Shown here one piece after another: positions 1 to 64,000 of a stretch of DNA of 64,000 bases. The stretch spans positions 12,667 to 76,666 of the forward strand of contig CAKSKB010000002.1 of the NCBI GenBank assembly GCA_934464705.1, read 5' to 3'. Position 1 is the stretch's first letter. Every line of letters begins with the position of its first letter. This DNA is from an uncultured Clostridia bacterium (GTDB lineage: Bacteria > Bacillota > Clostridia > HGM11514). The notes beneath the pieces are model-generated. The model saw nothing but the letters and a program-made list of their open reading frames with translations, did not search any database and was not told the DNA's origin. The position numbers and the translations under genes were made by a program.

Positions 1-203
1 CTGCATTTGGGAACAATCATACCCCCGACTGGAATGACTTTGATTATTTTCTGCGCGAAAGGTGCATTCCGGAAACGAGGGACGGGCTCAAAATATATCT
101 TGAACAGATTGGCGTTTCAGAGTTTGACCCGTTTGAAATAATTTTGGTTACAAAGGGGCGCATGGCAGAGGACGGACAGCATTTAGAGGTTGAGGATGTC
201 TGA
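1..203 (+). CDS. 3' end of an ORF entering from the left edge; its C-terminus resembles the N-terminal subdomain of long HipA kinases (HipS-like partner)
   Basis: Frame 3 is open from the window edge to TGA 201-203 (...WNDFDYFLRERCIPETRDGLKIYLEQIGVSEFDPFEIILVTKGRMAEDGQHLEVEDV*). The stop overlaps the next start (TGATG). The pattern F-x5-P-x2-R ... FDP ... GR-x2-D parallels the FFxNLLP...FDLL..IGRD segment of the HipA N-terminus (recalled, not searched). Confidence 0.4.
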   Translation, partial: AFGNNHTPDWNDFDYFLRERCIPETRDGLKIYLEQIGVSEFDPFEIILVTKGRMAEDGQHLEVEDV

Positions 204-1018
204 TGAAAATTAAACTTATAAGTGATAAGAAAATTGCCGAAACTTCATCAAAGGGGAATCAGGAAAAGTGGTTTGATGAATCGGCAAACAAATGGTACAA
301 ACTTGACCAATACGGGTATGAGGCAGCCGCAGAGGCTGTTGCCTCGAGGCTTGCAAAGCTTGGAAACATACAAAAATTCGGATATGTAAAGTATTATGTT
401 GAATCTGTTGAAGTGCATGGGTATAAAAGGCTTGCAAGCGTATCGGAGGGTTTTCTCGGTGCAGGGTGCTCAATAATAACTTTGAATCAGCTTTTGTCAA
501 AGGCTGACGGAAAACCGCTTGTAACGGTTCTTGCTAAACTTTCGAGTAACAAAAAAAGGATTGAGTATATTGCCGAGAAAACAGCGGAAGTTACAGGACT
601 TAAAGATTTTCCGAAGTATCTTACGATGCTTTTTGAATTTGACGGTTTGATATTAAATACGGACCGCCACCTTAACAATATTGCTGTGATCGAAAAGTCC
701 GGAAAATATGATTACTGTCCGTTTTTTGATAACGGTGCAGCGTTTCTTTCGGATACGAGGATTTATCCGATGGATATTTTACCGAAAGCGCTGATAAGCT
801 CTGCTGTGGCATTGCCGTTTTCAACTACATTTAACAGGCAGATAAATATTTGTCGTGAACTTTACGGCAAACAGCTTGAAATGCCGGAACTTGACAGAAA
901 AACAATATCCGCAATTGCCGAACCGTTTATTGAGTTTTACCCGAAAAGAGACAAAAGTCTTATATCGGGCAGAATAACCGAGTGCATATTAATAAGGCAG
1001 AAAAAACAATTACAGTAA
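203..1018 (+). CDS. HipA-like Ser/Thr kinase core (short form, 271 aa, lacks the HipA N-terminal subdomain)
   Basis: GNQEKW matches the HipA GAQEK ATP-binding/autophosphorylation loop. NTDRHLNNIAV matches the catalytic D-x-H-x-x-N loop. FFDNGAAF is a likely metal-binding Asp motif. The ATG overlaps the upstream stop. Confidence 0.7.
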   Translation: MKIKLISDKKIAETSSKGNQEKWFDESANKWYKLDQYGYEAAAEAVASRLAKLGNIQKFGYVKYYVESVEVHGYKRLASVSEGFLGAGCSIITLNQLLSKADGKPLVTVLAKLSSNKKRIEYIAEKTAEVTGLKDFPKYLTMLFEFDGLILNTDRHLNNIAVIEKSGKYDYCPFFDNGAAFLSDTRIYPMDILPKALISSAVALPFSTTFNRQINICRELYGKQLEMPELDRKTISAIAEPFIEFYPKRDKSLISGRITECILIRQKKQLQ

Positions 1019-1024
1019 AACAAT

Positions 1025-1050
1025 CCCGGGCAGTTTTGAAACTGCCCGGG
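1025..1050. terminator. Bidirectional stem-loop between convergent genes
   Basis: CCCGGGCAG-N8-CTGCCCGGG, a perfect 9-bp GC-rich stem between the HipA-like gene (+) and the zinc-ribbon gene (-). Confidence 0.6.
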
Positions 1051-1073
1051 ACATTTTATATGTATTTTGATTT

Positions 1074-1571
1074 TTAACCCATATAATCCCATTCATCGCC
1101 GATGAGCAATTTTGTAATCATCGGGAATACAACCATTACGGGAATCATAAGTATACCGAGGACGCTTCCGCCGTAGAAGAAGAAGTAAAAGCTGCACACG
1201 CAGAGCGCCGTAACCATCAGCACACCGTAAAGGAACTGCTTCTTTGACGAAAGAAGAATAAGGTACACAAACGAATAAAGTATAATAACCGCACCGATAA
1301 GAACGAGGCAGATATTAAAGCCTGTGTTTACTATTTCAAATGTCAGACCGTTTGCAAAGCTGAGCTCGATATCCGGGCTCTGCCCCATAACGCCGAGAAT
1401 GAAATACGCCGCACCGAGCGCAAGGTTGAAGATGAACGAAATAACCATCCATGCTGTGGCGGAGGGTTTGAATTTTGCTCCTCTTCTTTTATCTGTAAAA
1501 GAATCATGACCGCACTTCGGGCAGACCTTTTCACTGTTGCTTACAATTTTTCCGCATTTTTCACAATACAT
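1074..1571 (-). CDS. Zinc-ribbon membrane protein
   Basis: Begins MYCEKCGKIVSNSEKVCPKCG (CxxC-N10-CxxC), followed by about four hydrophobic helices. Start moved to the internal ATG at 1571, which has GGAGGAAAAACTT upstream. Confidence 0.6.
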   Translation of the reverse strand: MYCEKCGKIVSNSEKVCPKCGHDSFTDKRRGAKFKPSATAWMVISFIFNLALGAAYFILGVMGQSPDIELSFANGLTFEIVNTGFNICLVLIGAVIILYSFVYLILLSSKKQFLYGVLMVTALCVCSFYFFFYGGSVLGILMIPVMVVFPMITKLLIGDEWDYMG

Positions 1572-1707
1572 AAGTTTTTCCTCCAAAATAATATCGCCTG
1601 CCGAAAAAACCGTCCGGCGTATAAACATAAAATGATATTATAATAATAACATAAACAGCTGCCATTTGTCAACAAGCTATGAGAAAATTTTTCAAATATT
1701 TTATATT

Positions 1708-2349
1708 TTATGCCCTTGCAGCTTTGATTTTTTCGACAAATTGCTTAGCTGTTTCGGTAATAAGCTTATAGTCGCCCGTTTTTGCACCGCCGGTTAAGCA
1801 TCCGCCTGCGCCTACGGCAACAACTCCGTTTTTGAACCACTGCTCCACATTGTCAAGGCTTACGCCGCCGGTAGGCATGATTTTTGCCTGCGGAACAGGT
1901 CCGTGAAGCGCTTTAACCATTTTGGGCCCGAACGCATCGCCCGGAAAAAGCTTAACAATATCTGCGCCGTATTCCATTGCTTCAATCATTTCCTTAACCG
2001 TCATAACGCCCGGCATACAGGGTATTGCGTAGCGGTTGCAGCACTTAAGAGTATTGATGTCGAGGTAAGGGCTTACGATATACTGTGCGCCCGAAAGAAT
2101 GGCTACTCTTGCGGTTTCGGAATCCAAAACCGTTCCTGCGCCGACAATCATTTCGCCGTTTTTATATTCATCACAGAGCGCCTCGATGATTTTGTGAGCC
2201 TTCGGCACGGTAAATGTCATTTCGATTGCGCTGATTCCGCCTTCAAGGCATGCATCCGCAATGCGTTTTGCCTGGTCCTCGCTGTCCGCTCTTACAACGG
2301 CAACTATACCTGTTTCACAAATTTTGGTAATAACTTTTTGCTTATCCAT
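1708..2349 (-). CDS. eda: 2-dehydro-3-deoxyphosphogluconate / 4-hydroxy-2-oxoglutarate aldolase (KDPG aldolase family)
   Basis: GIVAVVR...GGISAIEMTFTVP...GAGTVL...IVSP...PGVMT..E...A...GADIVKLFPG is the typical Eda/DgoA TIM-barrel signature. Start placed at MDKQK. Confidence 0.85.
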   Translation of the reverse strand: MDKQKVITKICETGIVAVVRADSEDQAKRIADACLEGGISAIEMTFTVPKAHKIIEALCDEYKNGEMIVGAGTVLDSETARVAILSGAQYIVSPYLDINTLKCCNRYAIPCMPGVMTVKEMIEAMEYGADIVKLFPGDAFGPKMVKALHGPVPQAKIMPTGGVSLDNVEQWFKNGVVAVGAGGCLTGGAKTGDYKLITETAKQFVEKIKAARA

Positions 2350-2497
2350 AGTAACAACTCCCAAATAAATTATATATCATATTACCTATTTTATCACAGA
2401 TTTAACTAAATGTAAACGGTTTTATTGACTTTTTTAAAAAAAAATGTTAACATATAATATATAAGTAAATTTTTAAGACATATTTGGGGTTGTTAAT

Positions 2498-3493
2498 GTG
2501 AATATACTTGCCATAGAATCTTCGTGCGACGAAACTGCGGCAGCAGTTGTGCGTGACGGCAGAGAGGTTTTGAGCGATATTATTGCGACCTCTGCCGACC
2601 TTCACAAAAAATACGGCGGAGTGGTTCCGGAAATCGCTTCGAGAAAGCACATGGAATATATTAATACTGTCATTGATGAAGCGGTGAGCAGCGCCGGGCT
2701 TGCTCTTTCGGACATAGACGCCGTTGCGGTTACCTACGGACCGGGTCTTATAGGTGCGCTGCTGGTCGGCGTTTCGGCGGCAAAGGCGCTTGCGTTTGCG
2801 CTTAAAAAGCCTCTTATTGCGGTTCATCATATAAAAGCGCACATCAGCGCAAACTATATAGAACATCCGGAGCTGAAGCCCCCATTTGCCGGGCTTGTTG
2901 CCTCCGGAGGACACAGTCATATTGTTCTTGCAAAAGACTACATGGATTTTGAAGTTCTCGGCAGAACCCGTGATGACGCCGCCGGCGAAGCTTTCGACAA
3001 GGTGGCAAGGGTAATCGGAATCGGCTACCCCGGCGGACCGCTGCTTGAAAAGCTTGCGAAATCGGGAAATCCGTCGGCGTTTGATTTTCCGAGGGTTAAG
3101 TTTGATAATTTTGATTTCAGCTTCAGCGGTGTAAAAACCGCAGTTATAAATACAGTACACAAAGCGGCGCAGAAAAACGAAACCGTAAACAGTGCAGACC
3201 TTGCGGCGTCTTTTCAGGAGGCGGTTACCGATGTTTTGGCTGACCACACAATTGCGGCGGCAAAATCGGCAGGCGTCAAAACGGTTGCAATGGCAGGCGG
3301 CGTTGCCGCAAACGGTTATCTGCGGGATAAGTTTTCCGGACGGTGCAAAGCGGCGGGCATGGAGTTCCTTTACCCGAGGCCCCGTTTCTGCACGGACAAT
3401 GCGGTTATGGTCGGCTGTGCGGCATATTTCCTTGCGCAAAAGGGCGAATTTGCCGATATGTCCCTTAACGCTTACGCAACGCTTCCGTTTTAG
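2498..3493 (+). CDS. tsaD: tRNA N6-adenosine threonylcarbamoyltransferase TsaD (Gcp/Kae1)
   Basis: [18 protein letters not shown]...HHIKAHI...ASGGHS...GYPGGP are hallmark TsaD motifs. GTG start. Confidence 0.95.
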
Positions 3494-3608
3494 TTTGACA
3501 TAATTATCACAAATGCAAAAAGTTATGTTAACCCAACATATATGGCTGCAGATTACGGGCGGTTTCGACGAAATATGCGTCGGCATAGCATAACTCAAAC
3601 TGCAAAAA

Positions 3609-3698
3609 TGTGGATAACTTTCCAAAACGGCATAAAAAAAGGGTTGTCAATGTGAATAACTTTGTGGATATGTGGATTTGTGCTCGCAGTTATCCACA
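3609..3698. promoter_or_regulatory. Cluster of five DnaA-box-like 9-mers
   Basis: TGTGGATAA 3609-3617 (perfect reverse complement of TTATCCACA); TGTGAATAA 3651-3659 (1 mismatch); TGTGGATAT 3663-3671 (1 mismatch); TGTGGATTT 3671-3679 (1 mismatch); TTATCCACA 3690-3698 (perfect, opposite orientation). Confidence 0.6.
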
Positions 3699-3730
3699 AT
3701 CGCGGCGAATTTTTATACTAAGATGAAAAA

Positions 3731-3744
3731 CACAATATATTGTG
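3731..3744. promoter_or_regulatory. Perfect 14-bp palindrome upstream of rex (operator-like, binding factor unknown)
   Basis: CACAATATATTGTG lies 72 nt upstream of the rex start. Half-site order is inverted relative to the TTGTGAA-N6-TTCACAA Rex consensus, so no Rex assignment is made. Confidence 0.25.
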
Positions 3745-3815
3745 CATTATTAATTAAATCAAGCATTTAAGGCATTTTTTGATTGTTACCATAATATTTT
3801 CTATGGAGGCTTACA

Positions 3816-4463
3816 GTGGAAATTAAAAATGTACCCTCAGCGGTTATAAAAAGACTTCCGAGATACTACCGTTTTCTCGAGGAGTTGAAAAAAAGCGATG
3901 TTAACAGAATCTCTTCAAGAGAACTGAGCGAACGCATGGGCGTTACCGCTTCGCAGATCCGCCAGGATCTGAACTTCTTCGGCGGATTCGGTCAGCAGGG
4001 CTACGGCTACAATATTGAATATCTTTACAACGAAATAGGTAACATCCTCGGCGTCAACACTCCTACGCCGGTTATTATTATCGGTGCGGGCAATCTCGGG
4101 CAGGCGCTTGCGAAGTACCCGTCATTCAAAAAGCGTGGATTTATCATTAAGGCAATGTTCGATGTTGCGCCTGCGGTTGTCGGAACAACCGTTGCGGATA
4201 TACCGGTTTATCATACCGATACGCTTGAGGACTATATGAGCAAAAATGAGGTCAGCATTGCGGTTCTCACGCTCACCAAGACTGCGGCGCCGGCGGTCGC
4301 AAAACGCCTTTGCGCCTGCGGAATAAAGGGTATTATGAACTTTTCGTACATCGATCTCGGCATACCCGACGATATTGCGGTTGAAAATGTGCATATGAGC
4401 GACAGTCTTATGACGCTTTCATATAAAATTACGAATGGAGTCATGAAGGGGGACAAGAAATGA
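3816..4463 (+). CDS. rex: Redox-sensing transcriptional repressor Rex
   Basis: VIKRLPRYYRFL...ISSRELSERMGVTASQIRQDLNFFGGFGQQGYGYNI plus a Rossmann IIGAGNLGQAL motif. GTG start. Confidence 0.9.
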   Translation: MEIKNVPSAVIKRLPRYYRFLEELKKSDVNRISSRELSERMGVTASQIRQDLNFFGGFGQQGYGYNIEYLYNEIGNILGVNTPTPVIIIGAGNLGQALAKYPSFKKRGFIIKAMFDVAPAVVGTTVADIPVYHTDTLEDYMSKNEVSIAVLTLTKTAAPAVAKRLCACGIKGIMNFSYIDLGIPDDIAVENVHMSDSLMTLSYKITNGVMKGDKK

Positions 4464-5893
4464 ATATTTTATTTTGTGCATCGGAATGTTTTCCGTTTTT
4501 TAAGTCCGGAGGTCTGGGCGATGTTGCGTATTCGCTTCCCCGCGCGCTTGTGAAGCAGGGCGTGGATATAAGGGTTATTTCTCCCAAATATCAGGATATG
4601 CCGGAGGAATACAAGCAAAAACTTGAACTTATTGCAGAGTTTTCGGTTCCGGTGGGCTGGCGGCAGCAGTATGTGGGGCTTCTTCACACACAGATGGACG
4701 GGGTTCATTTTTACTTTATCGACAATGAATATTACTTCAAAAGAGGCGGCGCTTACGGATATTACGACGACGGCGAAAGATTTGCTTTCCTTTCCCGTGC
4801 GATGGTCGAGGCGGCAAAGCATATTCCGGATTTTGTTCCCGGAATCATGCACTGCAACGACTGGCAGACGGCTCTTGTACCTCTGTTTTTAAGACATTTC
4901 TATAATTCCGACCCGATTCTTTGGAACACAAAAACAATATTTACAATTCACAATCTGAAATTCCAGGGCGTGTTCTCGCCGGAGGTGCTGACGGAACTTC
5001 TCGGTGTGGATATGGGTTATAATACCGAGGATAAAATGAAATACTATGACGGTGTATCATACATGAAGGCGGGAATTGTTTTCTCCGACCGCGTCACGAC
5101 CGTCAGCAAAACTTACGCCTCGGAAATCCAGACCGAATTCTACGGCGAGGGTCTTGACGGGCTTTTAAGGCAGTACAGCTACAAGCTGAGCGGTATTGTG
5201 AACGGCATTGATTATTCGGTATTTTCGCCCTCTAAGGACAAAGAGATTTTTAAGAAATATTCAATAAAAAGCATCGGCGGAAAGCTTGTAAACAAAACCG
5301 AACTTCAAAAAATGCTCGGGCTTGAGGAAAATCCGCAAAAGCCTTTAATCGGTATAATTTCCCGTCTTGAAAAACAAAAGGGACTTGACCTTGTCGCAAG
5401 AATTTTCGACGAACTTATGGCGGTTACCGACGCTCAGATGGTGATTCTGGGTACGGGAAACCGCGGCTACGAGGATATGCTCAAATATTTTGACTACAAA
5501 TATAAAGGAAGAGTTTCTGCTAACATAATGTTTTCAAACGCTCTTTCCAAAAGAATCTATTCCGGCTGCGATATGTTGCTTATGCCCTCGCTTTTTGAAC
5601 CCTGCGGTTTAAGTCAGCTTATTGCGCTCCGATACGGAACCATCCCGATTGTAAGGGAAACGGGCGGTCTTAAAGACACGGTTATACCGTACAATGAGTT
5701 TGAAATGACCGGCAACGGCTTCTCGTTCGCCAATTTCAACGCCCACGAAATGCTTGGGGTTATTCGTTATGCAATCGATATCTACAACCGTCCCGAGCAC
5801 TGGAAAAAGATTGTTGAGAACGCAATGAATTCCGATTACAGCTTCGATAAATCGGCAGTGGAATACATTGAGCTTTATAAAGGACTTGAATAA
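4460..5893 (+). CDS. glgA: Glycogen synthase (GT5)
   Basis: ASECFPFFKSGGLGDV...HCNDWQTAL...IHNL.FQG...SRL..QKG...EPCGL.QL...YG are GlgA motifs. The ATG overlaps the rex stop (ATGA). Confidence 0.9.
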   Translation: MNILFCASECFPFFKSGGLGDVAYSLPRALVKQGVDIRVISPKYQDMPEEYKQKLELIAEFSVPVGWRQQYVGLLHTQMDGVHFYFIDNEYYFKRGGAYGYYDDGERFAFLSRAMVEAAKHIPDFVPGIMHCNDWQTALVPLFLRHFYNSDPILWNTKTIFTIHNLKFQGVFSPEVLTELLGVDMGYNTEDKMKYYDGVSYMKAGIVFSDRVTTVSKTYASEIQTEFYGEGLDGLLRQYSYKLSGIVNGIDYSVFSPSKDKEIFKKYSIKSIGGKLVNKTELQKMLGLEENPQKPLIGIISRLEKQKGLDLVARIFDELMAVTDAQMVILGTGNRGYEDMLKYFDYKYKGRVSANIMFSNALSKRIYSGCDMLLMPSLFEPCGLSQLIALRYGTIPIVRETGGLKDTVIPYNEFEMTGNGFSFANFNAHEMLGVIRYAIDIYNRPEHWKKIVENAMNSDYSFDKSAVEYIELYKGLE

Positions 5894-5904
5894 TTTGGAG
5901 AGGA

Positions 5905-8346
5905 GTGATTCATTTGGCAATCACAAAGGAAAGAATACAGAAGGATTTTATCAGCAAGCTTTGCTCCATGTACGCCTGCGGTGTGGAGGATTCGTCAAAG
6001 CTTCAGCAGTACAACGCAATAGGCTCTGTACTGAAGGACTACATCTCGGTTGACTGGAAAAATTCAAAGGAACAGTACGCAAAGGGAAAAGCAAAAAAAA
6101 TCTATTATTTTTCCCTCGAATTTCTGACGGGTAAATTTCTTGACACCAACATGATAAGTCTTAACATTAAACCGCAGGTTAAAGAGGCGCTTGCGGAACT
6201 CGGAATAGACATCGAGGAACTCCGTAAAATGGAAATTGAACAGGGTCTCGGAAACGGCGGTCTCGGAAGGCTTGCCGCTTGCTTTATGGATTCCATGAGC
6301 TCAACGGAAATTCCGGCAATGGGCATGGGCATAAGATACCGCTACGGACTTTTTAAACAGAAAATCGTTGACGGATACCAGGTGGAACAGTCCGACGACT
6401 GGCTTAAAAACAGGAATGTATGGGAAGTCAGAAGAACCGATGAGGCGGTTAAGGTTAAGTTCGGCGGCAGAGTAAACATCTGGGGAGAGAACGGAAAATA
6501 CAAAATCGACTTCACGGATTACGATGAAATTCTTGCCGTTCCTTACGATACGCCGATTAAGGGATACGACAATCACAATGTAAACACGCTCCGTCTGTGG
6601 AAGGCGGAGGTTATCGACGATGATACATTCGACTACAGAACCTTTGCCTCTGGCGACTACATGAAGGCTATTGAAAAGCGCTCAAATGCAGAGTTTATTT
6701 CTTATGCGCTTTATCCCGACGATTCCAACGAAAACGGAAAACGCATGAGAATCCGCCAGGAATACTTCTTCGTAAGCGCAGGCTGTCAGAGCATTATCCG
6801 CGAACACAAAAAGAACGGGCTTCCCGTTAACAAGCTGCACGAATATGTTGCAATTCAGATTAACGATACGCATCCCGCAATGGCGGTTGCGGAGCTTATG
6901 AGGCTGCTTATGGACGAAGAGGGCATCGAGTGGGACGAGGCTTGGTACATTACCACGCACACAATCGCTTACACAAACCACACCATCATGGCGGAGGCTC
7001 TGGAAAAATGGGGAGTTTCGTATATCAGCTCGATTGTTCCGAGAATTTATCAGATTATCGAGGAAATCGACAGAAGGTTCCGTGCTTTTCTTGCGGAAAG
7101 ATTCAACAACGATTATCAGAAAATTGAGTCCATGGCGGTTATTTCCGACGGTAAAATCCGTATGGCTCATCTTGCAATCGTTGGTGGTTACAGCGTAAAC
7201 GGCGTTGCGTGGCTGCACACGGAAATTCTTAAAAATAAAGAGCTGCACTCTTTCTATGAGATTTATCCCGAAAAGTTCAACAACAAAACTAACGGTATAA
7301 CCCACAGAAGGTGGCTCATCAGCGCAAATCCTGCCCTCTCAAACGCAATTACCGAAAAAATCGGCAAGGACTGGGTTAAGGATACCTCTATAATGGAGGA
7401 GCTTCTCAAGTTTGCCGATGATAAACAGTTCCTTGAAAAGCTCAGCGATATCAAGTACACAAACAAGGTTCGCCTTGCAGAGTATATAAAGGAAACAACC
7501 GGTATCGAGGTTGACCCCCGGGCGGTATTCAATGTACAGGTCAAGAGAATGCACGGCTACAAACGGCAGCTTCTGAGCATTCTTTATGTTATCAAGCTTT
7601 ACAACGACCTTCTTGCAAATCCGGATCTTGACATCTGCCCCAAGGTGTTTATTTACGGTGCAAAGGCGTATCCTTCATACAAGCTTGCAAAAGAGGTTAT
7701 AAAGCTTATAAACTCGGTTGCGGACAAAATTAACAATGACGAACGCATAAAAGGCAAGGTTAAAGTGGTATTTCTGGAGAATTACTGCGTTGATCTGGCA
7801 GAAAAGATTATCCCTGCCGCAGATGTCAGCCTTCAGATTTCTACCGCTTCAAAAGAGGCTTCCGGCACAGGAAACATGAAGCTTATGATGAACGGCGCAA
7901 TTACGCTTGCAACCATGGACGGTGCAAATGTCGAGATTTTCCGCGAGGTAGGCGAGGACAACATCGTTATTTTCGGCATGAGCTCAGACGAGGTTATCAA
8001 CAGACCTGCCGATTACAGCGCAAGGAGAATCCTGGAGAACAACCCGGCACTTGCAAACGCGGTAAATCAGATTCAGAACGGATTTTTCGGTGTTCCGAAC
8101 GCTGAATTTTTTGAGGTTATTAACGACATCACGAATTCAAACGACCCCTTCTGCGTGCTCGGCGATTTTGACGCTTTCTGCAAAGCTGAGGATATCATGG
8201 ACAAAAAATACCGTGATACCGACGGCTGGAGAAAATCAATGCTTGTGAACATCGCAAAATCCGGCGTATTTTCAAGCGATAACACCATAAGAAATTACGC
8301 CGAGGAAATCTGGAATATTCCGCCGTTTGAGGTGAAAGGCGAATGA
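5905..8346 (+). CDS. glgP: Alpha-glucan (glycogen/maltodextrin) phosphorylase (GT35)
   Basis: YFSLEFL.G...GLGNGGLGRLAACF...NDTHPA...NGVA.LH...TNG.T.RRW...EASGTGNMK (PLP-lysine motif). Confidence 0.9.
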   Translation: MIHLAITKERIQKDFISKLCSMYACGVEDSSKLQQYNAIGSVLKDYISVDWKNSKEQYAKGKAKKIYYFSLEFLTGKFLDTNMISLNIKPQVKEALAELGIDIEELRKMEIEQGLGNGGLGRLAACFMDSMSSTEIPAMGMGIRYRYGLFKQKIVDGYQVEQSDDWLKNRNVWEVRRTDEAVKVKFGGRVNIWGENGKYKIDFTDYDEILAVPYDTPIKGYDNHNVNTLRLWKAEVIDDDTFDYRTFASGDYMKAIEKRSNAEFISYALYPDDSNENGKRMRIRQEYFFVSAGCQSIIREHKKNGLPVNKLHEYVAIQINDTHPAMAVAELMRLLMDEEGIEWDEAWYITTHTIAYTNHTIMAEALEKWGVSYISSIVPRIYQIIEEIDRRFRAFLAERFNNDYQKIESMAVISDGKIRMAHLAIVGGYSVNGVAWLHTEILKNKELHSFYEIYPEKFNNKTNGITHRRWLISANPALSNAITEKIGKDWVKDTSIMEELLKFADDKQFLEKLSDIKYTNKVRLAEYIKETTGIEVDPRAVFNVQVKRMHGYKRQLLSILYVIKLYNDLLANPDLDICPKVFIYGAKAYPSYKLAKEVIKLINSVADKINNDERIKGKVKVVFLENYCVDLAEKIIPAADVSLQISTASKEASGTGNMKLMMNGAITLATMDGANVEIFREVGEDNIVIFGMSSDEVINRPADYSARRILENNPALANAVNQIQNGFFGVPNAEFFEVINDITNSNDPFCVLGDFDAFCKAEDIMDKKYRDTDGWRKSMLVNIAKSGVFSSDNTIRNYAEEIWNIPPFEVKGE

Positions 8347-10070
8347 GCATACGCTATAACTCGGGCGAGGACTGGTTCAAGCATCCCTTCGGCGCAGTAA
8401 AATGTAATACAGAGGTTACCTTCCGCATTGTTGCGGAGGGTAACCCTTTTGCTGTCTTTCTGGTTGCAAACGGCGACAAAATACCCATGCTTGCAGACGA
8501 ATACGATTCGTTTGTATGCAAATACCGTGCGCCGGCAAGCGGTTGTCTTGTATTTTATCATTTTGAAGTTCAATACGATGTGCCGGTTATACTCGGCAAG
8601 GGCGAGGGCTTTTCGGCTGCGGAGGGCAGCGGCAAAGAGTTTCAGCTTACGGTTTATGAGGAAAAATATATACCCGATTGGGTGCGAAATTCCGTCTGCT
8701 ATCAGATTTTTCCCGACAGATTCCGAAGAGAAGGCGATACTCCGTTTAAAAGCGGTTCTTATGTATACGAAAACTGGAGCGACACCCCGGTATACCGCAA
8801 AAATCCGGATGGGAGCATTTCGCAGTGGGACTTTTTCGGCGGTAATTTCAAGGGAATAGAGAGCAAGCTTGGATATCTGAGGGATTTGGGAATAAATCTT
8901 ATTTATCTTAATCCGATTTTTTCGGCACGCAGCAATCACCGTTACGACACGGCAGATTACATGAGGGTTGACAGCGTGCTCGGCACCGAGGAGGATTTCA
9001 AAAGTCTTGTAAGCGCCGCAAAGAAAATGGGGATAAGAATTATTCTTGACGGAGTTTTTAATCACACGGGCTGCGACAGCATATATTTTGATATAAACAA
9101 CCGCACAGGCAGGGGGGCGTACCATAATCCCGATTCCGAATACCGCAGCTGGTATACATTTAAAGATGACGGCAGCTACGACTGCTGGTGGGGAATTACC
9201 GATTTACCGGCGGTGAACGAGCTTGAGCCGAGTTATATTGATTATATAATAACCGGCAAAAATTCGGTTATTAGAAAATGGTTTTCGGACGGGATTGACG
9301 GATGGCGTCTTGATGTTGCAGATGAACTTCCGGACGAATTTCTGAAAATCCTGAGAGCGGAATGCAGAAAAATTAATCCTGACGGGTATGTTCTCGGCGA
9401 GGTATGGGAGGACGCAACAAATAAGATTGCATACGACAAGCTGCGTGAATATTTTACGGCCGACGAACTTGACGGTGTGATGAATTATCCTTTCAGGGAC
9501 AATGTGATTGCGTTTGAAAAGGGCGAAATAACAGCCGGTGAGCTTGCGGGAATTTTCCTGGAGCTTTCGGAAAATTACCCTCATGAAAATATGCTTTCCT
9601 GTCTTTCGATTCTCGGTACGCATGACAGCGAGAGGATTCTGTCGGCTCTGGGCGGTGATACAAACGCTCTTAAAAGAGCTTCGGCGCTGCAAATGGTTTA
9701 TTCGGGTGTGCCGTGTGTGTATTACGGTGACGAAGCGGGTGTCTTGGGCGGCGATGACCCCGACAACCGACGCTGCTTTCCGTGGGGGAACGAAAATGCG
9801 GAACTTATTGCATGGTACAGAAAGATTATAGGAATAAGACATGAAAATGCGGTGCTGAACGGTGGAAGAGTGTGGTTCGGCAGTGTCGGCGATGATGTGT
9901 TTTATATAAAGCGCTTTGACGAAACCGATTTATTCTATGTGTTTGTTAACCGCAGCGGCAATGAGGTGGTAACCGACTGGGGAGAGGAACTTTGTGACAT
10001 CGAAACGGGTGAAAAAATAAACGGCTCAGTTTCGGTTAAGCCGTTCGGTATTAGATTTTTGAAAGTTTAA
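8343..10070 (+). CDS. GH13 alpha-amylase family enzyme (neopullulanase / cyclomaltodextrinase-like)
   Basis: YQIFPDRF, DGVFNHTG, GWRLDVADE, GEVWED and THDSER correspond to GH13 conserved regions I-IV. The ATG overlaps the glgP stop. Confidence 0.85.
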   Translation: MSIRYNSGEDWFKHPFGAVKCNTEVTFRIVAEGNPFAVFLVANGDKIPMLADEYDSFVCKYRAPASGCLVFYHFEVQYDVPVILGKGEGFSAAEGSGKEFQLTVYEEKYIPDWVRNSVCYQIFPDRFRREGDTPFKSGSYVYENWSDTPVYRKNPDGSISQWDFFGGNFKGIESKLGYLRDLGINLIYLNPIFSARSNHRYDTADYMRVDSVLGTEEDFKSLVSAAKKMGIRIILDGVFNHTGCDSIYFDINNRTGRGAYHNPDSEYRSWYTFKDDGSYDCWWGITDLPAVNELEPSYIDYIITGKNSVIRKWFSDGIDGWRLDVADELPDEFLKILRAECRKINPDGYVLGEVWEDATNKIAYDKLREYFTADELDGVMNYPFRDNVIAFEKGEITAGELAGIFLELSENYPHENMLSCLSILGTHDSERILSALGGDTNALKRASALQMVYSGVPCVYYGDEAGVLGGDDPDNRRCFPWGNENAELIAWYRKIIGIRHENAVLNGGRVWFGSVGDDVFYIKRFDETDLFYVFVNRSGNEVVTDWGEELCDIETGEKINGSVSVKPFGIRFLKV

Positions 10071-10078
10071 AAGGAAAA

Positions 10079-10105
10079 AGGCATACCCGTCGATATGCCT
10101 TTTTA
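10079..10105 (+). terminator. Rho-independent terminator of the rex-glg operon
   Basis: AGGCATA-N8-TATGCCT followed by TTTTT, 9 nt after the GH13 stop. Confidence 0.6.
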
Positions 10106-10141
10106 TTTTCCAACATGACGTCACTTGTTAAATTACAAAAA

Positions 10142-10312
10142 TTAGTTGCTCTGACTGGAAGATTCGAAACTTTTGATTTCGTAAACTGTGATGGGCGTAC
10201 CGTCTGTAGCTTCTTCCTGTCCTACCTTTGTATAAGAAGGAGAACCTGACGCGAATGCCCTGTCAAAAGCAAGCTTAGTGATTTCAAGTGTTGGTTTTGA
10301 GTACTGCTTCAT
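10142..10312 (-). CDS. Small hypothetical protein (56 aa)
   Basis: MKQYSKPTLEITKLAFDRAFASGSPSYTKVGQEEATDGTPITVYEIKSFESSSQSN. GGGGG RBS-like run upstream. Codon usage resembles rpsT and the S-layer gene. Has its own consensus-like promoter. Confidence 0.4.
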   Translation of the reverse strand: MKQYSKPTLEITKLAFDRAFASGSPSYTKVGQEEATDGTPITVYEIKSFESSSQSN

Positions 10313-10416
10313 AATGCTTATAAACCCCCAAACTCTTAAAATGAATAACCGAAAGCAAAACCCAAATCCCGGCGATGTACCGCCGGAAAAAGACTTTACT
10401 ACCAATTACAACTATA

Positions 10417-10445
10417 TTATATCAGCATTTTTTTAATTTGTAAAG
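10417..10445 (-). promoter_or_regulatory. Sigma-A-type promoter for the 56-aa ORF
   Basis: Minus strand reads TTTACA-17 nt-TATAAT. It would give a ~100-nt 5' UTR containing a CCGGCG-N6-CGCCGG hairpin. Confidence 0.5.
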
Positions 10446-10521
10446 AGTTTTTTTGAAAAAATTTCAAATTAGGCACATTGCACATAAGCTCAGTCGGATT
10501 TTTGGTGAATGTGCCGAAAAA

Positions 10522-11616
10522 TCAAACATTAAACCTGAATAATACTACATCTCCGTCGCAGAAAACATATTCCTTGCCTTCCGAGCGCACAAGCCCTTTT
10601 TCTTTTGCGGCGTTATAGCTTCCGCAGGCGATGAGGTCATCATACGAAACAACCTCCGCGCGGATAAAGCCTTTTTCAAAATCCGAATGTATTTTTCCTG
10701 CCGCCTGCGGCGCCTTTGTGCCTTCGGTGATTGTCCATGCACGCACCTCTTTCGGTCCTGCCGTGAGGTAGCTTATGAGTCCCAAAAGCTTGTAGCTTGC
10801 CTTTATGAGGCGGTCAAGCCCCGATTCGGAAAGCCCCATTTCGGATAAAAACATCATTTTTTCATCATCGGGAAACTCCGCAATTTCCTGTTCCATTCCG
10901 GCGCATATCGGCAGAACTTCAGCGCCTTCGGAATCCGCAATTTCCTTTACAACACTAACGAATTTGTTGTTTTCTATCCCGTCCGCAAAATCATTTTCCG
11001 AAACATTTGCGGCATAAAGTACCTTTTTGCGCGTCAGAAGCTGCATATCGGATATGCATTTTTCCTCATCTTCAGAAAGTTCAACCGTCGACGCGGCTTT
11101 GCCGGCATCAAGCGCCGTCTTGATTTTTTTAAGCACTTCAACCGTTTCGGCAAGCGATTTGTCGTTCTTTGCCATTTTTACGCCGCGCTCAAGGCGTTTA
11201 TCAACCGCTTCCAAATCCGCCAGAACAAGCTCTAAAGTGATTGTTTCAATATCACGCTTCGGGTCAATCGAGCCCTCGACATGCACGATATTTTCATCCT
11301 CAAAGCATCTTACAACATGAACGATTGCGTCAACCTCTCTTATATGTGACAGGAATTTATTGCCCAGACCTTCTCCGTGGCTTGCGCCCTTTACAAGTCC
11401 GGCAATATCAACGAACTCAACCACCGCAGGGGTTACCTTTTCGGGGTTGTATATTTTTGCAAGAGTGTCCAGCCGCTCATCGGGAACCGCCACCATGCCG
11501 ACATTCGGCTCAATCGTACAGAACGGGTAGTTCGCCGACTCCGCACCCGCCTTTGTTATTGCATTGAATAATGTGCTTTTTCCGACATTCGGAAGACCTA
11601 CTATACCGAGTTTCAT
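10522..11616 (-). CDS. ychF: Ribosome-binding / redox-regulated ATPase YchF
   Basis: MKLGIVGLPNVGKSTLFNA...FCTIEPN...D.AGLV.GAS.GEGLGN.FL and a C-terminal TGS-like domain. Confidence 0.95.
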   Translation of the reverse strand: MKLGIVGLPNVGKSTLFNAITKAGAESANYPFCTIEPNVGMVAVPDERLDTLAKIYNPEKVTPAVVEFVDIAGLVKGASHGEGLGNKFLSHIREVDAIVHVVRCFEDENIVHVEGSIDPKRDIETITLELVLADLEAVDKRLERGVKMAKNDKSLAETVEVLKKIKTALDAGKAASTVELSEDEEKCISDMQLLTRKKVLYAANVSENDFADGIENNKFVSVVKEIADSEGAEVLPICAGMEQEIAEFPDDEKMMFLSEMGLSESGLDRLIKASYKLLGLISYLTAGPKEVRAWTITEGTKAPQAAGKIHSDFEKGFIRAEVVSYDDLIACGSYNAAKEKGLVRSEGKEYVFCDGDVVLFRFNV

Positions 11617-11776
11617 TACTATTTCGCTCCTTTGAATCTATTACAGCATATATTATATACCAAATTTGATTTTTTTGCAAGTGCTAATCTGATTTTTGAT
11701 TTGAATTTTATTGACTTTTCCGCAGCGGTGGTATATAATAAATGTAATCCAAAACATTTCGGAAAGGATTATCAAA

Positions 11777-12457
11777 ATGAAAATTCTGGTTGCTGATGAC
11801 GATAAAAATATTTGCGAGCTGATTGGACTTTATCTCCAAAAAGACGGTTATGAGCCTATATTTGCATATGACGGTGCGGAAGCGGTTGAAAAATTCAAGG
11901 AGGTTCAGCCGTCGCTTGTGGTGCTTGATCTTATGCTTCCGAAGCTTGACGGTTACGGTGTGTGCCGTGAAATAAGGCAAATCAGCAAGATTCCGATTAT
12001 TATGCTTACGGCAAGGGGAGAAACCTTTGACAAGGTCTTGGGCCTTGAAATGGGGGCGGACGACTACATGGTAAAGCCTTTCGACGGCAAAGAGCTTGTT
12101 GCGAGAATCAAAGCCGTTATGAGAAGATACGAGCCGGCGGCGGTTTCCGCCAAGGAAGCGGTTTTTCCCGGACTTTCGGTAAGCCTTGACACCTACGAAC
12201 TGAAGGTTGACGGCAAAACCGTCGAAATGCCGCCGAAAGAACTTGAACTGCTCTACTTCCTCTGTTCGCACCCGAATCAGGTATTCACAAGAGATCAGCT
12301 TCTGGACAAGGTGTGGGGATTCGATTATGTCGGTGAGACGAGAACGGTCGATGTACACATAAAAAGAGTGCGCGAAAAAATCGGCAGCGGCTCTAACTGG
12401 GAACTTAAAACAATTTACAGCGTCGGCTATAAATTCGAGGTAAAGTCAAATGCCTAA
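11777..12457 (+). CDS. OmpR/PhoB-family response regulator
   Basis: MKILVADDD...VVLDLMLPKLDG...LTA...GADDYMVKPF receiver domain plus a winged-helix C-terminus (RTVDVHI.R.R.K). Start moved to the ATG at 11777. Confidence 0.9.
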   Translation: MKILVADDDKNICELIGLYLQKDGYEPIFAYDGAEAVEKFKEVQPSLVVLDLMLPKLDGYGVCREIRQISKIPIIMLTARGETFDKVLGLEMGADDYMVKPFDGKELVARIKAVMRRYEPAAVSAKEAVFPGLSVSLDTYELKVDGKTVEMPPKELELLYFLCSHPNQVFTRDQLLDKVWGFDYVGETRTVDVHIKRVREKIGSGSNWELKTIYSVGYKFEVKSNA

Positions 12458-13865
12458 GTCTGTTTTTTCAAAAATATATCTTTCCGGCGTAATCATTTTA
12501 ATAATAACTTTCCTCACAACCGGCTGGCTCATGATTAACACTCTGACCTCATACGTTACAAAAAACGAGGAAAATTCGGCTCTTTCGTCCGCACAGGAAA
12601 TTGCGGATCTGGTCAAGTACCGTTCGTCCGAAAATAACGAACTTTTCAACAGAATTATACAGTCCTATGCAAACCGCCTTGACGCAACCGTTTTTGTATG
12701 CAATTCAAAAGGTATGGTTCTGCTTTCTTCCGGTGCGGTTTCCGGCAGGCTCAACGAATATCTTCCGGCGGGATATCTGCTTTCGGAAAAGCAGTATAAA
12801 AGGGTGGTAAACGGTGAAACAATCAACGAAAACGGAAGCTTTGACGGGTATTTTTCACAAAGCGTAGCAACGGCTGCGGTTCCGCTTGTAATTGACGGAC
12901 AGACAGTCGGCGGCGTATTCGTGTGCAGGGCGCTTCCGGATGCCAACAAACTTATCGGGAACGCAAAACAATACTTTTTCCTGTCTATTCTTGCGCTGCT
13001 GCTTGTTTCGTCATTTATAATGTATCTTACCGCAAAAAAGATAACAAAGCCGATAAAACGCATGAAAAAAGCGGCAAAGGCTTTTTCTGCCGGATGTTTT
13101 GACGAGAGAATCGGCATAACGGGCAGCGGCGAAATAGCGGAGCTTGCCGCAGAGTTTGACGCAATGGCGGACAGTCTTGAAAATCTGGAAAACAACAGAA
13201 GAATGTTTGTCGCCGATGTTTCACATGAATTAAGAACGCCTATGACAACGATTTCGGGATTCATCGAGGGTATGCTCGACGGGACGATTCCTTCCGAAAG
13301 CCGTGACAAGTACCTCAAAATCGTACTTGACGAATCAAAGCGGCTGACGCGGCTTGTGAATGACCTTCTTTATGCCGAAAAATACCGCAGAAACGAAATA
13401 ACTCTCACAAAAGAAATTTTTGATATCAACGAACTTGTGCGCCTTGCTCTTATCAGCTTTGAGCAGAGAATTACGGATAAAAACATACACGCCGAGGCGG
13501 ACTTCCTGCATGAATCCGAGGAGGTCAACGCCGACCGCGACAGTATTCAGAGGGTTATCACAAATCTTGTTGATAATGCGATAAAGTTTACCGAAAACGG
13601 CGGAACGGTCAGGGTTTCAACATCAAGAAGCGGCGATTTTACGGAGGTTTCCGTTTTTAACTCCGGGAGCTTTATTTCGCTCGAGGACAGAAAAAAGATT
13701 TTTGACCGTTTTTACAAAACCGACAAATCAAGAGGTATTGACAAAAACGGCGTGGGCTTAGGGCTTCACATTGTAAAAAGTATTCTGTCGGAGCACGGCG
13801 GGACTATTTCGGTTGACAGTGACGGCAGCGGTACAACATTTACATTTAAAATTAAAAGGACTTGA
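12450..13865 (+). CDS. Sensor histidine kinase (2 TM, HAMP, HisKA, HATPase_c)
   Basis: FVADVSHELRTPMTTI (H-box), NLVDNAIKFT (N-box), GVGLGLHIV (G-box). Overlaps the regulator gene by 8 nt. Confidence 0.9.
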   Translation: MPKSVFSKIYLSGVIILIITFLTTGWLMINTLTSYVTKNEENSALSSAQEIADLVKYRSSENNELFNRIIQSYANRLDATVFVCNSKGMVLLSSGAVSGRLNEYLPAGYLLSEKQYKRVVNGETINENGSFDGYFSQSVATAAVPLVIDGQTVGGVFVCRALPDANKLIGNAKQYFFLSILALLLVSSFIMYLTAKKITKPIKRMKKAAKAFSAGCFDERIGITGSGEIAELAAEFDAMADSLENLENNRRMFVADVSHELRTPMTTISGFIEGMLDGTIPSESRDKYLKIVLDESKRLTRLVNDLLYAEKYRRNEITLTKEIFDINELVRLALISFEQRITDKNIHAEADFLHESEEVNADRDSIQRVITNLVDNAIKFTENGGTVRVSTSRSGDFTEVSVFNSGSFISLEDRKKIFDRFYKTDKSRGIDKNGVGLGLHIVKSILSEHGGTISVDSDGSGTTFTFKIKRT

Positions 13866-13891
13866 CTGAAAGCCAAGTCCTCTTTTGTATC

Positions 13892-14806
13892 TTATTTGCC
13901 GGTTCTCTGCGATATGCCCTTAATGGAATTGATTACAAACTCGTCATTTTCGGTTGTAATTATACTGCCGCAGTACGGGCAGCGAGCTGTTTTATTGATT
14001 TCAACCGGTGCGCCGCAGTTGGGGCAGTTGACTGCCTTTGTTCCTGTGCCGTGAGCAGTCTTTTTGCCTGTCGGACGGGTGAGTTCCCATTCGTAGGTCA
14101 TGAATTTCTCGGCTGTCTTGCTGCCGGAAACAACATTGCCCGTTTTGTCATCAAGCGTATAGTCAATAATTCTCGTCTTGATTTCCGCATAAATCTTATC
14201 TTCGGTTTCGCTCTGTGTGAAGCCCTCAAGTTCAACCGAAAGCACTGCAATCCGCTCAATATGGTTGGTCTGCTTTGCGTCAATTATACCCTTAAGCTGC
14301 ATTTCCATCTGAGAATAGAAGGAATCCGTGAAGAACGGACGCAGTTCTTCAATATTCTTATTCTGCCAGCACTGCTGCATACGAACATAAAGATTTGAAA
14401 GTTTTTCCTTCATTTCCGCTTCCGAGAAGCCCTCGTCAATTGCAGTATATTCGCTTATGGGCTTGAGGTTTGCGGGTCTTGAAACCGTATGACGAACCGG
14501 TGCCGAGCCACTGTTTTTGCCTTTCTTTGCGCCGGATATGGCTATTATCACAACAATAATAACAATCACAAATACTGTTGTTCCGAGCGAGCCGCCGCCA
14601 TCGCTTTCGTCATCGCCCGAAAAGTAATCAATCGAAAGGCCGGAACTGTCGTAATCACTGCTGCTACTGCTGTAGTCGCTGCCACCTCCGCCGTAATCCG
14701 AATTGCCGGAATAACTTCCGAAATCAGCCTTTGATGACAGGGTTACCGCCAGCATACATACGCACAGCACGGCGAAAACCGCTATCTTATGTAACCGTTT
14801 TTTCAT
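13892..14806 (-). CDS. Membrane-anchored Tim44-like-domain protein with C-terminal zinc ribbon
   Basis: Signal/anchor sequence, a low-complexity GS/SDY region, a TM helix, a Tim44-like segment (FSEAEMKEKLSNLYVRMQQCWQNKNIEELRPFFTDSFY), then CPNCGAP...CPYCG. Confidence 0.55.
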   Translation of the reverse strand: MKKRLHKIAVFAVLCVCMLAVTLSSKADFGSYSGNSDYGGGGSDYSSSSSDYDSSGLSIDYFSGDDESDGGGSLGTTVFVIVIIVVIIAISGAKKGKNSGSAPVRHTVSRPANLKPISEYTAIDEGFSEAEMKEKLSNLYVRMQQCWQNKNIEELRPFFTDSFYSQMEMQLKGIIDAKQTNHIERIAVLSVELEGFTQSETEDKIYAEIKTRIIDYTLDDKTGNVVSGSKTAEKFMTYEWELTRPTGKKTAHGTGTKAVNCPNCGAPVEINKTARCPYCGSIITTENDEFVINSIKGISQRTGK

Positions 14807-14946
14807 TTCTGATGCTCCTCATTATGTTATTTGCACCTATTATAACATATTCCGCACCGGATTTCAATATAATTAAAAAAATTGACGGATTTTATTTTAA
14901 AATGTAAAATCCCCCGTGCAAGGTTTTTGCACAGGGGGTTGGAGAA

Positions 14947-15276
14947 TTATTTGCACTGGTACGAGTCGCAGCAGGTATTTGCCGAACAGGTACATTCGTT
15001 GTTGCTGCAGTGGCAGGTCTGAACCTCAATTGCAGAGAGGTCGCACTTTTTGTGGTCGTTAAACAGGCAGTGCTCTGCATCGCATCTTATGGAGGTTCCG
15101 TCATAAGTCGGTGTTGAAACATCGTCTGTAATGCCGTTGGATTCCATAAATGTTTCGCAGCAGGTGCCGTCTACGGTCTTTGCGCTTTCGCCGCCGATAT
15201 GAACATCGCCGGTTGCGCATCTGCCGTCAAGGTTAAACTTGCAGTCATAAACCGAGCAGTCAATTGTTGCTTTCAT
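14947..15276 (-). CDS. Cys-rich protein with two DUF1540-like repeats
   Basis: Two copies of C-x2-x-C-x-(F/Y)N...C-x-A/L..I.V (CSVYDCKFNLDGRCATGDVHI and CDAEHCLFNDHKKCDLSAIEV). AGGAG RBS 9 nt before the ATG at 15276. Confidence 0.6.
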   Translation of the reverse strand: MKATIDCSVYDCKFNLDGRCATGDVHIGGESAKTVDGTCCETFMESNGITDDVSTPTYDGTSIRCDAEHCLFNDHKKCDLSAIEVQTCHCSNNECTCSANTCCDSYQCK

Positions 15277-15339
15277 ACTCAAACACTCCTTTGATTTTTT
15301 ATTTCATAGAGTATTATTGACCGTTTTTGATTAAAATAT

Positions 15340-16320
15340 TTATGCAAGAATTGCTTTTGCAATAAATTTTTCGAGTGTTATTTGGGGTTTCCTCATTGCG
15401 CTTGACTTAAGTTCAAGGTCACATTCACACGCAAGTTTAATTATTTTCGATAGGCTGCTGCGGCTGATTTTTGTGTTTGAACAAAGCTTAATCGGGTACG
15501 GCTTCATGCCCAGTTTCTGCGGTGTGCGGTTTTGGGGCGAAGCGGATTTGACCTTATAAATATCAGTCATTCTTTTTCCGATAAGCGCACAGATCGCAAT
15601 CGGTTCTTCGCGCAGTGTTTCAAGTTCTCGCAGAATTTGGTATGCCTTGGCGGAATTTTTCGCCAGTATTGCGTCCGAAAGTTCAAAAATTCGGTTTTCA
15701 ACAGATTTTGTCACAATCGTGTCTATTTCATCATGCGAAATTACTTCGTTTGCCGAAAACGAACACAGTTTTTTGACTTCGTTTTCTATGACTTCCATCG
15801 AGCTGCCGGTACAGTTCAACAAAAACTCAATATTGGAAACAGTCATCTTTTTGCCGAGCTTATTCACCATTATATTGACCCACGATTTTAACTGTGCGTC
15901 CGTCATATATGAAAATTCAACCGCTGCGCCGTTTTTTTCGACCGCCGAAAGCAGTTTTTTCTGTTTTTTATCTATGTTCTTCTCTCTGAAAATTACGGTT
16001 GCATAATCGGGAATTTCAGAAAGTTCCGAAATCAAAAAATCCTTTGCGGCGCCCGGCTTTTCAAAAATCCCGGTGCGATTGTAAACTATCAGCTTCCTTT
16101 CGGCGAACGCCGGCAGTGTGTTTATTGCATCTGTAAACCCTTTTTCGTCAAATTCATCGAACATCGCAAAATTCAAATCTTCAAGTGATGGGTTATCTAT
16201 GATTTTTGCCTTTATCTGCGAGATATAGAGCTTGACTAAATATTCCTCTTCTCCGTAAAAAAGATAAAGGTTTTTGATGTTGCCGTCCGACACGGTTTTT
16301 TTAAGTTCTTTTATATCCAT
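15340..16320 (-). CDS. holA: DNA polymerase III delta subunit
   Basis: NLYLFYGEEEYL, position immediately after comEC, and overall HolA-like layout. Start placed at MDIKELKK with GGAGGAAATGCATT upstream. Confidence 0.8.
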   Translation of the reverse strand: MDIKELKKTVSDGNIKNLYLFYGEEEYLVKLYISQIKAKIIDNPSLEDLNFAMFDEFDEKGFTDAINTLPAFAERKLIVYNRTGIFEKPGAAKDFLISELSEIPDYATVIFREKNIDKKQKKLLSAVEKNGAAVEFSYMTDAQLKSWVNIMVNKLGKKMTVSNIEFLLNCTGSSMEVIENEVKKLCSFSANEVISHDEIDTIVTKSVENRIFELSDAILAKNSAKAYQILRELETLREEPIAICALIGKRMTDIYKVKSASPQNRTPQKLGMKPYPIKLCSNTKISRSSLSKIIKLACECDLELKSSAMRKPQITLEKFIAKAILA

Positions 16321-16366
16321 AATGCATTTCCTCCGAATTTTGAGTGAGTTTCTTCCTATTAATATA

Positions 16367-18322
16367 TCAATCATCGATTTTCATTTTTCGGACACCGTTT
16401 TTATCAAAAGTTATATCAACATTTTTGTTTTTGGCAGACAGCCGGTTTTCGGTATCAAATACCGTGGACAGAGTGGAGGTCGCAAATTCATATGCCGCCT
16501 GGCACGGTTCGTCCTCCGTAAACATATCTGCAAACGCAGCAACGGTTTTATCGCCGGAAACTATGATTCCGGTTTTGTTTTCCGAAAGTTTGATTCCGCC
16601 GCCCAAATCGGTTTCGCATTTTTGTGGAAAATCCGGGTCATATTCAATGCGGAGGTCTTTTTTGAAGTGCACTGCGTTTTCGGGGTTTCCGAGAAAATAA
16701 ACCTCATTAATTTTCTTTATGCCCTTTCCGTCAAGGTACGCACGGATATTTTCGATGTCGTAATTGCTTCCTTTATCGATGCCGCACTCCGCAATCATGA
16801 CGGACTTTTCCGGAGCTTTAACAACCGCAGCCTTTGTTTTGTCAGCGGCAACGAGGTATATATGGCTGTAATTCATGTTATTGTAAAGATTTATTCCGCT
16901 TGCGGAAAGGAATATCAGGGCAATCAGCCCGAACAGGATTTTCATGCGTTTTCCAAACATGAAAAACAGGAAAACCGGTACTGCCGAAAGAACAAGCAGC
17001 GGGTCGGCGGCACCTGTTTCGGATATGATATTCGGAAGCCTCGATATCTGCTCGGCCGCGCCGAGGTAAATATCCGCAGCTGCATTGAGAACCGGAGCAA
17101 CAAAAGGCAATACGCATGCGGAAATCAAAAGAACAACCAATACCGGAAACACCGGAACAAATATAAGGTTGGTCAGAAACGATATGTAAGAAAATTCACC
17201 GCAGTAATAAATGTTTGCCGGAATAATAGCGGTTTGAGCGGCAAGCATAACGGATATACACGGGTGGGGACTATTGAAATGTTTTATAAAAAATTCTTCG
17301 ATTATCGGGGAAAGAAGGACAATTCCGGCGGTTGCCGTGAACGACAGTATGCAGCCGGCGTCAAAAACAGAGTACGGTCTGAAAACAAGTATCACAAAAG
17401 CGGCAATGCTCATTGATGTTACCGAGTCATTGTCGGCTCTTACAATATCGGACCACAAAAGAATTATTCCCATGACCGCCGCGCGTGTGACGGACGGCGA
17501 GCTGTTCATAAACGGTATTGCTGCGAGAAGAAACAGGGTGCATATAATTGCTTTCGGCAGCCGTTTTATTCTGAATATTCCGAGAATTGACGAAAGAATA
17601 CCGAGTATTATCGAGATGTGCAAACCCGAAACCGCAAGAAGATGGGAGATTCCGAGTTTTCTGAACGAATCTTTTGTATGCGATGAGAGAGATGTCTTAT
17701 CGCCCGTCAGAATCGCCGCAAATACTCCGTAGTTTTTAAAAGAACTGATTTTTTTTGTGCGGTCAAGAACCTTTTGTCTGAAAAGTGCGATTTTTCCGGT
17801 AATTTTCGGTACGGAACTGCCGGTTTTGCTGCCCTCGCCGTACTGATATGCCGTGAAAAATACACCTCGGTTTATAAGATAGGTTTTATAATCAAACGAA
17901 TTTCTTTTTGAAAAGTTTTTAACCGCATTAAAGCTTGCGGAGGCATCTGCCGTGTCAAAAAGGGCGTAATCGCTGTCTTTTGAATAAAGATAGCCTTCGG
18001 TTTTAAACCCTTCTCCGTTGATTTTATCGGTTTGGATTTTATATTTCCCGTTCGGGAAAACTTCGGTTACGGTGAAACTTATTTTTACCGTCCGACCGTC
18101 AAACTTTTCGGGCTTATCAAGCTTTGTGCGGTTGAACACGGCACAGGGAATCACCCCTGAAAGCAGCGCCGGAATAAGCAGAAGGTATACCGGCTTTCTG
18201 TAAGCAAACAGAGTATAAAGACAGCCGCCGAGCATTGCAATCAGCAGCCCTGCGGAAAAATAAAAATATAAAATTATACCGCAAATAAATGCCGAAATCA
18301 GCCATACAACGGGTCTTTTCAT
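16367..18322 (-). CDS. comEC: ComEC/Rec2-family DNA internalisation channel protein
   Basis: Polytopic membrane protein with the competence-domain motif LGISHLLAVSGLHISI, an N-terminal OB-like region, and a degenerate C-terminal MBL-like region. Confidence 0.8.
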   Translation of the reverse strand: MKRPVVWLISAFICGIILYFYFSAGLLIAMLGGCLYTLFAYRKPVYLLLIPALLSGVIPCAVFNRTKLDKPEKFDGRTVKISFTVTEVFPNGKYKIQTDKINGEGFKTEGYLYSKDSDYALFDTADASASFNAVKNFSKRNSFDYKTYLINRGVFFTAYQYGEGSKTGSSVPKITGKIALFRQKVLDRTKKISSFKNYGVFAAILTGDKTSLSSHTKDSFRKLGISHLLAVSGLHISIILGILSSILGIFRIKRLPKAIICTLFLLAAIPFMNSSPSVTRAAVMGIILLWSDIVRADNDSVTSMSIAAFVILVFRPYSVFDAGCILSFTATAGIVLLSPIIEEFFIKHFNSPHPCISVMLAAQTAIIPANIYYCGEFSYISFLTNLIFVPVFPVLVVLLISACVLPFVAPVLNAAADIYLGAAEQISRLPNIISETGAADPLLVLSAVPVFLFFMFGKRMKILFGLIALIFLSASGINLYNNMNYSHIYLVAADKTKAAVVKAPEKSVMIAECGIDKGSNYDIENIRAYLDGKGIKKINEVYFLGNPENAVHFKKDLRIEYDPDFPQKCETDLGGGIKLSENKTGIIVSGDKTVAAFADMFTEDEPCQAAYEFATSTLSTVFDTENRLSAKNKNVDITFDKNGVRKMKIDD

Positions 18323-18374
18323 AAGTAACCCCCGAAAAAACATACAGAGCGGCTTTAAAACCGCTCTGTTTTAA

Positions 18375-19046
18375 TTATTCCGCAATTCTTCTTGCGCCCA
18401 CATAGGTGTTTGTGTAATAGTCACCGCTGAGTTCGCTTATTATAACGCCTGTGGTTTCCTGGGAAGCGTGAATCATTTTTCCGTTTCCTATATATATACC
18501 CACATGGTCAATGCCGTATTCCGACGAAGCAAAGAACAGCAAATCGCCCGGCAAAAGCTCATAGTCCGAAACGGCACGCCCGTTTGCCGCCTGGTCGGCA
18601 GCGATTCTGTTTACTTCATAGCCGCAGGAGTTCATAACATATTTTACAAATCCCGAGCAGTCGAAGCCGGTTTCCGGAGAGGATGCGCCGTATACATAAG
18701 GATAACCGAGATATCCCATCGCAAAGGTTGCGATTTTTTCGCCTTCGGAGCTGTTTTGCGGCAGCTCTTCATACATCTGCGGTTTTGTGATTATGTAATT
18801 TTCGTGAATCCAGCCTTCGATTCCTCCGCAAGAGATTTTGTACCACCCGGAGGAGATATATCCTATAACATTGACAGGCGTGCCGTAGCCGAGCTTCCCG
18901 ACAACCTCATCGTCCGTCGAGGCATACTGCCTGACATTTACAACATCGCCGTCTATAACACCGTAAAATCCTGCGCTTACCGTCATCGAGGAAACAAGCA
19001 TAATCAGTATGCAAAGCGGCAAAAGCAGTTTTATCTTTGTACGCAT
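18375..19046 (-). CDS. Secreted SH3b + NlpC/P60 (C40) peptidoglycan endopeptidase
   Basis: Signal peptide, SH3-like VNVRQYAS...GWYKI, then C40 catalytic motifs FDCSGFV and GIDHVGIYIG. Confidence 0.85.
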   Translation of the reverse strand: MRTKIKLLLPLCILIMLVSSMTVSAGFYGVIDGDVVNVRQYASTDDEVVGKLGYGTPVNVIGYISSGWYKISCGGIEGWIHENYIITKPQMYEELPQNSSEGEKIATFAMGYLGYPYVYGASSPETGFDCSGFVKYVMNSCGYEVNRIAADQAANGRAVSDYELLPGDLLFFASSEYGIDHVGIYIGNGKMIHASQETTGVIISELSGDYYTNTYVGARRIAE

Positions 19047-19060
19047 ATGTGCCCTCCCTG

Positions 19061-19366
19061 TTATATTTCGCCGAGTGCGTCCTGCAGCCAGTATTCTCCG
19101 AAGTCAAGAGCGTCGTAAATACCTTCGCGGTCACTCTGCTTGATGATTTTTTCTTTTCCCTTGCCCTTTGTATCGTTTGTGGAAAGGGCAACATTTACGG
19201 AATTGGCAACTTTAAGCCCGCCTATATCTTCGTAATCGTTTTCTGTCATTATTATAATAAATTTATCTTCGGGGTTGCCGTAGTAAACTTTATTGCCTGT
19301 GCGGAACATCGGCTTTCCTTTATATATAAGGATTTCCGAACCCTTTTTAGCCGATTTTGTAGCCAT
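19061..19366 (-). CDS. Hypothetical protein, co-oriented and 14 nt upstream of the NlpC/P60 gene
   Basis: Clean 101-aa ORF with AAGGAGG RBS. No motif recognised. Confidence 0.5.
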   Translation of the reverse strand: MATKSAKKGSEILIYKGKPMFRTGNKVYYGNPEDKFIIIMTENDYEDIGGLKVANSVNVALSTNDTKGKGKEKIIKQSDREGIYDALDFGEYWLQDALGEI

Positions 19367-19491
19367 ATAAAAACCTCCTTCAATATTAAATCTATACTAT
19401 TATAACACAAAACGGCAAAATAGTAAAGACTTTTTTTGATTAAAATAATTTTATAGATTTTTTACATATTTATTTAAAATTAAAATAACTC

Positions 19492-19521
19492 TTGCATTTT
19501 GCGGCAAAAGTGTGCTATAAT
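19492..19521 (+). promoter_or_regulatory. Distal promoter of the S-layer-type gene
   Basis: TTGCAT-18 nt-TATAAT with a TGc extended -10, about 290 nt upstream of the ATG. Confidence 0.5.
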
Positions 19522-19632
19522 AGTAATGAACCGATGGAAAATGCATCGGTTTTGCAGAATTTTCTGTCGGTTTTAGCTTGTGGCGGAAGTGTATGCGTTA
19601 GTTTACAGTTATGTTACAAGTTAAAAATACCA

Positions 19633-19661
19633 TTGACTTTTAAAAAATTCAATGGTATAAT
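19633..19661 (+). promoter_or_regulatory. Proximal consensus promoter of the S-layer-type gene
   Basis: TTGACT-17 nt-TATAAT, about 150 nt upstream of the ATG. Confidence 0.6.
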
Positions 19662-19808
19662 CAAAACAGACGATGGTGCAAGAAGGCAAAAAAGCAGCGA
19701 ATGGCAAGTTTGCTGCGAAGGCAAGTTTAACGGTATAACGAAAGAGGTATCGTTGGACTCAGGCTACTCTTTCAAAAATCTACTTTTAACACAAGGAGGA
19801 TTTGAGAC

Positions 19809-22800
19809 ATGAAAAATCTCAAAAAGGTATTGGCTCTGGTATTAGCGCTTTGTATGATACTCAGCACTTTTACCGCACTCACAATCACAACAGCTTCCGC
19901 AGCTACTCCTACTTTCAATGATATTGAAGGTAAAGATTACGCCGAAGCAGTTGAAGTTCTCTCCGCTCTCGGTATTGTAGCCGGCTATGAAGACGGTTCC
20001 TTCGGTGGAGACAAAGTTGTAACAAGAGCTGAAATGGCTGCTTTCATCGTTAGAGAAATCGGTCTTTCCAATGCAGCATCTTCTGCATCTGCAAACAGCT
20101 CAAGCTTCACAGATGTTGGCAACGGCAGCGCTGACTGGGCTGTTGGTTCCATCAACATCGCAACTCAGAAGAAGATCATCGTTGGTCGCGGCGACGGCAC
20201 ATTCGATCCTAACTCAACAGTTAACTATCAGGAAGCTGTTAAGATGCTCGTTTGCGCACTTGGCCGTGATGTAGTTGCTACTCGTAACGGCGGATGGCCT
20301 TCCGGTTACCTCATCGCTGGTGCATCTTGCGGTCTTACCGACGGCATCACAGGCGTTGAAGCAACAGACGGTTGTAACAGAGGCGTTGTAGCAGTTCTTC
20401 TTTACAACGCACTTGAAATCGACCTTATGGAAGAAACTTCCTACAGCGGATCTGCTGTACAGGTTGAAGAAACTTATAAGACACTCCTTTATGATTACCT
20501 CAATGTTGTTAAGTACTATGATGCTGAAATCACAGCTACTCCTACTCAGGGTGCTTCCAAGTCCTCTGACGGTTTCGCTAAGATTTCCGGTACATATGAC
20601 TACTACAACCAGGAAGGCATCAAGGCTAACAGCCTTAAGGTTGAAATCGGTGAAACCGATCCCGATGCATTCTTCGGCGATGCTGTAATCGTTTATACAA
20701 AGGATAACGGCACAAACAAGACTCCTACAATGCTCTGCATCGTAGCTGATCATTCTACACAGGATGCTGTAACAATTGATGTTGCTGACTTCTATTCCAG
20801 CAAGCCTGTACTTGAACCCGGTGATACAAACACTGAAGGTACAAACAATTCTCAGTACATCAAGCTGTACTACAAGACAGAAAATGATACTAAGGCTCAG
20901 AGCGTTAAGCTCCTTAACTCTGCACTCTACAGCGACAACTGCACAATCGTTAAGAACGGTGTTGTTGAAAGCCCTGCAGATTTCAAAAAGGAACTTTCTA
21001 AGCTTGAAAACGGTACAATCAAACTCATAGACGCTAAGACATACGATGTATCCGAAGGTAAGAACTACAACGGTGCTGACGGCGTATATGAAAAGGTTAT
21101 CGTTGAAGCTTACAATGACTTCGTAGTATCTGATGTTGATACAGAAGAAAAGGTTATTTCCTTTAACAATAAGGTAGCTGATAGCCTTGACCTTGATGAC
21201 GAAAACAAGACCTACACTATCGTTGATACAAAGGGCAATGAAGTTAAGCTTGAAGACATTAAGGAAAATGATGTTCTTTCCATCTATGCTGACGAATTCG
21301 ATGCAGCTGATGTTGATAAGGCAGAAGTTCTTAAGATCGTTGTTTGCAGCAACTCCATCGAGGGTACTGTAACAGAAAAGACTTCCAAGGCTGTTTACAT
21401 TGACGGTGAAAAGTATGACATCGCCGGCGGCGTTATCTCTCTTGATGACTTCGAACTCGATGATACAGGTACGTTCTACCTCAATGCTGCAGGCGACATC
21501 GCTTACCTTGATACTGAAGCAGCTTCTAAGGACTATGCAGTAGTTTACGAAGCATATCAGGATGGCGCTAAGAAGATTATTCTTAATGTAATCACATCTA
21601 AGGGCGAAGACCTTGAACTTACAGCACAGAGCTCTTTTGATTATGCTACATATGCTGTAAATGCAACAACTAAGAAGTATACTAAGACAACAACTGAGTA
21701 TGATTTCACCGATTCTGCTGATATGACAGCTGCTCTTGCTAAGCTTTCTACAACAGACAAAGACGGTGCATATGCTCCTTATGTAGTATCCTATGACCTT
21801 AAGAAGGGCACAACAGCTCAGATTGACACAATCTACACTGCTGGTACTCCTACTTACACCTATACTGATACAGCAACCGGTAAGGTAGTAACTGCTTATG
21901 CTGAAACTTATGCAACAAGATTTGCTAAGTGGTCTCTTAACAAGAAAGCATATTACAACAACAGTGAAGCAACTCTCGGTGCTTACACTGTTGACGGTTC
22001 CACGGTTATCTTTGATATCCCTGTAACTGTAAATAAGGTATCTGATTCTTCCAAGATCAAAGTTTACGGTAAGTCCGGTCTTACAAACAGCAAGACATAT
22101 GACGATGTAAGCGTTTATGACCTTGACAAGGACAATGTTGCAAAGGCAGTTCTCATTAAGTCCACATCCAACACTGTTGATGAAAAAGATCCTATTGCTG
22201 TAATCCAGACAATCACAAGAGCTAAGAATGCTGATGGCGACGATGTTTACAAGTTCTACATGATGCAGAACGGTAAGATCATCTCCAAGATCACTGAAGA
22301 TACCAACACTCTTGACACACTCGGCAAGAAGCCTGATGGCAAGAAGGTATCCACAGCTGACGGTTATTCTGCATACTCTCTCGAAGTAGGTTATGGTCTC
22401 TACACCGGTGCTGCAATCATGTTCAGCGAAGCTGGTGACGGTTCCATCGACAATGTTCTCAAGATTTATCCTATCGCTTCCAAGACTGCAGGCGAAAAGG
22501 ATGATGAAGAAGCTTTGGCTGAACCTTACTACAAGACTGAATACTTCACACTCTGGAACTTCAGTGCTAAACAGGGCGGCTACAATGAAGGCTGCGATTG
22601 CTTCATCGCTTATGGTAAGATCGCTAAGAAAGATGCAAGCGCTCAGTCCATCACAGTTGCTACAAGAACATTAAATGACAAAAATGTTTGGGAAGATTCC
22701 TCCATCTCTGCTAAGTATGGTTCTGCAAACATCACTGTTGTAGACTACACATTCGAAGAAGATGATGAAAAGGTAGTTAAGGGTTCTGCAAGCGACCTTA

Positions 22801-22910
22801 AGGAAGGCAGATATGTTCTTGTAAGAAAGAACGGCGGTTCCACAAAGGACATCGTTGTTTACAAGAATTTCGATCCTTACAAAAACATTGACATTCCTTA
22901 CGCTGGCTAA
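19809..22910 (+). CDS. S-layer-type surface protein with N-terminal SLH domains (1033 aa)
   Basis: Signal peptide (..ITTASAATP). SLH repeats FNDIEGKDYAEAVEVLSALGIVAGYEDGSFGGDKVVTRAEMAAFIV and FTDV..ADWAVGSINIA....IIVGRGDGTFDPNSTVNYQEAVKML. Strongly biased codon usage (GCT/GGT/AAG/TCC, almost no GCG/CCG). AAGGAGGA RBS. Confidence 0.8.
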   Translation: MKNLKKVLALVLALCMILSTFTALTITTASAATPTFNDIEGKDYAEAVEVLSALGIVAGYEDGSFGGDKVVTRAEMAAFIVREIGLSNAASSASANSSSFTDVGNGSADWAVGSINIATQKKIIVGRGDGTFDPNSTVNYQEAVKMLVCALGRDVVATRNGGWPSGYLIAGASCGLTDGITGVEATDGCNRGVVAVLLYNALEIDLMEETSYSGSAVQVEETYKTLLYDYLNVVKYYDAEITATPTQGASKSSDGFAKISGTYDYYNQEGIKANSLKVEIGETDPDAFFGDAVIVYTKDNGTNKTPTMLCIVADHSTQDAVTIDVADFYSSKPVLEPGDTNTEGTNNSQYIKLYYKTENDTKAQSVKLLNSALYSDNCTIVKNGVVESPADFKKELSKLENGTIKLIDAKTYDVSEGKNYNGADGVYEKVIVEAYNDFVVSDVDTEEKVISFNNKVADSLDLDDENKTYTIVDTKGNEVKLEDIKENDVLSIYADEFDAADVDKAEVLKIVVCSNSIEGTVTEKTSKAVYIDGEKYDIAGGVISLDDFELDDTGTFYLNAAGDIAYLDTEAASKDYAVVYEAYQDGAKKIILNVITSKGEDLELTAQSSFDYATYAVNATTKKYTKTTTEYDFTDSADMTAALAKLSTTDKDGAYAPYVVSYDLKKGTTAQIDTIYTAGTPTYTYTDTATGKVVTAYAETYATRFAKWSLNKKAYYNNSEATLGAYTVDGSTVIFDIPVTVNKVSDSSKIKVYGKSGLTNSKTYDDVSVYDLDKDNVAKAVLIKSTSNTVDEKDPIAVIQTITRAKNADGDDVYKFYMMQNGKIISKITEDTNTLDTLGKKPDGKKVSTADGYSAYSLEVGYGLYTGAAIMFSEAGDGSIDNVLKIYPIASKTAGEKDDEEALAEPYYKTEYFTLWNFSAKQGGYNEGCDCFIAYGKIAKKDASAQSITVATRTLNDKNVWEDSSISAKYGSANITVVDYTFEEDDEKVVKGSASDLKEGRYVLVRKNGGSTKDIVVYKNFDPYKNIDIPYAG

Positions 22911-22932
22911 TAATCATTAATTGATTATCCCG

Positions 22933-22961
22933 GTCCCGGTGCTTATGCACCGGGACTTTTT
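22933..22961 (+). terminator. Rho-independent terminator of the S-layer-type gene
   Basis: GTCCCGGTGC-TTAT-GCACCGGGAC followed by TTTTT. Confidence 0.8.
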
Positions 22962-23505
22962 ATATTTTAAAATCGAAGTAGATGAACGGTGGCATAAAGC
23001 ACTGTTTGATACGCAAACCGTTTTTTAAAATGATTTCGCCTATTACTATTCAAAATGCTCGCAAATACGGGTGGATTAGCCGTAATTTTACTAAAAACTG
23101 TTTCAAAATAAAAGCTCTGAAAATTCTTTGAACTCAAATATTTAGCAATAAGCATTTTATGGCAAAAGTGCAAAGGTGTACTTGATGTATACAATGAGTC
23201 TTACAGTATAAATTATCAATCTTTAACGATTAAAGTGATTTACTATTTGGGTGTGTGGCAAAGAAATATGGATATTATAAAACGATATACCATAATGATT
23301 TATAAACGAACTTAATATTACGAGAGTATTAAAGGGAGTATATGTTGCAAAAAACAGCATGATAAAGCACTTTGTGCATTGCGGAAAAAAGTTTTTATCT
23401 GTTTTCTGTTTGGAGAAGTTCGGGAATAAGTTGGCTGTCAAATTAAAGAGGTATAAGGCAAATTATCAAAGATAGTACAAGATTATAGTAATCAATTATC
23501 ACTGA

Positions 23506-23534
23506 TTGACATTATAAGGCAGCTATGATATAAT
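23506..23534 (+). promoter_or_regulatory. Consensus promoter inside the low-GC islet
   Basis: TTGACA-17 nt-TATAAT, followed about 25 nt later by an AGCATAAA-CGGC-TTTATGCT hairpin. Confidence 0.4.
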
Positions 23535-23774
23535 ATAATAAAAACAGTATATATTTAAAAGCATAAACGGCTTTTATGCTGTCGTATTTATTGAATCGGT
23601 GTTAGGCAAATCTGTTGGAGAGTTCGCTGATGATATAACACTTACAGCAGATGTTATTAAGCGGATTCTGTGTTTGTGATTGATGTAAAAAATTAGAATA
23701 TATGAAATAAGCTAATTTTGCGACATGATAATAAATATATAAAGCGGTTTGTAATTAAATATGAGGGGGACTTT

Positions 23775-24188
23775 ATGAAAACGGCTATGTTGATTGCTGT
23801 TATGTGTGCTTTCTTAGCTTCGTGTGCCGGTTTGGGCGACTGGTCATACAAGCTGCCGAACGGGTATGAAGTTCAGCACATCAATTCCGATAGGATTTTA
23901 ATCACATATGCACACTCGGAAATTGATGCAGAGGGTATACCGTCTTTTATTAAGGAATTTTCGTATGATGACCGTTATGTTTTTTCAAAAAACTCTGAAG
24001 ATATAAAGGGAAACAAAGTAAGTGATGAAGTGTATTACGCTTTAGATACGATTGAGCGCAGAGTATATGGACCTTTTAACAATATTGAAGAATTGACCGA
24101 AAAGGCTGATGAATGGAATGTCGAACTGCCTTCAGAGTGGTATTCAACATCATCTGATCCTTCCAATATAAATAATAAAGATAAATGA
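23775..24188 (+). CDS. Small lipoprotein
   Basis: MKTAMLIAVMCAFLASCAG contains the lipobox LASC. GAGGGGGA RBS. Confidence 0.6.
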   Translation: MKTAMLIAVMCAFLASCAGLGDWSYKLPNGYEVQHINSDRILITYAHSEIDAEGIPSFIKEFSYDDRYVFSKNSEDIKGNKVSDEVYYALDTIERRVYGPFNNIEELTEKADEWNVELPSEWYSTSSDPSNINNKDK

Positions 24189-24314
24189 GAATTATAATAA
24201 TTTCGTCCGAATAAAAAACCGCTTCTATGAGCGGAAACCTTAAGATAATAGATAATCCGCTGCAGCTGTCAATGAAGAATAATAATTATAATAAATATTA
24301 AATGGGGGATTAAT

Positions 24315-24812
24315 ATGAAAAAACTAATTATCGCGGTTGTTCTGATAACGCTGTCTATTGCCGCCGTCTATTATATTTACGACGGTGCATATGTAATTGA
24401 AACAATGACATCTACAGAACTTGAACTTATTAATAAGTATGCAACCTACAAAACACCTTTTTCAGATAAAACGATAGTAGAAGACTTTGTATTGAAGGAT
24501 GATATTGAATCATATTTTTATCACCATAACCAATATATAAAAGCAACATTATTGGTGCCGAATGATGAAATTGATGATATTTTTCCGGAAAAGTTAAGAG
24601 AGTATGATATTGATTTAGTTCTTGATTTAAGGAAAAACGATAATGAGTCTTTTTACTTTGGGGTTTGGATGCCAAGAAGAGTTGAAAAATGGCCCGAAAG
24701 AACAAGTCGAAGTATTACTTATACTGTCTTGATTCCGGGAAATGAGTATACTAAGGTTTATTTGTCTGTAGATAAATTAGGGTGGAAATTGTATAATTAT
24801 GAATTGAAATAA
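24315..24812 (+). CDS. Hypothetical N-terminally membrane-anchored protein
   Basis: MKKLIIAVVLITLSIAAVYYI anchor. GGGGGA RBS. AT-rich codon usage. Confidence 0.5.
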   Translation: MKKLIIAVVLITLSIAAVYYIYDGAYVIETMTSTELELINKYATYKTPFSDKTIVEDFVLKDDIESYFYHHNQYIKATLLVPNDEIDDIFPEKLREYDIDLVLDLRKNDNESFYFGVWMPRRVEKWPERTSRSITYTVLIPGNEYTKVYLSVDKLGWKLYNYELK

Positions 24813-24822
24813 CCAAAATAGT

Positions 24823-24848
24823 AAGCGGCTGCCGAATGGCAGCCGCTT
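24823..24848. repeat. Stem-loop copy 1 (AAGCGGCTGCC-GAAT-GGCAGCCGCTT)
   Basis: Its 22-nt core GCGGCTGCC-GAAT-GGCAGCCGC is the exact reverse complement of the core at 25124-25145 (match extends to 24 nt with one flanking base each side). Each copy follows a convergent gene. Confidence 0.7.
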
Positions 24849-24970
24849 CAGCGTGTCGATAAACCTATCGGCACGCTGGCAGGCTTCGAAAAAGGAAGGT
24901 GAATTTGCCGAACATGGATTCGTCGGCGTATGTGTATACGGAAGAGTCCATGTTCGGTGAAAGCAAGCAA

Positions 24971-25005
24971 AAAGCCTTGAAATCTCGATGATTTCAAGGC
25001 TTTTT
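24971..25005 (+). terminator. Strong stem-loop terminator
   Basis: AAAGCCTTGAAATC-TCGAT-GATTTCAAGGCTTT plus a T-run. Confidence 0.6.
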
Positions 25006-25122
25006 AAATGCAATTTTATTATTTTGGAACAGAAATTATTAGGTGAACAATATATTTGATTGTTGCCTAAAATTGAATTAATGCTTTTTTGCTTGCGGTT
25101 GACTGACTTTTTCGACAGTCTG

Positions 25123-25146
25123 AGCGGCTGCCATTCGGCAGCCGCT
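25123..25146. repeat. Stem-loop copy 2 (AGCGGCTGCC-ATTC-GGCAGCCGCT)
   Basis: Inverted copy of the hairpin at 24823-24848, lying 17 nt downstream of the nhaC-family stop on the minus strand. Confidence 0.7.
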
Positions 25147-25162
25147 TATAATATATAGAAAA

Positions 25163-26950
25163 CTATTTTTCCTTAACTTGATTCTTTGTTGCTGCTTTAA
25201 TTCCGAACAGAACCGCAAGCATAAGCACAACGCCTATAGGAAGGCAGATGTACCACGACTTAACAAAGCCCGAAATTATGTACGAAACAAACGAAACTGC
25301 CGCAACTGTCATAGCGTACGGGAGCTGTGTGGAAACATGGTTAAGGTGGTTACACTGTGCACCGGCTGAGGACATGATTGTTGTATCCGAAATAGGTGAG
25401 CAGTGGTCTCCGCAAACAGCGCCCGCAAGGCATGCGGACATTCCGATAACCTGCATGGGATCTGTTGCCGGGAAAATTGCCGTAACAATCGGAATAAGAA
25501 TACCGAATGTACCCCAGGATGTGCCGGTTGCAAACGAAAGCCCAACCGCTACCAGGAATATAATTGCCGGCAGGAAGTTTGTGAATCCGGCAGCTGCACC
25601 GCTTACGATATTGGCAACAAACACTTTTGCACCGAGAAGCCCGGTCATATTCTTAAGTGCGGTTGCAAAGGTAAGTATAAGGATTGCGGGAACCATTGCT
25701 ATAAAGCCCTTGGGAATACTGTCCATTGCCTCTTTGAAGGTGATGCTGCGTCTGATAAGCAGGTACACAATAGTGATAACAAGCGAAATTATACCGCCCC
25801 AGGGAAGACCTACGGTTGCGTCGGTATTTGCAAAGGCATCCACAAAGCTTTCGCCGCTGAAGAAACCGCCGACATAGATAAGCGCCAGAACACACACAAC
25901 AATAAGTGTCACTATCGGGAAAACGAGGTCAAGCACGATACCCTTTGATGAAACGGTTTCGCTCTCCGCTGCTTCGTCAACACGGTCGCCGCAGGTATAA
26001 AGGTCGCCCTTTGTTACGGCATTAAATTCATGCAGCTTCATCGGACCGTAATCAAGCTTCATGGCGGTGATTGCGATTATAAACACGAATGTGAGCAGCG
26101 AATAAAAATTAAATGGAATTGCTCTTATGAACATTGCGAGTCCCTGTCCCTCGGGAGCGTAGCTTGAAACTGCCGCAGCCCACGAAGAAATCGGGGCAAT
26201 CATGCATACCGGAGCCGCTGTCGCATCAATAAGATATGCAAGCTTCGCGCGGGAAATTTTATTGCGGTCGGTAAGCGGTTTCATAACTGAGCCGACTGTA
26301 AGGCAGTTGAAATAATCGTCAATAAATATCAGCACGCCGAGCACAAATGTCGCAATCATAGCGCCGGAGCGTGATTTGATATTCTTCTGCGCCCATGTTC
26401 CGAATGCTGCGCTTCCGCCTGCTTTATTGACGAGCGCAACGATAACGCCGAGCACAACGAGGAATATAAAAATTCCGGCGGTACCCGAAACTGCGGCAAT
26501 CAGACCTTCGTTGAGAAGATTGTCCATTGCGGCAACGGGTTTAAAGCCTGTTGAAAACAGCGCGCCTACCGCTATACCGATAAACAGCGAGGAATAAACC
26601 TCTTTGGTGATAAGCGCAAGCACAATTGCGATAACGGGCGGTATAATTGCCCAGAATGTCGCAAAAAACGGTATGTCTTTCTGTTTGGTTTCTTTTGCCG
26701 TTTCGCTTCTTGCTTTGAAGTTGCCGTCGGTATCGGCAATATCTTCATTGTAGTGGTCGTCCGCAAAATATGTATCTGCGTCGCCGGGGTCGGTGAGGTC
26801 GAGCGATTCATAACCGTCATCTCCCTCAAAAACATAGGTGTCGGCGGTGGAGGCAGGTGCGGTTTCCGCAAAGCTCAGCATCGGCAGCATGAGCGCAAAA
26901 ACAAACACCAGACATCCGACAATCGCCGCAAGTCTTTTTGTGTCTTTCAT
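25163..26950 (-). CDS. NhaC-family Na+/H+ antiporter with an extended N-terminal exported segment
   Basis: About 12 TM helices with NhaC-like motifs (FIDDYFNCLTVG, ISDTTIMSSA). Start placed at MKDTKRL. Confidence 0.8.
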   Translation of the reverse strand: MKDTKRLAAIVGCLVFVFALMLPMLSFAETAPASTADTYVFEGDDGYESLDLTDPGDADTYFADDHYNEDIADTDGNFKARSETAKETKQKDIPFFATFWAIIPPVIAIVLALITKEVYSSLFIGIAVGALFSTGFKPVAAMDNLLNEGLIAAVSGTAGIFIFLVVLGVIVALVNKAGGSAAFGTWAQKNIKSRSGAMIATFVLGVLIFIDDYFNCLTVGSVMKPLTDRNKISRAKLAYLIDATAAPVCMIAPISSWAAAVSSYAPEGQGLAMFIRAIPFNFYSLLTFVFIIAITAMKLDYGPMKLHEFNAVTKGDLYTCGDRVDEAAESETVSSKGIVLDLVFPIVTLIVVCVLALIYVGGFFSGESFVDAFANTDATVGLPWGGIISLVITIVYLLIRRSITFKEAMDSIPKGFIAMVPAILILTFATALKNMTGLLGAKVFVANIVSGAAAGFTNFLPAIIFLVAVGLSFATGTSWGTFGILIPIVTAIFPATDPMQVIGMSACLAGAVCGDHCSPISDTTIMSSAGAQCNHLNHVSTQLPYAMTVAAVSFVSYIISGFVKSWYICLPIGVVLMLAVLFGIKAATKNQVKEK

Positions 26951-27023
26951 GTAAGACATCCTTTCGTATAAAATTACAAAAACTATTATAATATTTTTTG
27001 GAGTTTTTGTCAATATTATTTGC

Positions 27024-27935
27024 TCAATTTTTGAAAATAATTGCATCTTCATAGCAAAGACCGGGCTGAAATGCCATATTTAGTCCCGCTGAAATGATTC
27101 CGGACATATCCGATATCATTGCATCGGTATTTTTAGGTGCAACAATAAGACTTTTATAATATGGCGGCAAAAGCTCTTCGGCAAGTTTTTCGCGGTCGGT
27201 ATCGTCCATATACGCTTCAAGTGCGTCAACGGCGATTGTGGCGGCGTCTACAACCGTCGGAACCCCCACGGCTATCACCGGGATTCCGAGCGTTTTTCTG
27301 CTTAATTCAAATCTTTTATTGCCCACTCCCGCACCGGGGGATATACCGGTATCGGAAATCTGAATGGTAGTATTTACCCTTTCTACACGCCTTGCCGCGA
27401 GTGCGTCAATTGCCACAACCACACTCGGTTTTATGCGCGTGCAAATGCTTCTTATTATTTCCCCGGTTTCAATGCCGGTTGTGCCCAAAACTCCCGGTGC
27501 AACGGCGCACACCCCACGAAGACTATCGCCGAAGCTTTGCGGCATATATTCTTTAAGGTGCCTGGTTACGAGCAGCCCCGATACCACTCTCGGCCCCAGA
27601 GAATCGGAGGTTATACTGCGGTTTCCGAGCCCGGCCGCAAGAATACAGCCGTCGCCGAAAGCATTAAGCACTTTTTCCATTTCGTCACGGAATTTAAGCG
27701 TCACAGCTTTTGAGAAATCAGGGTTTCTATCGGTTATTTTCGGCATTTCAAGGGTTACATAGCTGCCAATCTTTTTGCCGAGTTTTTCTGCACCCTTTTT
27801 GCTCGAAATATGCACTCTGTTTATTTCAATATCATCAGAGCTTTCACATTCCGAGAATATTCCGTCCGAATCCGGCTTTCCGCTTCCGTATATTTCATTT
27901 GCTTCAAGTGCAAGGTCTGTCCGTATCTGTATCAT
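27024..27935 (-). CDS. gpr: Germination protease (GPR endopeptidase)
   Basis: IRTDLALEA...GLGN...TSDSLGP...VAIDALA...ISDTGI.PG.GVGN are GPR signatures. Start at MIQIRTD. Confidence 0.9.
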   Translation of the reverse strand: MIQIRTDLALEANEIYGSGKPDSDGIFSECESSDDIEINRVHISSKKGAEKLGKKIGSYVTLEMPKITDRNPDFSKAVTLKFRDEMEKVLNAFGDGCILAAGLGNRSITSDSLGPRVVSGLLVTRHLKEYMPQSFGDSLRGVCAVAPGVLGTTGIETGEIIRSICTRIKPSVVVAIDALAARRVERVNTTIQISDTGISPGAGVGNKRFELSRKTLGIPVIAVGVPTVVDAATIAVDALEAYMDDTDREKLAEELLPPYYKSLIVAPKNTDAMISDMSGIISAGLNMAFQPGLCYEDAIIFKN

Positions 27936-27976
27936 GAAAAAATCACCCCGCACTATTTTTAGCACGGAGCGATTTT

Positions 27977-28705
27977 TTATTCAAAGATTACTGATTTTCC
28001 GAAAACATCTTTAATTACCATCATAAGCGATTTATCGCAGTGTTCGCGATTCCGTATTATTATTCTTTCCGGTGCCATTTTTGCAAGTATTCCTACAAAA
28101 TAGTCGTTTTCCGCAATATCATGCCCAGGATTTGAATTTTCAATCTCTATACCGTTAAGATCCGTTACCCGACAGCTGCGCGGTGCAAACTCAAGAATTA
28201 TTCCGCCTTTCTTCTCGCTGCTTCCCAGAACATACCGCAGCATTTCCACAAGCTCATCATATTCCCGTTTTGCTATTGCGTCCTCGGCTACAACATCGGT
28301 TCGTCTGCAGAGAACCTCCGTCAGCCATCGAAGCCGAAATTTTATAAATCCTTCAATATCCAGCATTCCGTTTTCTTTTATGCAGGATTTAATCACATCA
28401 GCAAGCTTGGGGCGCACATTATCAAGAAAAGAATCCGAAACCGCTGCGTCGGTTATCATCTGCCTCTCTATATCGGAAAGATAACGGTATGTTTTATCGG
28501 TATACTTTTTAGCCGATGATTTCGCATATATTTTCAGCACAAATGCCGACATGCTTTCAAAAAAACTGGGTTCATCACAGGTGTAAATATCAAGATATAT
28601 GCGGTCGCCCACCGCACGAAGGCCGTATTCCCGAAGGTTTGCAATACTCAAAAACTCGTCAGTTTCGTTTTCTGATTTGAATCCAACCGTCATAACATTA
28701 ACCAA
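27977..28705 (-). CDS. ytxC: Putative sporulation protein YtxC
   Basis: The LDIEGFIKFRLRW...AIAKREYDELVEMLRYV pattern is typical of the YtxC family (recalled). Confidence 0.55.
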   Translation of the reverse strand: MVNVMTVGFKSENETDEFLSIANLREYGLRAVGDRIYLDIYTCDEPSFFESMSAFVLKIYAKSSAKKYTDKTYRYLSDIERQMITDAAVSDSFLDNVRPKLADVIKSCIKENGMLDIEGFIKFRLRWLTEVLCRRTDVVAEDAIAKREYDELVEMLRYVLGSSEKKGGIILEFAPRSCRVTDLNGIEIENSNPGHDIAENDYFVGILAKMAPERIIIRNREHCDKSLMMVIKDVFGKSVIFE

Positions 28706-28717
28706 AAAATCACCTCA

Positions 28718-29386
28718 TCACAAAAAAATCAAAGTACCGTAATCATAAAGCTTTCCGGGCAGGCAGAGATAGTCGATTTTCATATTTTTAAGAAAACCGT
28801 CAATCTTCGCAAAGTCCGGATGTTCAGCTATATCCCCCGAAAAAATCAGTCTTCCGTCAAAACCGGAAGCTCCCCCTATAAATCCGTATTCGCAGTCCCT
28901 GAGCCCGACATATCCCGGCTCTATCAGCAGTGCCGGCATTTTGCCGCTTACTGCCTTATATATTCCTCTGTCCGCTGTGATTATGCCGCTCCCGAAGCTG
29001 CACACGGAACATTTTGAATATCCTTGTTTAACATTAATTATCTCTCTTCCCGATGCCTGTATTCTATCCAGAATTACGCTGTCGGCTATGCTTTGGCAGC
29101 ATATCGCATATTTATCGGTTACAGCTACATTATATGCCGCAGATTTCGGGTAGTGCCCGAAGGGCAGCGCCGCACCTTTTAAAACATTTTTGCTTTTTAG
29201 ATTTTTTTTGTAATAATCGTAAAAACATGGTGGAACAATAACATTGTTATCAAAGCTGCAAACCTGCATATCCGCATGAAAGCGTTCATAGGAAAGTATG
29301 TGCTTATTCTCCTCTGTATATACAATGTGATAATTTTCAAACGATTTAAGCCCCGACTCGGGCGAAATTATCAGAGTATCTGTCAT
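28718..29386 (-). CDS. Hypothetical protein, possibly amidinotransferase-like (GME) fold (DUF6873-like)
   Basis: Motifs FHADMQV, KQGYSKCS and GFIGGASG resemble that family from memory. Weak assignment. Confidence 0.4.
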   Translation of the reverse strand: MTDTLIISPESGLKSFENYHIVYTEENKHILSYERFHADMQVCSFDNNVIVPPCFYDYYKKNLKSKNVLKGAALPFGHYPKSAAYNVAVTDKYAICCQSIADSVILDRIQASGREIINVKQGYSKCSVCSFGSGIITADRGIYKAVSGKMPALLIEPGYVGLRDCEYGFIGGASGFDGRLIFSGDIAEHPDFAKIDGFLKNMKIDYLCLPGKLYDYGTLIFL

Positions 29387-29661
29387 TATTTATGAACCTC
29401 TTCCGGAAGATTGACATATAATGAGTTTGTTGAATTCAACCTTCCCTTATTTACGGCAGTCCCTGCCGATCATATATATGTCAGCCGTGCCGGGTTTCCC
29501 CGGCACGGTATTTATTGTTTTGAGCTTACATCAAATACAAACACAGAATGTGTTTGGTAACCTATATTGTAAATATTATATCATAAGTTCTGACCAATGT
29601 CAACTAATTATACCACAATTCGCCAAATTATGTTTATTTATTCCTTAATTATTAATAATCA

Positions 29662-29696
29662 TAAAAATAAGACCTTCTCCGGAAGGTCTTATTTTA
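29662..29696 (-). terminator. rpoBC operon terminator
   Basis: Minus strand reads AATAAGACCTTC-CGGA-GAAGGTCTTATT followed by a T-run, 8 nt after the rpoC stop. Confidence 0.8.
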
Positions 29697-29703
29697 GATG
29701 AAT

Positions 29704-32700
29704 TTACTGGTTTTCAGATTCTGAAATCGGTTCGTCATCGGGGAGTTTATCCTCATCGATATGAACATCGGAATACTGGTGCATACCCGTACCTGCCGGG
29801 ATAAGCTTACCGAGGATAACATTTTCCTTAAGACCGATAAGCGGGTCAACCTTGCCTTTAATTGCGGCTTCGGTGAGAACCCTGGTGGTTTCCTGGAAGG
29901 ACGCCGCCGACAGGAACGAATCCGTTGCGAGCGAAGCCTTTGTGATACCGAGAAGTATTCTCGTACCGGTTGCCGGGTTTTTGCCTGCGGCGAGGGCTTC
30001 CTCGTTCTGTTTATTGAAATCGTAAAGTTCAACAAGTGTACCCATGAGCATATTTGTTTCGCCTGCGTCTTCGATTTTAACCTTATTAATCATCTGGCGC
30101 ACGATAACTTCAATATGCTTATCGTTAATATCAACACCCTGGAGCTTATATGTTCTCTGAACTTCCTGGGTGAGGTATTCCTGAACTGCCTCAAGACCTT
30201 TGATTTTGAGGATTTCGTGAGGATTGCACGGACCGTCTGTAATGAGGTCACCGGGTTCAATCACATCGCCCTCTTTAACTTTAAGCCTTGCTGCGAACGG
30301 AATAACATATGTCTTTGCTTCCGCGAGCTCATCGTTTGTAACGATAACTTCACGGCGCTTCTGTGTTTCGTTGAACGATACGGTACCGCCGATTTCCGAA
30401 ATTGTTGCAAGACCCTTAGGCTTTCTTGCTTCAAACAATTCCTCGACACGGGGAAGACCCTGTGTGATATCGTCGCCGGCAACACCGCCGGTATGGAATG
30501 TTCTCATTGTGAGCTGCGTACCGGGTTCGCCGATGGACTGTGCAGCGATTATGCCGACTGCCTCACCGATATTGACTTCGCGGCTGGTCGCAAGGTTTTC
30601 GCCGTAGCACTTTGCGCAAACACCGACTTTTGCTTTACAGTTAAGAACCGAACGCACATATGCGCGCTTAACGCCTGCGTCAACAATTTTCTTCGCAAGA
30701 ACATCGTTGATAAGGTCGGTATTCTTTCTTGCAAGGATTTCTCCGGTTTCGGGATTAACAATATCCTGTGCCGGGTATCTGCCGATAAGTCTTTCAACAA
30801 GCGGCTCGATGATTTCGTTGCCGTCGCGGATATCCTGAACCCATGTTCCGGCTTCGGTTCCGCAGTCAAGCTCTCTGATGATAACATCCTGGCTGACATC
30901 AACCAGTCGCCTTGTGAGGTAACCGGAGTCGGCTGTACGGAGTGCCGTATCGGCAAGACCCTTTCTCGCACCGTGTGACGATACGAAGAATTCCAGAATG
31001 TTAAGACCTTCTCGGAAGTTAGCCTTAACCGGAACTTCGACCGTACGGCCCTGCGTATCCGCCATAAGACCACGCATTGCGGCAAGCTGACGAATCTGGT
31101 TAACGGAGCCTCGGGCACCGGAGTCTGCCATCATATAAATAGGATTGAGCCAGTCAAGGCTGTACATAAGCACATCCGTTACGCACTTACTGGTATCAGC
31201 CCATGTAGTGATAACTCTCTTGTAGCGTTCGTCCTCGGAAAGCATACCTCGTCTGTAAAGTCTTGTAACTTTTTCGACGATATCCTCTGCCTGTTTGAGG
31301 AGAAGCGCTTTTTCTTCGGGCACCTTAACATCGTCAACCGACACTGTGATTGCGCCTTTTGTCGAATAAGAATATCCGAGTGATTTAATATCGTCAAGAA
31401 CCTTAGCTGTTTCGCTTGTTCCGTGAACGCGGATACATCTGTCGATGATTTTTCCGAGCTGTTTTTTGCCGACAAGGAAGTCGATTTCATAAACAAGCCT
31501 GTTATCAGCTTTGCTTCTGTCGACAAAATCGAGGTCCTGAGGAATATTTTCATTAAATATAATTCTGCCGACGGTTGTTGTAACGATGCCGGTAACCGTT
31601 TCGCCGCCGATTTTCTTGGAAACTCTCACCATCATCGGCTCATGAAGCGAAATTATACCGAGCTGATAAGCATGAATTGCTTCTTCCGGCGATTCAAACT
31701 TCTTGATAGCTAAAAATCTCTTTGCGTATCTGTACATGTCGTCAAGCGATTCTTCTGTGAAAATCTTGGCAAGATACTTATCCGCATTCTTTTCATCGCT
31801 TGCAGCCTTAATTATTTCGGCTGTTTTTTTAGCTTTTTCGTCAGCTGTCATATTTTCTGCGGCTTTAAGGAGAGTCTGAAGTTCTTCATACGCTTCGTTT
31901 GCCGCAGCTGTTTTTGCCTGAACCTCAACAAGTTCTTCTTCAAACTTGTTATAGATATTGTATGTTGTTTCGTTAAATCCCGGGAATCCCACATGAAGGG
32001 CTGCCATAATCTCATCGGCATTCTTGCCGGCGCCGTCCCTTCTGAGTTCCAGGCGGTATTCTTTAAGATATTCGCCGAGTTTTTCGGGCTCGGCTTTATC
32101 CTTCTTCATCTTCTTTGCAAGCTTATCATAAACCGCTTTTTCGGCATCAAGCTTCAGCATATCGTTGATGTCTTTTCGTGTAGCATAGTTCAGAGCTTCG
32201 ATATCGTTTATAACCGCCGAGATTGATTTATTGCGGTCCTTCAGTTTTGAAATCTCGTTTTTGACAACAACGGAGGTTTCACGAAGGAATGTTATATCGT
32301 TTGTGAGGTTAACGACAACATTTTTGAGCACTGCCTCATCAATGTTGCCAAACTCTCGGTTTACTCTGTCATTAAGTTCAAACTCTTTAAGAAGAGTGAG
32401 GTAATAGCTTCCCAAAACCATATCCTGCGTAGGAACGGTTACGGGATGTCCGTCCTGCGGCTTAAGGAGGTTATTGGCGGAAAGCATAAGGAATCTCGCC
32501 TCTGCCTGTGCTTCTGCCGACAACGGAACATGGATAGCCATCTGGTCACCGTCGAAATCGGCGTTATATGCGGTACAAACCAGCGGATGAAGCTTTAACG
32601 CCTTACCGCTTACCAAGATAGGCTCAAACGCCTGGATACCGAGTCTGTGAAGTGTAGGCGCACGGTTAAGAAGAACCGGATGTTCTTTAATAACATCCTC

Positions 32701-33903
32701 CAATACATCCCAAACCTCATCGCGAACCCTTTCAACCATTCTCTTTGCGCTCTTTATATTATGAGCCTTGCCGTCTTTTACGAGGCGTTTCATAACAAAC
32801 GGCTTGAACAGTTCGAGTGCCATATCCTTAGGCACGCCGCACTGGAACAGCTTAAGGTCAGGCCCTACAACGATAACCGAACGGCCCGAATAGTCAACAC
32901 GCTTACCGAGAAGGTTCTGTCTGAATCTTCCCTGCTTACCTTTAAGCATATCGGAAAGTGATTTAAGTGCACGGTTTCCGGGACCGGTTACGGAGCGGCC
33001 GCGTCTGCCGTTATCGATAAGTGCGTCAACGGCTTCCTGAAGCATTCTCTTTTCGTTTCTTACGATAATGTCCGGAGCGCCAAGTTCAAGAAGCTTTTTA
33101 AGACGGTTATTTCTGTTGATGATTCTTCTGTAGAGGTCATTTAAGTCGCTTGTGGCAAATCTGCCGCCGTCAAGCTGAACCATAGGTCTGATTTCCGGCG
33201 GAATTACGGGAACAACATCAAGAATCATCCATGACGGTTTGTTGCCCGAGAGCCTGAAGGCTTCAACAACTTCGAGTCTTTTTATAATTCTGATTTTCTT
33301 CTGACCGGAAGCGTCCTCAAGTTCGGCTCTCAATTCTTTTGAAAGCTGCTCGAGGTCGAGTGCGTCAAGAAGTTCTTTAATTGCTTCCGCACCCATGCCG
33401 GCACGGAACTTATCGCCGTATTTCTCCTTAGCGTCACGGTATTCCTTTTCGGATATAACCTGTCTTTCCATGAACGCCGTTCTGCCGGGATCTATTACCA
33501 CATATGAAGCAAAGTAAAGAACCTTTTCAAGAAGCCTCGGGGACATATCGAGTATAAGCCCCATACGGCTGGGCACGCCCTTGAAGTACCAGATATGGGA
33601 AACAGGAGCAGCAAGCTCTATATGACCCATTCTTTCTCTTCTGACCTTTGCTTTTGTAACTTCAACTCCGCATCGGTCGCAGACTATACCCTTATATCTT
33701 ACTCTTTTGTATTTTCCGCAATGGCATTCCCAGTCCTTGGTCGGTCCGAAAATGCGCTCACAGAACAAACCGTCCTTCTCGGGCTTTAATGTTCTGTAGT
33801 TGATTGTTTCAGGTTTTTTAACCTCACCGTAAGACCATTCTCTGATTTTTTCGGGGGAGGCAAGACCTATTTTTATAGCATCAAAGTTTGTGTAATTTGA
33901 CAT
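29704..33903 (-). CDS. rpoC: DNA-directed RNA polymerase subunit beta' (1399 aa, carries a ~225-aa insertion)
   Basis: Zn finger [26 protein letters not shown] active site, and trigger-loop/bridge-helix regions all present. Confidence 0.97.
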
Positions 33904-33917
33904 TTCAAAGCGCCTCC

Positions 33918-37703
<3,786 letters not shown>

Positions 37704-37795
37704 AAGCATATCACCTCTTCAAAAAATTTCAGTCCCCGTTTTGCCGGAACGGAACCGATTTGAAAAAACTCTGTAACACAAATTTCAAAAAACTC

Positions 37796-37824
37796 TTGAT
37801 TTTTTATTGAATTTGTGATATAGT
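37796..37824 (+). promoter_or_regulatory. Plus-strand promoter in the rpoB / surface-protein intergenic region
   Basis: TTGATT-17 nt-TATAGT with a TGn extended -10. Confidence 0.4.
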
Positions 37825-37991
37825 ATGTATATAAGGATAATATGCCCTTATATCATACATATAGCATTATATGATAATATCATAATCCGAAGGTTTTGTC
37901 AAGGGTTTTTGGCAATATTTTTCGGCTTTTTTTATTTTTCGGGGATTTTTATTCAAACAGGGGTGGGGTGCCGAGGCATCTCACCCTTTTA

Positions 37992-38046
37992 ATTTTGCCG
38001 CAAATCCTTGCTTTGCTTGCTGCGAAACAGGGATTTGCGGCAAAAT
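37992..38046. other. Perfect 16-bp inverted repeat (stem-loop)
   Basis: ATTTTGCCGCAAATCC-N23-GGATTTGCGGCAAAAT. Confidence 0.7.
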
Positions 38047-38224
38047 GTTTTTACATATTAATTGTCTTAAATATCAATTTGGCTGCATGACAAAAAAATA
38101 CCCCCAATTTTAGAAAAAACATCGTCTTGTTTATTGATGTGCTTTGTGTTAAAATAAAGTTAGGTGAGAGAATGCTTAATCTCTTGACCGGATAAATTAA
38201 TATTTATTAAAGGAGCGAAGAAGC

Positions 38225-40594
38225 ATGAAGAAAAAACTTATTTGTTTAGTAACGGGAATTGTACTCATTTTATCAATGTTGACTTGTGTTACGGCAGCTG
38301 CGGAGTATGACCGTGTAAGCCTCGGTTATACAGATTCCGTTTTTGTAAAAACGGAAGTCGGGTCAACACCGCAGCAAATTAAGGTTTTCGGTATAACTGA
38401 TAACGCATACGGCGAAGCAGTTACCAAAACCGACCTTACAGGAAGCGAAGGGCTTACATATACCATAAGTGATGAAAATGTTGCATCTGTAAGCAGTGAC
38501 GGATACCTTACAATTAAGGATTACGGCATAGCAACCCTTACGGTAACCGACGGAAAAACAACCGCGAGCGTTCTTATTTCGGTTACGGCAAAGGGCGCCC
38601 TCGGCGGATTGAACAGCAACGGAGAAGTGTTTACTTTTGATGGTGATTCATTTCCGTTTGAATCAAGGAGCAACTGCGAAAAAGAAACAGTAAATGTCCG
38701 CAGAGGAGACGGAGCTGCTTTGATTAAGAGTGATTGCCTTGACCTTTATTGTTCGGACAGATGGGGTACCAATGCAGGTTCGTCAGGATATGTTGAAGCG
38801 TGGTTTTATGACCCCGGTCAGTTGGATGACGGAACATGGGCAGCCGGAACGCCGTTCGGCTGGTTTGACCACAACGATGTGGGTGCAGCGGAAGGAAACC
38901 CGAACTATGGCTGGGGAAGAGCGGATTTGAGACTTCAGATGCACGACCAGATCGGAGCAATGTACGGAAATGCCACCTACAAAATGAGCAAAAACTCAAC
39001 AGATATTAAGAGAACAAAGGGCTGGCATCAGCTTGTAATTCTTGCTTATAACGACGGAACAATCGACGATGAAACAAGAAAGAAGCCAAGCGGAAACTTA
39101 ATAGGACAGGAACAGCTGATGAACCGCTGCCGATTTTTTATTGACGGTCAGGAAACTGCAATGGACGGTTTTCCGGACGGCACGGTTTTTGCGGGCTGTC
39201 TTACAATCCGTGCAAACGGCGGAAGCGGCTGCCCTGTCGACGATATAGGTCAGTACCGATATATTGACATGAAAAATGTGAATATATCCGGTAATTTGAT
39301 GGAGGGCGAAGCGCTTTCGGTTTCGTATGATTACATCAATACATACGACGCTGTTAAAACGGAAAACATCAAGTGGTTCCGAGGCGAAGGCGACACATGG
39401 GCAGAAATCGAAGGCGCAGCAGGCAAAACCTATACCCTGACCGCCGACGATGTAGGAAAGTTCGTTAAGGCTGAAATTGCGGTAACCGCTGCGGACAATA
39501 ATGACGGTACGAATCTTACCGAAAAAACAACAACCGCTAAAAGAACCGTTAAAACAACGGCGGCCGTTAAGGGCGCTTCGCCCGAAGGTGCAACCGCATC
39601 GGTTGATTATGCAAGCGGTCTTAAAACTGACACAAATGTGCTAACATTCAATCCATGCTACGCAAACGGTGTTACGACATTTGATTTCTACGATGACGGT
39701 GTTTCGGGCGGACTGCTTTCATTCAAGTCCGAAGGCAGTGTTATAAGCGAATACTTTAAGCTTTATGCGGACAACAAGTATACTTTCAATGCTGACCAAG
39801 GAACTCCCTCCGTCGGTGAAAAAACAGTATCGCTTGACAGAAGCGAGGGGTGGCATACAATAAAAATCAAAGCGATTGCCGACTTGTACACTTATGAAGT
39901 ATATCTTGATAACACTTTGGTTCATAAAATTAAAACCGCAAGCGAACCTACCGGAATCAGATATATAAACGCGGAAAGCAAGGATCAAAAGGTAATTCCC
40001 GGTTCTTCGAGAACCCTTTGGTATAAAACTCTTAAAACAGAGCCTCTTTATACCGTAACCGTAAACAAGAATAACGGCGGAGAAGCTTCGGTTGACAATG
40101 CTTATGTTGAAAACGGCGGAAAAACAACCCTTACCGTTGTTCCTTCCGAGGGATACAGTGCGTCTGTTAAGGTGAACGGCTCGCAAGTGGCTTTTGGCGG
40201 GACGACATTTGAAATTACGAACATCACAGAAAATGTTACGGTTGATGTTACATTCACCAAAAATGCTCCCGAAGTACCGACGGTTTCAAAAACCGACATA
40301 ATTGCAAATGCGGATTATAACGGTAAAACTTCCGCTGTTGTTTATGCAAAAGTTACAGGCAGTGCAAAGGGTGCCGGCATTATCCTCAAAGACAGCGCCG
40401 GCCATGAGCTTGTTCTGAACGCATTTAACGCAGATGACTCAATATTTACAAGCGGTACTTTCGGAATCCGTGTATTCGGTGAGGCACTTGTTGTCGGAAA
40501 TCAGTATAAATATATTCCGTTTGTTACATATGCTTCCGGCGATGGCGAAGTGACAGACAAAGCAGCCGAAGAAGAGTTTACATTCGGAGAATAA
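38225..40594 (+). CDS. Secreted large surface-associated protein (789 aa, no SLH anchor), paralogue of the next gene
   Basis: Signal peptide. Big_2-like Ig domain (TYTISDENVASVSSDGYLTIKDYGIATLTVTDG). Lectin/LamG-like region. C-terminal InlB-B-repeat-like segment (VTVNKNNGG...GYSASVKVNG). Confidence 0.75.
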   Translation: MKKKLICLVTGIVLILSMLTCVTAAAEYDRVSLGYTDSVFVKTEVGSTPQQIKVFGITDNAYGEAVTKTDLTGSEGLTYTISDENVASVSSDGYLTIKDYGIATLTVTDGKTTASVLISVTAKGALGGLNSNGEVFTFDGDSFPFESRSNCEKETVNVRRGDGAALIKSDCLDLYCSDRWGTNAGSSGYVEAWFYDPGQLDDGTWAAGTPFGWFDHNDVGAAEGNPNYGWGRADLRLQMHDQIGAMYGNATYKMSKNSTDIKRTKGWHQLVILAYNDGTIDDETRKKPSGNLIGQEQLMNRCRFFIDGQETAMDGFPDGTVFAGCLTIRANGGSGCPVDDIGQYRYIDMKNVNISGNLMEGEALSVSYDYINTYDAVKTENIKWFRGEGDTWAEIEGAAGKTYTLTADDVGKFVKAEIAVTAADNNDGTNLTEKTTTAKRTVKTTAAVKGASPEGATASVDYASGLKTDTNVLTFNPCYANGVTTFDFYDDGVSGGLLSFKSEGSVISEYFKLYADNKYTFNADQGTPSVGEKTVSLDRSEGWHTIKIKAIADLYTYEVYLDNTLVHKIKTASEPTGIRYINAESKDQKVIPGSSRTLWYKTLKTEPLYTVTVNKNNGGEASVDNAYVENGGKTTLTVVPSEGYSASVKVNGSQVAFGGTTFEITNITENVTVDVTFTKNAPEVPTVSKTDIIANADYNGKTSAVVYAKVTGSAKGAGIILKDSAGHELVLNAFNADDSIFTSGTFGIRVFGEALVVGNQYKYIPFVTYASGDGEVTDKAAEEEFTFGE
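38292..39489 (+). repeat. Direct repeat copy A (~1.2 kb)
   Basis: Aligns at a constant offset of 2408 nt with 40700-41897. I spotted four substitutions by eye. The antisense ORF translations (38724-38999 vs 41132-41407) are identical. Confidence 0.95.
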
Positions 40595-40626
40595 TTCAGA
40601 GTATGTTTTTTATCGGGAGGTAGCAC

Positions 40627-43600
40627 ATGAATAAAAAATCTTTTGTATCTATATTGCTTGTGATTTGCATGATTTTCGGCAGCATGAGCGTTTTTGCGGA
40701 GCCGGCTGCGGAGTATGACCGTGTGAGCCTCGGTTATACCGATTCCGTTTTTGTAAAAACGGAAGTCGGGTCAACACCGCAGCAAATTAAGGTTTTCGGT
40801 ATAACTGATAACGCATACGGCGAAGCAGTTACCAAAACCGACCTTACAGGAAGCGAAGGGCTTACATATACCATAAGTGATGAAAATGTTGCATCTGTAA
40901 GCAGTGACGGATACCTTACAATTAAGGATTACGGCATAGCAACCCTTACGGTAACCGACGGAAAAACAACCGCGAGCGTTCTTATTTCGGTTACGGCAAA
41001 GGGCGCCCTCGGCGGATTGAACAGCAACGGAGAAGTGTTTACTTTTGATGGTGATTCATTTCCGTTTGAATCAAGGAGCAACTGCGAAAAAGAAACAGTA
41101 AATGTCCGCAGAGGAGACGGAGCTGCTTTGATTAAGAGTGATTGCCTTGACCTTTATTGTTCGGACAGATGGGGTACCAATGCAGGTTCGTCAGGATATG
41201 TTGAAGCGTGGTTTTATGACCCCGGTCAGTTGGATGACGGAACATGGGCAGCCGGAACGCCGTTCGGCTGGTTTGACCACAACGATGTGGGTGCAGCGGA
41301 AGGAAACCCGAACTATGGCTGGGGAAGAGCGGATTTGAGACTTCAGATGCACGACCAGATCGGAGCAATGTACGGAAATGCCACCTACAAAATGAGCAAA
41401 AACTCAACAGATATTAAGAGAACAAAGGGCTGGCATCAGCTTGTAATTCTTGCTTATAACGACGGAACAATCGACGATGAAACAAGAAAGAAGCCAAGCG
41501 GAAACTTAATAGGACAGGAACAGCTGATGAACCGCTGCCGATTTTTTATTGACGGTCAGGAAACTGCAATGGACGGTTTTCCGGACGGCACGGTTTTTGC
41601 GGGCTGTCTTACAATCCGTGCAAACGGCGGAAGCGGCTGCCCTGTCGACGATATAGGTCAGTACCGATATATTGACATGAAAAATGTGAATATATCCGGT
41701 AATTTGATGGAGGGCGAAGCGCTTTCGGTTTCGTATGATTACATCAATACATACGACGCTGTTAAAACGGAAAACATCAAGTGGTTCCGAGGCGAAGGCG
41801 ACACATGGGCAGAAATCGAAGGCGCAGCAGGCAAAACCTATACTCTGACCGCCGACGATGTAGGAAAGTTCGTTAGGGCTGAAATTGCGGTAACCGCCGA
41901 AGATAATAATTCGGACACATACCTTACCGAAAAAACAACAACCGCTAAGAGAGAAATTATAACAAAATCTGCCGTAATTTCTCCCAAATCCATCCCGAGT
42001 ATTTCTGATATTACGGTTTCGGGCAACTATGATATAAATGAAAAGCTTACTCTTTCCTATAACTTTGTTTGCGAAGACGCTCAGGAAGGAAACAGCGAAA
42101 TCCATTGGCAGATATTCAAAAACAGTGCATGGCAGAATATCAACGGTGCAACAGGTAAAAGTTATACTGTACCGGTTGAATACAGTGGCGCAAAATTAAG
42201 AGCGGCAATTACACCTGTTACGAAAGACGGAATTGTCGGCGAAACCGCTTATTCAGGCGAAATAAACATTAAACAGAGAATTATCAGCAAAATGGATATT
42301 TTCGTTTCGGAAAACGGTGATGATAACAATCCCGGCACACAGGCGGCTCCGCTCAAAACTTTCGCAAGAGCTAAGGAAATGGCAAGAATTTATCACAATA
42401 ATCTGAATGTTCCGGTTATTGTGAATATCATGGGCGGAACTTATAAGCTTACAGAAAGCCTCAGTTTTACGGAGCTTGATTCCGGAAGCGCCGAAGCGCC
42501 CATTACCTGGAGAGCATTTGACGGTGAGGAGGTTTTAATCACCGGAGGAAGCAAGGTTGATAACTCAAAAATCACAAAAGTTACCGATAAGGCAATTCTG
42601 GACAGAGTGATTGACGAGCAGGCAAAAGACAAGCTTATGCAAATGGATATCAGCGATTATGTTGATACCATTGAAGAAATTCCGCTATTTACTTACTATA
42701 ATGAGGATTCCGCATACCGTCCGACGCAGATTTATATTAACGGTACGGCGCTCGGTTATTCAAGATGGCCGAACAACACTCCCGGCAGCGCTTGGCTCAG
42801 AATTAACGGAAATATCACAGGCGGTTCAAATAAAACATTCGGTTATACCGATGATACCGACAGGGCAAAGCTTTGGTCCGACGAGGCGTTTGACGACCTT
42901 TACATTGACGGATTTATTAATAATTACTTTGTTAACGAAGTATATAAAGTTAAATCCATAGATAAGGATAAAAAAATAATCTCGCAGCCTGCCGGTGCTT
43001 CTTCCGCGGCGGAAGACCACAGATTCTATTTCTTTAACCTTATTGATGAAATTGACTGCCCCGGAGAAAGCTATATCGACAGAAATAACAAGATTGTTTA
43101 TTTCTATCCTACTGCCGATATGGAAACTGCCGATGTCTGGGTTTCTTCTCTGCAGGATGATCTTATAACTCTGTCGGGAGCTTCATACCTGAATTTCGAA
43201 AATCTTAAGTTCGGATACTCAAGAGGAAACGCTTTCACGGGAGAAAATTGCAGCAATGTCACATTTGACGGACTTACGATTTTCAATATGTCCGGCTCCG
43301 GTGTGCTGATTGACGGAAGCGGACAAACAAATAATATATTCAGGAACTCTCATGTGTACAATATGGGATACAAAGGCGTTGAACTCGGCGGAGGTTCATG
43401 GGCGCCTTACACGAAGTCCGGCAATATTATTGAAAACAACCGTATTCATGCTTGCGGAAGAATTTACAGATCTTATTCCCCGGCAATCGGCGGCGTGGGC
43501 ATGGACGGAGAAATCAGAAACAATAAGCTTTATGATTCCGACCACATGCTTGTAAATATGGGTACCGGTACACAGTTCTATAATAACGAGGTTTACAATG

Positions 43601-46600
43601 CTGTTCAGCAGGCGTCGGATATGGGTGCGCTTTACTGGGGCAGAGGCGTTTATCTGATGGGTATCGAAGTGCGCGACAATTATTTCCACGACATCGGAAA
43701 TGTGTACGGCGGTTACGGTCAGCAGGCTGTGTTCTGGGACGACAGAGCAACCGGCCCGATTCTTACCGGCAATGTATTCTACCGCGCTACCGCGCAGAAC
43801 GGTAATACAAGCACGAGCTTTGCCGTTAAAACAAACGGCGGTGTTTATTCTCAGATTGAAAACAATATTTTTGTTGATAATCCGGTTGCGGTATTCTTCC
43901 AGTATGCCTCCGGCGAGGGATTCGAGTTCCCGAAACAGGGATACTGGTGGCTTTGGGCTATGGGTTACAAAGGTGAAGAAGCCGATAACTCCATGATGAA
44001 CTGGTATCATATTAACAACGGCACAATAACGGCTGACAGCTGGAAAGAACGCTATAAAGACACGCTCTGGTCGCCGATCATCGACGGAACGGTGTTCCCC
44101 AAAGATGATTCTGCCGAAGTCGGCAGATTAAGAAGCCAGGGCAAAACTGCGGAAATTATTGAGCTTGCTAAGAAATATGCTCCCGATAATACCAATATTT
44201 ATCAGAACAATATCCTTGTAAATATTATTCAGGGCAACAGCGGGCATGTCGGATATGCGCAGCCGAAGAATATTTACCGCGGTGATACATCGATATTCAA
44301 AGATTACGGAAAAGATTTTTCTCTTACGGATTCGGCACTTAAAACTGTTAACGAAAGCATAAGTTTTAAGAATGTCGATATGAGCAAAATGGGTCTTAAA
44401 ACAAATATCGGCGGTTCTGAACCTGTGGTTTCCGATGTCAAAATTACCGGAAACAACCGCAAAGGCGGCACAATCAGAGTTGAATATAAGTACGAAGATG
44501 CCGACGGAGACAGCGAAGGTATTTCCGAATATGCATGGTATACCGTTAATTCAAGGGGTGTTAAAACGCCGCTTGGCAAGTTTGATTCAACCCTTCTTTT
44601 GAGCGAAGAACTTGTAGGCCAAAAGGTTTGCGTGACAGTGATTCCGCATGACAGAAGCGGCCTTTACGGCGAAGAATATACCTCCGCTCCGATTGAAATT
44701 TCCGGCGAAAGCGCAGCTGACAAAACAGCTTTATGGGTTCAGATTGACAAGGCGGAAGAACTTATTAAGACCGCTGTTGTCGGCGCGGGTGACGGACAGT
44801 ATCCGCAATCGGCCGTTGATAATCTCAAAGCAGCAGTCGAAGCTGCAAAGGGGGTTTCCGAAACCGATGGCGTTTACCAGTATGAGATTAACGATGCCGA
44901 AAAGGCATTAAAGCTTGCAATCGATGTTTTTGAATCCGAAAAAATATCGCTGCTCGAATATCTCCTGCTGAACGATATTCTGAAAGATACCGAAAACTGG
45001 ACCGTAATAAGCGGCGGCGCACCTGAATTTTCAAACGGCTCGATGACGCTGAAGGACGGCGCTTCGGTAAGTTATACAGGCGCAAAATACAGAAACAAAA
45101 TCTTTACATTTAATGTGAAGTTTGATAAAACGAACGACGGTGAAACCGTAAACAATGCTTTTTGTTTCAGAATATCAAATCCCAATTCCAAGATTTGGAG
45201 CGAAAACAGCGGTTATCTTCTCTGGATTAAGGACGAAACTCTGGAATATCAAAAATGGGCTCCCTCGCAGATTATTGAATCATACCCCAACACCTCGCTT
45301 GATGCAGGCAAGGTTCACTCCGTTTCGGTCGGCGTGTATGATGACAGCGATGAGGCGGTCAAATATATTCTCACGGTTGACGGCGAAAAGGTTATAGAAA
45401 AGCTTGTGCCTTCCGCAAATCTTTACGGAAACGAAGGCTACATAAGCTTTTATGCAAGCAATTCAACCATGACGATTTCGCCCGTTACTGTTGATAAATC
45501 GGCACTTTCCGATGCAATAAACGAAGCTGAGAGAGTTCTTGAAGGCGCGGTTATCGGCACGGGCTACGGTCAGTACCCGAGCAAAGCGGACCTTGAAAAA
45601 GCACTCTCCGATGCAAAAGCGGTATATGCCGACTCCTCGGCGGTTCAGTCCGATGTTGACAGAAATACCCTTGTTGTTAACAATGCCGTTGCGACCTTCC
45701 TTGCAAGCGTTTCCGGCAGCGGCACTATTGACAAAGATACTAAAATCTGCTATGATATTCCTAAGGCAGACCTTACGGTTCCGGGCGGTATATCGGATGT
45801 ATCGCTGATTGCCGAAGGAAACAGGGAACTTCCCGAAATCATTGTTAAATCACCCGACTCCGAGCTGAACATTCCGAGAGGAACAAAGGTCGGCGGCAAT
45901 TTTTCGCTTCCTCTTTCAGGAAACAATGCGGCTGCTGATATACCGAACTCGAACATTAAGAATGTTTACGGAGGTGCAAGCATAACAAAAACAGACGCTC
46001 TTGTCAGAATCGTGCTTAAAGGACAGGGCGGCTATAGGGCATCATATTTTGACGGTTCAAAATATGTGCCGATTAATACGGTTATCAGAGAAGATAGTTT
46101 TGAAGCTGCCAAAGCAGGGCTTAAATCAGCAGCTGTAAGAATAAAAGTCGGCGATGACCTTGTTATTTACATCGACAGGCTTGCGCAGATTGTAACATAT
46201 GTTCAGTCTTCGGTGCAGCCCGAAGAGCCTTCCGTAACCCCCGGTGGCAGCGGAACAACCAAGCCTTCTAACACGAATAAGGGCGGCTCAACCGCAACAG
46301 GAAACGGCGGTTTCTACTCAAATGAAACCACCAACCCGAGCATCTCCAATCCGTTTACGGATATGGCGGGTCACTGGGCAGCGGCTGATGTTCTGGCTAT
46401 GAACAAAGCCGGAATCGTTTCGGGTGTTTCGGACACGCTTTTCGACCCCGACAGAAACATCACAAGAGCAGAATTTGCCGCAATTATCGCAAGAGCACTC
46501 AAGCTTTCGGACAAAACGGCTGACTACAAAGATGTAAACGATGAATGGTTTGCACCGTATGTGGGTGCTTGCTCGGAAGCCGGTATAATCTCGGGTTATG

Positions 46601-46869
46601 ACGGGTATTTCAGACCCAATGACAACATTACAAGACAGGAAATGGCGGTTATTATTGTGAACGCCTATTCCTATCTTGAAAAGCAAGGCGCAAACGGCGG
46701 AATCGATAGTTTCTCCGATAAAGCCGAAATTGCAGACTGGGCAAAAGCGGCGGTTGACACGGCTTCATCTGTCGGCTTAATCTCGGGCATGGGCGACGGT
46801 ACATTCGCACCTGAAGCCAACGCAACCCGTGCACAGGCGGCAAGCATTGTAAGGCGACTGCTCGGCTAA
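40627..46869 (+). CDS. Giant SLH-anchored surface protein (2080 aa) with a right-handed beta-helix domain
   Basis: Signal peptide; shared N-terminal module; PbH1-type repeats (NNRIHACG, IRNNKLYDS, FYNNEVYNA, VRDNYFHDIG); two FIVAR-like helical segments (G.GQYP); lectin-like domain; three C-terminal SLH repeats (FTDMAGHWAAADV..., YKDVNDEWFAPYV..., FSDKAEIADWAKAAV...). Confidence 0.85.
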   Translation: MNKKSFVSILLVICMIFGSMSVFAEPAAEYDRVSLGYTDSVFVKTEVGSTPQQIKVFGITDNAYGEAVTKTDLTGSEGLTYTISDENVASVSSDGYLTIKDYGIATLTVTDGKTTASVLISVTAKGALGGLNSNGEVFTFDGDSFPFESRSNCEKETVNVRRGDGAALIKSDCLDLYCSDRWGTNAGSSGYVEAWFYDPGQLDDGTWAAGTPFGWFDHNDVGAAEGNPNYGWGRADLRLQMHDQIGAMYGNATYKMSKNSTDIKRTKGWHQLVILAYNDGTIDDETRKKPSGNLIGQEQLMNRCRFFIDGQETAMDGFPDGTVFAGCLTIRANGGSGCPVDDIGQYRYIDMKNVNISGNLMEGEALSVSYDYINTYDAVKTENIKWFRGEGDTWAEIEGAAGKTYTLTADDVGKFVRAEIAVTAEDNNSDTYLTEKTTTAKREIITKSAVISPKSIPSISDITVSGNYDINEKLTLSYNFVCEDAQEGNSEIHWQIFKNSAWQNINGATGKSYTVPVEYSGAKLRAAITPVTKDGIVGETAYSGEINIKQRIISKMDIFVSENGDDNNPGTQAAPLKTFARAKEMARIYHNNLNVPVIVNIMGGTYKLTESLSFTELDSGSAEAPITWRAFDGEEVLITGGSKVDNSKITKVTDKAILDRVIDEQAKDKLMQMDISDYVDTIEEIPLFTYYNEDSAYRPTQIYINGTALGYSRWPNNTPGSAWLRINGNITGGSNKTFGYTDDTDRAKLWSDEAFDDLYIDGFINNYFVNEVYKVKSIDKDKKIISQPAGASSAAEDHRFYFFNLIDEIDCPGESYIDRNNKIVYFYPTADMETADVWVSSLQDDLITLSGASYLNFENLKFGYSRGNAFTGENCSNVTFDGLTIFNMSGSGVLIDGSGQTNNIFRNSHVYNMGYKGVELGGGSWAPYTKSGNIIENNRIHACGRIYRSYSPAIGGVGMDGEIRNNKLYDSDHMLVNMGTGTQFYNNEVYNAVQQASDMGALYWGRGVYLMGIEVRDNYFHDIGNVYGGYGQQAVFWDDRATGPILTGNVFYRATAQNGNTSTSFAVKTNGGVYSQIENNIFVDNPVAVFFQYASGEGFEFPKQGYWWLWAMGYKGEEADNSMMNWYHINNGTITADSWKERYKDTLWSPIIDGTVFPKDDSAEVGRLRSQGKTAEIIELAKKYAPDNTNIYQNNILVNIIQGNSGHVGYAQPKNIYRGDTSIFKDYGKDFSLTDSALKTVNESISFKNVDMSKMGLKTNIGGSEPVVSDVKITGNNRKGGTIRVEYKYEDADGDSEGISEYAWYTVNSRGVKTPLGKFDSTLLLSEELVGQKVCVTVIPHDRSGLYGEEYTSAPIEISGESAADKTALWVQIDKAEELIKTAVVGAGDGQYPQSAVDNLKAAVEAAKGVSETDGVYQYEINDAEKALKLAIDVFESEKISLLEYLLLNDILKDTENWTVISGGAPEFSNGSMTLKDGASVSYTGAKYRNKIFTFNVKFDKTNDGETVNNAFCFRISNPNSKIWSENSGYLLWIKDETLEYQKWAPSQIIESYPNTSLDAGKVHSVSVGVYDDSDEAVKYILTVDGEKVIEKLVPSANLYGNEGYISFYASNSTMTISPVTVDKSALSDAINEAERVLEGAVIGTGYGQYPSKADLEKALSDAKAVYADSSAVQSDVDRNTLVVNNAVATFLASVSGSGTIDKDTKICYDIPKADLTVPGGISDVSLIAEGNRELPEIIVKSPDSELNIPRGTKVGGNFSLPLSGNNAAADIPNSNIKNVYGGASITKTDALVRIVLKGQGGYRASYFDGSKYVPINTVIREDSFEAAKAGLKSAAVRIKVGDDLVIYIDRLAQIVTYVQSSVQPEEPSVTPGGSGTTKPSNTNKGGSTATGNGGFYSNETTNPSISNPFTDMAGHWAAADVLAMNKAGIVSGVSDTLFDPDRNITRAEFAAIIARALKLSDKTADYKDVNDEWFAPYVGACSEAGIISGYDGYFRPNDNITRQEMAVIIVNAYSYLEKQGANGGIDSFSDKAEIADWAKAAVDTASSVGLISGMGDGTFAPEANATRAQAASIVRRLLG
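40700..41897 (+). repeat. Direct repeat copy B (~1.2 kb)
   Basis: See copy A. Weaker similarity continues for about 50 nt beyond the block. Confidence 0.95.
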
Positions 46870-47229
46870 CCATTAATGCCTTATGACGACTAATTTTTGC
46901 CCTTTTCGGCTTGTCGTCATTGAAAGGCAAACGCCTGTCAGCGATCTCCGCACCAAAAATGACTAAAAATTATTTCGCCATAAGGTGCGAGCAGTTTTTA
47001 TCGAGCTGATTTTTCTCAAGACAAGCAAGCGAATGAGGTTAATACTTTGTGTATTATCAAGTGAGTTTGCGCAGTATTGGGGAAAATCAGCCGATAAAAA
47101 CCAATAACGGTTAGCCGAGAAGTCGCCTAAACGCCTGCTTGATAAATAGCTATATCTCTCTCCTTATCTCAATGGGTGGCAGGAAATTATCTTGCCGCCC
47201 ATTGGTTAATAATTATCGGGGGTAATCTT

Positions 47230-48138
47230 ATGGATGATAAATTAAAAAACAAATTTCTGTTTTACAATCAGGAACAGATTATTATCAGGAAGGATTACAC
47301 TGAAAAAAGCGGTAAAACGGTTGAATTCGGTGAAGCCTCCGAACGGAATTACTTTTCGATTTATTATTGCATAAACGGTAAATATTGCGTCAATTACAAC
47401 GGTAAAGCTTTCAGGATGAATCCCGGGGATATGATAATTGCGGATTATGATACAGACATTGTTCTTCCATGCAAGCTTTCAGCCAATGCCGAAGTTTATA
47501 TCCTGGATTTCCTGTCGGAAGGTGTAACGGATTTCGGTTTTCACTGCACAAGGCTTGCGGAACTTTATAATAATTCTGTTTTGAAAAATATTCTTGACAA
47601 CGATTTTGCTATTCCGAAGGACTGGTACTATCATGATGAAAACGGGGACATCAAGAAAATACTCGACAAGGTTTATGATGAATACAGCACCCGCGAATTC
47701 GGATATCTTACGGCTTTGAAGCTTAATATTCAAAGTGTGCTTCTGACGCTTTTAAGAGAGCTTGTTAAAAACCAAAAGGGAATAGGCTATTCATATTATG
47801 TTCAGCATGTGGTTGACTATATCAAAACGAATTACAATAAACAGATTACGCTTACCGAAATAAGCCTGAATTTCGGATATTCGCTTTCTTATATAAGCAA
47901 CAGATTCAAAAGTGAGGTCGGAATGCCGTTTGTAAAGTATCTGCAGACTTACAGAATACACAAAGCTGCAGCAATGATCAGAATGACCGATTACAGCATA
48001 AGTATGATTTCAGAGGCGGTCGGGCTTTATAATTTGAAGTATTTTGAGGAAAAATTCAGAGAAATAGTTGGTATTACGCCGATAAAATACAGAAAAATGT
48101 ATAAGAAGAATAATCCGATATTTAAAGATAAACAATAA
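47230..48138 (+). CDS. AraC-family transcriptional regulator
   Basis: Cupin-like N-terminus and a C-terminal double HTH (ITLTEISLNFGYSLSYISNRFK...GITPIKYRK). Start moved to the ATG at 47230. Confidence 0.85.
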   Translation: MDDKLKNKFLFYNQEQIIIRKDYTEKSGKTVEFGEASERNYFSIYYCINGKYCVNYNGKAFRMNPGDMIIADYDTDIVLPCKLSANAEVYILDFLSEGVTDFGFHCTRLAELYNNSVLKNILDNDFAIPKDWYYHDENGDIKKILDKVYDEYSTREFGYLTALKLNIQSVLLTLLRELVKNQKGIGYSYYVQHVVDYIKTNYNKQITLTEISLNFGYSLSYISNRFKSEVGMPFVKYLQTYRIHKAAAMIRMTDYSISMISEAVGLYNLKYFEEKFREIVGITPIKYRKMYKKNNPIFKDKQ

Positions 48139-48192
48139 GACAAATCAAAAACGGTGATTCAGCTAATGCGGAATCGCCGTTTTTGATTATCC

Positions 48193-48912
48193 TCAGTCTT
48201 TCTTTCTGAGCACAATTTTTATGAAGTTAAGGTATTTTCCGCCTCCGGCTTCCATTGACCTGCGGTCGCCTTTGGCATACTCGTTATCCTGCATGAGCCA
48301 GTCTGCCCAAACCTCGTCATTGCTTTCCATTTCGCTTACGGCAATTACTTCCGCTCCTTGGCATTTTCCTGCCATTTTGCTCCAATACTCAACATCGTGC
48401 ATATATTCAAGCTGTTCAGGAGTCCACGAAAGCAAAAGCTCTTTCGGAAGATTATCGTGGCAGTCCTTTTTCATTCCCGGAATGGCGATGTAAATATATC
48501 CGCCGCTTTTAACATACGGCAAAAGCTTGTCATCAAGGTAATTTTCATCTCTTCCGAAATAATTGTATGAATCCGTGCTGACAACCGCATCGAAAAACTC
48601 CTTATTAAAAGGAAGGTTTTCGGCGTCCGCTTTCACGGGTATTATTTTTTCGCGGCTCAGCCCCATTTCGTCAAAAAATTTTCGGTTTTCCTCCGGGTCG
48701 CTCCAAAGGTCTGCGGCATATACGGTGTATCCGTACTCCCTTGCGAGAAAAACGCTTGTCAGACCCTGTCCGCTGCCAAGGTCGCACACAACCGCGTTTT
48801 CGGGAATTTTACTGTCAATAAGAAGTTCTTCTTCGAGCTTTACGGGGTTTGGTCCCATAATTTTTGACATTAATTCCGGTGTGTTGTATTTTTCGCTTTT
48901 AATATATTTCAT
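48193..48912 (-). CDS. Class I SAM-dependent methyltransferase
   Basis: Motif I VCDLGSGQGLTSVFLA and post-I YAADLW. Confidence 0.8.
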   Translation of the reverse strand: MKYIKSEKYNTPELMSKIMGPNPVKLEEELLIDSKIPENAVVCDLGSGQGLTSVFLAREYGYTVYAADLWSDPEENRKFFDEMGLSREKIIPVKADAENLPFNKEFFDAVVSTDSYNYFGRDENYLDDKLLPYVKSGGYIYIAIPGMKKDCHDNLPKELLLSWTPEQLEYMHDVEYWSKMAGKCQGAEVIAVSEMESNDEVWADWLMQDNEYAKGDRRSMEAGGGKYLNFIKIVLRKKD

Positions 48913-48914
48913 TA

Positions 48915-49532
48915 TTATTCCTTGCCTTTCTCTTTTATAAATTGTTCAATGTGCCGTTTAAGCAGATTTTCCGCTTCCGCCTTTTCCGATGTGCCGTCTG
49001 TCATATTTATAAGAAGAAACATCGGGGCATAAAACTCAACGGCAAGCCTTTTAGGGTCGCCCGGCTTCATAGTGCCGTTTTCTGTCATCCTGCGGAATAT
49101 ATCCTCCGTATACGAAACCGGACCGGTTGTAAGGCAGTTCCTGTATAATTCCGCAATTTCGGGATTTCGGTACTGCTCAAGCATAAGCATTTTCCTGAAA
49201 TCGGATGCAAACTCATCCTCGGTCCAGAATCTGAACTGCGAAACGGTAAACTCCTTCAGGTTTTCGAAAGATATGCCTTCGTAGCTGCCCGGTGCGTCAT
49301 CGTATTTCTTTTCCGGAACGCTGTGCTTTTTTGAGTTTTCTTCATCAATGGCAAACATTCTTTTGACGATGCTGTCAAAAATGTCCCGCTTGTTCTTGTA
49401 GTGCCTGTAGAGCGCACCTTTGGTGATTCCGAGTTCTCCCGAAATCTCGCTGACCGAAACCGCTTCATACCCTTTTTCGGCAAACATCTTTAAAGCGGTT
49501 TTTAAAATCTTTTCTTTTGTATCAGACATCAA
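48915..49532 (-). CDS. TetR/AcrR-family transcriptional regulator
   Basis: KEKILKTALKMFAEKGYEAVSVSEISGELGITKGALYRHYKNK is a TetR N-terminal HTH. Confidence 0.9.
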   Translation of the reverse strand: MMSDTKEKILKTALKMFAEKGYEAVSVSEISGELGITKGALYRHYKNKRDIFDSIVKRMFAIDEENSKKHSVPEKKYDDAPGSYEGISFENLKEFTVSQFRFWTEDEFASDFRKMLMLEQYRNPEIAELYRNCLTTGPVSYTEDIFRRMTENGTMKPGDPKRLAVEFYAPMFLLINMTDGTSEKAEAENLLKRHIEQFIKEKGKE

Positions 49533-49543
49533 ATCGCCTCCAT

Positions 49544-49592
49544 GTAAACGCGCGTTTACTTATATTATAGTAAACAATCGTTTACTTGTCAA
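49544..49592 (-). promoter_or_regulatory. tetR promoter with two palindromic operators
   Basis: Minus strand reads TTGACA-17 nt-TATAAT. GTAAACAATCGTTTAC (49570-49585) fills the spacer and GTAAACGCGCGTTTAC (49544-49559) lies just downstream of the -10. Confidence 0.65.
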
Positions 49593-49604
49593 GTGTTTTT
49601 TTGA

Positions 49605-49652
49605 AAAAATAAAAAAAGATTCCGATGCAGTCATATTCTGCACCGAAATCTT
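49605..49652 (-). terminator. Terminator of the riboswitch-controlled surface-protein gene
   Basis: Minus strand reads AAGATTTCGGTGCAG-N7-CTGCATCGGAATCTT followed by TTTTTTTATTTTTT. Confidence 0.7.
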
Positions 49653-49663
49653 CTTTTTGTTTG

Positions 49664-52600
49664 TTATTCGGAAATTCTTGTAAGTATTGCCGCCGCTTCC
49701 GCTCTTGTTGCGGTGTCGGACGGATTCAGTGTGGTTTCGCTTTTCCCGACCATTATTCCGTTTGAAACGGTGTATTTAAGTGCGTCTGCAGCGTATTCCG
49801 AAATGCTGTCAAAATCGGAATATACCGTTAAATCTGCGTCTGCCGATATATCTTTGCCTTTAAATTCGGCATATCTTGCAATGATTGCCGCCATCTGCTC
49901 GCGGGTGATGTTTTCATCGGGAGCAAACTCGGTTTCGCTCATTCCGCTGATGATTTTGTTTTCATATCCCCACGAAACGGCCTTTTCATACCATGCGTCC
50001 TTTGAAACATCGGCAAAGCTTGCCGCAGCTGCGGCCGGTTCGCCTTCAAGTCTGTAAAGAATGGTTATAAACATTGCCCTTGTGAGAAGTGCGTTCGGAG
50101 CAAATTCGGTTTCCGTTACTCCCTGCATAAGACCTTTTTCAAACACAGCCTTTACAGAATCGAAATACCATGCGCTGCTTTCGATATCCTTAAACGGAAT
50201 TTCGGTTTCGGCAGGCTTTTCATCGGGTTTTTCTTCGGAGGTATCATCGGTCTTGCCGTCTGTTTTATTATCATCGGTCTTTGAACCGCCGCCGGAACTG
50301 CCGGTGCCGGTATGTCCGCCTCCGTCCCAGTCTTCGGTGTTTTCTTCTTTTGTCCAGTCCTCGGTATAATAGAGCAAAACTTTTGCGCCCGAACTGAGTT
50401 TGTAATCGCTTATTCCGACGCTCGGGATTTTGCCGTTGACCTTATACATCCAGCCGCTGTTTGCGCCCTTATCCGCATTGCTGAGGGTGAAGCCGCTTTT
50501 TGTTACCGACCTGATATAGCCGCTTTCGATACCGTCCGCCGTTATGCCTTCGCCTTCCAGTGCGGTTTTAAGAAGGTCCGCAACGGTTGAGCCTCTCTGC
50601 ACGGTAACCGATTTTGAAAGCCATTCTTCGCCGTCTGCGTCAATTGTGAGCACTGCGGTAATATTTTTTGAAGCCGTTCCGCCGGAGGGGGTATCGGTAT
50701 CTTCTTCGCCCTCGGTTTTTCCCTCATTGCTTGAGATGAAGTCTTCTACGGTTTTGTTAATAATGTTTCCGCCCGAAACATTGAGAGAATATATATTGAA
50801 GGAACTGCAATTTTCAAGCTGGCGGAGAACAATCAGTGCGCGGAATCCCTGTTCCGTTGCAAGCGCCGTTGCTTTATCAAAGGCATCCCCGTCACGGTAG
50901 CCTGTTGCGAAGCCGTTTGCGCCATCGTTGACATAGAGCATAAGCGCATTTTCAAGCGAGCAGCCGTTTTTGATAAATCTCGGGTCTGAGGAAGGCTTAA
51001 TGCCCATCGCCGCAAGACCTGTTATTACCATTGCGTCGGAATTTACATTTCCGTATGAGCCGTTTTCGCCCTGTGCGGCGGACAGTCCGCTTACTGCCTT
51101 GTCCGCAAATCCCTTTACGGTTTCGCTGCTGCCGTAAAATCTTGCGAGGGCCGCAAGCGCTGTGCCTGTCGTATCAACATCGTCGTACTTTTCGCCGCCC
51201 CAGATTGAATAAAAAAGTCCGTTTTCGCCCTGAGCCGATATGATTGTTGAAATAAGAGCGTTTCTCTGCTCATCAGAAAGCTTAAGCTGACCTGCCTCCT
51301 CCGCAAGGAGAACCCACGGAGCGGTATAATAGCTGCTTCCGAAATCCATTTTGCCGAGCTTTTCGGCATTGCTGTAAGATTCCGTTTTACCGAACGCTGT
51401 AAGCTTTTCTGTGTTTACGCCGAGCGCCGAAAGAATAATTTCCGCTTTTGCGCGGTCGGTTACAAGAGGAGTGGTCTTGGCGAGTGCATTTACGGTCAGA
51501 TTTTTATAGTTTTCCTTGTCCGTTTTGTTCTCGCCGAAACCGAGTTTTTCATAAACAGCACAGTCAAATACTGCCCATTCGCTCCATTTGCCGGCATAGC
51601 TTGCCGCAATTTTATCCATGAGCGAATCCGCCTTTGAATCCGAAGGATAAATATTTACCGTTACGGGTTTTCTGAGGCTTGCGTTTTCGCTTTCAAATTT
51701 AAGTGTTGCGGTTTCTTCTATGACCTTTGCGGTTTCGTTCGGTTTAACGAGAGAAATTCCGTTTTCATCGCAGGAAATATATCCTTTTGTGATGTCCTTT
51801 TCGCCCTGCGATGCGGAAAGTTTTATGGTTTCGTCCGCTGTTTCGCCGTCTTTTATAAGGTTGAGTGCACCCTCTTTATATGCGGCAATGACATCGCTGT
51901 ATTTTGCGGATTCCAAAACAAGTTCGTTTGTAATTTCGCCTTTTTCGGCGGTGTTTTCACCGCTGTCGGTTACATTCGCAAGAGTGCCCTTGCCCCAAAG
52001 GCGGTTTGAATGCCCGTCAAGTCCCGAAATTGCGCCGGAAACGGAGCAGCCGTTTATGCTCGGCTTGAAATCTCCGGTCTGATATCCTGCCTGTCCCAAA
52101 AGTCCGCCGACGGTGCACCCGGGAGCATAAATATCACCTGTGTTTTCACAGTTTTCAAGCTGTACGCAGTTTGCGTTCGAGCCGACAATTCCTCCGACAT
52201 AAGCCTCTTTTTCGGAACCGGTAACCATGATAAATCCGTTGTTTTTGCTGCCGCTTACGGTAAGGCGGATGTTTTCCCACTTGTATTCCACGCTGTCGTC
52301 ATATCCGCCGACGATGCCGCCTACTCCCGCAGAACCTCTCGCAAGCGATGAAACGGAGGCGTTATTGACGCAGTTTTCTATTGTGACATTTCCTCTTGCC
52401 CTTGCCGCTATTCCTCCGACAAAAGCATAGGGTTCGGAGCAGTAAATTTCACCGTTTACGGTAAGATTTTTAACTGCTGCCCCTTCGAGGCATCCGAAAA
52501 ATCCGAAATAGCTTAAATTCGGGTTGTCAACCGTTACAGTGACGGAGTGACCGTTTCCATCGAAGCTTCCTTTGAATGAATACGCCGAGTTTTTGCCGAG

Positions 52601-54112
52601 GGGCGTCCAGCTGCCCTTAACGGTTACATCGTTTTCAAGGCTGACAAAAGAGTCCGAGGATTTTCCGTCATTTACAAGTGCCGCAAGGCTTAAAAGCTCG
52701 CTTGCCTTTGTGATTCTGTAGGGGTCTTCTTCCGTTCCGGCGCCCTGAAGTTCTGCCGGTTTATAAGAAAGATGCACCCATACGGTTTTGACTGTTTCGT
52801 TATCTTCATCGCCTACGGTGAAGGTCTGATCCTTTACATCGTAGTAATCCGAAAGATTTGTTACTTCATATTTATATTCGCCTTTTTCGGAAAGAAGATA
52901 TTCTCCGTTTTCCGGAATAATTTCTTCATCGCCTTTGAATAATCTGACGGTTCCGTCTTCCGTTCCCTCAAATTTCACCGTGCATGAATATGCGGGTTCC
53001 GGGGGTGCCGGAGGTTCGGTGGGGTTCCATACCGGAACGGGATAATTATCAAACTCGCCTTCTCTTACTTCAAAACCTTCAAGCGGAAGGGCTTTTAATT
53101 CGTCCGTTGTTTTTCCCTCTGCCGAAACGCTGCCGGAATAGAGCATTTCAAACTTGCTCCACGAGGAAGGAGAGGGGTTTTTGTCAGTATCATAATAGAA
53201 GTTTTTGCTTTCAATCGGGAAACTTGAGCGGCTGTAGCAAACGCCGTACTGTTTGGATCCCTTTATTTTTGCGCCGAGGTAAGTGTTTTTGAGACTGAGA
53301 GAACCGTTTGTTGAGTTAACCCATGAAAGCACGCCTCCGGCATACTGGGCAGAGCCCGAAATATCGCCTAGGATTGCGCAGTTTTCAACGCTGAGCGTTG
53401 TATAATACTGAGAAACGCCGAGAATCGTACCGGCATAATTTGATTTTGCGGCTGTGATTGCAACGCTGCTTACCGTGTTTTTGACGGAAAGCGTGGTTTT
53501 ATCATTTATGCTGCCGCTTGCCGAACCTGCAATTCCGCCGAGATAGGTGTTCGTTGTGGCAGAGTTGCTCTCGATTTTTCCGTTTACGATACAGTTGTCT
53601 ATCGTAACATTTGAACCGTCGCTTATAAGACCGGCAATCACACCGGCATAGTTATAATTGTCTATGCCTTCCGTTATTGAAGCGTTTTCAAAGATTATAT
53701 CGCGGACCGTCGCATTGCCTGAAATTTCGCCGATAAGACCGGTATATACTATTACCGAACCGGAAGTATATGAGTAACTGCCTTTGCCGCCCTTAAGAGA
53801 GAGGTTTTTGATTTTATGACCGTAGCCCATAAATGCGCCGGTGAGCTTTTTTATAAAGCTTGTCTGCGGTTCGGTTCCGCTCATATCGATATCGTCTGCG
53901 AGCGAAACATATCCCACTTCGGAAAGTTCCGAAAGAGCCGAAAGCTGCTCTGCATTTTCGATTATGTAGGGGTCTGCCTCCGTTCCGGAGCCTTTAAGCT
54001 CCGCTGCAAATGCAACAGCGCTCATGCACGAGAGAATCATAACCAGTGCAAGAAGGAGCGCAAGCGATTTGCCGAATACTGTCCTTTTCATTGTTTTTAC
54101 CTGACCTTTCAT
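49664..54112 (-). CDS. SLH-anchored surface protein: two GLUG-motif modules + alpha/alpha-toroid + DUF4430-like domain + three SLH repeats (1482 aa)
   Basis: Signal peptide (start may be the ATG at 54091, MKRTVFGK). GLUG-type repeats (YVGGIVGSNANCVQLENCENTG, VGGLLGQAG, YLGGIAGSASG). Toroid repeats (SAQGENGLFY, AAQGENGSYG, DVDTTGTALAAL). DUF4430-like GWMYKVNG...YKLSSGAKVLLYY. SLH repeats FKDIESSAWYFDSV..., FADVSKDAWYEKAV..., FDSISEYAADALKY.... Confidence 0.85.
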   Translation of the reverse strand: MKGQVKTMKRTVFGKSLALLLALVMILSCMSAVAFAAELKGSGTEADPYIIENAEQLSALSELSEVGYVSLADDIDMSGTEPQTSFIKKLTGAFMGYGHKIKNLSLKGGKGSYSYTSGSVIVYTGLIGEISGNATVRDIIFENASITEGIDNYNYAGVIAGLISDGSNVTIDNCIVNGKIESNSATTNTYLGGIAGSASGSINDKTTLSVKNTVSSVAITAAKSNYAGTILGVSQYYTTLSVENCAILGDISGSAQYAGGVLSWVNSTNGSLSLKNTYLGAKIKGSKQYGVCYSRSSFPIESKNFYYDTDKNPSPSSWSKFEMLYSGSVSAEGKTTDELKALPLEGFEVREGEFDNYPVPVWNPTEPPAPPEPAYSCTVKFEGTEDGTVRLFKGDEEIIPENGEYLLSEKGEYKYEVTNLSDYYDVKDQTFTVGDEDNETVKTVWVHLSYKPAELQGAGTEEDPYRITKASELLSLAALVNDGKSSDSFVSLENDVTVKGSWTPLGKNSAYSFKGSFDGNGHSVTVTVDNPNLSYFGFFGCLEGAAVKNLTVNGEIYCSEPYAFVGGIAARARGNVTIENCVNNASVSSLARGSAGVGGIVGGYDDSVEYKWENIRLTVSGSKNNGFIMVTGSEKEAYVGGIVGSNANCVQLENCENTGDIYAPGCTVGGLLGQAGYQTGDFKPSINGCSVSGAISGLDGHSNRLWGKGTLANVTDSGENTAEKGEITNELVLESAKYSDVIAAYKEGALNLIKDGETADETIKLSASQGEKDITKGYISCDENGISLVKPNETAKVIEETATLKFESENASLRKPVTVNIYPSDSKADSLMDKIAASYAGKWSEWAVFDCAVYEKLGFGENKTDKENYKNLTVNALAKTTPLVTDRAKAEIILSALGVNTEKLTAFGKTESYSNAEKLGKMDFGSSYYTAPWVLLAEEAGQLKLSDEQRNALISTIISAQGENGLFYSIWGGEKYDDVDTTGTALAALARFYGSSETVKGFADKAVSGLSAAQGENGSYGNVNSDAMVITGLAAMGIKPSSDPRFIKNGCSLENALMLYVNDGANGFATGYRDGDAFDKATALATEQGFRALIVLRQLENCSSFNIYSLNVSGGNIINKTVEDFISSNEGKTEGEEDTDTPSGGTASKNITAVLTIDADGEEWLSKSVTVQRGSTVADLLKTALEGEGITADGIESGYIRSVTKSGFTLSNADKGANSGWMYKVNGKIPSVGISDYKLSSGAKVLLYYTEDWTKEENTEDWDGGGHTGTGSSGGGSKTDDNKTDGKTDDTSEEKPDEKPAETEIPFKDIESSAWYFDSVKAVFEKGLMQGVTETEFAPNALLTRAMFITILYRLEGEPAAAAASFADVSKDAWYEKAVSWGYENKIISGMSETEFAPDENITREQMAAIIARYAEFKGKDISADADLTVYSDFDSISEYAADALKYTVSNGIMVGKSETTLNPSDTATRAEAAAILTRISE

Positions 54113-54134
54113 GAATAATTTATTTATATAAACC

Positions 54135-54167
54135 GCAAAAAAGCGGTAATCTTAAAAAGATTACCGC
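54135..54167 (-). terminator. Riboswitch expression-platform terminator (attenuator)
   Basis: Minus strand reads GCGGTAATCTT-TTT-AAGATTACCGC followed by TTTTTT, about 25 nt upstream of the start codon. Confidence 0.75.
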
Positions 54168-54224
54168 AGCGGACTTTTTTCTGCACACAAACAATACAGC
54201 ACACCCACAAAAAAGATGTACCCG

Positions 54225-54412
54225 ATAAACGCCAAGCAGGTCTTCTGACTCGCTCCGTAAAAATATCTTATGCCGCCTGCCTTCTCAGTTTCCCAATGAC
54301 TGACTTTCGTCAACGGCGGCAAAAGCGTTCCGGAACATACAGCGACCGTCATCGTCCGGGATTCTCACCCGGTTCCCTTTTCACCTCATATGCCTCCCGA
54401 GGGCATATGCGA
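54225..54412 (-). promoter_or_regulatory. Cobalamin (B12) riboswitch
   Basis: Minus strand reads ...GGTGAAAAGGGAACCGGGTGAGAATCCCGGACGATGACGGTCGCTGTA...CATTGGGAAACTGAGAAGGCAGGCGGC...GAGTCAGAAGACCTGCTTGGC. The last element is the B12 box (consensus rAGYCMGgAgaCCkGCc). Confidence 0.85.
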
Positions 54413-54445
54413 CACTTTGCGCAGTTATTCAATTTTACAAACCAA

Positions 54446-54474
54446 AGTATAGCACAACCGCCGGGGTTTGTCAA
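54446..54474 (-). promoter_or_regulatory. Promoter of the riboswitch-controlled gene
   Basis: Minus strand reads TTGACA-17 nt-TATACT, starting 4 nt after the vanW-family stop. Confidence 0.6.
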
Positions 54475-54477
54475 GCG

Positions 54478-56028
54478 TTATTTGCCTGTTTCAACTATTT
54501 TCGGAATCTGTGCGTATCGGCTGGTGGTGATTTTAACCGTGCTCTGTTCCGCTCCTCCGATTTTGACGGTTTTATAGGTTTCAACCACGCTCCCGTCCGA
54601 GCCGTTCTGCTTGATTTTCTTTTCGCCTTTGGGGAGTTTATCGGTTTCAACCTCTTTTGTTTCAAAAGGTATGGTTTCAATCTTCTTGTTGGTTATAACG
54701 ATTTCCTTTGTAGGGTCGGTATCAATACCCAAAAGCCTTATTTTCATAGTTCCGCCGACTGCCGAAGCCTCGATTTTCAGCGGATATCCGGTTGAATTTT
54801 CAAATTTGAAGTCTATATACGGCGTTGCGATTGTTGCGTCCATTCCGGCAGGAACATACCCGACCGGCATGGAGTGGTTAACCCGTTCGGTAACATTCAA
54901 ATCAGCGTAGAGCACGGCGCAGTAAAGCGTCGATGAACCCTGGCATATGCCCCCGGCAACGCCTGTTGCAACCTCGCCGTCGGCATATATCGGAGCGTCC
55001 ACATAGCCCTCCTCGTATGTTCCGCTGCCGACCGCCCCGACATACGAAAACACCTCGCCCGGCAGAAGTTCGGTTCCGTTAAGCTTTGAACATGCAAGTT
55101 CTAAATTCTTCACCCTCCCGGTGTTTCCGACGGTATAAGAGGACGAGTATGAGCTGAGTTCATCACGGTACATACCGGTAAAAAGCATATCTTTGGTTAC
55201 CTCGGGTTTGGTTGCCGCAATCGGAATATAAGCCTCGCCGCCCTTTGCTTTATCGAGAATCTTCTGTGCGGTTTTTGTGTTGAAATCCACGCCGATTTTG
55301 CCGTCCGTTGCCGTAATATGACCGCTTTCGTCTTTAGTATATTCCGCATTTTCCGGTTCGCACGCAAAAATTTTGTGCAGCTTTTCGGCAGAATACACCG
55401 TAGGTTCACACTCTGTGATTTTAAGCTTTATGCTGCCTTTTTTCCCTCTGAACATATGGTCGGAAATATCATTTTTGAGTTTTTCACGGTCTATTCCCAT
55501 GCCCCGTTTTCCGGGGATAACCACGATTTGCTCGGGTTCAACAACATAGTTTGCCGGAACGAACGGGTTTTCGATGCCTTCGGTGAACGGCGCCAGAATA
55601 TCGGTCAGGATATCGTCGCTTATATCAAGAGCCGCCCTGACCTCAAATCCTTCAAGCTTTGCGCCTATAAGCTTTTTAAGACGGCTCATCTTAGAACCGC
55701 TTTTTCCGTAGGCGAACGCATTGTCAACCGTTTCCGAAACATCTATTTCGGGCGAAAGCTCATCGGTTGTAAGCCAGAGTATTTCAGAGCCGCACACAAG
55801 CTCGATGTTTTTGTTTTCGGACTCCCCGGGAAGGTTTTCCCTTATCGTCTGTCTTGCGGCAACCCTTGACATTCCGCCGATATCCACCCCGAAAACCGTA
55901 ACGCCGTCCGCTACCGTTTCGGTGTTTTTGAGCATGAAGTGAGCATATACGGCGCCCGACGCAATAAGAATTGCCAGAACCCCGGAAATAATTATTATTG
56001 AAATTTTAAGCGTTTTTTTCTTTGCCAT
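54478..56028 (-). CDS. VanW-family protein with C-terminal G5 domain
   Basis: N-terminal TM anchor, VanW core (GGICQGSSTLYCAVLYADL...NHS.PV.YVPAGMDAT), and a G5-like C-terminus (ETIPFETKEVETDKLPKGEKKIKQNGSDG). Start at MAKKKTL overlaps the Nudix stop by 1 nt. Confidence 0.85.
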   Translation of the reverse strand: MAKKKTLKISIIIISGVLAILIASGAVYAHFMLKNTETVADGVTVFGVDIGGMSRVAARQTIRENLPGESENKNIELVCGSEILWLTTDELSPEIDVSETVDNAFAYGKSGSKMSRLKKLIGAKLEGFEVRAALDISDDILTDILAPFTEGIENPFVPANYVVEPEQIVVIPGKRGMGIDREKLKNDISDHMFRGKKGSIKLKITECEPTVYSAEKLHKIFACEPENAEYTKDESGHITATDGKIGVDFNTKTAQKILDKAKGGEAYIPIAATKPEVTKDMLFTGMYRDELSSYSSSYTVGNTGRVKNLELACSKLNGTELLPGEVFSYVGAVGSGTYEEGYVDAPIYADGEVATGVAGGICQGSSTLYCAVLYADLNVTERVNHSMPVGYVPAGMDATIATPYIDFKFENSTGYPLKIEASAVGGTMKIRLLGIDTDPTKEIVITNKKIETIPFETKEVETDKLPKGEKKIKQNGSDGSVVETYKTVKIGGAEQSTVKITTSRYAQIPKIVETGK

Positions 56029-56612
56029 TATATTTTGCCTTCTTCGCTTTTTAAAAACGGAATTATAAATGAAGTCGTCTGATAACGAAAGCTCCTCCAA
56101 TCGCCCTTGGAGTCGCCCTTTTCTTTGAGTTTTTCGGATATTTTAATCAGAAATCCGAGGTCAGCTTCCGCAAATTCGCTTATTTCGTTCTGGGTTGCGT
56201 CCTCAATAATATTTCCCGAAATTTCTTTCATGCGGAACACGAATGAATAAAAATCAAGATGCTCTCCGCCGTAGCTTATATCGTATTTAACCGCACCGAG
56301 AAAACGCTTCAGTTCTACCTTTACGCCCAGTTCCTCGCCGATTTCGCGGTAAAGCGCCGACAGAACGCTTTCGCCGAAGCGTATTCCGCCTGTCGGGATT
56401 CGGTAAACGCCTTCCGGATAGACTGAATTTCTTATAACCACGAACCTTCCGTTTTTGCGCTCAAGTGCAAACGCAACCTCGCCGCAGCGGTCTTTCACGG
56501 TGGTTCTTTTGAACGAATTAAAGAACTTCTTGCTGCCGAAGTCCAGATGAACGCATTTGAGTTTTGCGTTTCCGCCGAATTTTTTGTTAAGCTTTTCAAA
56601 TTGTTTCATCAT
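56028..56612 (-). CDS. NUDIX hydrolase
   Basis: Nudix box GGIRFGESVLSALYREIGEELGV. Start is ambiguous: ATG at 56612/56609, or an upstream TTG at 56636. Confidence 0.75.
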   Translation of the reverse strand: MMKQFEKLNKKFGGNAKLKCVHLDFGSKKFFNSFKRTTVKDRCGEVAFALERKNGRFVVIRNSVYPEGVYRIPTGGIRFGESVLSALYREIGEELGVKVELKRFLGAVKYDISYGGEHLDFYSFVFRMKEISGNIIEDATQNEISEFAEADLGFLIKISEKLKEKGDSKGDWRSFRYQTTSFIIPFLKSEEGKI

Positions 56613-56756
56613 TTCGTCCAGCGGAAACACCTCCAAATATCACTATTATACTATTATACATCAAAATAATAATTATGTAAATACAATTTTTAATAATTAA
56701 TTTTAATGTAATAAAAACACTGCCCCGCAAATAAACTCAAACAAGAGGTGATAATC

Positions 56757-57797
56757 GTGAAGAAAAGCTTTCGGAGCGCCGCTTTTGTGATTAGAAAGCG
56801 GCAGCTTGCGGCTGTACCTATACTTATTATGATTGTAATTCTGACGAAAATAAGCTTTAGTGTGCCGTGCAGCCGTCTTATATTTAAAACCGCACTTTTA
56901 TGCATGGACAACTCCGAAAGTGTTTTCGGAGGCTATAAATCGGTGTTCGCAAGTTCCAACATTGTGTTTGCTTCTGCCGCCAAAGAACTTAAGGCGGCCG
57001 CCGAACCGGTGGCTGCTGCGCCCGAGCCCGAGCCGCAGCCCGAGGAATCCGCTGCCGCACCGGCTTCAAAGGCGATTTCCATTCCGTCGTCGGGAACGCA
57101 GATAAAAAACCATACAAGCTTTGCGGTCGATACGGATGCGCTCTTTGGCCGTGATATTGATTTTCTTCCGGTTGAGATTGATTCTGCAGAGCCGCAGGTG
57201 CTGATTTTTCATACTCATACAACGGAAAGCTTTGAGGGTTCCGACAGAACCGATGATGAAGAAAAAAATGTTGTTGCCGTCGGAAATGTAATAGAAAAGT
57301 GCCTTTCCGACAGGGGGGTGAATGTCCTGCACTGCAAAACCGTACACGATTACGATTATAATGGTTCATATCTCCGAAGCTACGAAACGGTCGAGACGCT
57401 GCTTGCCGAGAATCCGTCCGTGAAGGTCGTTCTCGATGTGCACCGTGACGGCATAACATACGAGGACGGCTCGGGGCTTCGCGTTACCGCCGATATTAAC
57501 GGCGAAACCCAGGCGCAGTTCATGCTTGTTCTCGGAACGGACGAGGGCGGACTTTATCATCCGAACTGGGAACAGAATCTGTCATTCGGGCTTAAAATTC
57601 AGCAGAGCATGAACGAAAAATATCCCGGGCTGGCAAGACCTCTCGATTTGCGTACCGAGCGCTTCAATCAGTGCCTTTCGCCCGGAATGTTAATCGTGGA
57701 ATGCGGTGGAAACGGAAACACTCTCGATGAAGTAAAACGGGGTGCGGTATCGTTTTCCGACGCACTTTTTGATGTGATTACGGCTCAAAACCGGTAA
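56757..57797 (+). CDS. spoIIP: Stage II sporulation protein P
   Basis: TM anchor, IFHTHTTESF, VLDVHRDG and LVLG.....PNW..NL.F are SpoIIP amidase-family motifs. GTG at 56757 lies 6 nt after AGAGGTGA. Confidence 0.85.
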   Translation: MKKSFRSAAFVIRKRQLAAVPILIMIVILTKISFSVPCSRLIFKTALLCMDNSESVFGGYKSVFASSNIVFASAAKELKAAAEPVAAAPEPEPQPEESAAAPASKAISIPSSGTQIKNHTSFAVDTDALFGRDIDFLPVEIDSAEPQVLIFHTHTTESFEGSDRTDDEEKNVVAVGNVIEKCLSDRGVNVLHCKTVHDYDYNGSYLRSYETVETLLAENPSVKVVLDVHRDGITYEDGSGLRVTADINGETQAQFMLVLGTDEGGLYHPNWEQNLSFGLKIQQSMNEKYPGLARPLDLRTERFNQCLSPGMLIVECGGNGNTLDEVKRGAVSFSDALFDVITAQNR

Positions 57798-57900
57798 AAT
57801 CATTAAAAAAATTAATTTTTTTGAAAAAAATGCTTGATTTTTTGCGGATAATGTGTTAAACTTTATGTTATGAATGAATAGGTATCGGGAGGTGAACGAT

Positions 57901-58161
57901 TTGCCTAATACAGTATCTGCTATCAAGAAGGTAAGAGTTATTAAAACAAAAACTCTGAGAAATCAGATGATTAAGTCTGCTTTAAAGACTGCTCTTAAGA
58001 ATTTCGACGCTGCACTCGAATCGGGTGACGCTCAGGTTAAGACAGACGCTTTCAAGCTTGCTGTTAAAAAGCTTGACCAGGCTGCTGCAAAGGGTATTCT
58101 TCATAAGAATAACGCTGCACATAAAAAGGCTCAGCTTGCATCTAAGCTCGCAAAAGCGTAA
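57901..58161 (+). CDS. rpsT: 30S ribosomal protein S20
   Basis: TTG start 4 nt after GGGAGGTGA. MPNTVSAIKKVRVIKTKTLRNQMIKSALKT...LHKNNAAHKKAQLA. Confidence 0.9.
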   Translation: MPNTVSAIKKVRVIKTKTLRNQMIKSALKTALKNFDAALESGDAQVKTDAFKLAVKKLDQAAAKGILHKNNAAHKKAQLASKLAKA

Positions 58162-58180
58162 AATTTTAACTTTACCTTTA

Positions 58181-58208
58181 AACAACCGACTTTTTCGGTT
58201 GTTTTTTG
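58181..58208. terminator. Bidirectional terminator between rpsT and the XRE gene
   Basis: AACAACCGA-CTTTT-TCGGTTGTT followed by TTTT. Confidence 0.75.
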
Positions 58209-58217
58209 TTTTTAAAC

Positions 58218-58442
58218 TTATCTGAAATCAAAAAGTTCTTTGGGGGAAATCTCCAGTATCTCACACATTCTGAAAATCACATCAAGTGATGTTCCGACAT
58301 TTGCAAGCTCGATTGCGCTTATGTGGCTGCGGTCGATATTTAAAGCTTCCGCAAATTTCATTTGAGTAAAGCCCTTCTTTTTTCTGTAATAAGCAATGTT
58401 AAGCCCGAGGCTGCGATACTGTTCTTTGTAATTTTTATCCAT
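58218..58442 (-). CDS. XRE-family helix-turn-helix transcriptional regulator (74 aa)
   Basis: LGLNIAYYRKKKGFTQMKFAEALNIDRSHISAIE is an HTH_3 signature. Confidence 0.85.
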   Translation of the reverse strand: MDKNYKEQYRSLGLNIAYYRKKKGFTQMKFAEALNIDRSHISAIELANVGTSLDVIFRMCEILEISPKELFDFR

Positions 58443-58520
58443 TCTATCACCTTGTATAATATTCTATACATTAATTTTATCAGTTATAAATATTTTTATA
58501 AACCTTGTGAAAACCCAATT

Positions 58521-58556
58521 TTGACTATTGACACAAGTCAAAAAATGTGTTAGAAT
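58521..58556 (+). promoter_or_regulatory. Promoter of the OB-fold membrane protein gene with overlapping inverted repeat
   Basis: TTGACA-17 nt-TAGAAT (58528-58556). The inverted repeat TTGACT-N9-AGTCAA (58521-58541) overlaps the -35, a possible operator for the divergent XRE regulator. Confidence 0.45.
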
Positions 58557-58596
58557 AAATTTGTTGGAATATTTTATGAAAATCGGAGGATAAACG

Positions 58597-59154
58597 ATGG
58601 AAGAAAAAAATGAAGTAAAACAGAAAAAGCCGCTTTACAAAAGACCGTGGTTTATAATTCTGGCGGTTATTGCGGTTATCGGCTTTGCAAGAAGCGGTTT
58701 TAACAAACCGCTGCCGAACAAAGAATACAAAAGGCAGACCGTACAGCCGGCGGAAAACACGGCACAGGAAAGCCCGGAACAGTCCGGACAGACCGCCGAA
58801 ACTCCGCAGGTTCAGCCGGAAGAGGAGCACGAATATCAGATTTGCATTGCAGATGACCTTTTTGAAGCTTTGAAAAACAATGCTCTTAATGCGAAGAACA
58901 CATATAACGGGCAGTATATCGAGCTTTCCGGCGTTCTCAATAACATGGACAGCGACGGAGCGTATTTCGGTGTGGGCGCATTTGACCAAAGCGTGTATGA
59001 TTCGGTAACATGCAGTATCAAAAACGAGGAACAGAAAAATATTATTGCCGGCTTTTCAACCGGGGACATGATAATTGTGCGCGGCAAAATCACCGAGGTG
59101 GGCGATATTTTGGGATATTATATGGATGTTGACGAAATAGTTGTTTCGGAGTAA
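58597..59154 (+). CDS. Membrane-anchored protein with OB-fold (tRNA_anti-like) domain
   Basis: TM helix, Pro/Gln/Glu-rich linker, then LFEALKNNALNAKNTYNGQYIELSGVL...IVRGKI, typical of the tRNA_anti-like family. Confidence 0.6.
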   Translation: MEEKNEVKQKKPLYKRPWFIILAVIAVIGFARSGFNKPLPNKEYKRQTVQPAENTAQESPEQSGQTAETPQVQPEEEHEYQICIADDLFEALKNNALNAKNTYNGQYIELSGVLNNMDSDGAYFGVGAFDQSVYDSVTCSIKNEEQKNIIAGFSTGDMIIVRGKITEVGDILGYYMDVDEIVVSE

Positions 59155-59283
59155 ATGAAAATCCGTCGGTTTTGCCGGCGGATTTTTATTTTGCCGAAAA
59201 CCGTCGCTTTTTGCGATTGACATTATGCGTTTTATTTGGTATACTTATATTATCGAAGAATAAAATGTTACAAAGGTGATAAA

Positions 59284-59694
59284 ATGAGAATCCTCGGAAT
59301 CGATTACGGCGACGCAAGAGTAGGGCTTGCAATTTCCGACCCGTTCGGGTGGACGGCGGCGGAGCTTCCGCAGATAAAGGGCGGAGACCTCGGCCGCGCG
59401 GGAAACGAAATTGCCGCAATCTGCAAAGAAAGAGGCATTGAAAAAATTGTTCTCGGGTACCCGAAAAACATGAACGGCACAATAGGTCCGAGGGGCGAGA
59501 TTTCGGAAAAGTTTAAAGAGATACTCGAAAAAAAGACCGGGCTTTCCGTTGAACTGTGGGACGAACGCCTTACAACCGTTTCGGCTACCAATATTATGAA
59601 CACCTCCGGTTTCAAAAGTTCCAAAAGAAAGGACAGACGGGATTCTCTTTCGGCGGCGATAATTCTTGAAAGTTATCTTAAAAGTCTTGACTAA
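59284..59694 (+). CDS. ruvX: Holliday-junction-resolvase-like pre-16S rRNA nuclease RuvX/YqgF
   Basis: MRILGIDYGDARVGLAISD...GYPKNMNGT.GP...WDERLTT. Confidence 0.9.
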   Translation: MRILGIDYGDARVGLAISDPFGWTAAELPQIKGGDLGRAGNEIAAICKERGIEKIVLGYPKNMNGTIGPRGEISEKFKEILEKKTGLSVELWDERLTTVSATNIMNTSGFKSSKRKDRRDSLSAAIILESYLKSLD

Positions 59695-59746
59695 ACGGCG
59701 TTTATGTTGTAAAATAATAGTATCGTAAAAGAAAGGCGGTAAAATT

Positions 59747-60040
59747 ATGAGCGAAAATGAAGATATAATCGTTCTTTATGATGAGGACGGCAATGAGGAA
59801 AATTATGAACACATCGATACAATAGAGTTTAACGGTGAATCCTATGTTGTTCTGACCCCGGCTCCCGAGGAGGACGATGAGGAATCGGACGATCTTGAAG
59901 TTGTTTTCATGAAGATTGTGCCGGATCCCGAAAACGCAGGCGATCAGATGCTGGTCGTTATTGACGACGATGACGAGCTTGACGCTGTTTTCGCCGAGTT
60001 TTCCAGAATTATGGACGAATACGAAGACGCTGACGAATAG
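59747..60040 (+). CDS. DUF1292-family acidic protein
   Basis: IVLYDEDGNEENYEHIDTIEFNGESYVVLTP...VFMKIV, in the usual position after ruvX. Confidence 0.75.
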   Translation: MSENEDIIVLYDEDGNEENYEHIDTIEFNGESYVVLTPAPEEDDEESDDLEVVFMKIVPDPENAGDQMLVVIDDDDELDAVFAEFSRIMDEYEDADE

Positions 60041-60276
60041 CTAAGCGTTTTACCCTGCTGTGTGCGTGAACTCCGACAAAGAATTTAACCGATAGATGAA
60101 AATAAGGGAGATCTTATTCCGCCGTGGCGTATACGCCCCCGTCTTTTGACGCCAGGGGACATATAAAGCGGCGGATGGGTCACCCACCTGTGTGAAGCAG
60201 GTTAAATTTTCACGGAGAAAACGGCACCGCGGGGCATTTTTGTATATTAATATATTTATATAAAGGAAGTGCTGTT

Positions 60277-60789
60277 ATGGAAGGATTTAAAGAGATTTCT
60301 GCGTTTGAACTTCAAAAAACACCTTTTGAAATGGTCGGAAAAGACTGGATGCTCATTTCTGCGGTTCACGGCGGCAGGGTCAACATGATGACCGCCAGCT
60401 GGGGCGGATTCGGCGTTATGTGGAACAAAAATGTTGCGTTTGCGGTCATTCGTCCGCAGAGGTTTACAAAGACCTTGGTTGACGGCGAGGATAAATTTAC
60501 GCTTTCCTTCTATGGCGGCGAATACAGAAAAATGCTTAATTACTGCGGCAGCGCAAGCGGAAAGGACGAAGACAAGGTAAGAGGCGCAAATCTTACGCCC
60601 GTTTTTTCGGACGGTACGGTAAGCTTTGCCGAGGCGGAGGTTACGCTTGTATGCAAAAAGCTCTTTGCGCAAGGCTTTGACGGAAACTCATTTATCGACA
60701 AAAGCATTATCGGCAAAATGTATCCGGGAGGGGATTTCCACACGCTCTACATTGCGGAAATAGAGAAGGTTTATGTTAAAAACGCTTGA
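60277..60789 (+). CDS. Flavin reductase-like (FMN-binding split-barrel) protein
   Basis: VNMMTASWGGFGVMWNKNVAFAVIRPQRFT is a typical flavin-reductase-domain core. Confidence 0.7.
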   Translation: MEGFKEISAFELQKTPFEMVGKDWMLISAVHGGRVNMMTASWGGFGVMWNKNVAFAVIRPQRFTKTLVDGEDKFTLSFYGGEYRKMLNYCGSASGKDEDKVRGANLTPVFSDGTVSFAEAEVTLVCKKLFAQGFDGNSFIDKSIIGKMYPGGDFHTLYIAEIEKVYVKNA

Positions 60790-60870
60790 ATTTTCCGTAT
60801 GTCTGTGATATAATTAATAGGATAACGAAGCAGTATACTACTTATTGCCTGTTACAAAGGGGGTAATTCT

Positions 60871-63612
60871 ATGATAAAATCAGTAATTGAAAAAATGTTC
60901 GGTAGCTATTCCGACCACGAAATCAAACGAATCGAAAAAACGGCAAACAAAATCGAGTCGTATGAAGAGGAGTACAGGGCTTTGAGCGATGAGGAACTTA
61001 AAGCAAAAACTCCGTACTTTAAAGAAAGGCTTAAAAACGGCGAAACGCTTGACGATATTCTGCCCGAAGCTTTTGCGGCTGTCCGTGAGGCGGCTGACAG
61101 AGTGCTCGGAATGAGACACTTTCATGTACAGCTTCTCGGCGGTATAATTCTTCATCAGGGAAGAATCGCCGAAATGAAAACCGGTGAGGGTAAAACGCTT
61201 GTTGCAACGCTGCCGTCGTACCTCAATGCACTTTCGGGGAAGGGCGTTCATGTTGTAACCGTAAACGATTACCTCGCAAGGCGTGACAGTGAATGGATGG
61301 GTAAAATCCATGAATTTTTGGGACTTAAGGTCGGGCTTATCGTGAACGGCCTTCCGCAGCCTCTGAGAAAGGAAGCCTACGACGCTGACATAACATACGG
61401 CACAAACAACGAAATGGGCTTCGATTATCTTCGCGACAACACCGCAATTTACAAGAAGGATATGGTTCAGAGAGGGCATAATTTTGCAATCGTCGATGAG
61501 GTCGACTCAATCCTTATCGATGAAGCGAGAACTCCTCTTATTATAGCGGGTCTCGGGGATAAGTCCAGCGAACTTTACGAGAGAACCGACAGGTTCGCAA
61601 GAACCCTCACTCCCATGAAGGTTGTGGAGCTTGACAACAAGGAACTTCACGATGATGTCGATGCGGATTACATTGTTGACGAAAAGGCAAGAACCGCTAC
61701 CCTTACCGCAAGAGGAACAAAAAAGGCGGAGGCTTATTTCGGAATCGAGAATCTGACAGACGCCGAGAATATAGAAATAATGCACCATGTCAACCTTGCA
61801 ATCAGGGCGTACGGAATCATGCGCCGTGATATAGACTATGTCGTTAAAGAAGGTCAGGTGCTTATAGTTGATGAATTTACCGGGCGAATCATGCTCGGCA
61901 GACGCTACAGCGAGGGTCTGCACCAGGCGATTGAAGCCAAGGAAGGCGTAAAAATTGCGGACGAGAACAAAACCATCGCAACAATTACGCTTCAGAATTA
62001 CTTCAGGCTTTACGATAAGCTTTCCGGTATGACCGGTACGGCGCTTACGGAAGAAAAGGAATTCCGTGAAATCTACAAGCTTGATGTTGTTGCAATTCCT
62101 ACGAATAAGCCGGTAGGTAGGGTTGACCTTCCGGACCTTATATATAAAAACGAGCACGGCAAGTTTGCGGCGATTATAAACGAAGTCGCAGCGGCTCACG
62201 AAAAGGGACAGCCGGTGCTTATCGGTACAACATCGATTGAAAAGTCGGAACTTCTCAGCCGTGAACTTAAAAGAAGGGGCATCAGGCATGAAGTCTTAAA
62301 CGCTAAGCAGCACGAAAGAGAAGCCCAGATTGTTGCACAGGCCGGTAAGCCGGGTGCGGTTACGGTAGCAACCAACATGGCGGGCCGAGGAACGGATATT
62401 GTTCTCGGCGGCAATGCCGAATTTATGGCAAAGCATGAGCTGCGCCATCTCGGATTTTCCGGGCTTGCCGTTGCGCTTTGCGACGGAAACGGCGAAACGG
62501 ACAACGAAGAAGTTACAGAGGCAAGAGAAAAATATAAAGAACTCTGCAAAGAGTTTAAACAAAAGCTTGAACCCGAAAAACAGAAGGTTCTTGAAGCCGG
62601 CGGTCTTTATATTATAGGAACGGAGCGCCATGAAAGCCGCCGTATAGATAATCAGCTCAGAGGCCGTGCCGGCCGTCAGGGTGACCCGGGTAAATCAAGG
62701 TTCTTTCTGTCGCTTGACGATGAACTTATGCGTCTTTTCGGTTCGGAAAGGATTCAGGGATTTATTGACCGCAATCTTGAAGACGACCAGCCGATTGAAA
62801 ACGCATTCCTTACAAAACAGATTGAAAGCGCACAGTCAAGGGTTGAGGGCAGAAACTTTGACGCCAGAAAGAGCGTTCTTGAGTATGACGATGTCCTGAA
62901 CACGCAGCGCCAGAAGATTTACGAGCAGCGCCAGATGGTGCTTGACTGCATGGATATAAGGGAAAGTATTCACCATATGATTACCTCGACAATCCGTGAT
63001 TTTGTGAAGTCGTATACCTCGGAGAGCAGGTACGCCGAGGAGTGGGATATGAGAGCGATTTTGGACCATTTTGAAGGGCTTTTCTTAGAGCCGGGTCAGC
63101 TCACATATACAAAAGACGAACTTTCTGACCTTACCGAGGACATTCTTGTAAACGACCTCTGTGAGGCGGCGGACAAGTTCTATGCCGAGAAGGAAGAGGC
63201 CGTCGGCAGCGATATTATGCGTGAGTTTGAGCGTGTAATGCTGCTCCGTACGGTTGATAAGAATTGGATTGAGCATATCGAGAACATGGAGGAACTTAAG
63301 CAGGGCATAAGGCTTCGTGCGTTTGCACAGCAGGATCCGCTTATCGCCTTCAAGACGGAAGGCTCTGACATGTATGACGAGATGAACGAAACAATCCGCC
63401 GTGAAACGGTCGAACTTCTGTTTAAAGTTAAAATAAGAAAAGAACAGGAAATCAAGCGTGAACAGGTTGCCGCTCCCGTCAATGCGTCACACGGCGACGG
63501 CTCGGACAATTCGGCAAGAACCGTTGTAAAACCGAAAAAAGTCGGCAGAAACGACCCGTGCCCCTGCGGTTCGGGCAAGAAATATAAACAATGCTGCGGC
63601 AGAAACGAATAA
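60871..63612 (+). CDS. secA: Preprotein translocase ATPase SecA
   Basis: [14 protein letters not shown] (Walker A), [27 protein letters not shown] and a C-terminal zinc motif [14 protein letters not shown]. Confidence 0.97.
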
Positions 63613-63632
63613 TTTTTAAGGAGTTGATAATA

Positions 63633-64000
63633 ATGCTGGAATACGATGAATACCGTATATCCCTTACGGGAATGGAACAGGATATTAACGATTTGAGGGA
63701 TTCACTTTGACATCGCTGATACAAAAAGCGAGATAGCGGATTTGGAGGCTAAAGCGTCCGAACCGGATTTTTGGAATGATATGGAGAATTCAAGCAAGGT
63801 TCTTCAGAAAACAAAAGCGCTCAAAGATAAGGTTGAGCGCTTTGAGGCGCTTGCCTCCGCAAGGGAAGATTTGCTTGTGCTTATCGAGATGGCGGAGGAG
63901 GAAAACGACCCCTCATATGCCGGCGAGGTTAAGACGGGCTATGAAAAACTGACAGCCGATATCGCCGATATGAAACTCGAAACGCTTCTCTCCGGGCAGT
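63633..64000 (+). CDS. prfB: Peptide chain release factor 2, 5' part, with programmed +1 frameshift (runs off the window)
   Basis: Frame 0 reads MLEYDEYRISLTGMEQDINDLRDSL then TGA at 63708-63710 in the context GAGGGATTCA CTT TGA C. The +1 frame from 63709 continues DIADTKSEIADLEAKASEPDFWNDMENSSKVLQKTKALKDKVERFEAL... to the window end. Absent from the supplied ORF track because the long frame has no Met start. Confidence 0.9.

Follow-up and report, generated by a model that had tools for sequence, protein, structure and literature searches.

A cobalamin riboswitch ahead of a putative cell-wall-anchored corrinoid-capture protein with a transcobalamin-like fold

Competition for vitamin B12 shapes gut communities, and detailed knowledge of how the vitamin is captured at the bacterial surface is confined to Bacteroides (BtuG, BtuH, BtuJ). 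Do Gram-positive gut bacteria also display a dedicated corrinoid binder? The question is raised by a cobalamin riboswitch that precedes a gene for a 1482 residue SLH-anchored protein in a 64 kb stretch of Clostridia DNA (the window), capture of cobamides outside the cells of Gram-positive Firmicutes having been called 'entirely uncharacterized' in a 2026 review (PMC13616437). We consider this locus and its family a strong candidate for such surface capture, employing the fold that animals use for B12 carriage, and put the probability that the protein is a B12-repressed, cell-wall-anchored corrinoid-capture protein at about 0.75.

Leader and gene structure

The gene is read from a sigma-70-type promoter with a TG extension (TTGACA-17-TATACT, 11 of 12 matches, 54446-54474, minus strand), as a sequence-only reading of this DNA had proposed. 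Downstream of it lies a cobalamin riboswitch aptamer with a peripheral P6 extension and a B12 box (54218-54434, minus strand), the only riboswitch in the window. The Rfam covariance model RF00174 scores this element at 67.0 bits against a gathering score of 31.5 (E 2.2e-14) over model positions 1-189, which is the full model, and so confirms the identity first suggested for it. Its B12 box GAGUCAGAAGACCUGC and GGGAA..GGUG core AAAAGGGAACCGGGUGAGAAUCC align to the RF00174 consensus with high posterior probability and show no variation across a 6-sequence alignment. Across 34 leaders of the family, in an alignment that was fitted to RF00174 and whose pairing figures must be read with that in mind, 94.6% of cells in the model helices are paired and 49 of 61 pairs show compensatory double changes; none of 500 shuffles scored as high, and slid controls were 34-46% (about 40%) paired.

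Between the aptamer and the start codon, where the sequence-only reading had placed it, is the intrinsic terminator of the expression platform (54137-54167, minus strand), an 11 bp stem with a 3 nt loop (GCGGTAATCTT-TTT-AAGATTACCGC, hairpin 54167-54143) followed by T6. The MFE fold of the leader (z-score -1.7) contains aptamer-like helices and this terminator only, with no obvious antiterminator pairing.

The 1482 residue open reading frame (49664-54112, minus strand) stands as first described, but the start codon has been corrected: translation probably begins at the second ATG (54091, Met8), giving 1475 residues, because an AGG lies 8 nt before this codon, which opens a classical signal peptide (MKRTVFGK...AFA|AE). 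Residues are numbered here on the longer frame. No recorded protein is identical to the one predicted from either start codon. At the end of the gene there is an intrinsic terminator with a 20 bp stem and a T-run (49605-49657, minus strand; stem and T-run at 49657-49611), beyond which a TetR gene has its own perfect promoter; together these support the earlier view that the gene is monocistronic with its own terminator. The absence of adjacent B12 transporter genes, also remarked upon before, extends to the entire window, in which no gene for a B12 transporter or B12 enzyme was found. Further SLH proteins are encoded in the same 64 kb.

Domain folds of the encoded protein

Pfam, AF2 and sequence inspection located all of the parts that had been proposed for the protein (all coordinates in this paragraph are minus strand). 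A signal peptide (aa 1-36, 54005-54112), recognized from its n-h-c pattern and with predicted cleavage at AFA|AE, is followed by a first GLUG parallel beta-helix module (aa 37-375, 52988-54004; AF2 pLDDT 88; Foldseek matches 3n6z and 6xja); an Ig-like beta-sandwich spacer assigned from AF2 secondary structure (aa 376-452, 52757-52987); a second GLUG parallel beta-helix module (aa 453-723, 51944-52756; AF2 and Foldseek); a small beta-rich connector domain in the AF2 model (aa 724-829, 51626-51943); an alpha/alpha toroid that Foldseek matches to the transcobalamin alpha domain (aa 830-1105, 50798-51625; AF2 pLDDT above 90); a DUF4430 / SLBB beta-grasp domain (aa 1149-1252, 50357-50668; Foldseek 5np4); a low-complexity linker rich in G, T, D, K and E (aa 1253-1304, 50201-50356); and three SLH repeats as cell-wall anchor (aa 1305-1482, 49667-50200).

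The SLH region matches PF00395 in 3 stretches (8e-33, 112.6 bits) and aligns over 170 residues to the SLH structures of B. anthracis Sap (3pyw, 6bt4; about 1e-9), and it alone was matched when the whole protein was searched by sequence against the PDB. DUF4430 (PF14478) is found at aa 1174-1250 with an E-value of 4.6e-15 (56.3 bits vs a cutoff of 23.8). The (S/A)AQGENG repeats noted earlier in the toroid are present, with AQGENG at aa 960 and aa 1013, and the ATEQGFRAL helix of the toroid and the GY..S and SGW.Y.VNG motifs of the DUF4430 domain are invariant throughout the family.

Toroid and DUF4430 domain were modelled together (AF2, aa 815-1262, pLDDT 87.6). Foldseek ranks 1-15 in the PDB for this model, with E-values from 1.7e-13 to 1e-8 and about 470 aligned columns spanning both domains, belong exclusively to transcobalamin, haptocorrin and intrinsic factor; cyclases follow about 9 orders of magnitude behind in E-value. 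The two-domain layout of transcobalamin and intrinsic factor, which the sequence-only reading had put forward for structural comparison, is therefore matched in both domains ahead of other PDB folds, and domain order as well as folds are shared with these carriers (PF01122 plus PF14478). [quoted passage not shown] The relationship of the toroid to transcobalamin is visible by its predicted fold only, to which the beta domain adds its weak profile match.

The SLBB clade is marked by a beta-hairpin insert that follows the beta-grasp helix and contributes a conserved hydrophobic residue for stacking on the base (PMC1796856). The AF2 model contains such an insert (helix 363-371, then strands 376-379 and 388-391, in model residues), and the family-invariant Tyr (of GY..S) and Trp align with PYLTSV and FW of transcobalamin, so that the hairpin Tyr and the Trp of transcobalamin are kept in the family, in agreement with the hairpin insert and base-stacking residue of the clade. 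As in that clade, secretion is predicted from the signal peptide and the toroid lies directly N-terminal of DUF4430. Whereas transcobalamin is a soluble carrier of ~400 residues, the unit described here sits in a 1482 residue wall-anchored multidomain protein, and the whole-chain TM-score against transcobalamin (about 0.4, rmsd about 14 A) shows that the modelled arrangement of the two domains is unlike that of holo-transcobalamin.

The N-terminal half of ~700 residues, previously described as GLUG repeats with no obvious role in B12 binding, comprises two parallel beta-helices according to AF2 and Foldseek. The two modules are 29% identical to each other; the Pfam Glug match at aa 638-661 is sub-threshold (14.2 vs 20.5 bits), and homologs carry PF07581. 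Structurally the N-terminal half comes closest to 3n6z (E 3.4e-8, TMt 0.63), a 'putative IgA1 protease' from B. ovatus, and to 6xja (7e-4), the N-domain through which the pneumococcal IgA1 protease traps IgA. The N-terminal domain of M26 IgA1 proteases (PF07581, PF05342) is of the same beta-helix type, but those enzymes have a peptidase domain and an HExxH motif; in the window protein neither an HExxH motif nor a peptidase domain or family match was found, and a protease identity is ruled out. GLUG modules are shared by hundreds of surface proteins that are otherwise unrelated, where they stand together with Listeria-Bacteroides repeats and the N-domain of M26 IgA proteases.

Related loci and their importer genes

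At E<=1e-30 the family counts 272 cluster representatives, and it is spread over at least 327 species-level genomes, mainly of gut Clostridia. At 46 of 80 related loci, or about 80% of those assessable, a cobalamin riboswitch lies upstream on the same strand (E<=1e-3), while 11 assessable loci are without one. The orthologs in Oscillibacter sp. MSJ-31 and Eubacterium nodatum ATCC 33099, both culturable, have no riboswitch. Riboswitches of this kind nearly always govern the acquisition of B12 or cobalt, or B12-independent isozymes. A terminator follows the aptamer in 42 of 47 family leaders, and dozens of further species share the predicted design of riboswitch plus terminator before their homologs of the gene.

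Among the encoded proteins it is the transcobalamin-like unit that is conserved as the family's core, with N-terminal modules that vary between GLUG, Big_2, PEGA or none. GLUG is fused to the putative binder in 51 of the 80 loci and absent in 29, and 8-11 loci also encode it as a separate gene within the same riboswitch operon. The GLUG half, judged from this distribution to be a recurrent partner of the transcobalamin-like binder, therefore no longer appears odd. In some relatives one protein has two DUF4430 domains, or there are additional paralogs of toroid-SLH and DUF4430-SLH type.

The closest relatives (L001-L028, with L001 from the MAG JAXGBA01) are monocistronic with no neighbouring transporter, like the window gene. 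In deeper relatives the binder gene is followed by a gene for a small DUF4430 protein (15 loci) and by genes for an ECF-type (CbiQ/CbiO-like) importer, of which the CbiQ-like gene is found in 10 loci; next in line is a gene for a fused ECF ATPase, accompanied in some loci by an S-component. CbiO/CbiQ-like transporter genes are present at L029, L030, L045, L062, L064, L066 and L072-L077, and L029 unites riboswitch, GLUG plus transcobalamin-like protein, small DUF4430 protein, CbiQ-like protein and double ABC ATPase in a single operon. The fused ATPase exceeds the threshold of the cbiO subfamily (220.9 vs 211.8 bits) and ECF-ribofla_trS is matched at 1.5e-9, while the CbiQ-like cluster is weakly assigned, one member scoring 24.2 bits against PF02361, just below cutoff, and the others not matching. 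Since these genes stand immediately downstream of the binder in deeper relatives, the missing importer in the window is no longer odd. A CbiO/CbiQ operon, absent from the window, is typical of the SLBB clade and not defining for it.

Proposed function and competing readings

We propose that high intracellular (adenosyl)cobalamin would occupy the class-I-type riboswitch and let the leader hairpin (54167-54143) form, stopping transcription before the start codon, and that read-through would occur when B12 is scarce. Once exported, the protein would be held at the secondary cell-wall polymer through the three SLH repeats at its C-terminus. Close to the wall, the toroid and DUF4430 domain may sandwich a corrinoid in the manner of transcobalamin, with the two distal GLUG beta-helix modules reaching outward to form an arm for binding or for spacing. 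The corrinoid would probably be passed to a small DUF4430 protein anchored in the membrane and to an importer of the ECF type, both of which would be encoded elsewhere in this genome.

Bacterial proteins with toroid and SLBB domain were predicted computationally to be B12 scavengers in 2007 (Burroughs, Balaji, Iyer & Aravind, Biol Direct, PMC1796856). Those proteins are fused to extracellular tethering modules, as here, and occur in operons with a CbiO/CbiQ-like transporter and a second SLBB paralog, as in relatives of the window gene, which is itself uncoupled from transporter genes. Riboswitch control, SLH anchoring and GLUG fusions are unmentioned in that paper. Our literature searches found no experimental characterization of the bacterial transcobalamin-like SLBB class, and the family was not described in anything found on cobalamin riboswitches together with S-layer homology, on DUF4430, or on B12 riboswitches together with prenyltransferase/ECF. 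By analogy, the protein may be a functional counterpart of Bacteroides BtuG, BtuH and BtuJ, surface-exposed high-affinity corrinoid binders of gut commensals that stand behind cobalamin riboswitches and feed a membrane transporter (PMC6143338, PMC8941943, PMC13616437). Their folds (beta-propeller, DUF4465) are unrelated to toroid plus beta-grasp, and homology is ruled out, Pfam and NCBIfam giving no beta-propeller or DUF4465 match; they are outer-membrane lipoproteins working with TonB-dependent BtuB, whereas the window protein has SLH repeats for a Gram-positive wall and relatives with an ECF importer. The genes that follow the binder in its relatives, for a DUF4430 protein, a T component like CbiQ and ECF ATPases with an S-component domain, recall ECF-CbrT type cobalamin importers and the ECF operon Lsa1836-1840 of Lactobacillus sakei. 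In L. sakei, however, the transcobalamin-alpha-like and beta-like units are split into separate small proteins and the operon is linked to heme uptake (bioRxiv 10.1101/864751). The window locus lacks this whole set of genes.

A more far-reaching version of the capture model, which we think unlikely, would give the GLUG arm an active part at the head of a 'B12 piracy' system of Gram-positive cells: it would dock onto host haptocorrin, intrinsic factor-B12, mucus or B12-producing neighbour cells, after which the transcobalamin-like unit would strip the corrinoid for the ECF importer. The order of toroid then beta domain is common to the gut Clostridia family and the animal proteins, and within this version the family would be the best model among living organisms for the ancestral bacterium from which animals obtained transcobalamin and intrinsic factor. 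The family opens the question of whether animal transcobalamin-family proteins derived from gut Firmicutes.

Three other readings compete with capture for import. The protein could bind corrinoid as an extracellular reservoir or competitive sequestrant, hoarding B12 or denying it to neighbours with no obligate relay to a transporter; the solitary gene organization in the window and in the closest relatives fits this, the doubled DUF4430 domains and extra paralogs suggest capacity over relay, and there is a published precedent in BtuJ1 of Bacteroides, for which a role as B12 reservoir or sequestrant is proposed in a preprint (bioRxiv 10.1101/2025.07.01.662609). We hold it to be quite improbable, given that the operons of deeper relatives, with ECF importer and membrane-anchored DUF4430 protein, imply a hand-off and that repression by intracellular B12 follows the logic of an acquisition gene. 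Still less probable is a different ligand, such as heme or another tetrapyrrole, a cobalamin precursor or an isoprenoid-like molecule, with the riboswitch reflecting B12 status indirectly. The cyclase-like sequence profile of the toroid and the proposed heme substrate in L. sakei would agree with it, and Burroughs et al. admit 'a distinct metabolite' for some SLBB proteins (PMC1796856); against this stand the riboswitch at about 80% of assessable family loci, the precedence of transcobalamin, haptocorrin and intrinsic factor over cyclases by fold, and the conserved aromatic residue of the hairpin at the base-stacking position.

We give the least credence, and very little, to the idea that the protein serves mainly for adhesion, or for binding glycans or host proteins, through its GLUG beta-helices, with the transcobalamin-like unit accessory or vestigial. 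Beta-helix and Ig-like parts make up over half the chain, and the wide occurrence of GLUG modules in surface proteins and their likeness to the IgA1 protease structures would suit such a role. The window protein, however, has neither HExxH nor another catalytic signature, and it is the N-terminal modules that vary or, in the case of GLUG, go missing among relatives, whereas the transcobalamin-like unit is the apparent core and its toroid and beta-domain motifs are invariant family-wide.

Regulatory elements and limits of the gene

The minus strand carries a promoter with 11 of 12 consensus matches (TTGACA-17-TATACT with a TG extension, 54474-54446), followed by a cobalamin riboswitch (54434-54218) that scores 67.0 bits (E 2.2e-14) in an Rfam scan of the window, against a gathering score of 31.5 bits for RF00174. 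Its alignment to RF00174 is full-length, with the GGGAA/GGUG core and B12 box placed at high posterior probability, and it is one of only two above-threshold Rfam matches of any family in the whole 64-kb window, the other being a 6S RNA. The scan that returned the promoter also places a terminator (GC-rich 11-bp hairpin and T6, 54167-54143, minus strand) between the aptamer and the 1482-aa open reading frame (49664-54112, minus strand). A cobalamin aptamer and strong terminator precede a secreted, SLH-anchored protein; the promoter, riboswitch and intrinsic terminator of the sequence-only reading all stand. Its monocistronic gene is likewise the natural reading, given a gene-end terminator (20-bp hairpin and T-run, 49657-49611, minus strand) beyond which the next gene, a TetR regulator, has its own perfect TTGACA-17-TATAAT promoter. 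Two 16-bp palindromes, GTAAACGATTGTTTAC and GTAAACGCGCGTTTAC, flank or overlap that TetR promoter (49535-49592, minus strand) and are likely TetR autoregulatory operators.

No Shine-Dalgarno sequence precedes the first, annotated ATG (54112). The second (54091, Met8) is probably the true start, because it has AGG 8 nt upstream and translation from it gives MKRTVFGKSLALLLALVMILSCMSAVAFA with cleavage before AE, a canonical signal peptide pattern.

The family and its riboswitch

A word-index search with the transcobalamin-like unit (toroid plus DUF4430) returned 58 proteins, most of them toroid-DUF4430-SLH proteins of 650-780 aa from Clostridia and Oscillospiraceae. Scanning all 1.84 billion cluster representatives with HMMER extended this to 272 (E<=1e-30), 1837 (E<=1e-10) and 4894 (E<=1e-3) matches, most covering both domains; the proteins are 500-3500 aa long and usually have the unit towards the C-terminus. 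Among GTDB contigs, at one genome per species, 327 stretches encode a relative; locus comparisons used the best 80 of these, nearly all from gut or rumen Clostridia MAGs, with Oscillibacter sp. MSJ-31, Eubacterium nodatum ATCC 33099 and Senimuribacter in addition. The closest of the 80 (L001, Clostridia bacterium CON6 bin1) encodes a 1482-aa ortholog with 73% identity and shares SpoIIP, NUDIX, VanW and the riboswitch upstream. Two close homologs, P0073 and P0074, have a Cu_amine_oxidN1 'stalk' domain instead of SLH, plus Listeria-Bacteroides repeats, a swap implying that the anchoring module is interchangeable around the GLUG and transcobalamin-like core.

RF00174 was found upstream in 5 of the 8 loci first tested with Rfam, and a family covariance model built from those five leaders and that of the window gave same-strand upstream matches (E<=1e-3) in 46 of the 80 loci, with three more weaker or truncated. 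The aptamer ends 10-760 nt from the open reading frame in about 38 of the 46 and ~1.4-1.75 kb from it in 8. Eleven loci with adequate upstream sequence have no riboswitch, by Rfam also, and the upstream sequence of the remainder is cut by contig ends; roughly 80% of assessable loci therefore carry the switch. Pairing in the consensus structure reaches 94.6% over 34 leaders, with compensatory double changes in 49 of 61 pairs, and far exceeds shuffled and slid controls in an alignment that was itself fitted to the model. A hairpin and U-tract terminator lies between aptamer and start codon in 42 of 47 leaders, which makes a transcription-termination OFF design a family trait; the riboswitch very probably acts as an OFF switch.

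Two related loci carry tandem cobalamin riboswitches (L064, 3706-3967 and 5453-5716; L075, 3721-3985 and 5471-5734). Under the first is a separate protein of ~400 aa with SLH and a weak DUF4430 match; under the second is a large transcobalamin-like SLH protein, with a toroid-SLH paralog and ECF genes after it, in what looks like a multi-protein surface system. In five others (L052, L055, L062, L066, L073) a small membrane protein of the phage-holin family (PF05105, 5e-37) is encoded just upstream of the riboswitch on its strand (in L073 at 6383-6832).

Domains of the window protein

Pfam identifies three SLH repeats (8e-33) and DUF4430 at aa 1174-1250 (4.6e-15), and a PDB sequence search matches only the SLH region, to B. 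anthracis Sap. The structure of aa 815-1262, predicted from a 26-sequence alignment (mean pLDDT 87.6), has its helical toroid at fragment residues 11-285 and its beta-grasp domain at 336-436, with a disordered linker between the two. The transcobalamin/intrinsic factor layout previously proposed for this region emerges from structure comparison: Foldseek ranks 1-15 against the PDB are all transcobalamin, haptocorrin or intrinsic factor (E 1.7e-13 to 1e-8; ~470 aligned columns spanning both domains), squalene-hopene and terpene cyclases, C3d and GH105 toroids ranking later (E>=5e-4), and 5np4, the human transcobalamin beta domain on its own, gives TMt 0.71 and 27% identity. Folds and domain order agree with holo-transcobalamin, but the modelled interdomain geometry fails to superpose, and the whole-chain TM-score is low (~0.4, rmsd ~14 A). 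A 30-member family sequence profile matches squalene-hopene cyclase repeats (8e-7) and gives no significant match to haptocorrin or intrinsic factor (E 0.28-0.9). With a beta-domain-only profile the top PDB match is the human transcobalamin beta domain, weak (E 0.037) and collinear over ~100 residues; this alignment places a family-invariant Tyr (GY..S) on transcobalamin PYLTSV and an invariant Trp (SGW) on FW. The transcobalamin clade of SLBB domains has been defined by a post-helix beta-hairpin insert carrying a conserved hydrophobic residue, which stacks against the nucleotide base (PMC1796856), a definition that the aligned Tyr and Trp fit. We consider a transcobalamin-like fold of the conserved core highly probable on the predicted model.

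The two GLUG modules proposed for the N-terminal half are sub-threshold for Pfam Glug and appear in the predicted model of aa 37-815 (pLDDT 88.2) as two right-handed parallel beta-helices, 29% identical (E 3e-14), with an Ig-like sandwich between them and a small beta domain after. The top structural match is 3n6z (E 3.4e-8, TMt 0.63), the 'putative IgA1 protease' BACOVA_03286 of B. ovatus, others being the pneumococcal IgA1 protease N-domain (6xja) and pectate lyases; protease identity was ruled out for the window protein, which has no HExxH motif and no peptidase domain. This half had been called unusual, and comparison with relatives explains it: tblastn with the window's modules finds GLUG inside the transcobalamin-like reading frame in 51 of the best 80 of 327 loci. 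In the 8 loci with a distant riboswitch, the gap is occupied by a separate secreted GLUG protein of 442-491 aa, and the protein encoded after it combines a single GLUG module with the transcobalamin-like unit and SLH repeats; because of these loci, the window protein looks like a fusion of such a two-gene operon. Some family members have Big_2 or PEGA-type Ig modules in place of GLUG, or none, and some have two DUF4430 domains. GLUG occurs in hundreds of unrelated surface proteins; it is a general-purpose extracellular module, taken up again and again by this system, and any specific role for it is unlikely. Two giant relatives (L041, 1998-10067, 2689 aa; L049, 66-9716, 3216 aa) contain two DUF4430 domains apiece along with several GLUG modules, a composition suggesting more than one corrinoid site per polypeptide.

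Importer linkage and corrinoid capture

Neighbouring genes were clustered across the best 80 of 327 loci and recurrent same-strand downstream genes scored. These comprise a small membrane-anchored DUF4430 protein (15/80 loci; Pfam 1e-17 to 1e-20), a ~300-aa polytopic membrane protein (10/80; one member scores 24.2 bits for CbiQ against a 25-bit cutoff), a toroid-only SLH paralog (5/80) and a double ABC ATPase. The ATPase exceeds the cutoff of the NCBIfam cbiO subfamily (220.9 against 211.8 bits), matches the ECF ATPase models strongly and in many cases is continuous with an ECF S-component domain (ECF-ribofla_trS, 1.5e-9). In one related locus (L029) a single strand carries the riboswitch, the gene for an 1801-aa GLUG and transcobalamin-like protein, and three of these neighbours (small DUF4430, CbiQ-like and double ATPase genes); L030 repeats this arrangement without the riboswitch. 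These downstream genes appear in deeper relatives. The window and its closest relatives have lost the linkage (in L006, for example, an unrelated PnrA-type ABC system follows), and the 64-kb window holds no B12-related genes besides the riboswitch locus. The reported absence of adjacent transporter genes is thus correct, and what had seemed unusual is a linkage lost in this branch of the family.

The conserved core has a two-domain transcobalamin fold, its arrangement is kept family-wide, and relatives link it to an ECF importer. At high intracellular (adenosyl)cobalamin the aptamer would be stabilised, the terminator would form and the gene would be off; at low B12 the protein would leave the cell and stay attached through its C-terminal SLH repeats. 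Given the domain order N-GLUG-GLUG-toroid-DUF4430-linker-SLH-C, the putative B12-binding unit would lie beside the wall and the beta-helices project outward. Corrinoid would be sandwiched between toroid and beta domain, and the recipients of the cargo might be a membrane-anchored DUF4430 protein and an ECF importer whose genes lie elsewhere in the source genome.

We put the probability of corrinoid binding at about 0.75, and regard relay to an importer as an even proposition. A reservoir or sequestration role, a less likely reading, would dispense with relay, in keeping with the lost linkage in the window, while the ECF genes of deeper relatives favour a relay. It is also less likely that the ligand is a different tetrapyrrole, as in the heme proposal for split transcobalamin-alpha/beta-like proteins and an ECF operon of L. 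sakei (bioRxiv 10.1101/864751); against this stand the cobalamin riboswitches of the family and the transcobalamin ranking of the fold. A primarily adhesive function, again unlikely, would suit the beta-helices and the spread of GLUG among surface proteins, but the conserved core of the family is the transcobalamin-like unit. Riboswitch, fold and family conservation together support the original reading of a B12-repressed, wall-tethered protein that would capture corrinoids.

Burroughs et al. (2007) described bacterial proteins that join a toroid to a transcobalamin-like SLBB domain and carry signal peptides and surface-tethering modules, noted their association with CbiO/CbiQ genes and proposed B12 scavenging (PMC1796856), so the core interpretation is not new and will hold little surprise for readers of that paper. 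It does not, however, mention riboswitches, SLH anchoring or GLUG fusions (PMC1796856), and our literature searches found no later description of, or experiment on, this family. The Bacteroides lipoproteins BtuG, BtuH and BtuJ are well-studied analogues with unrelated folds, and a September 2026 review calls extracellular cobamide capture in Gram-positive Firmicutes entirely uncharacterised (PMC13616437). The locus is a well-supported variant of a computationally predicted class, not a categorically new one, and offers directly testable constructs for the open question of B12 capture by Gram-positive gut bacteria and for the origin of animal transcobalamin.

Elsewhere in the window, a full-length 6S/SsrS RNA (RF00013, 99.7 bits, E 7.6e-19; 60049-60239, plus strand) lies just upstream of secA (60871-63612). 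In L001 rpoB and rpoC directly follow the ortholog; window reading frames of matching sizes (33918-37709 and 29704-33903, minus strand) lie ~12 kb further from the gene. The intervening ~37800-49600 encodes two very large surface proteins (38225-40594; and 40627-46869, plus strand, which combines AIR9-Ig, beta-helix, FIVAR and SLH domains) together with a methyltransferase, an AraC regulator and the TetR regulator, and looks like an insertion in the window or a deletion in L001. Besides the riboswitch-controlled protein, SLH proteins are encoded at 19809-22910 and 40627-46869 (both plus strand), one with N-terminal and one with C-terminal repeats; together with SpoIIP, Gpr and YtxC, the SLH proteins indicate a spore-forming Firmicute for which SLH anchoring is a mainstay.
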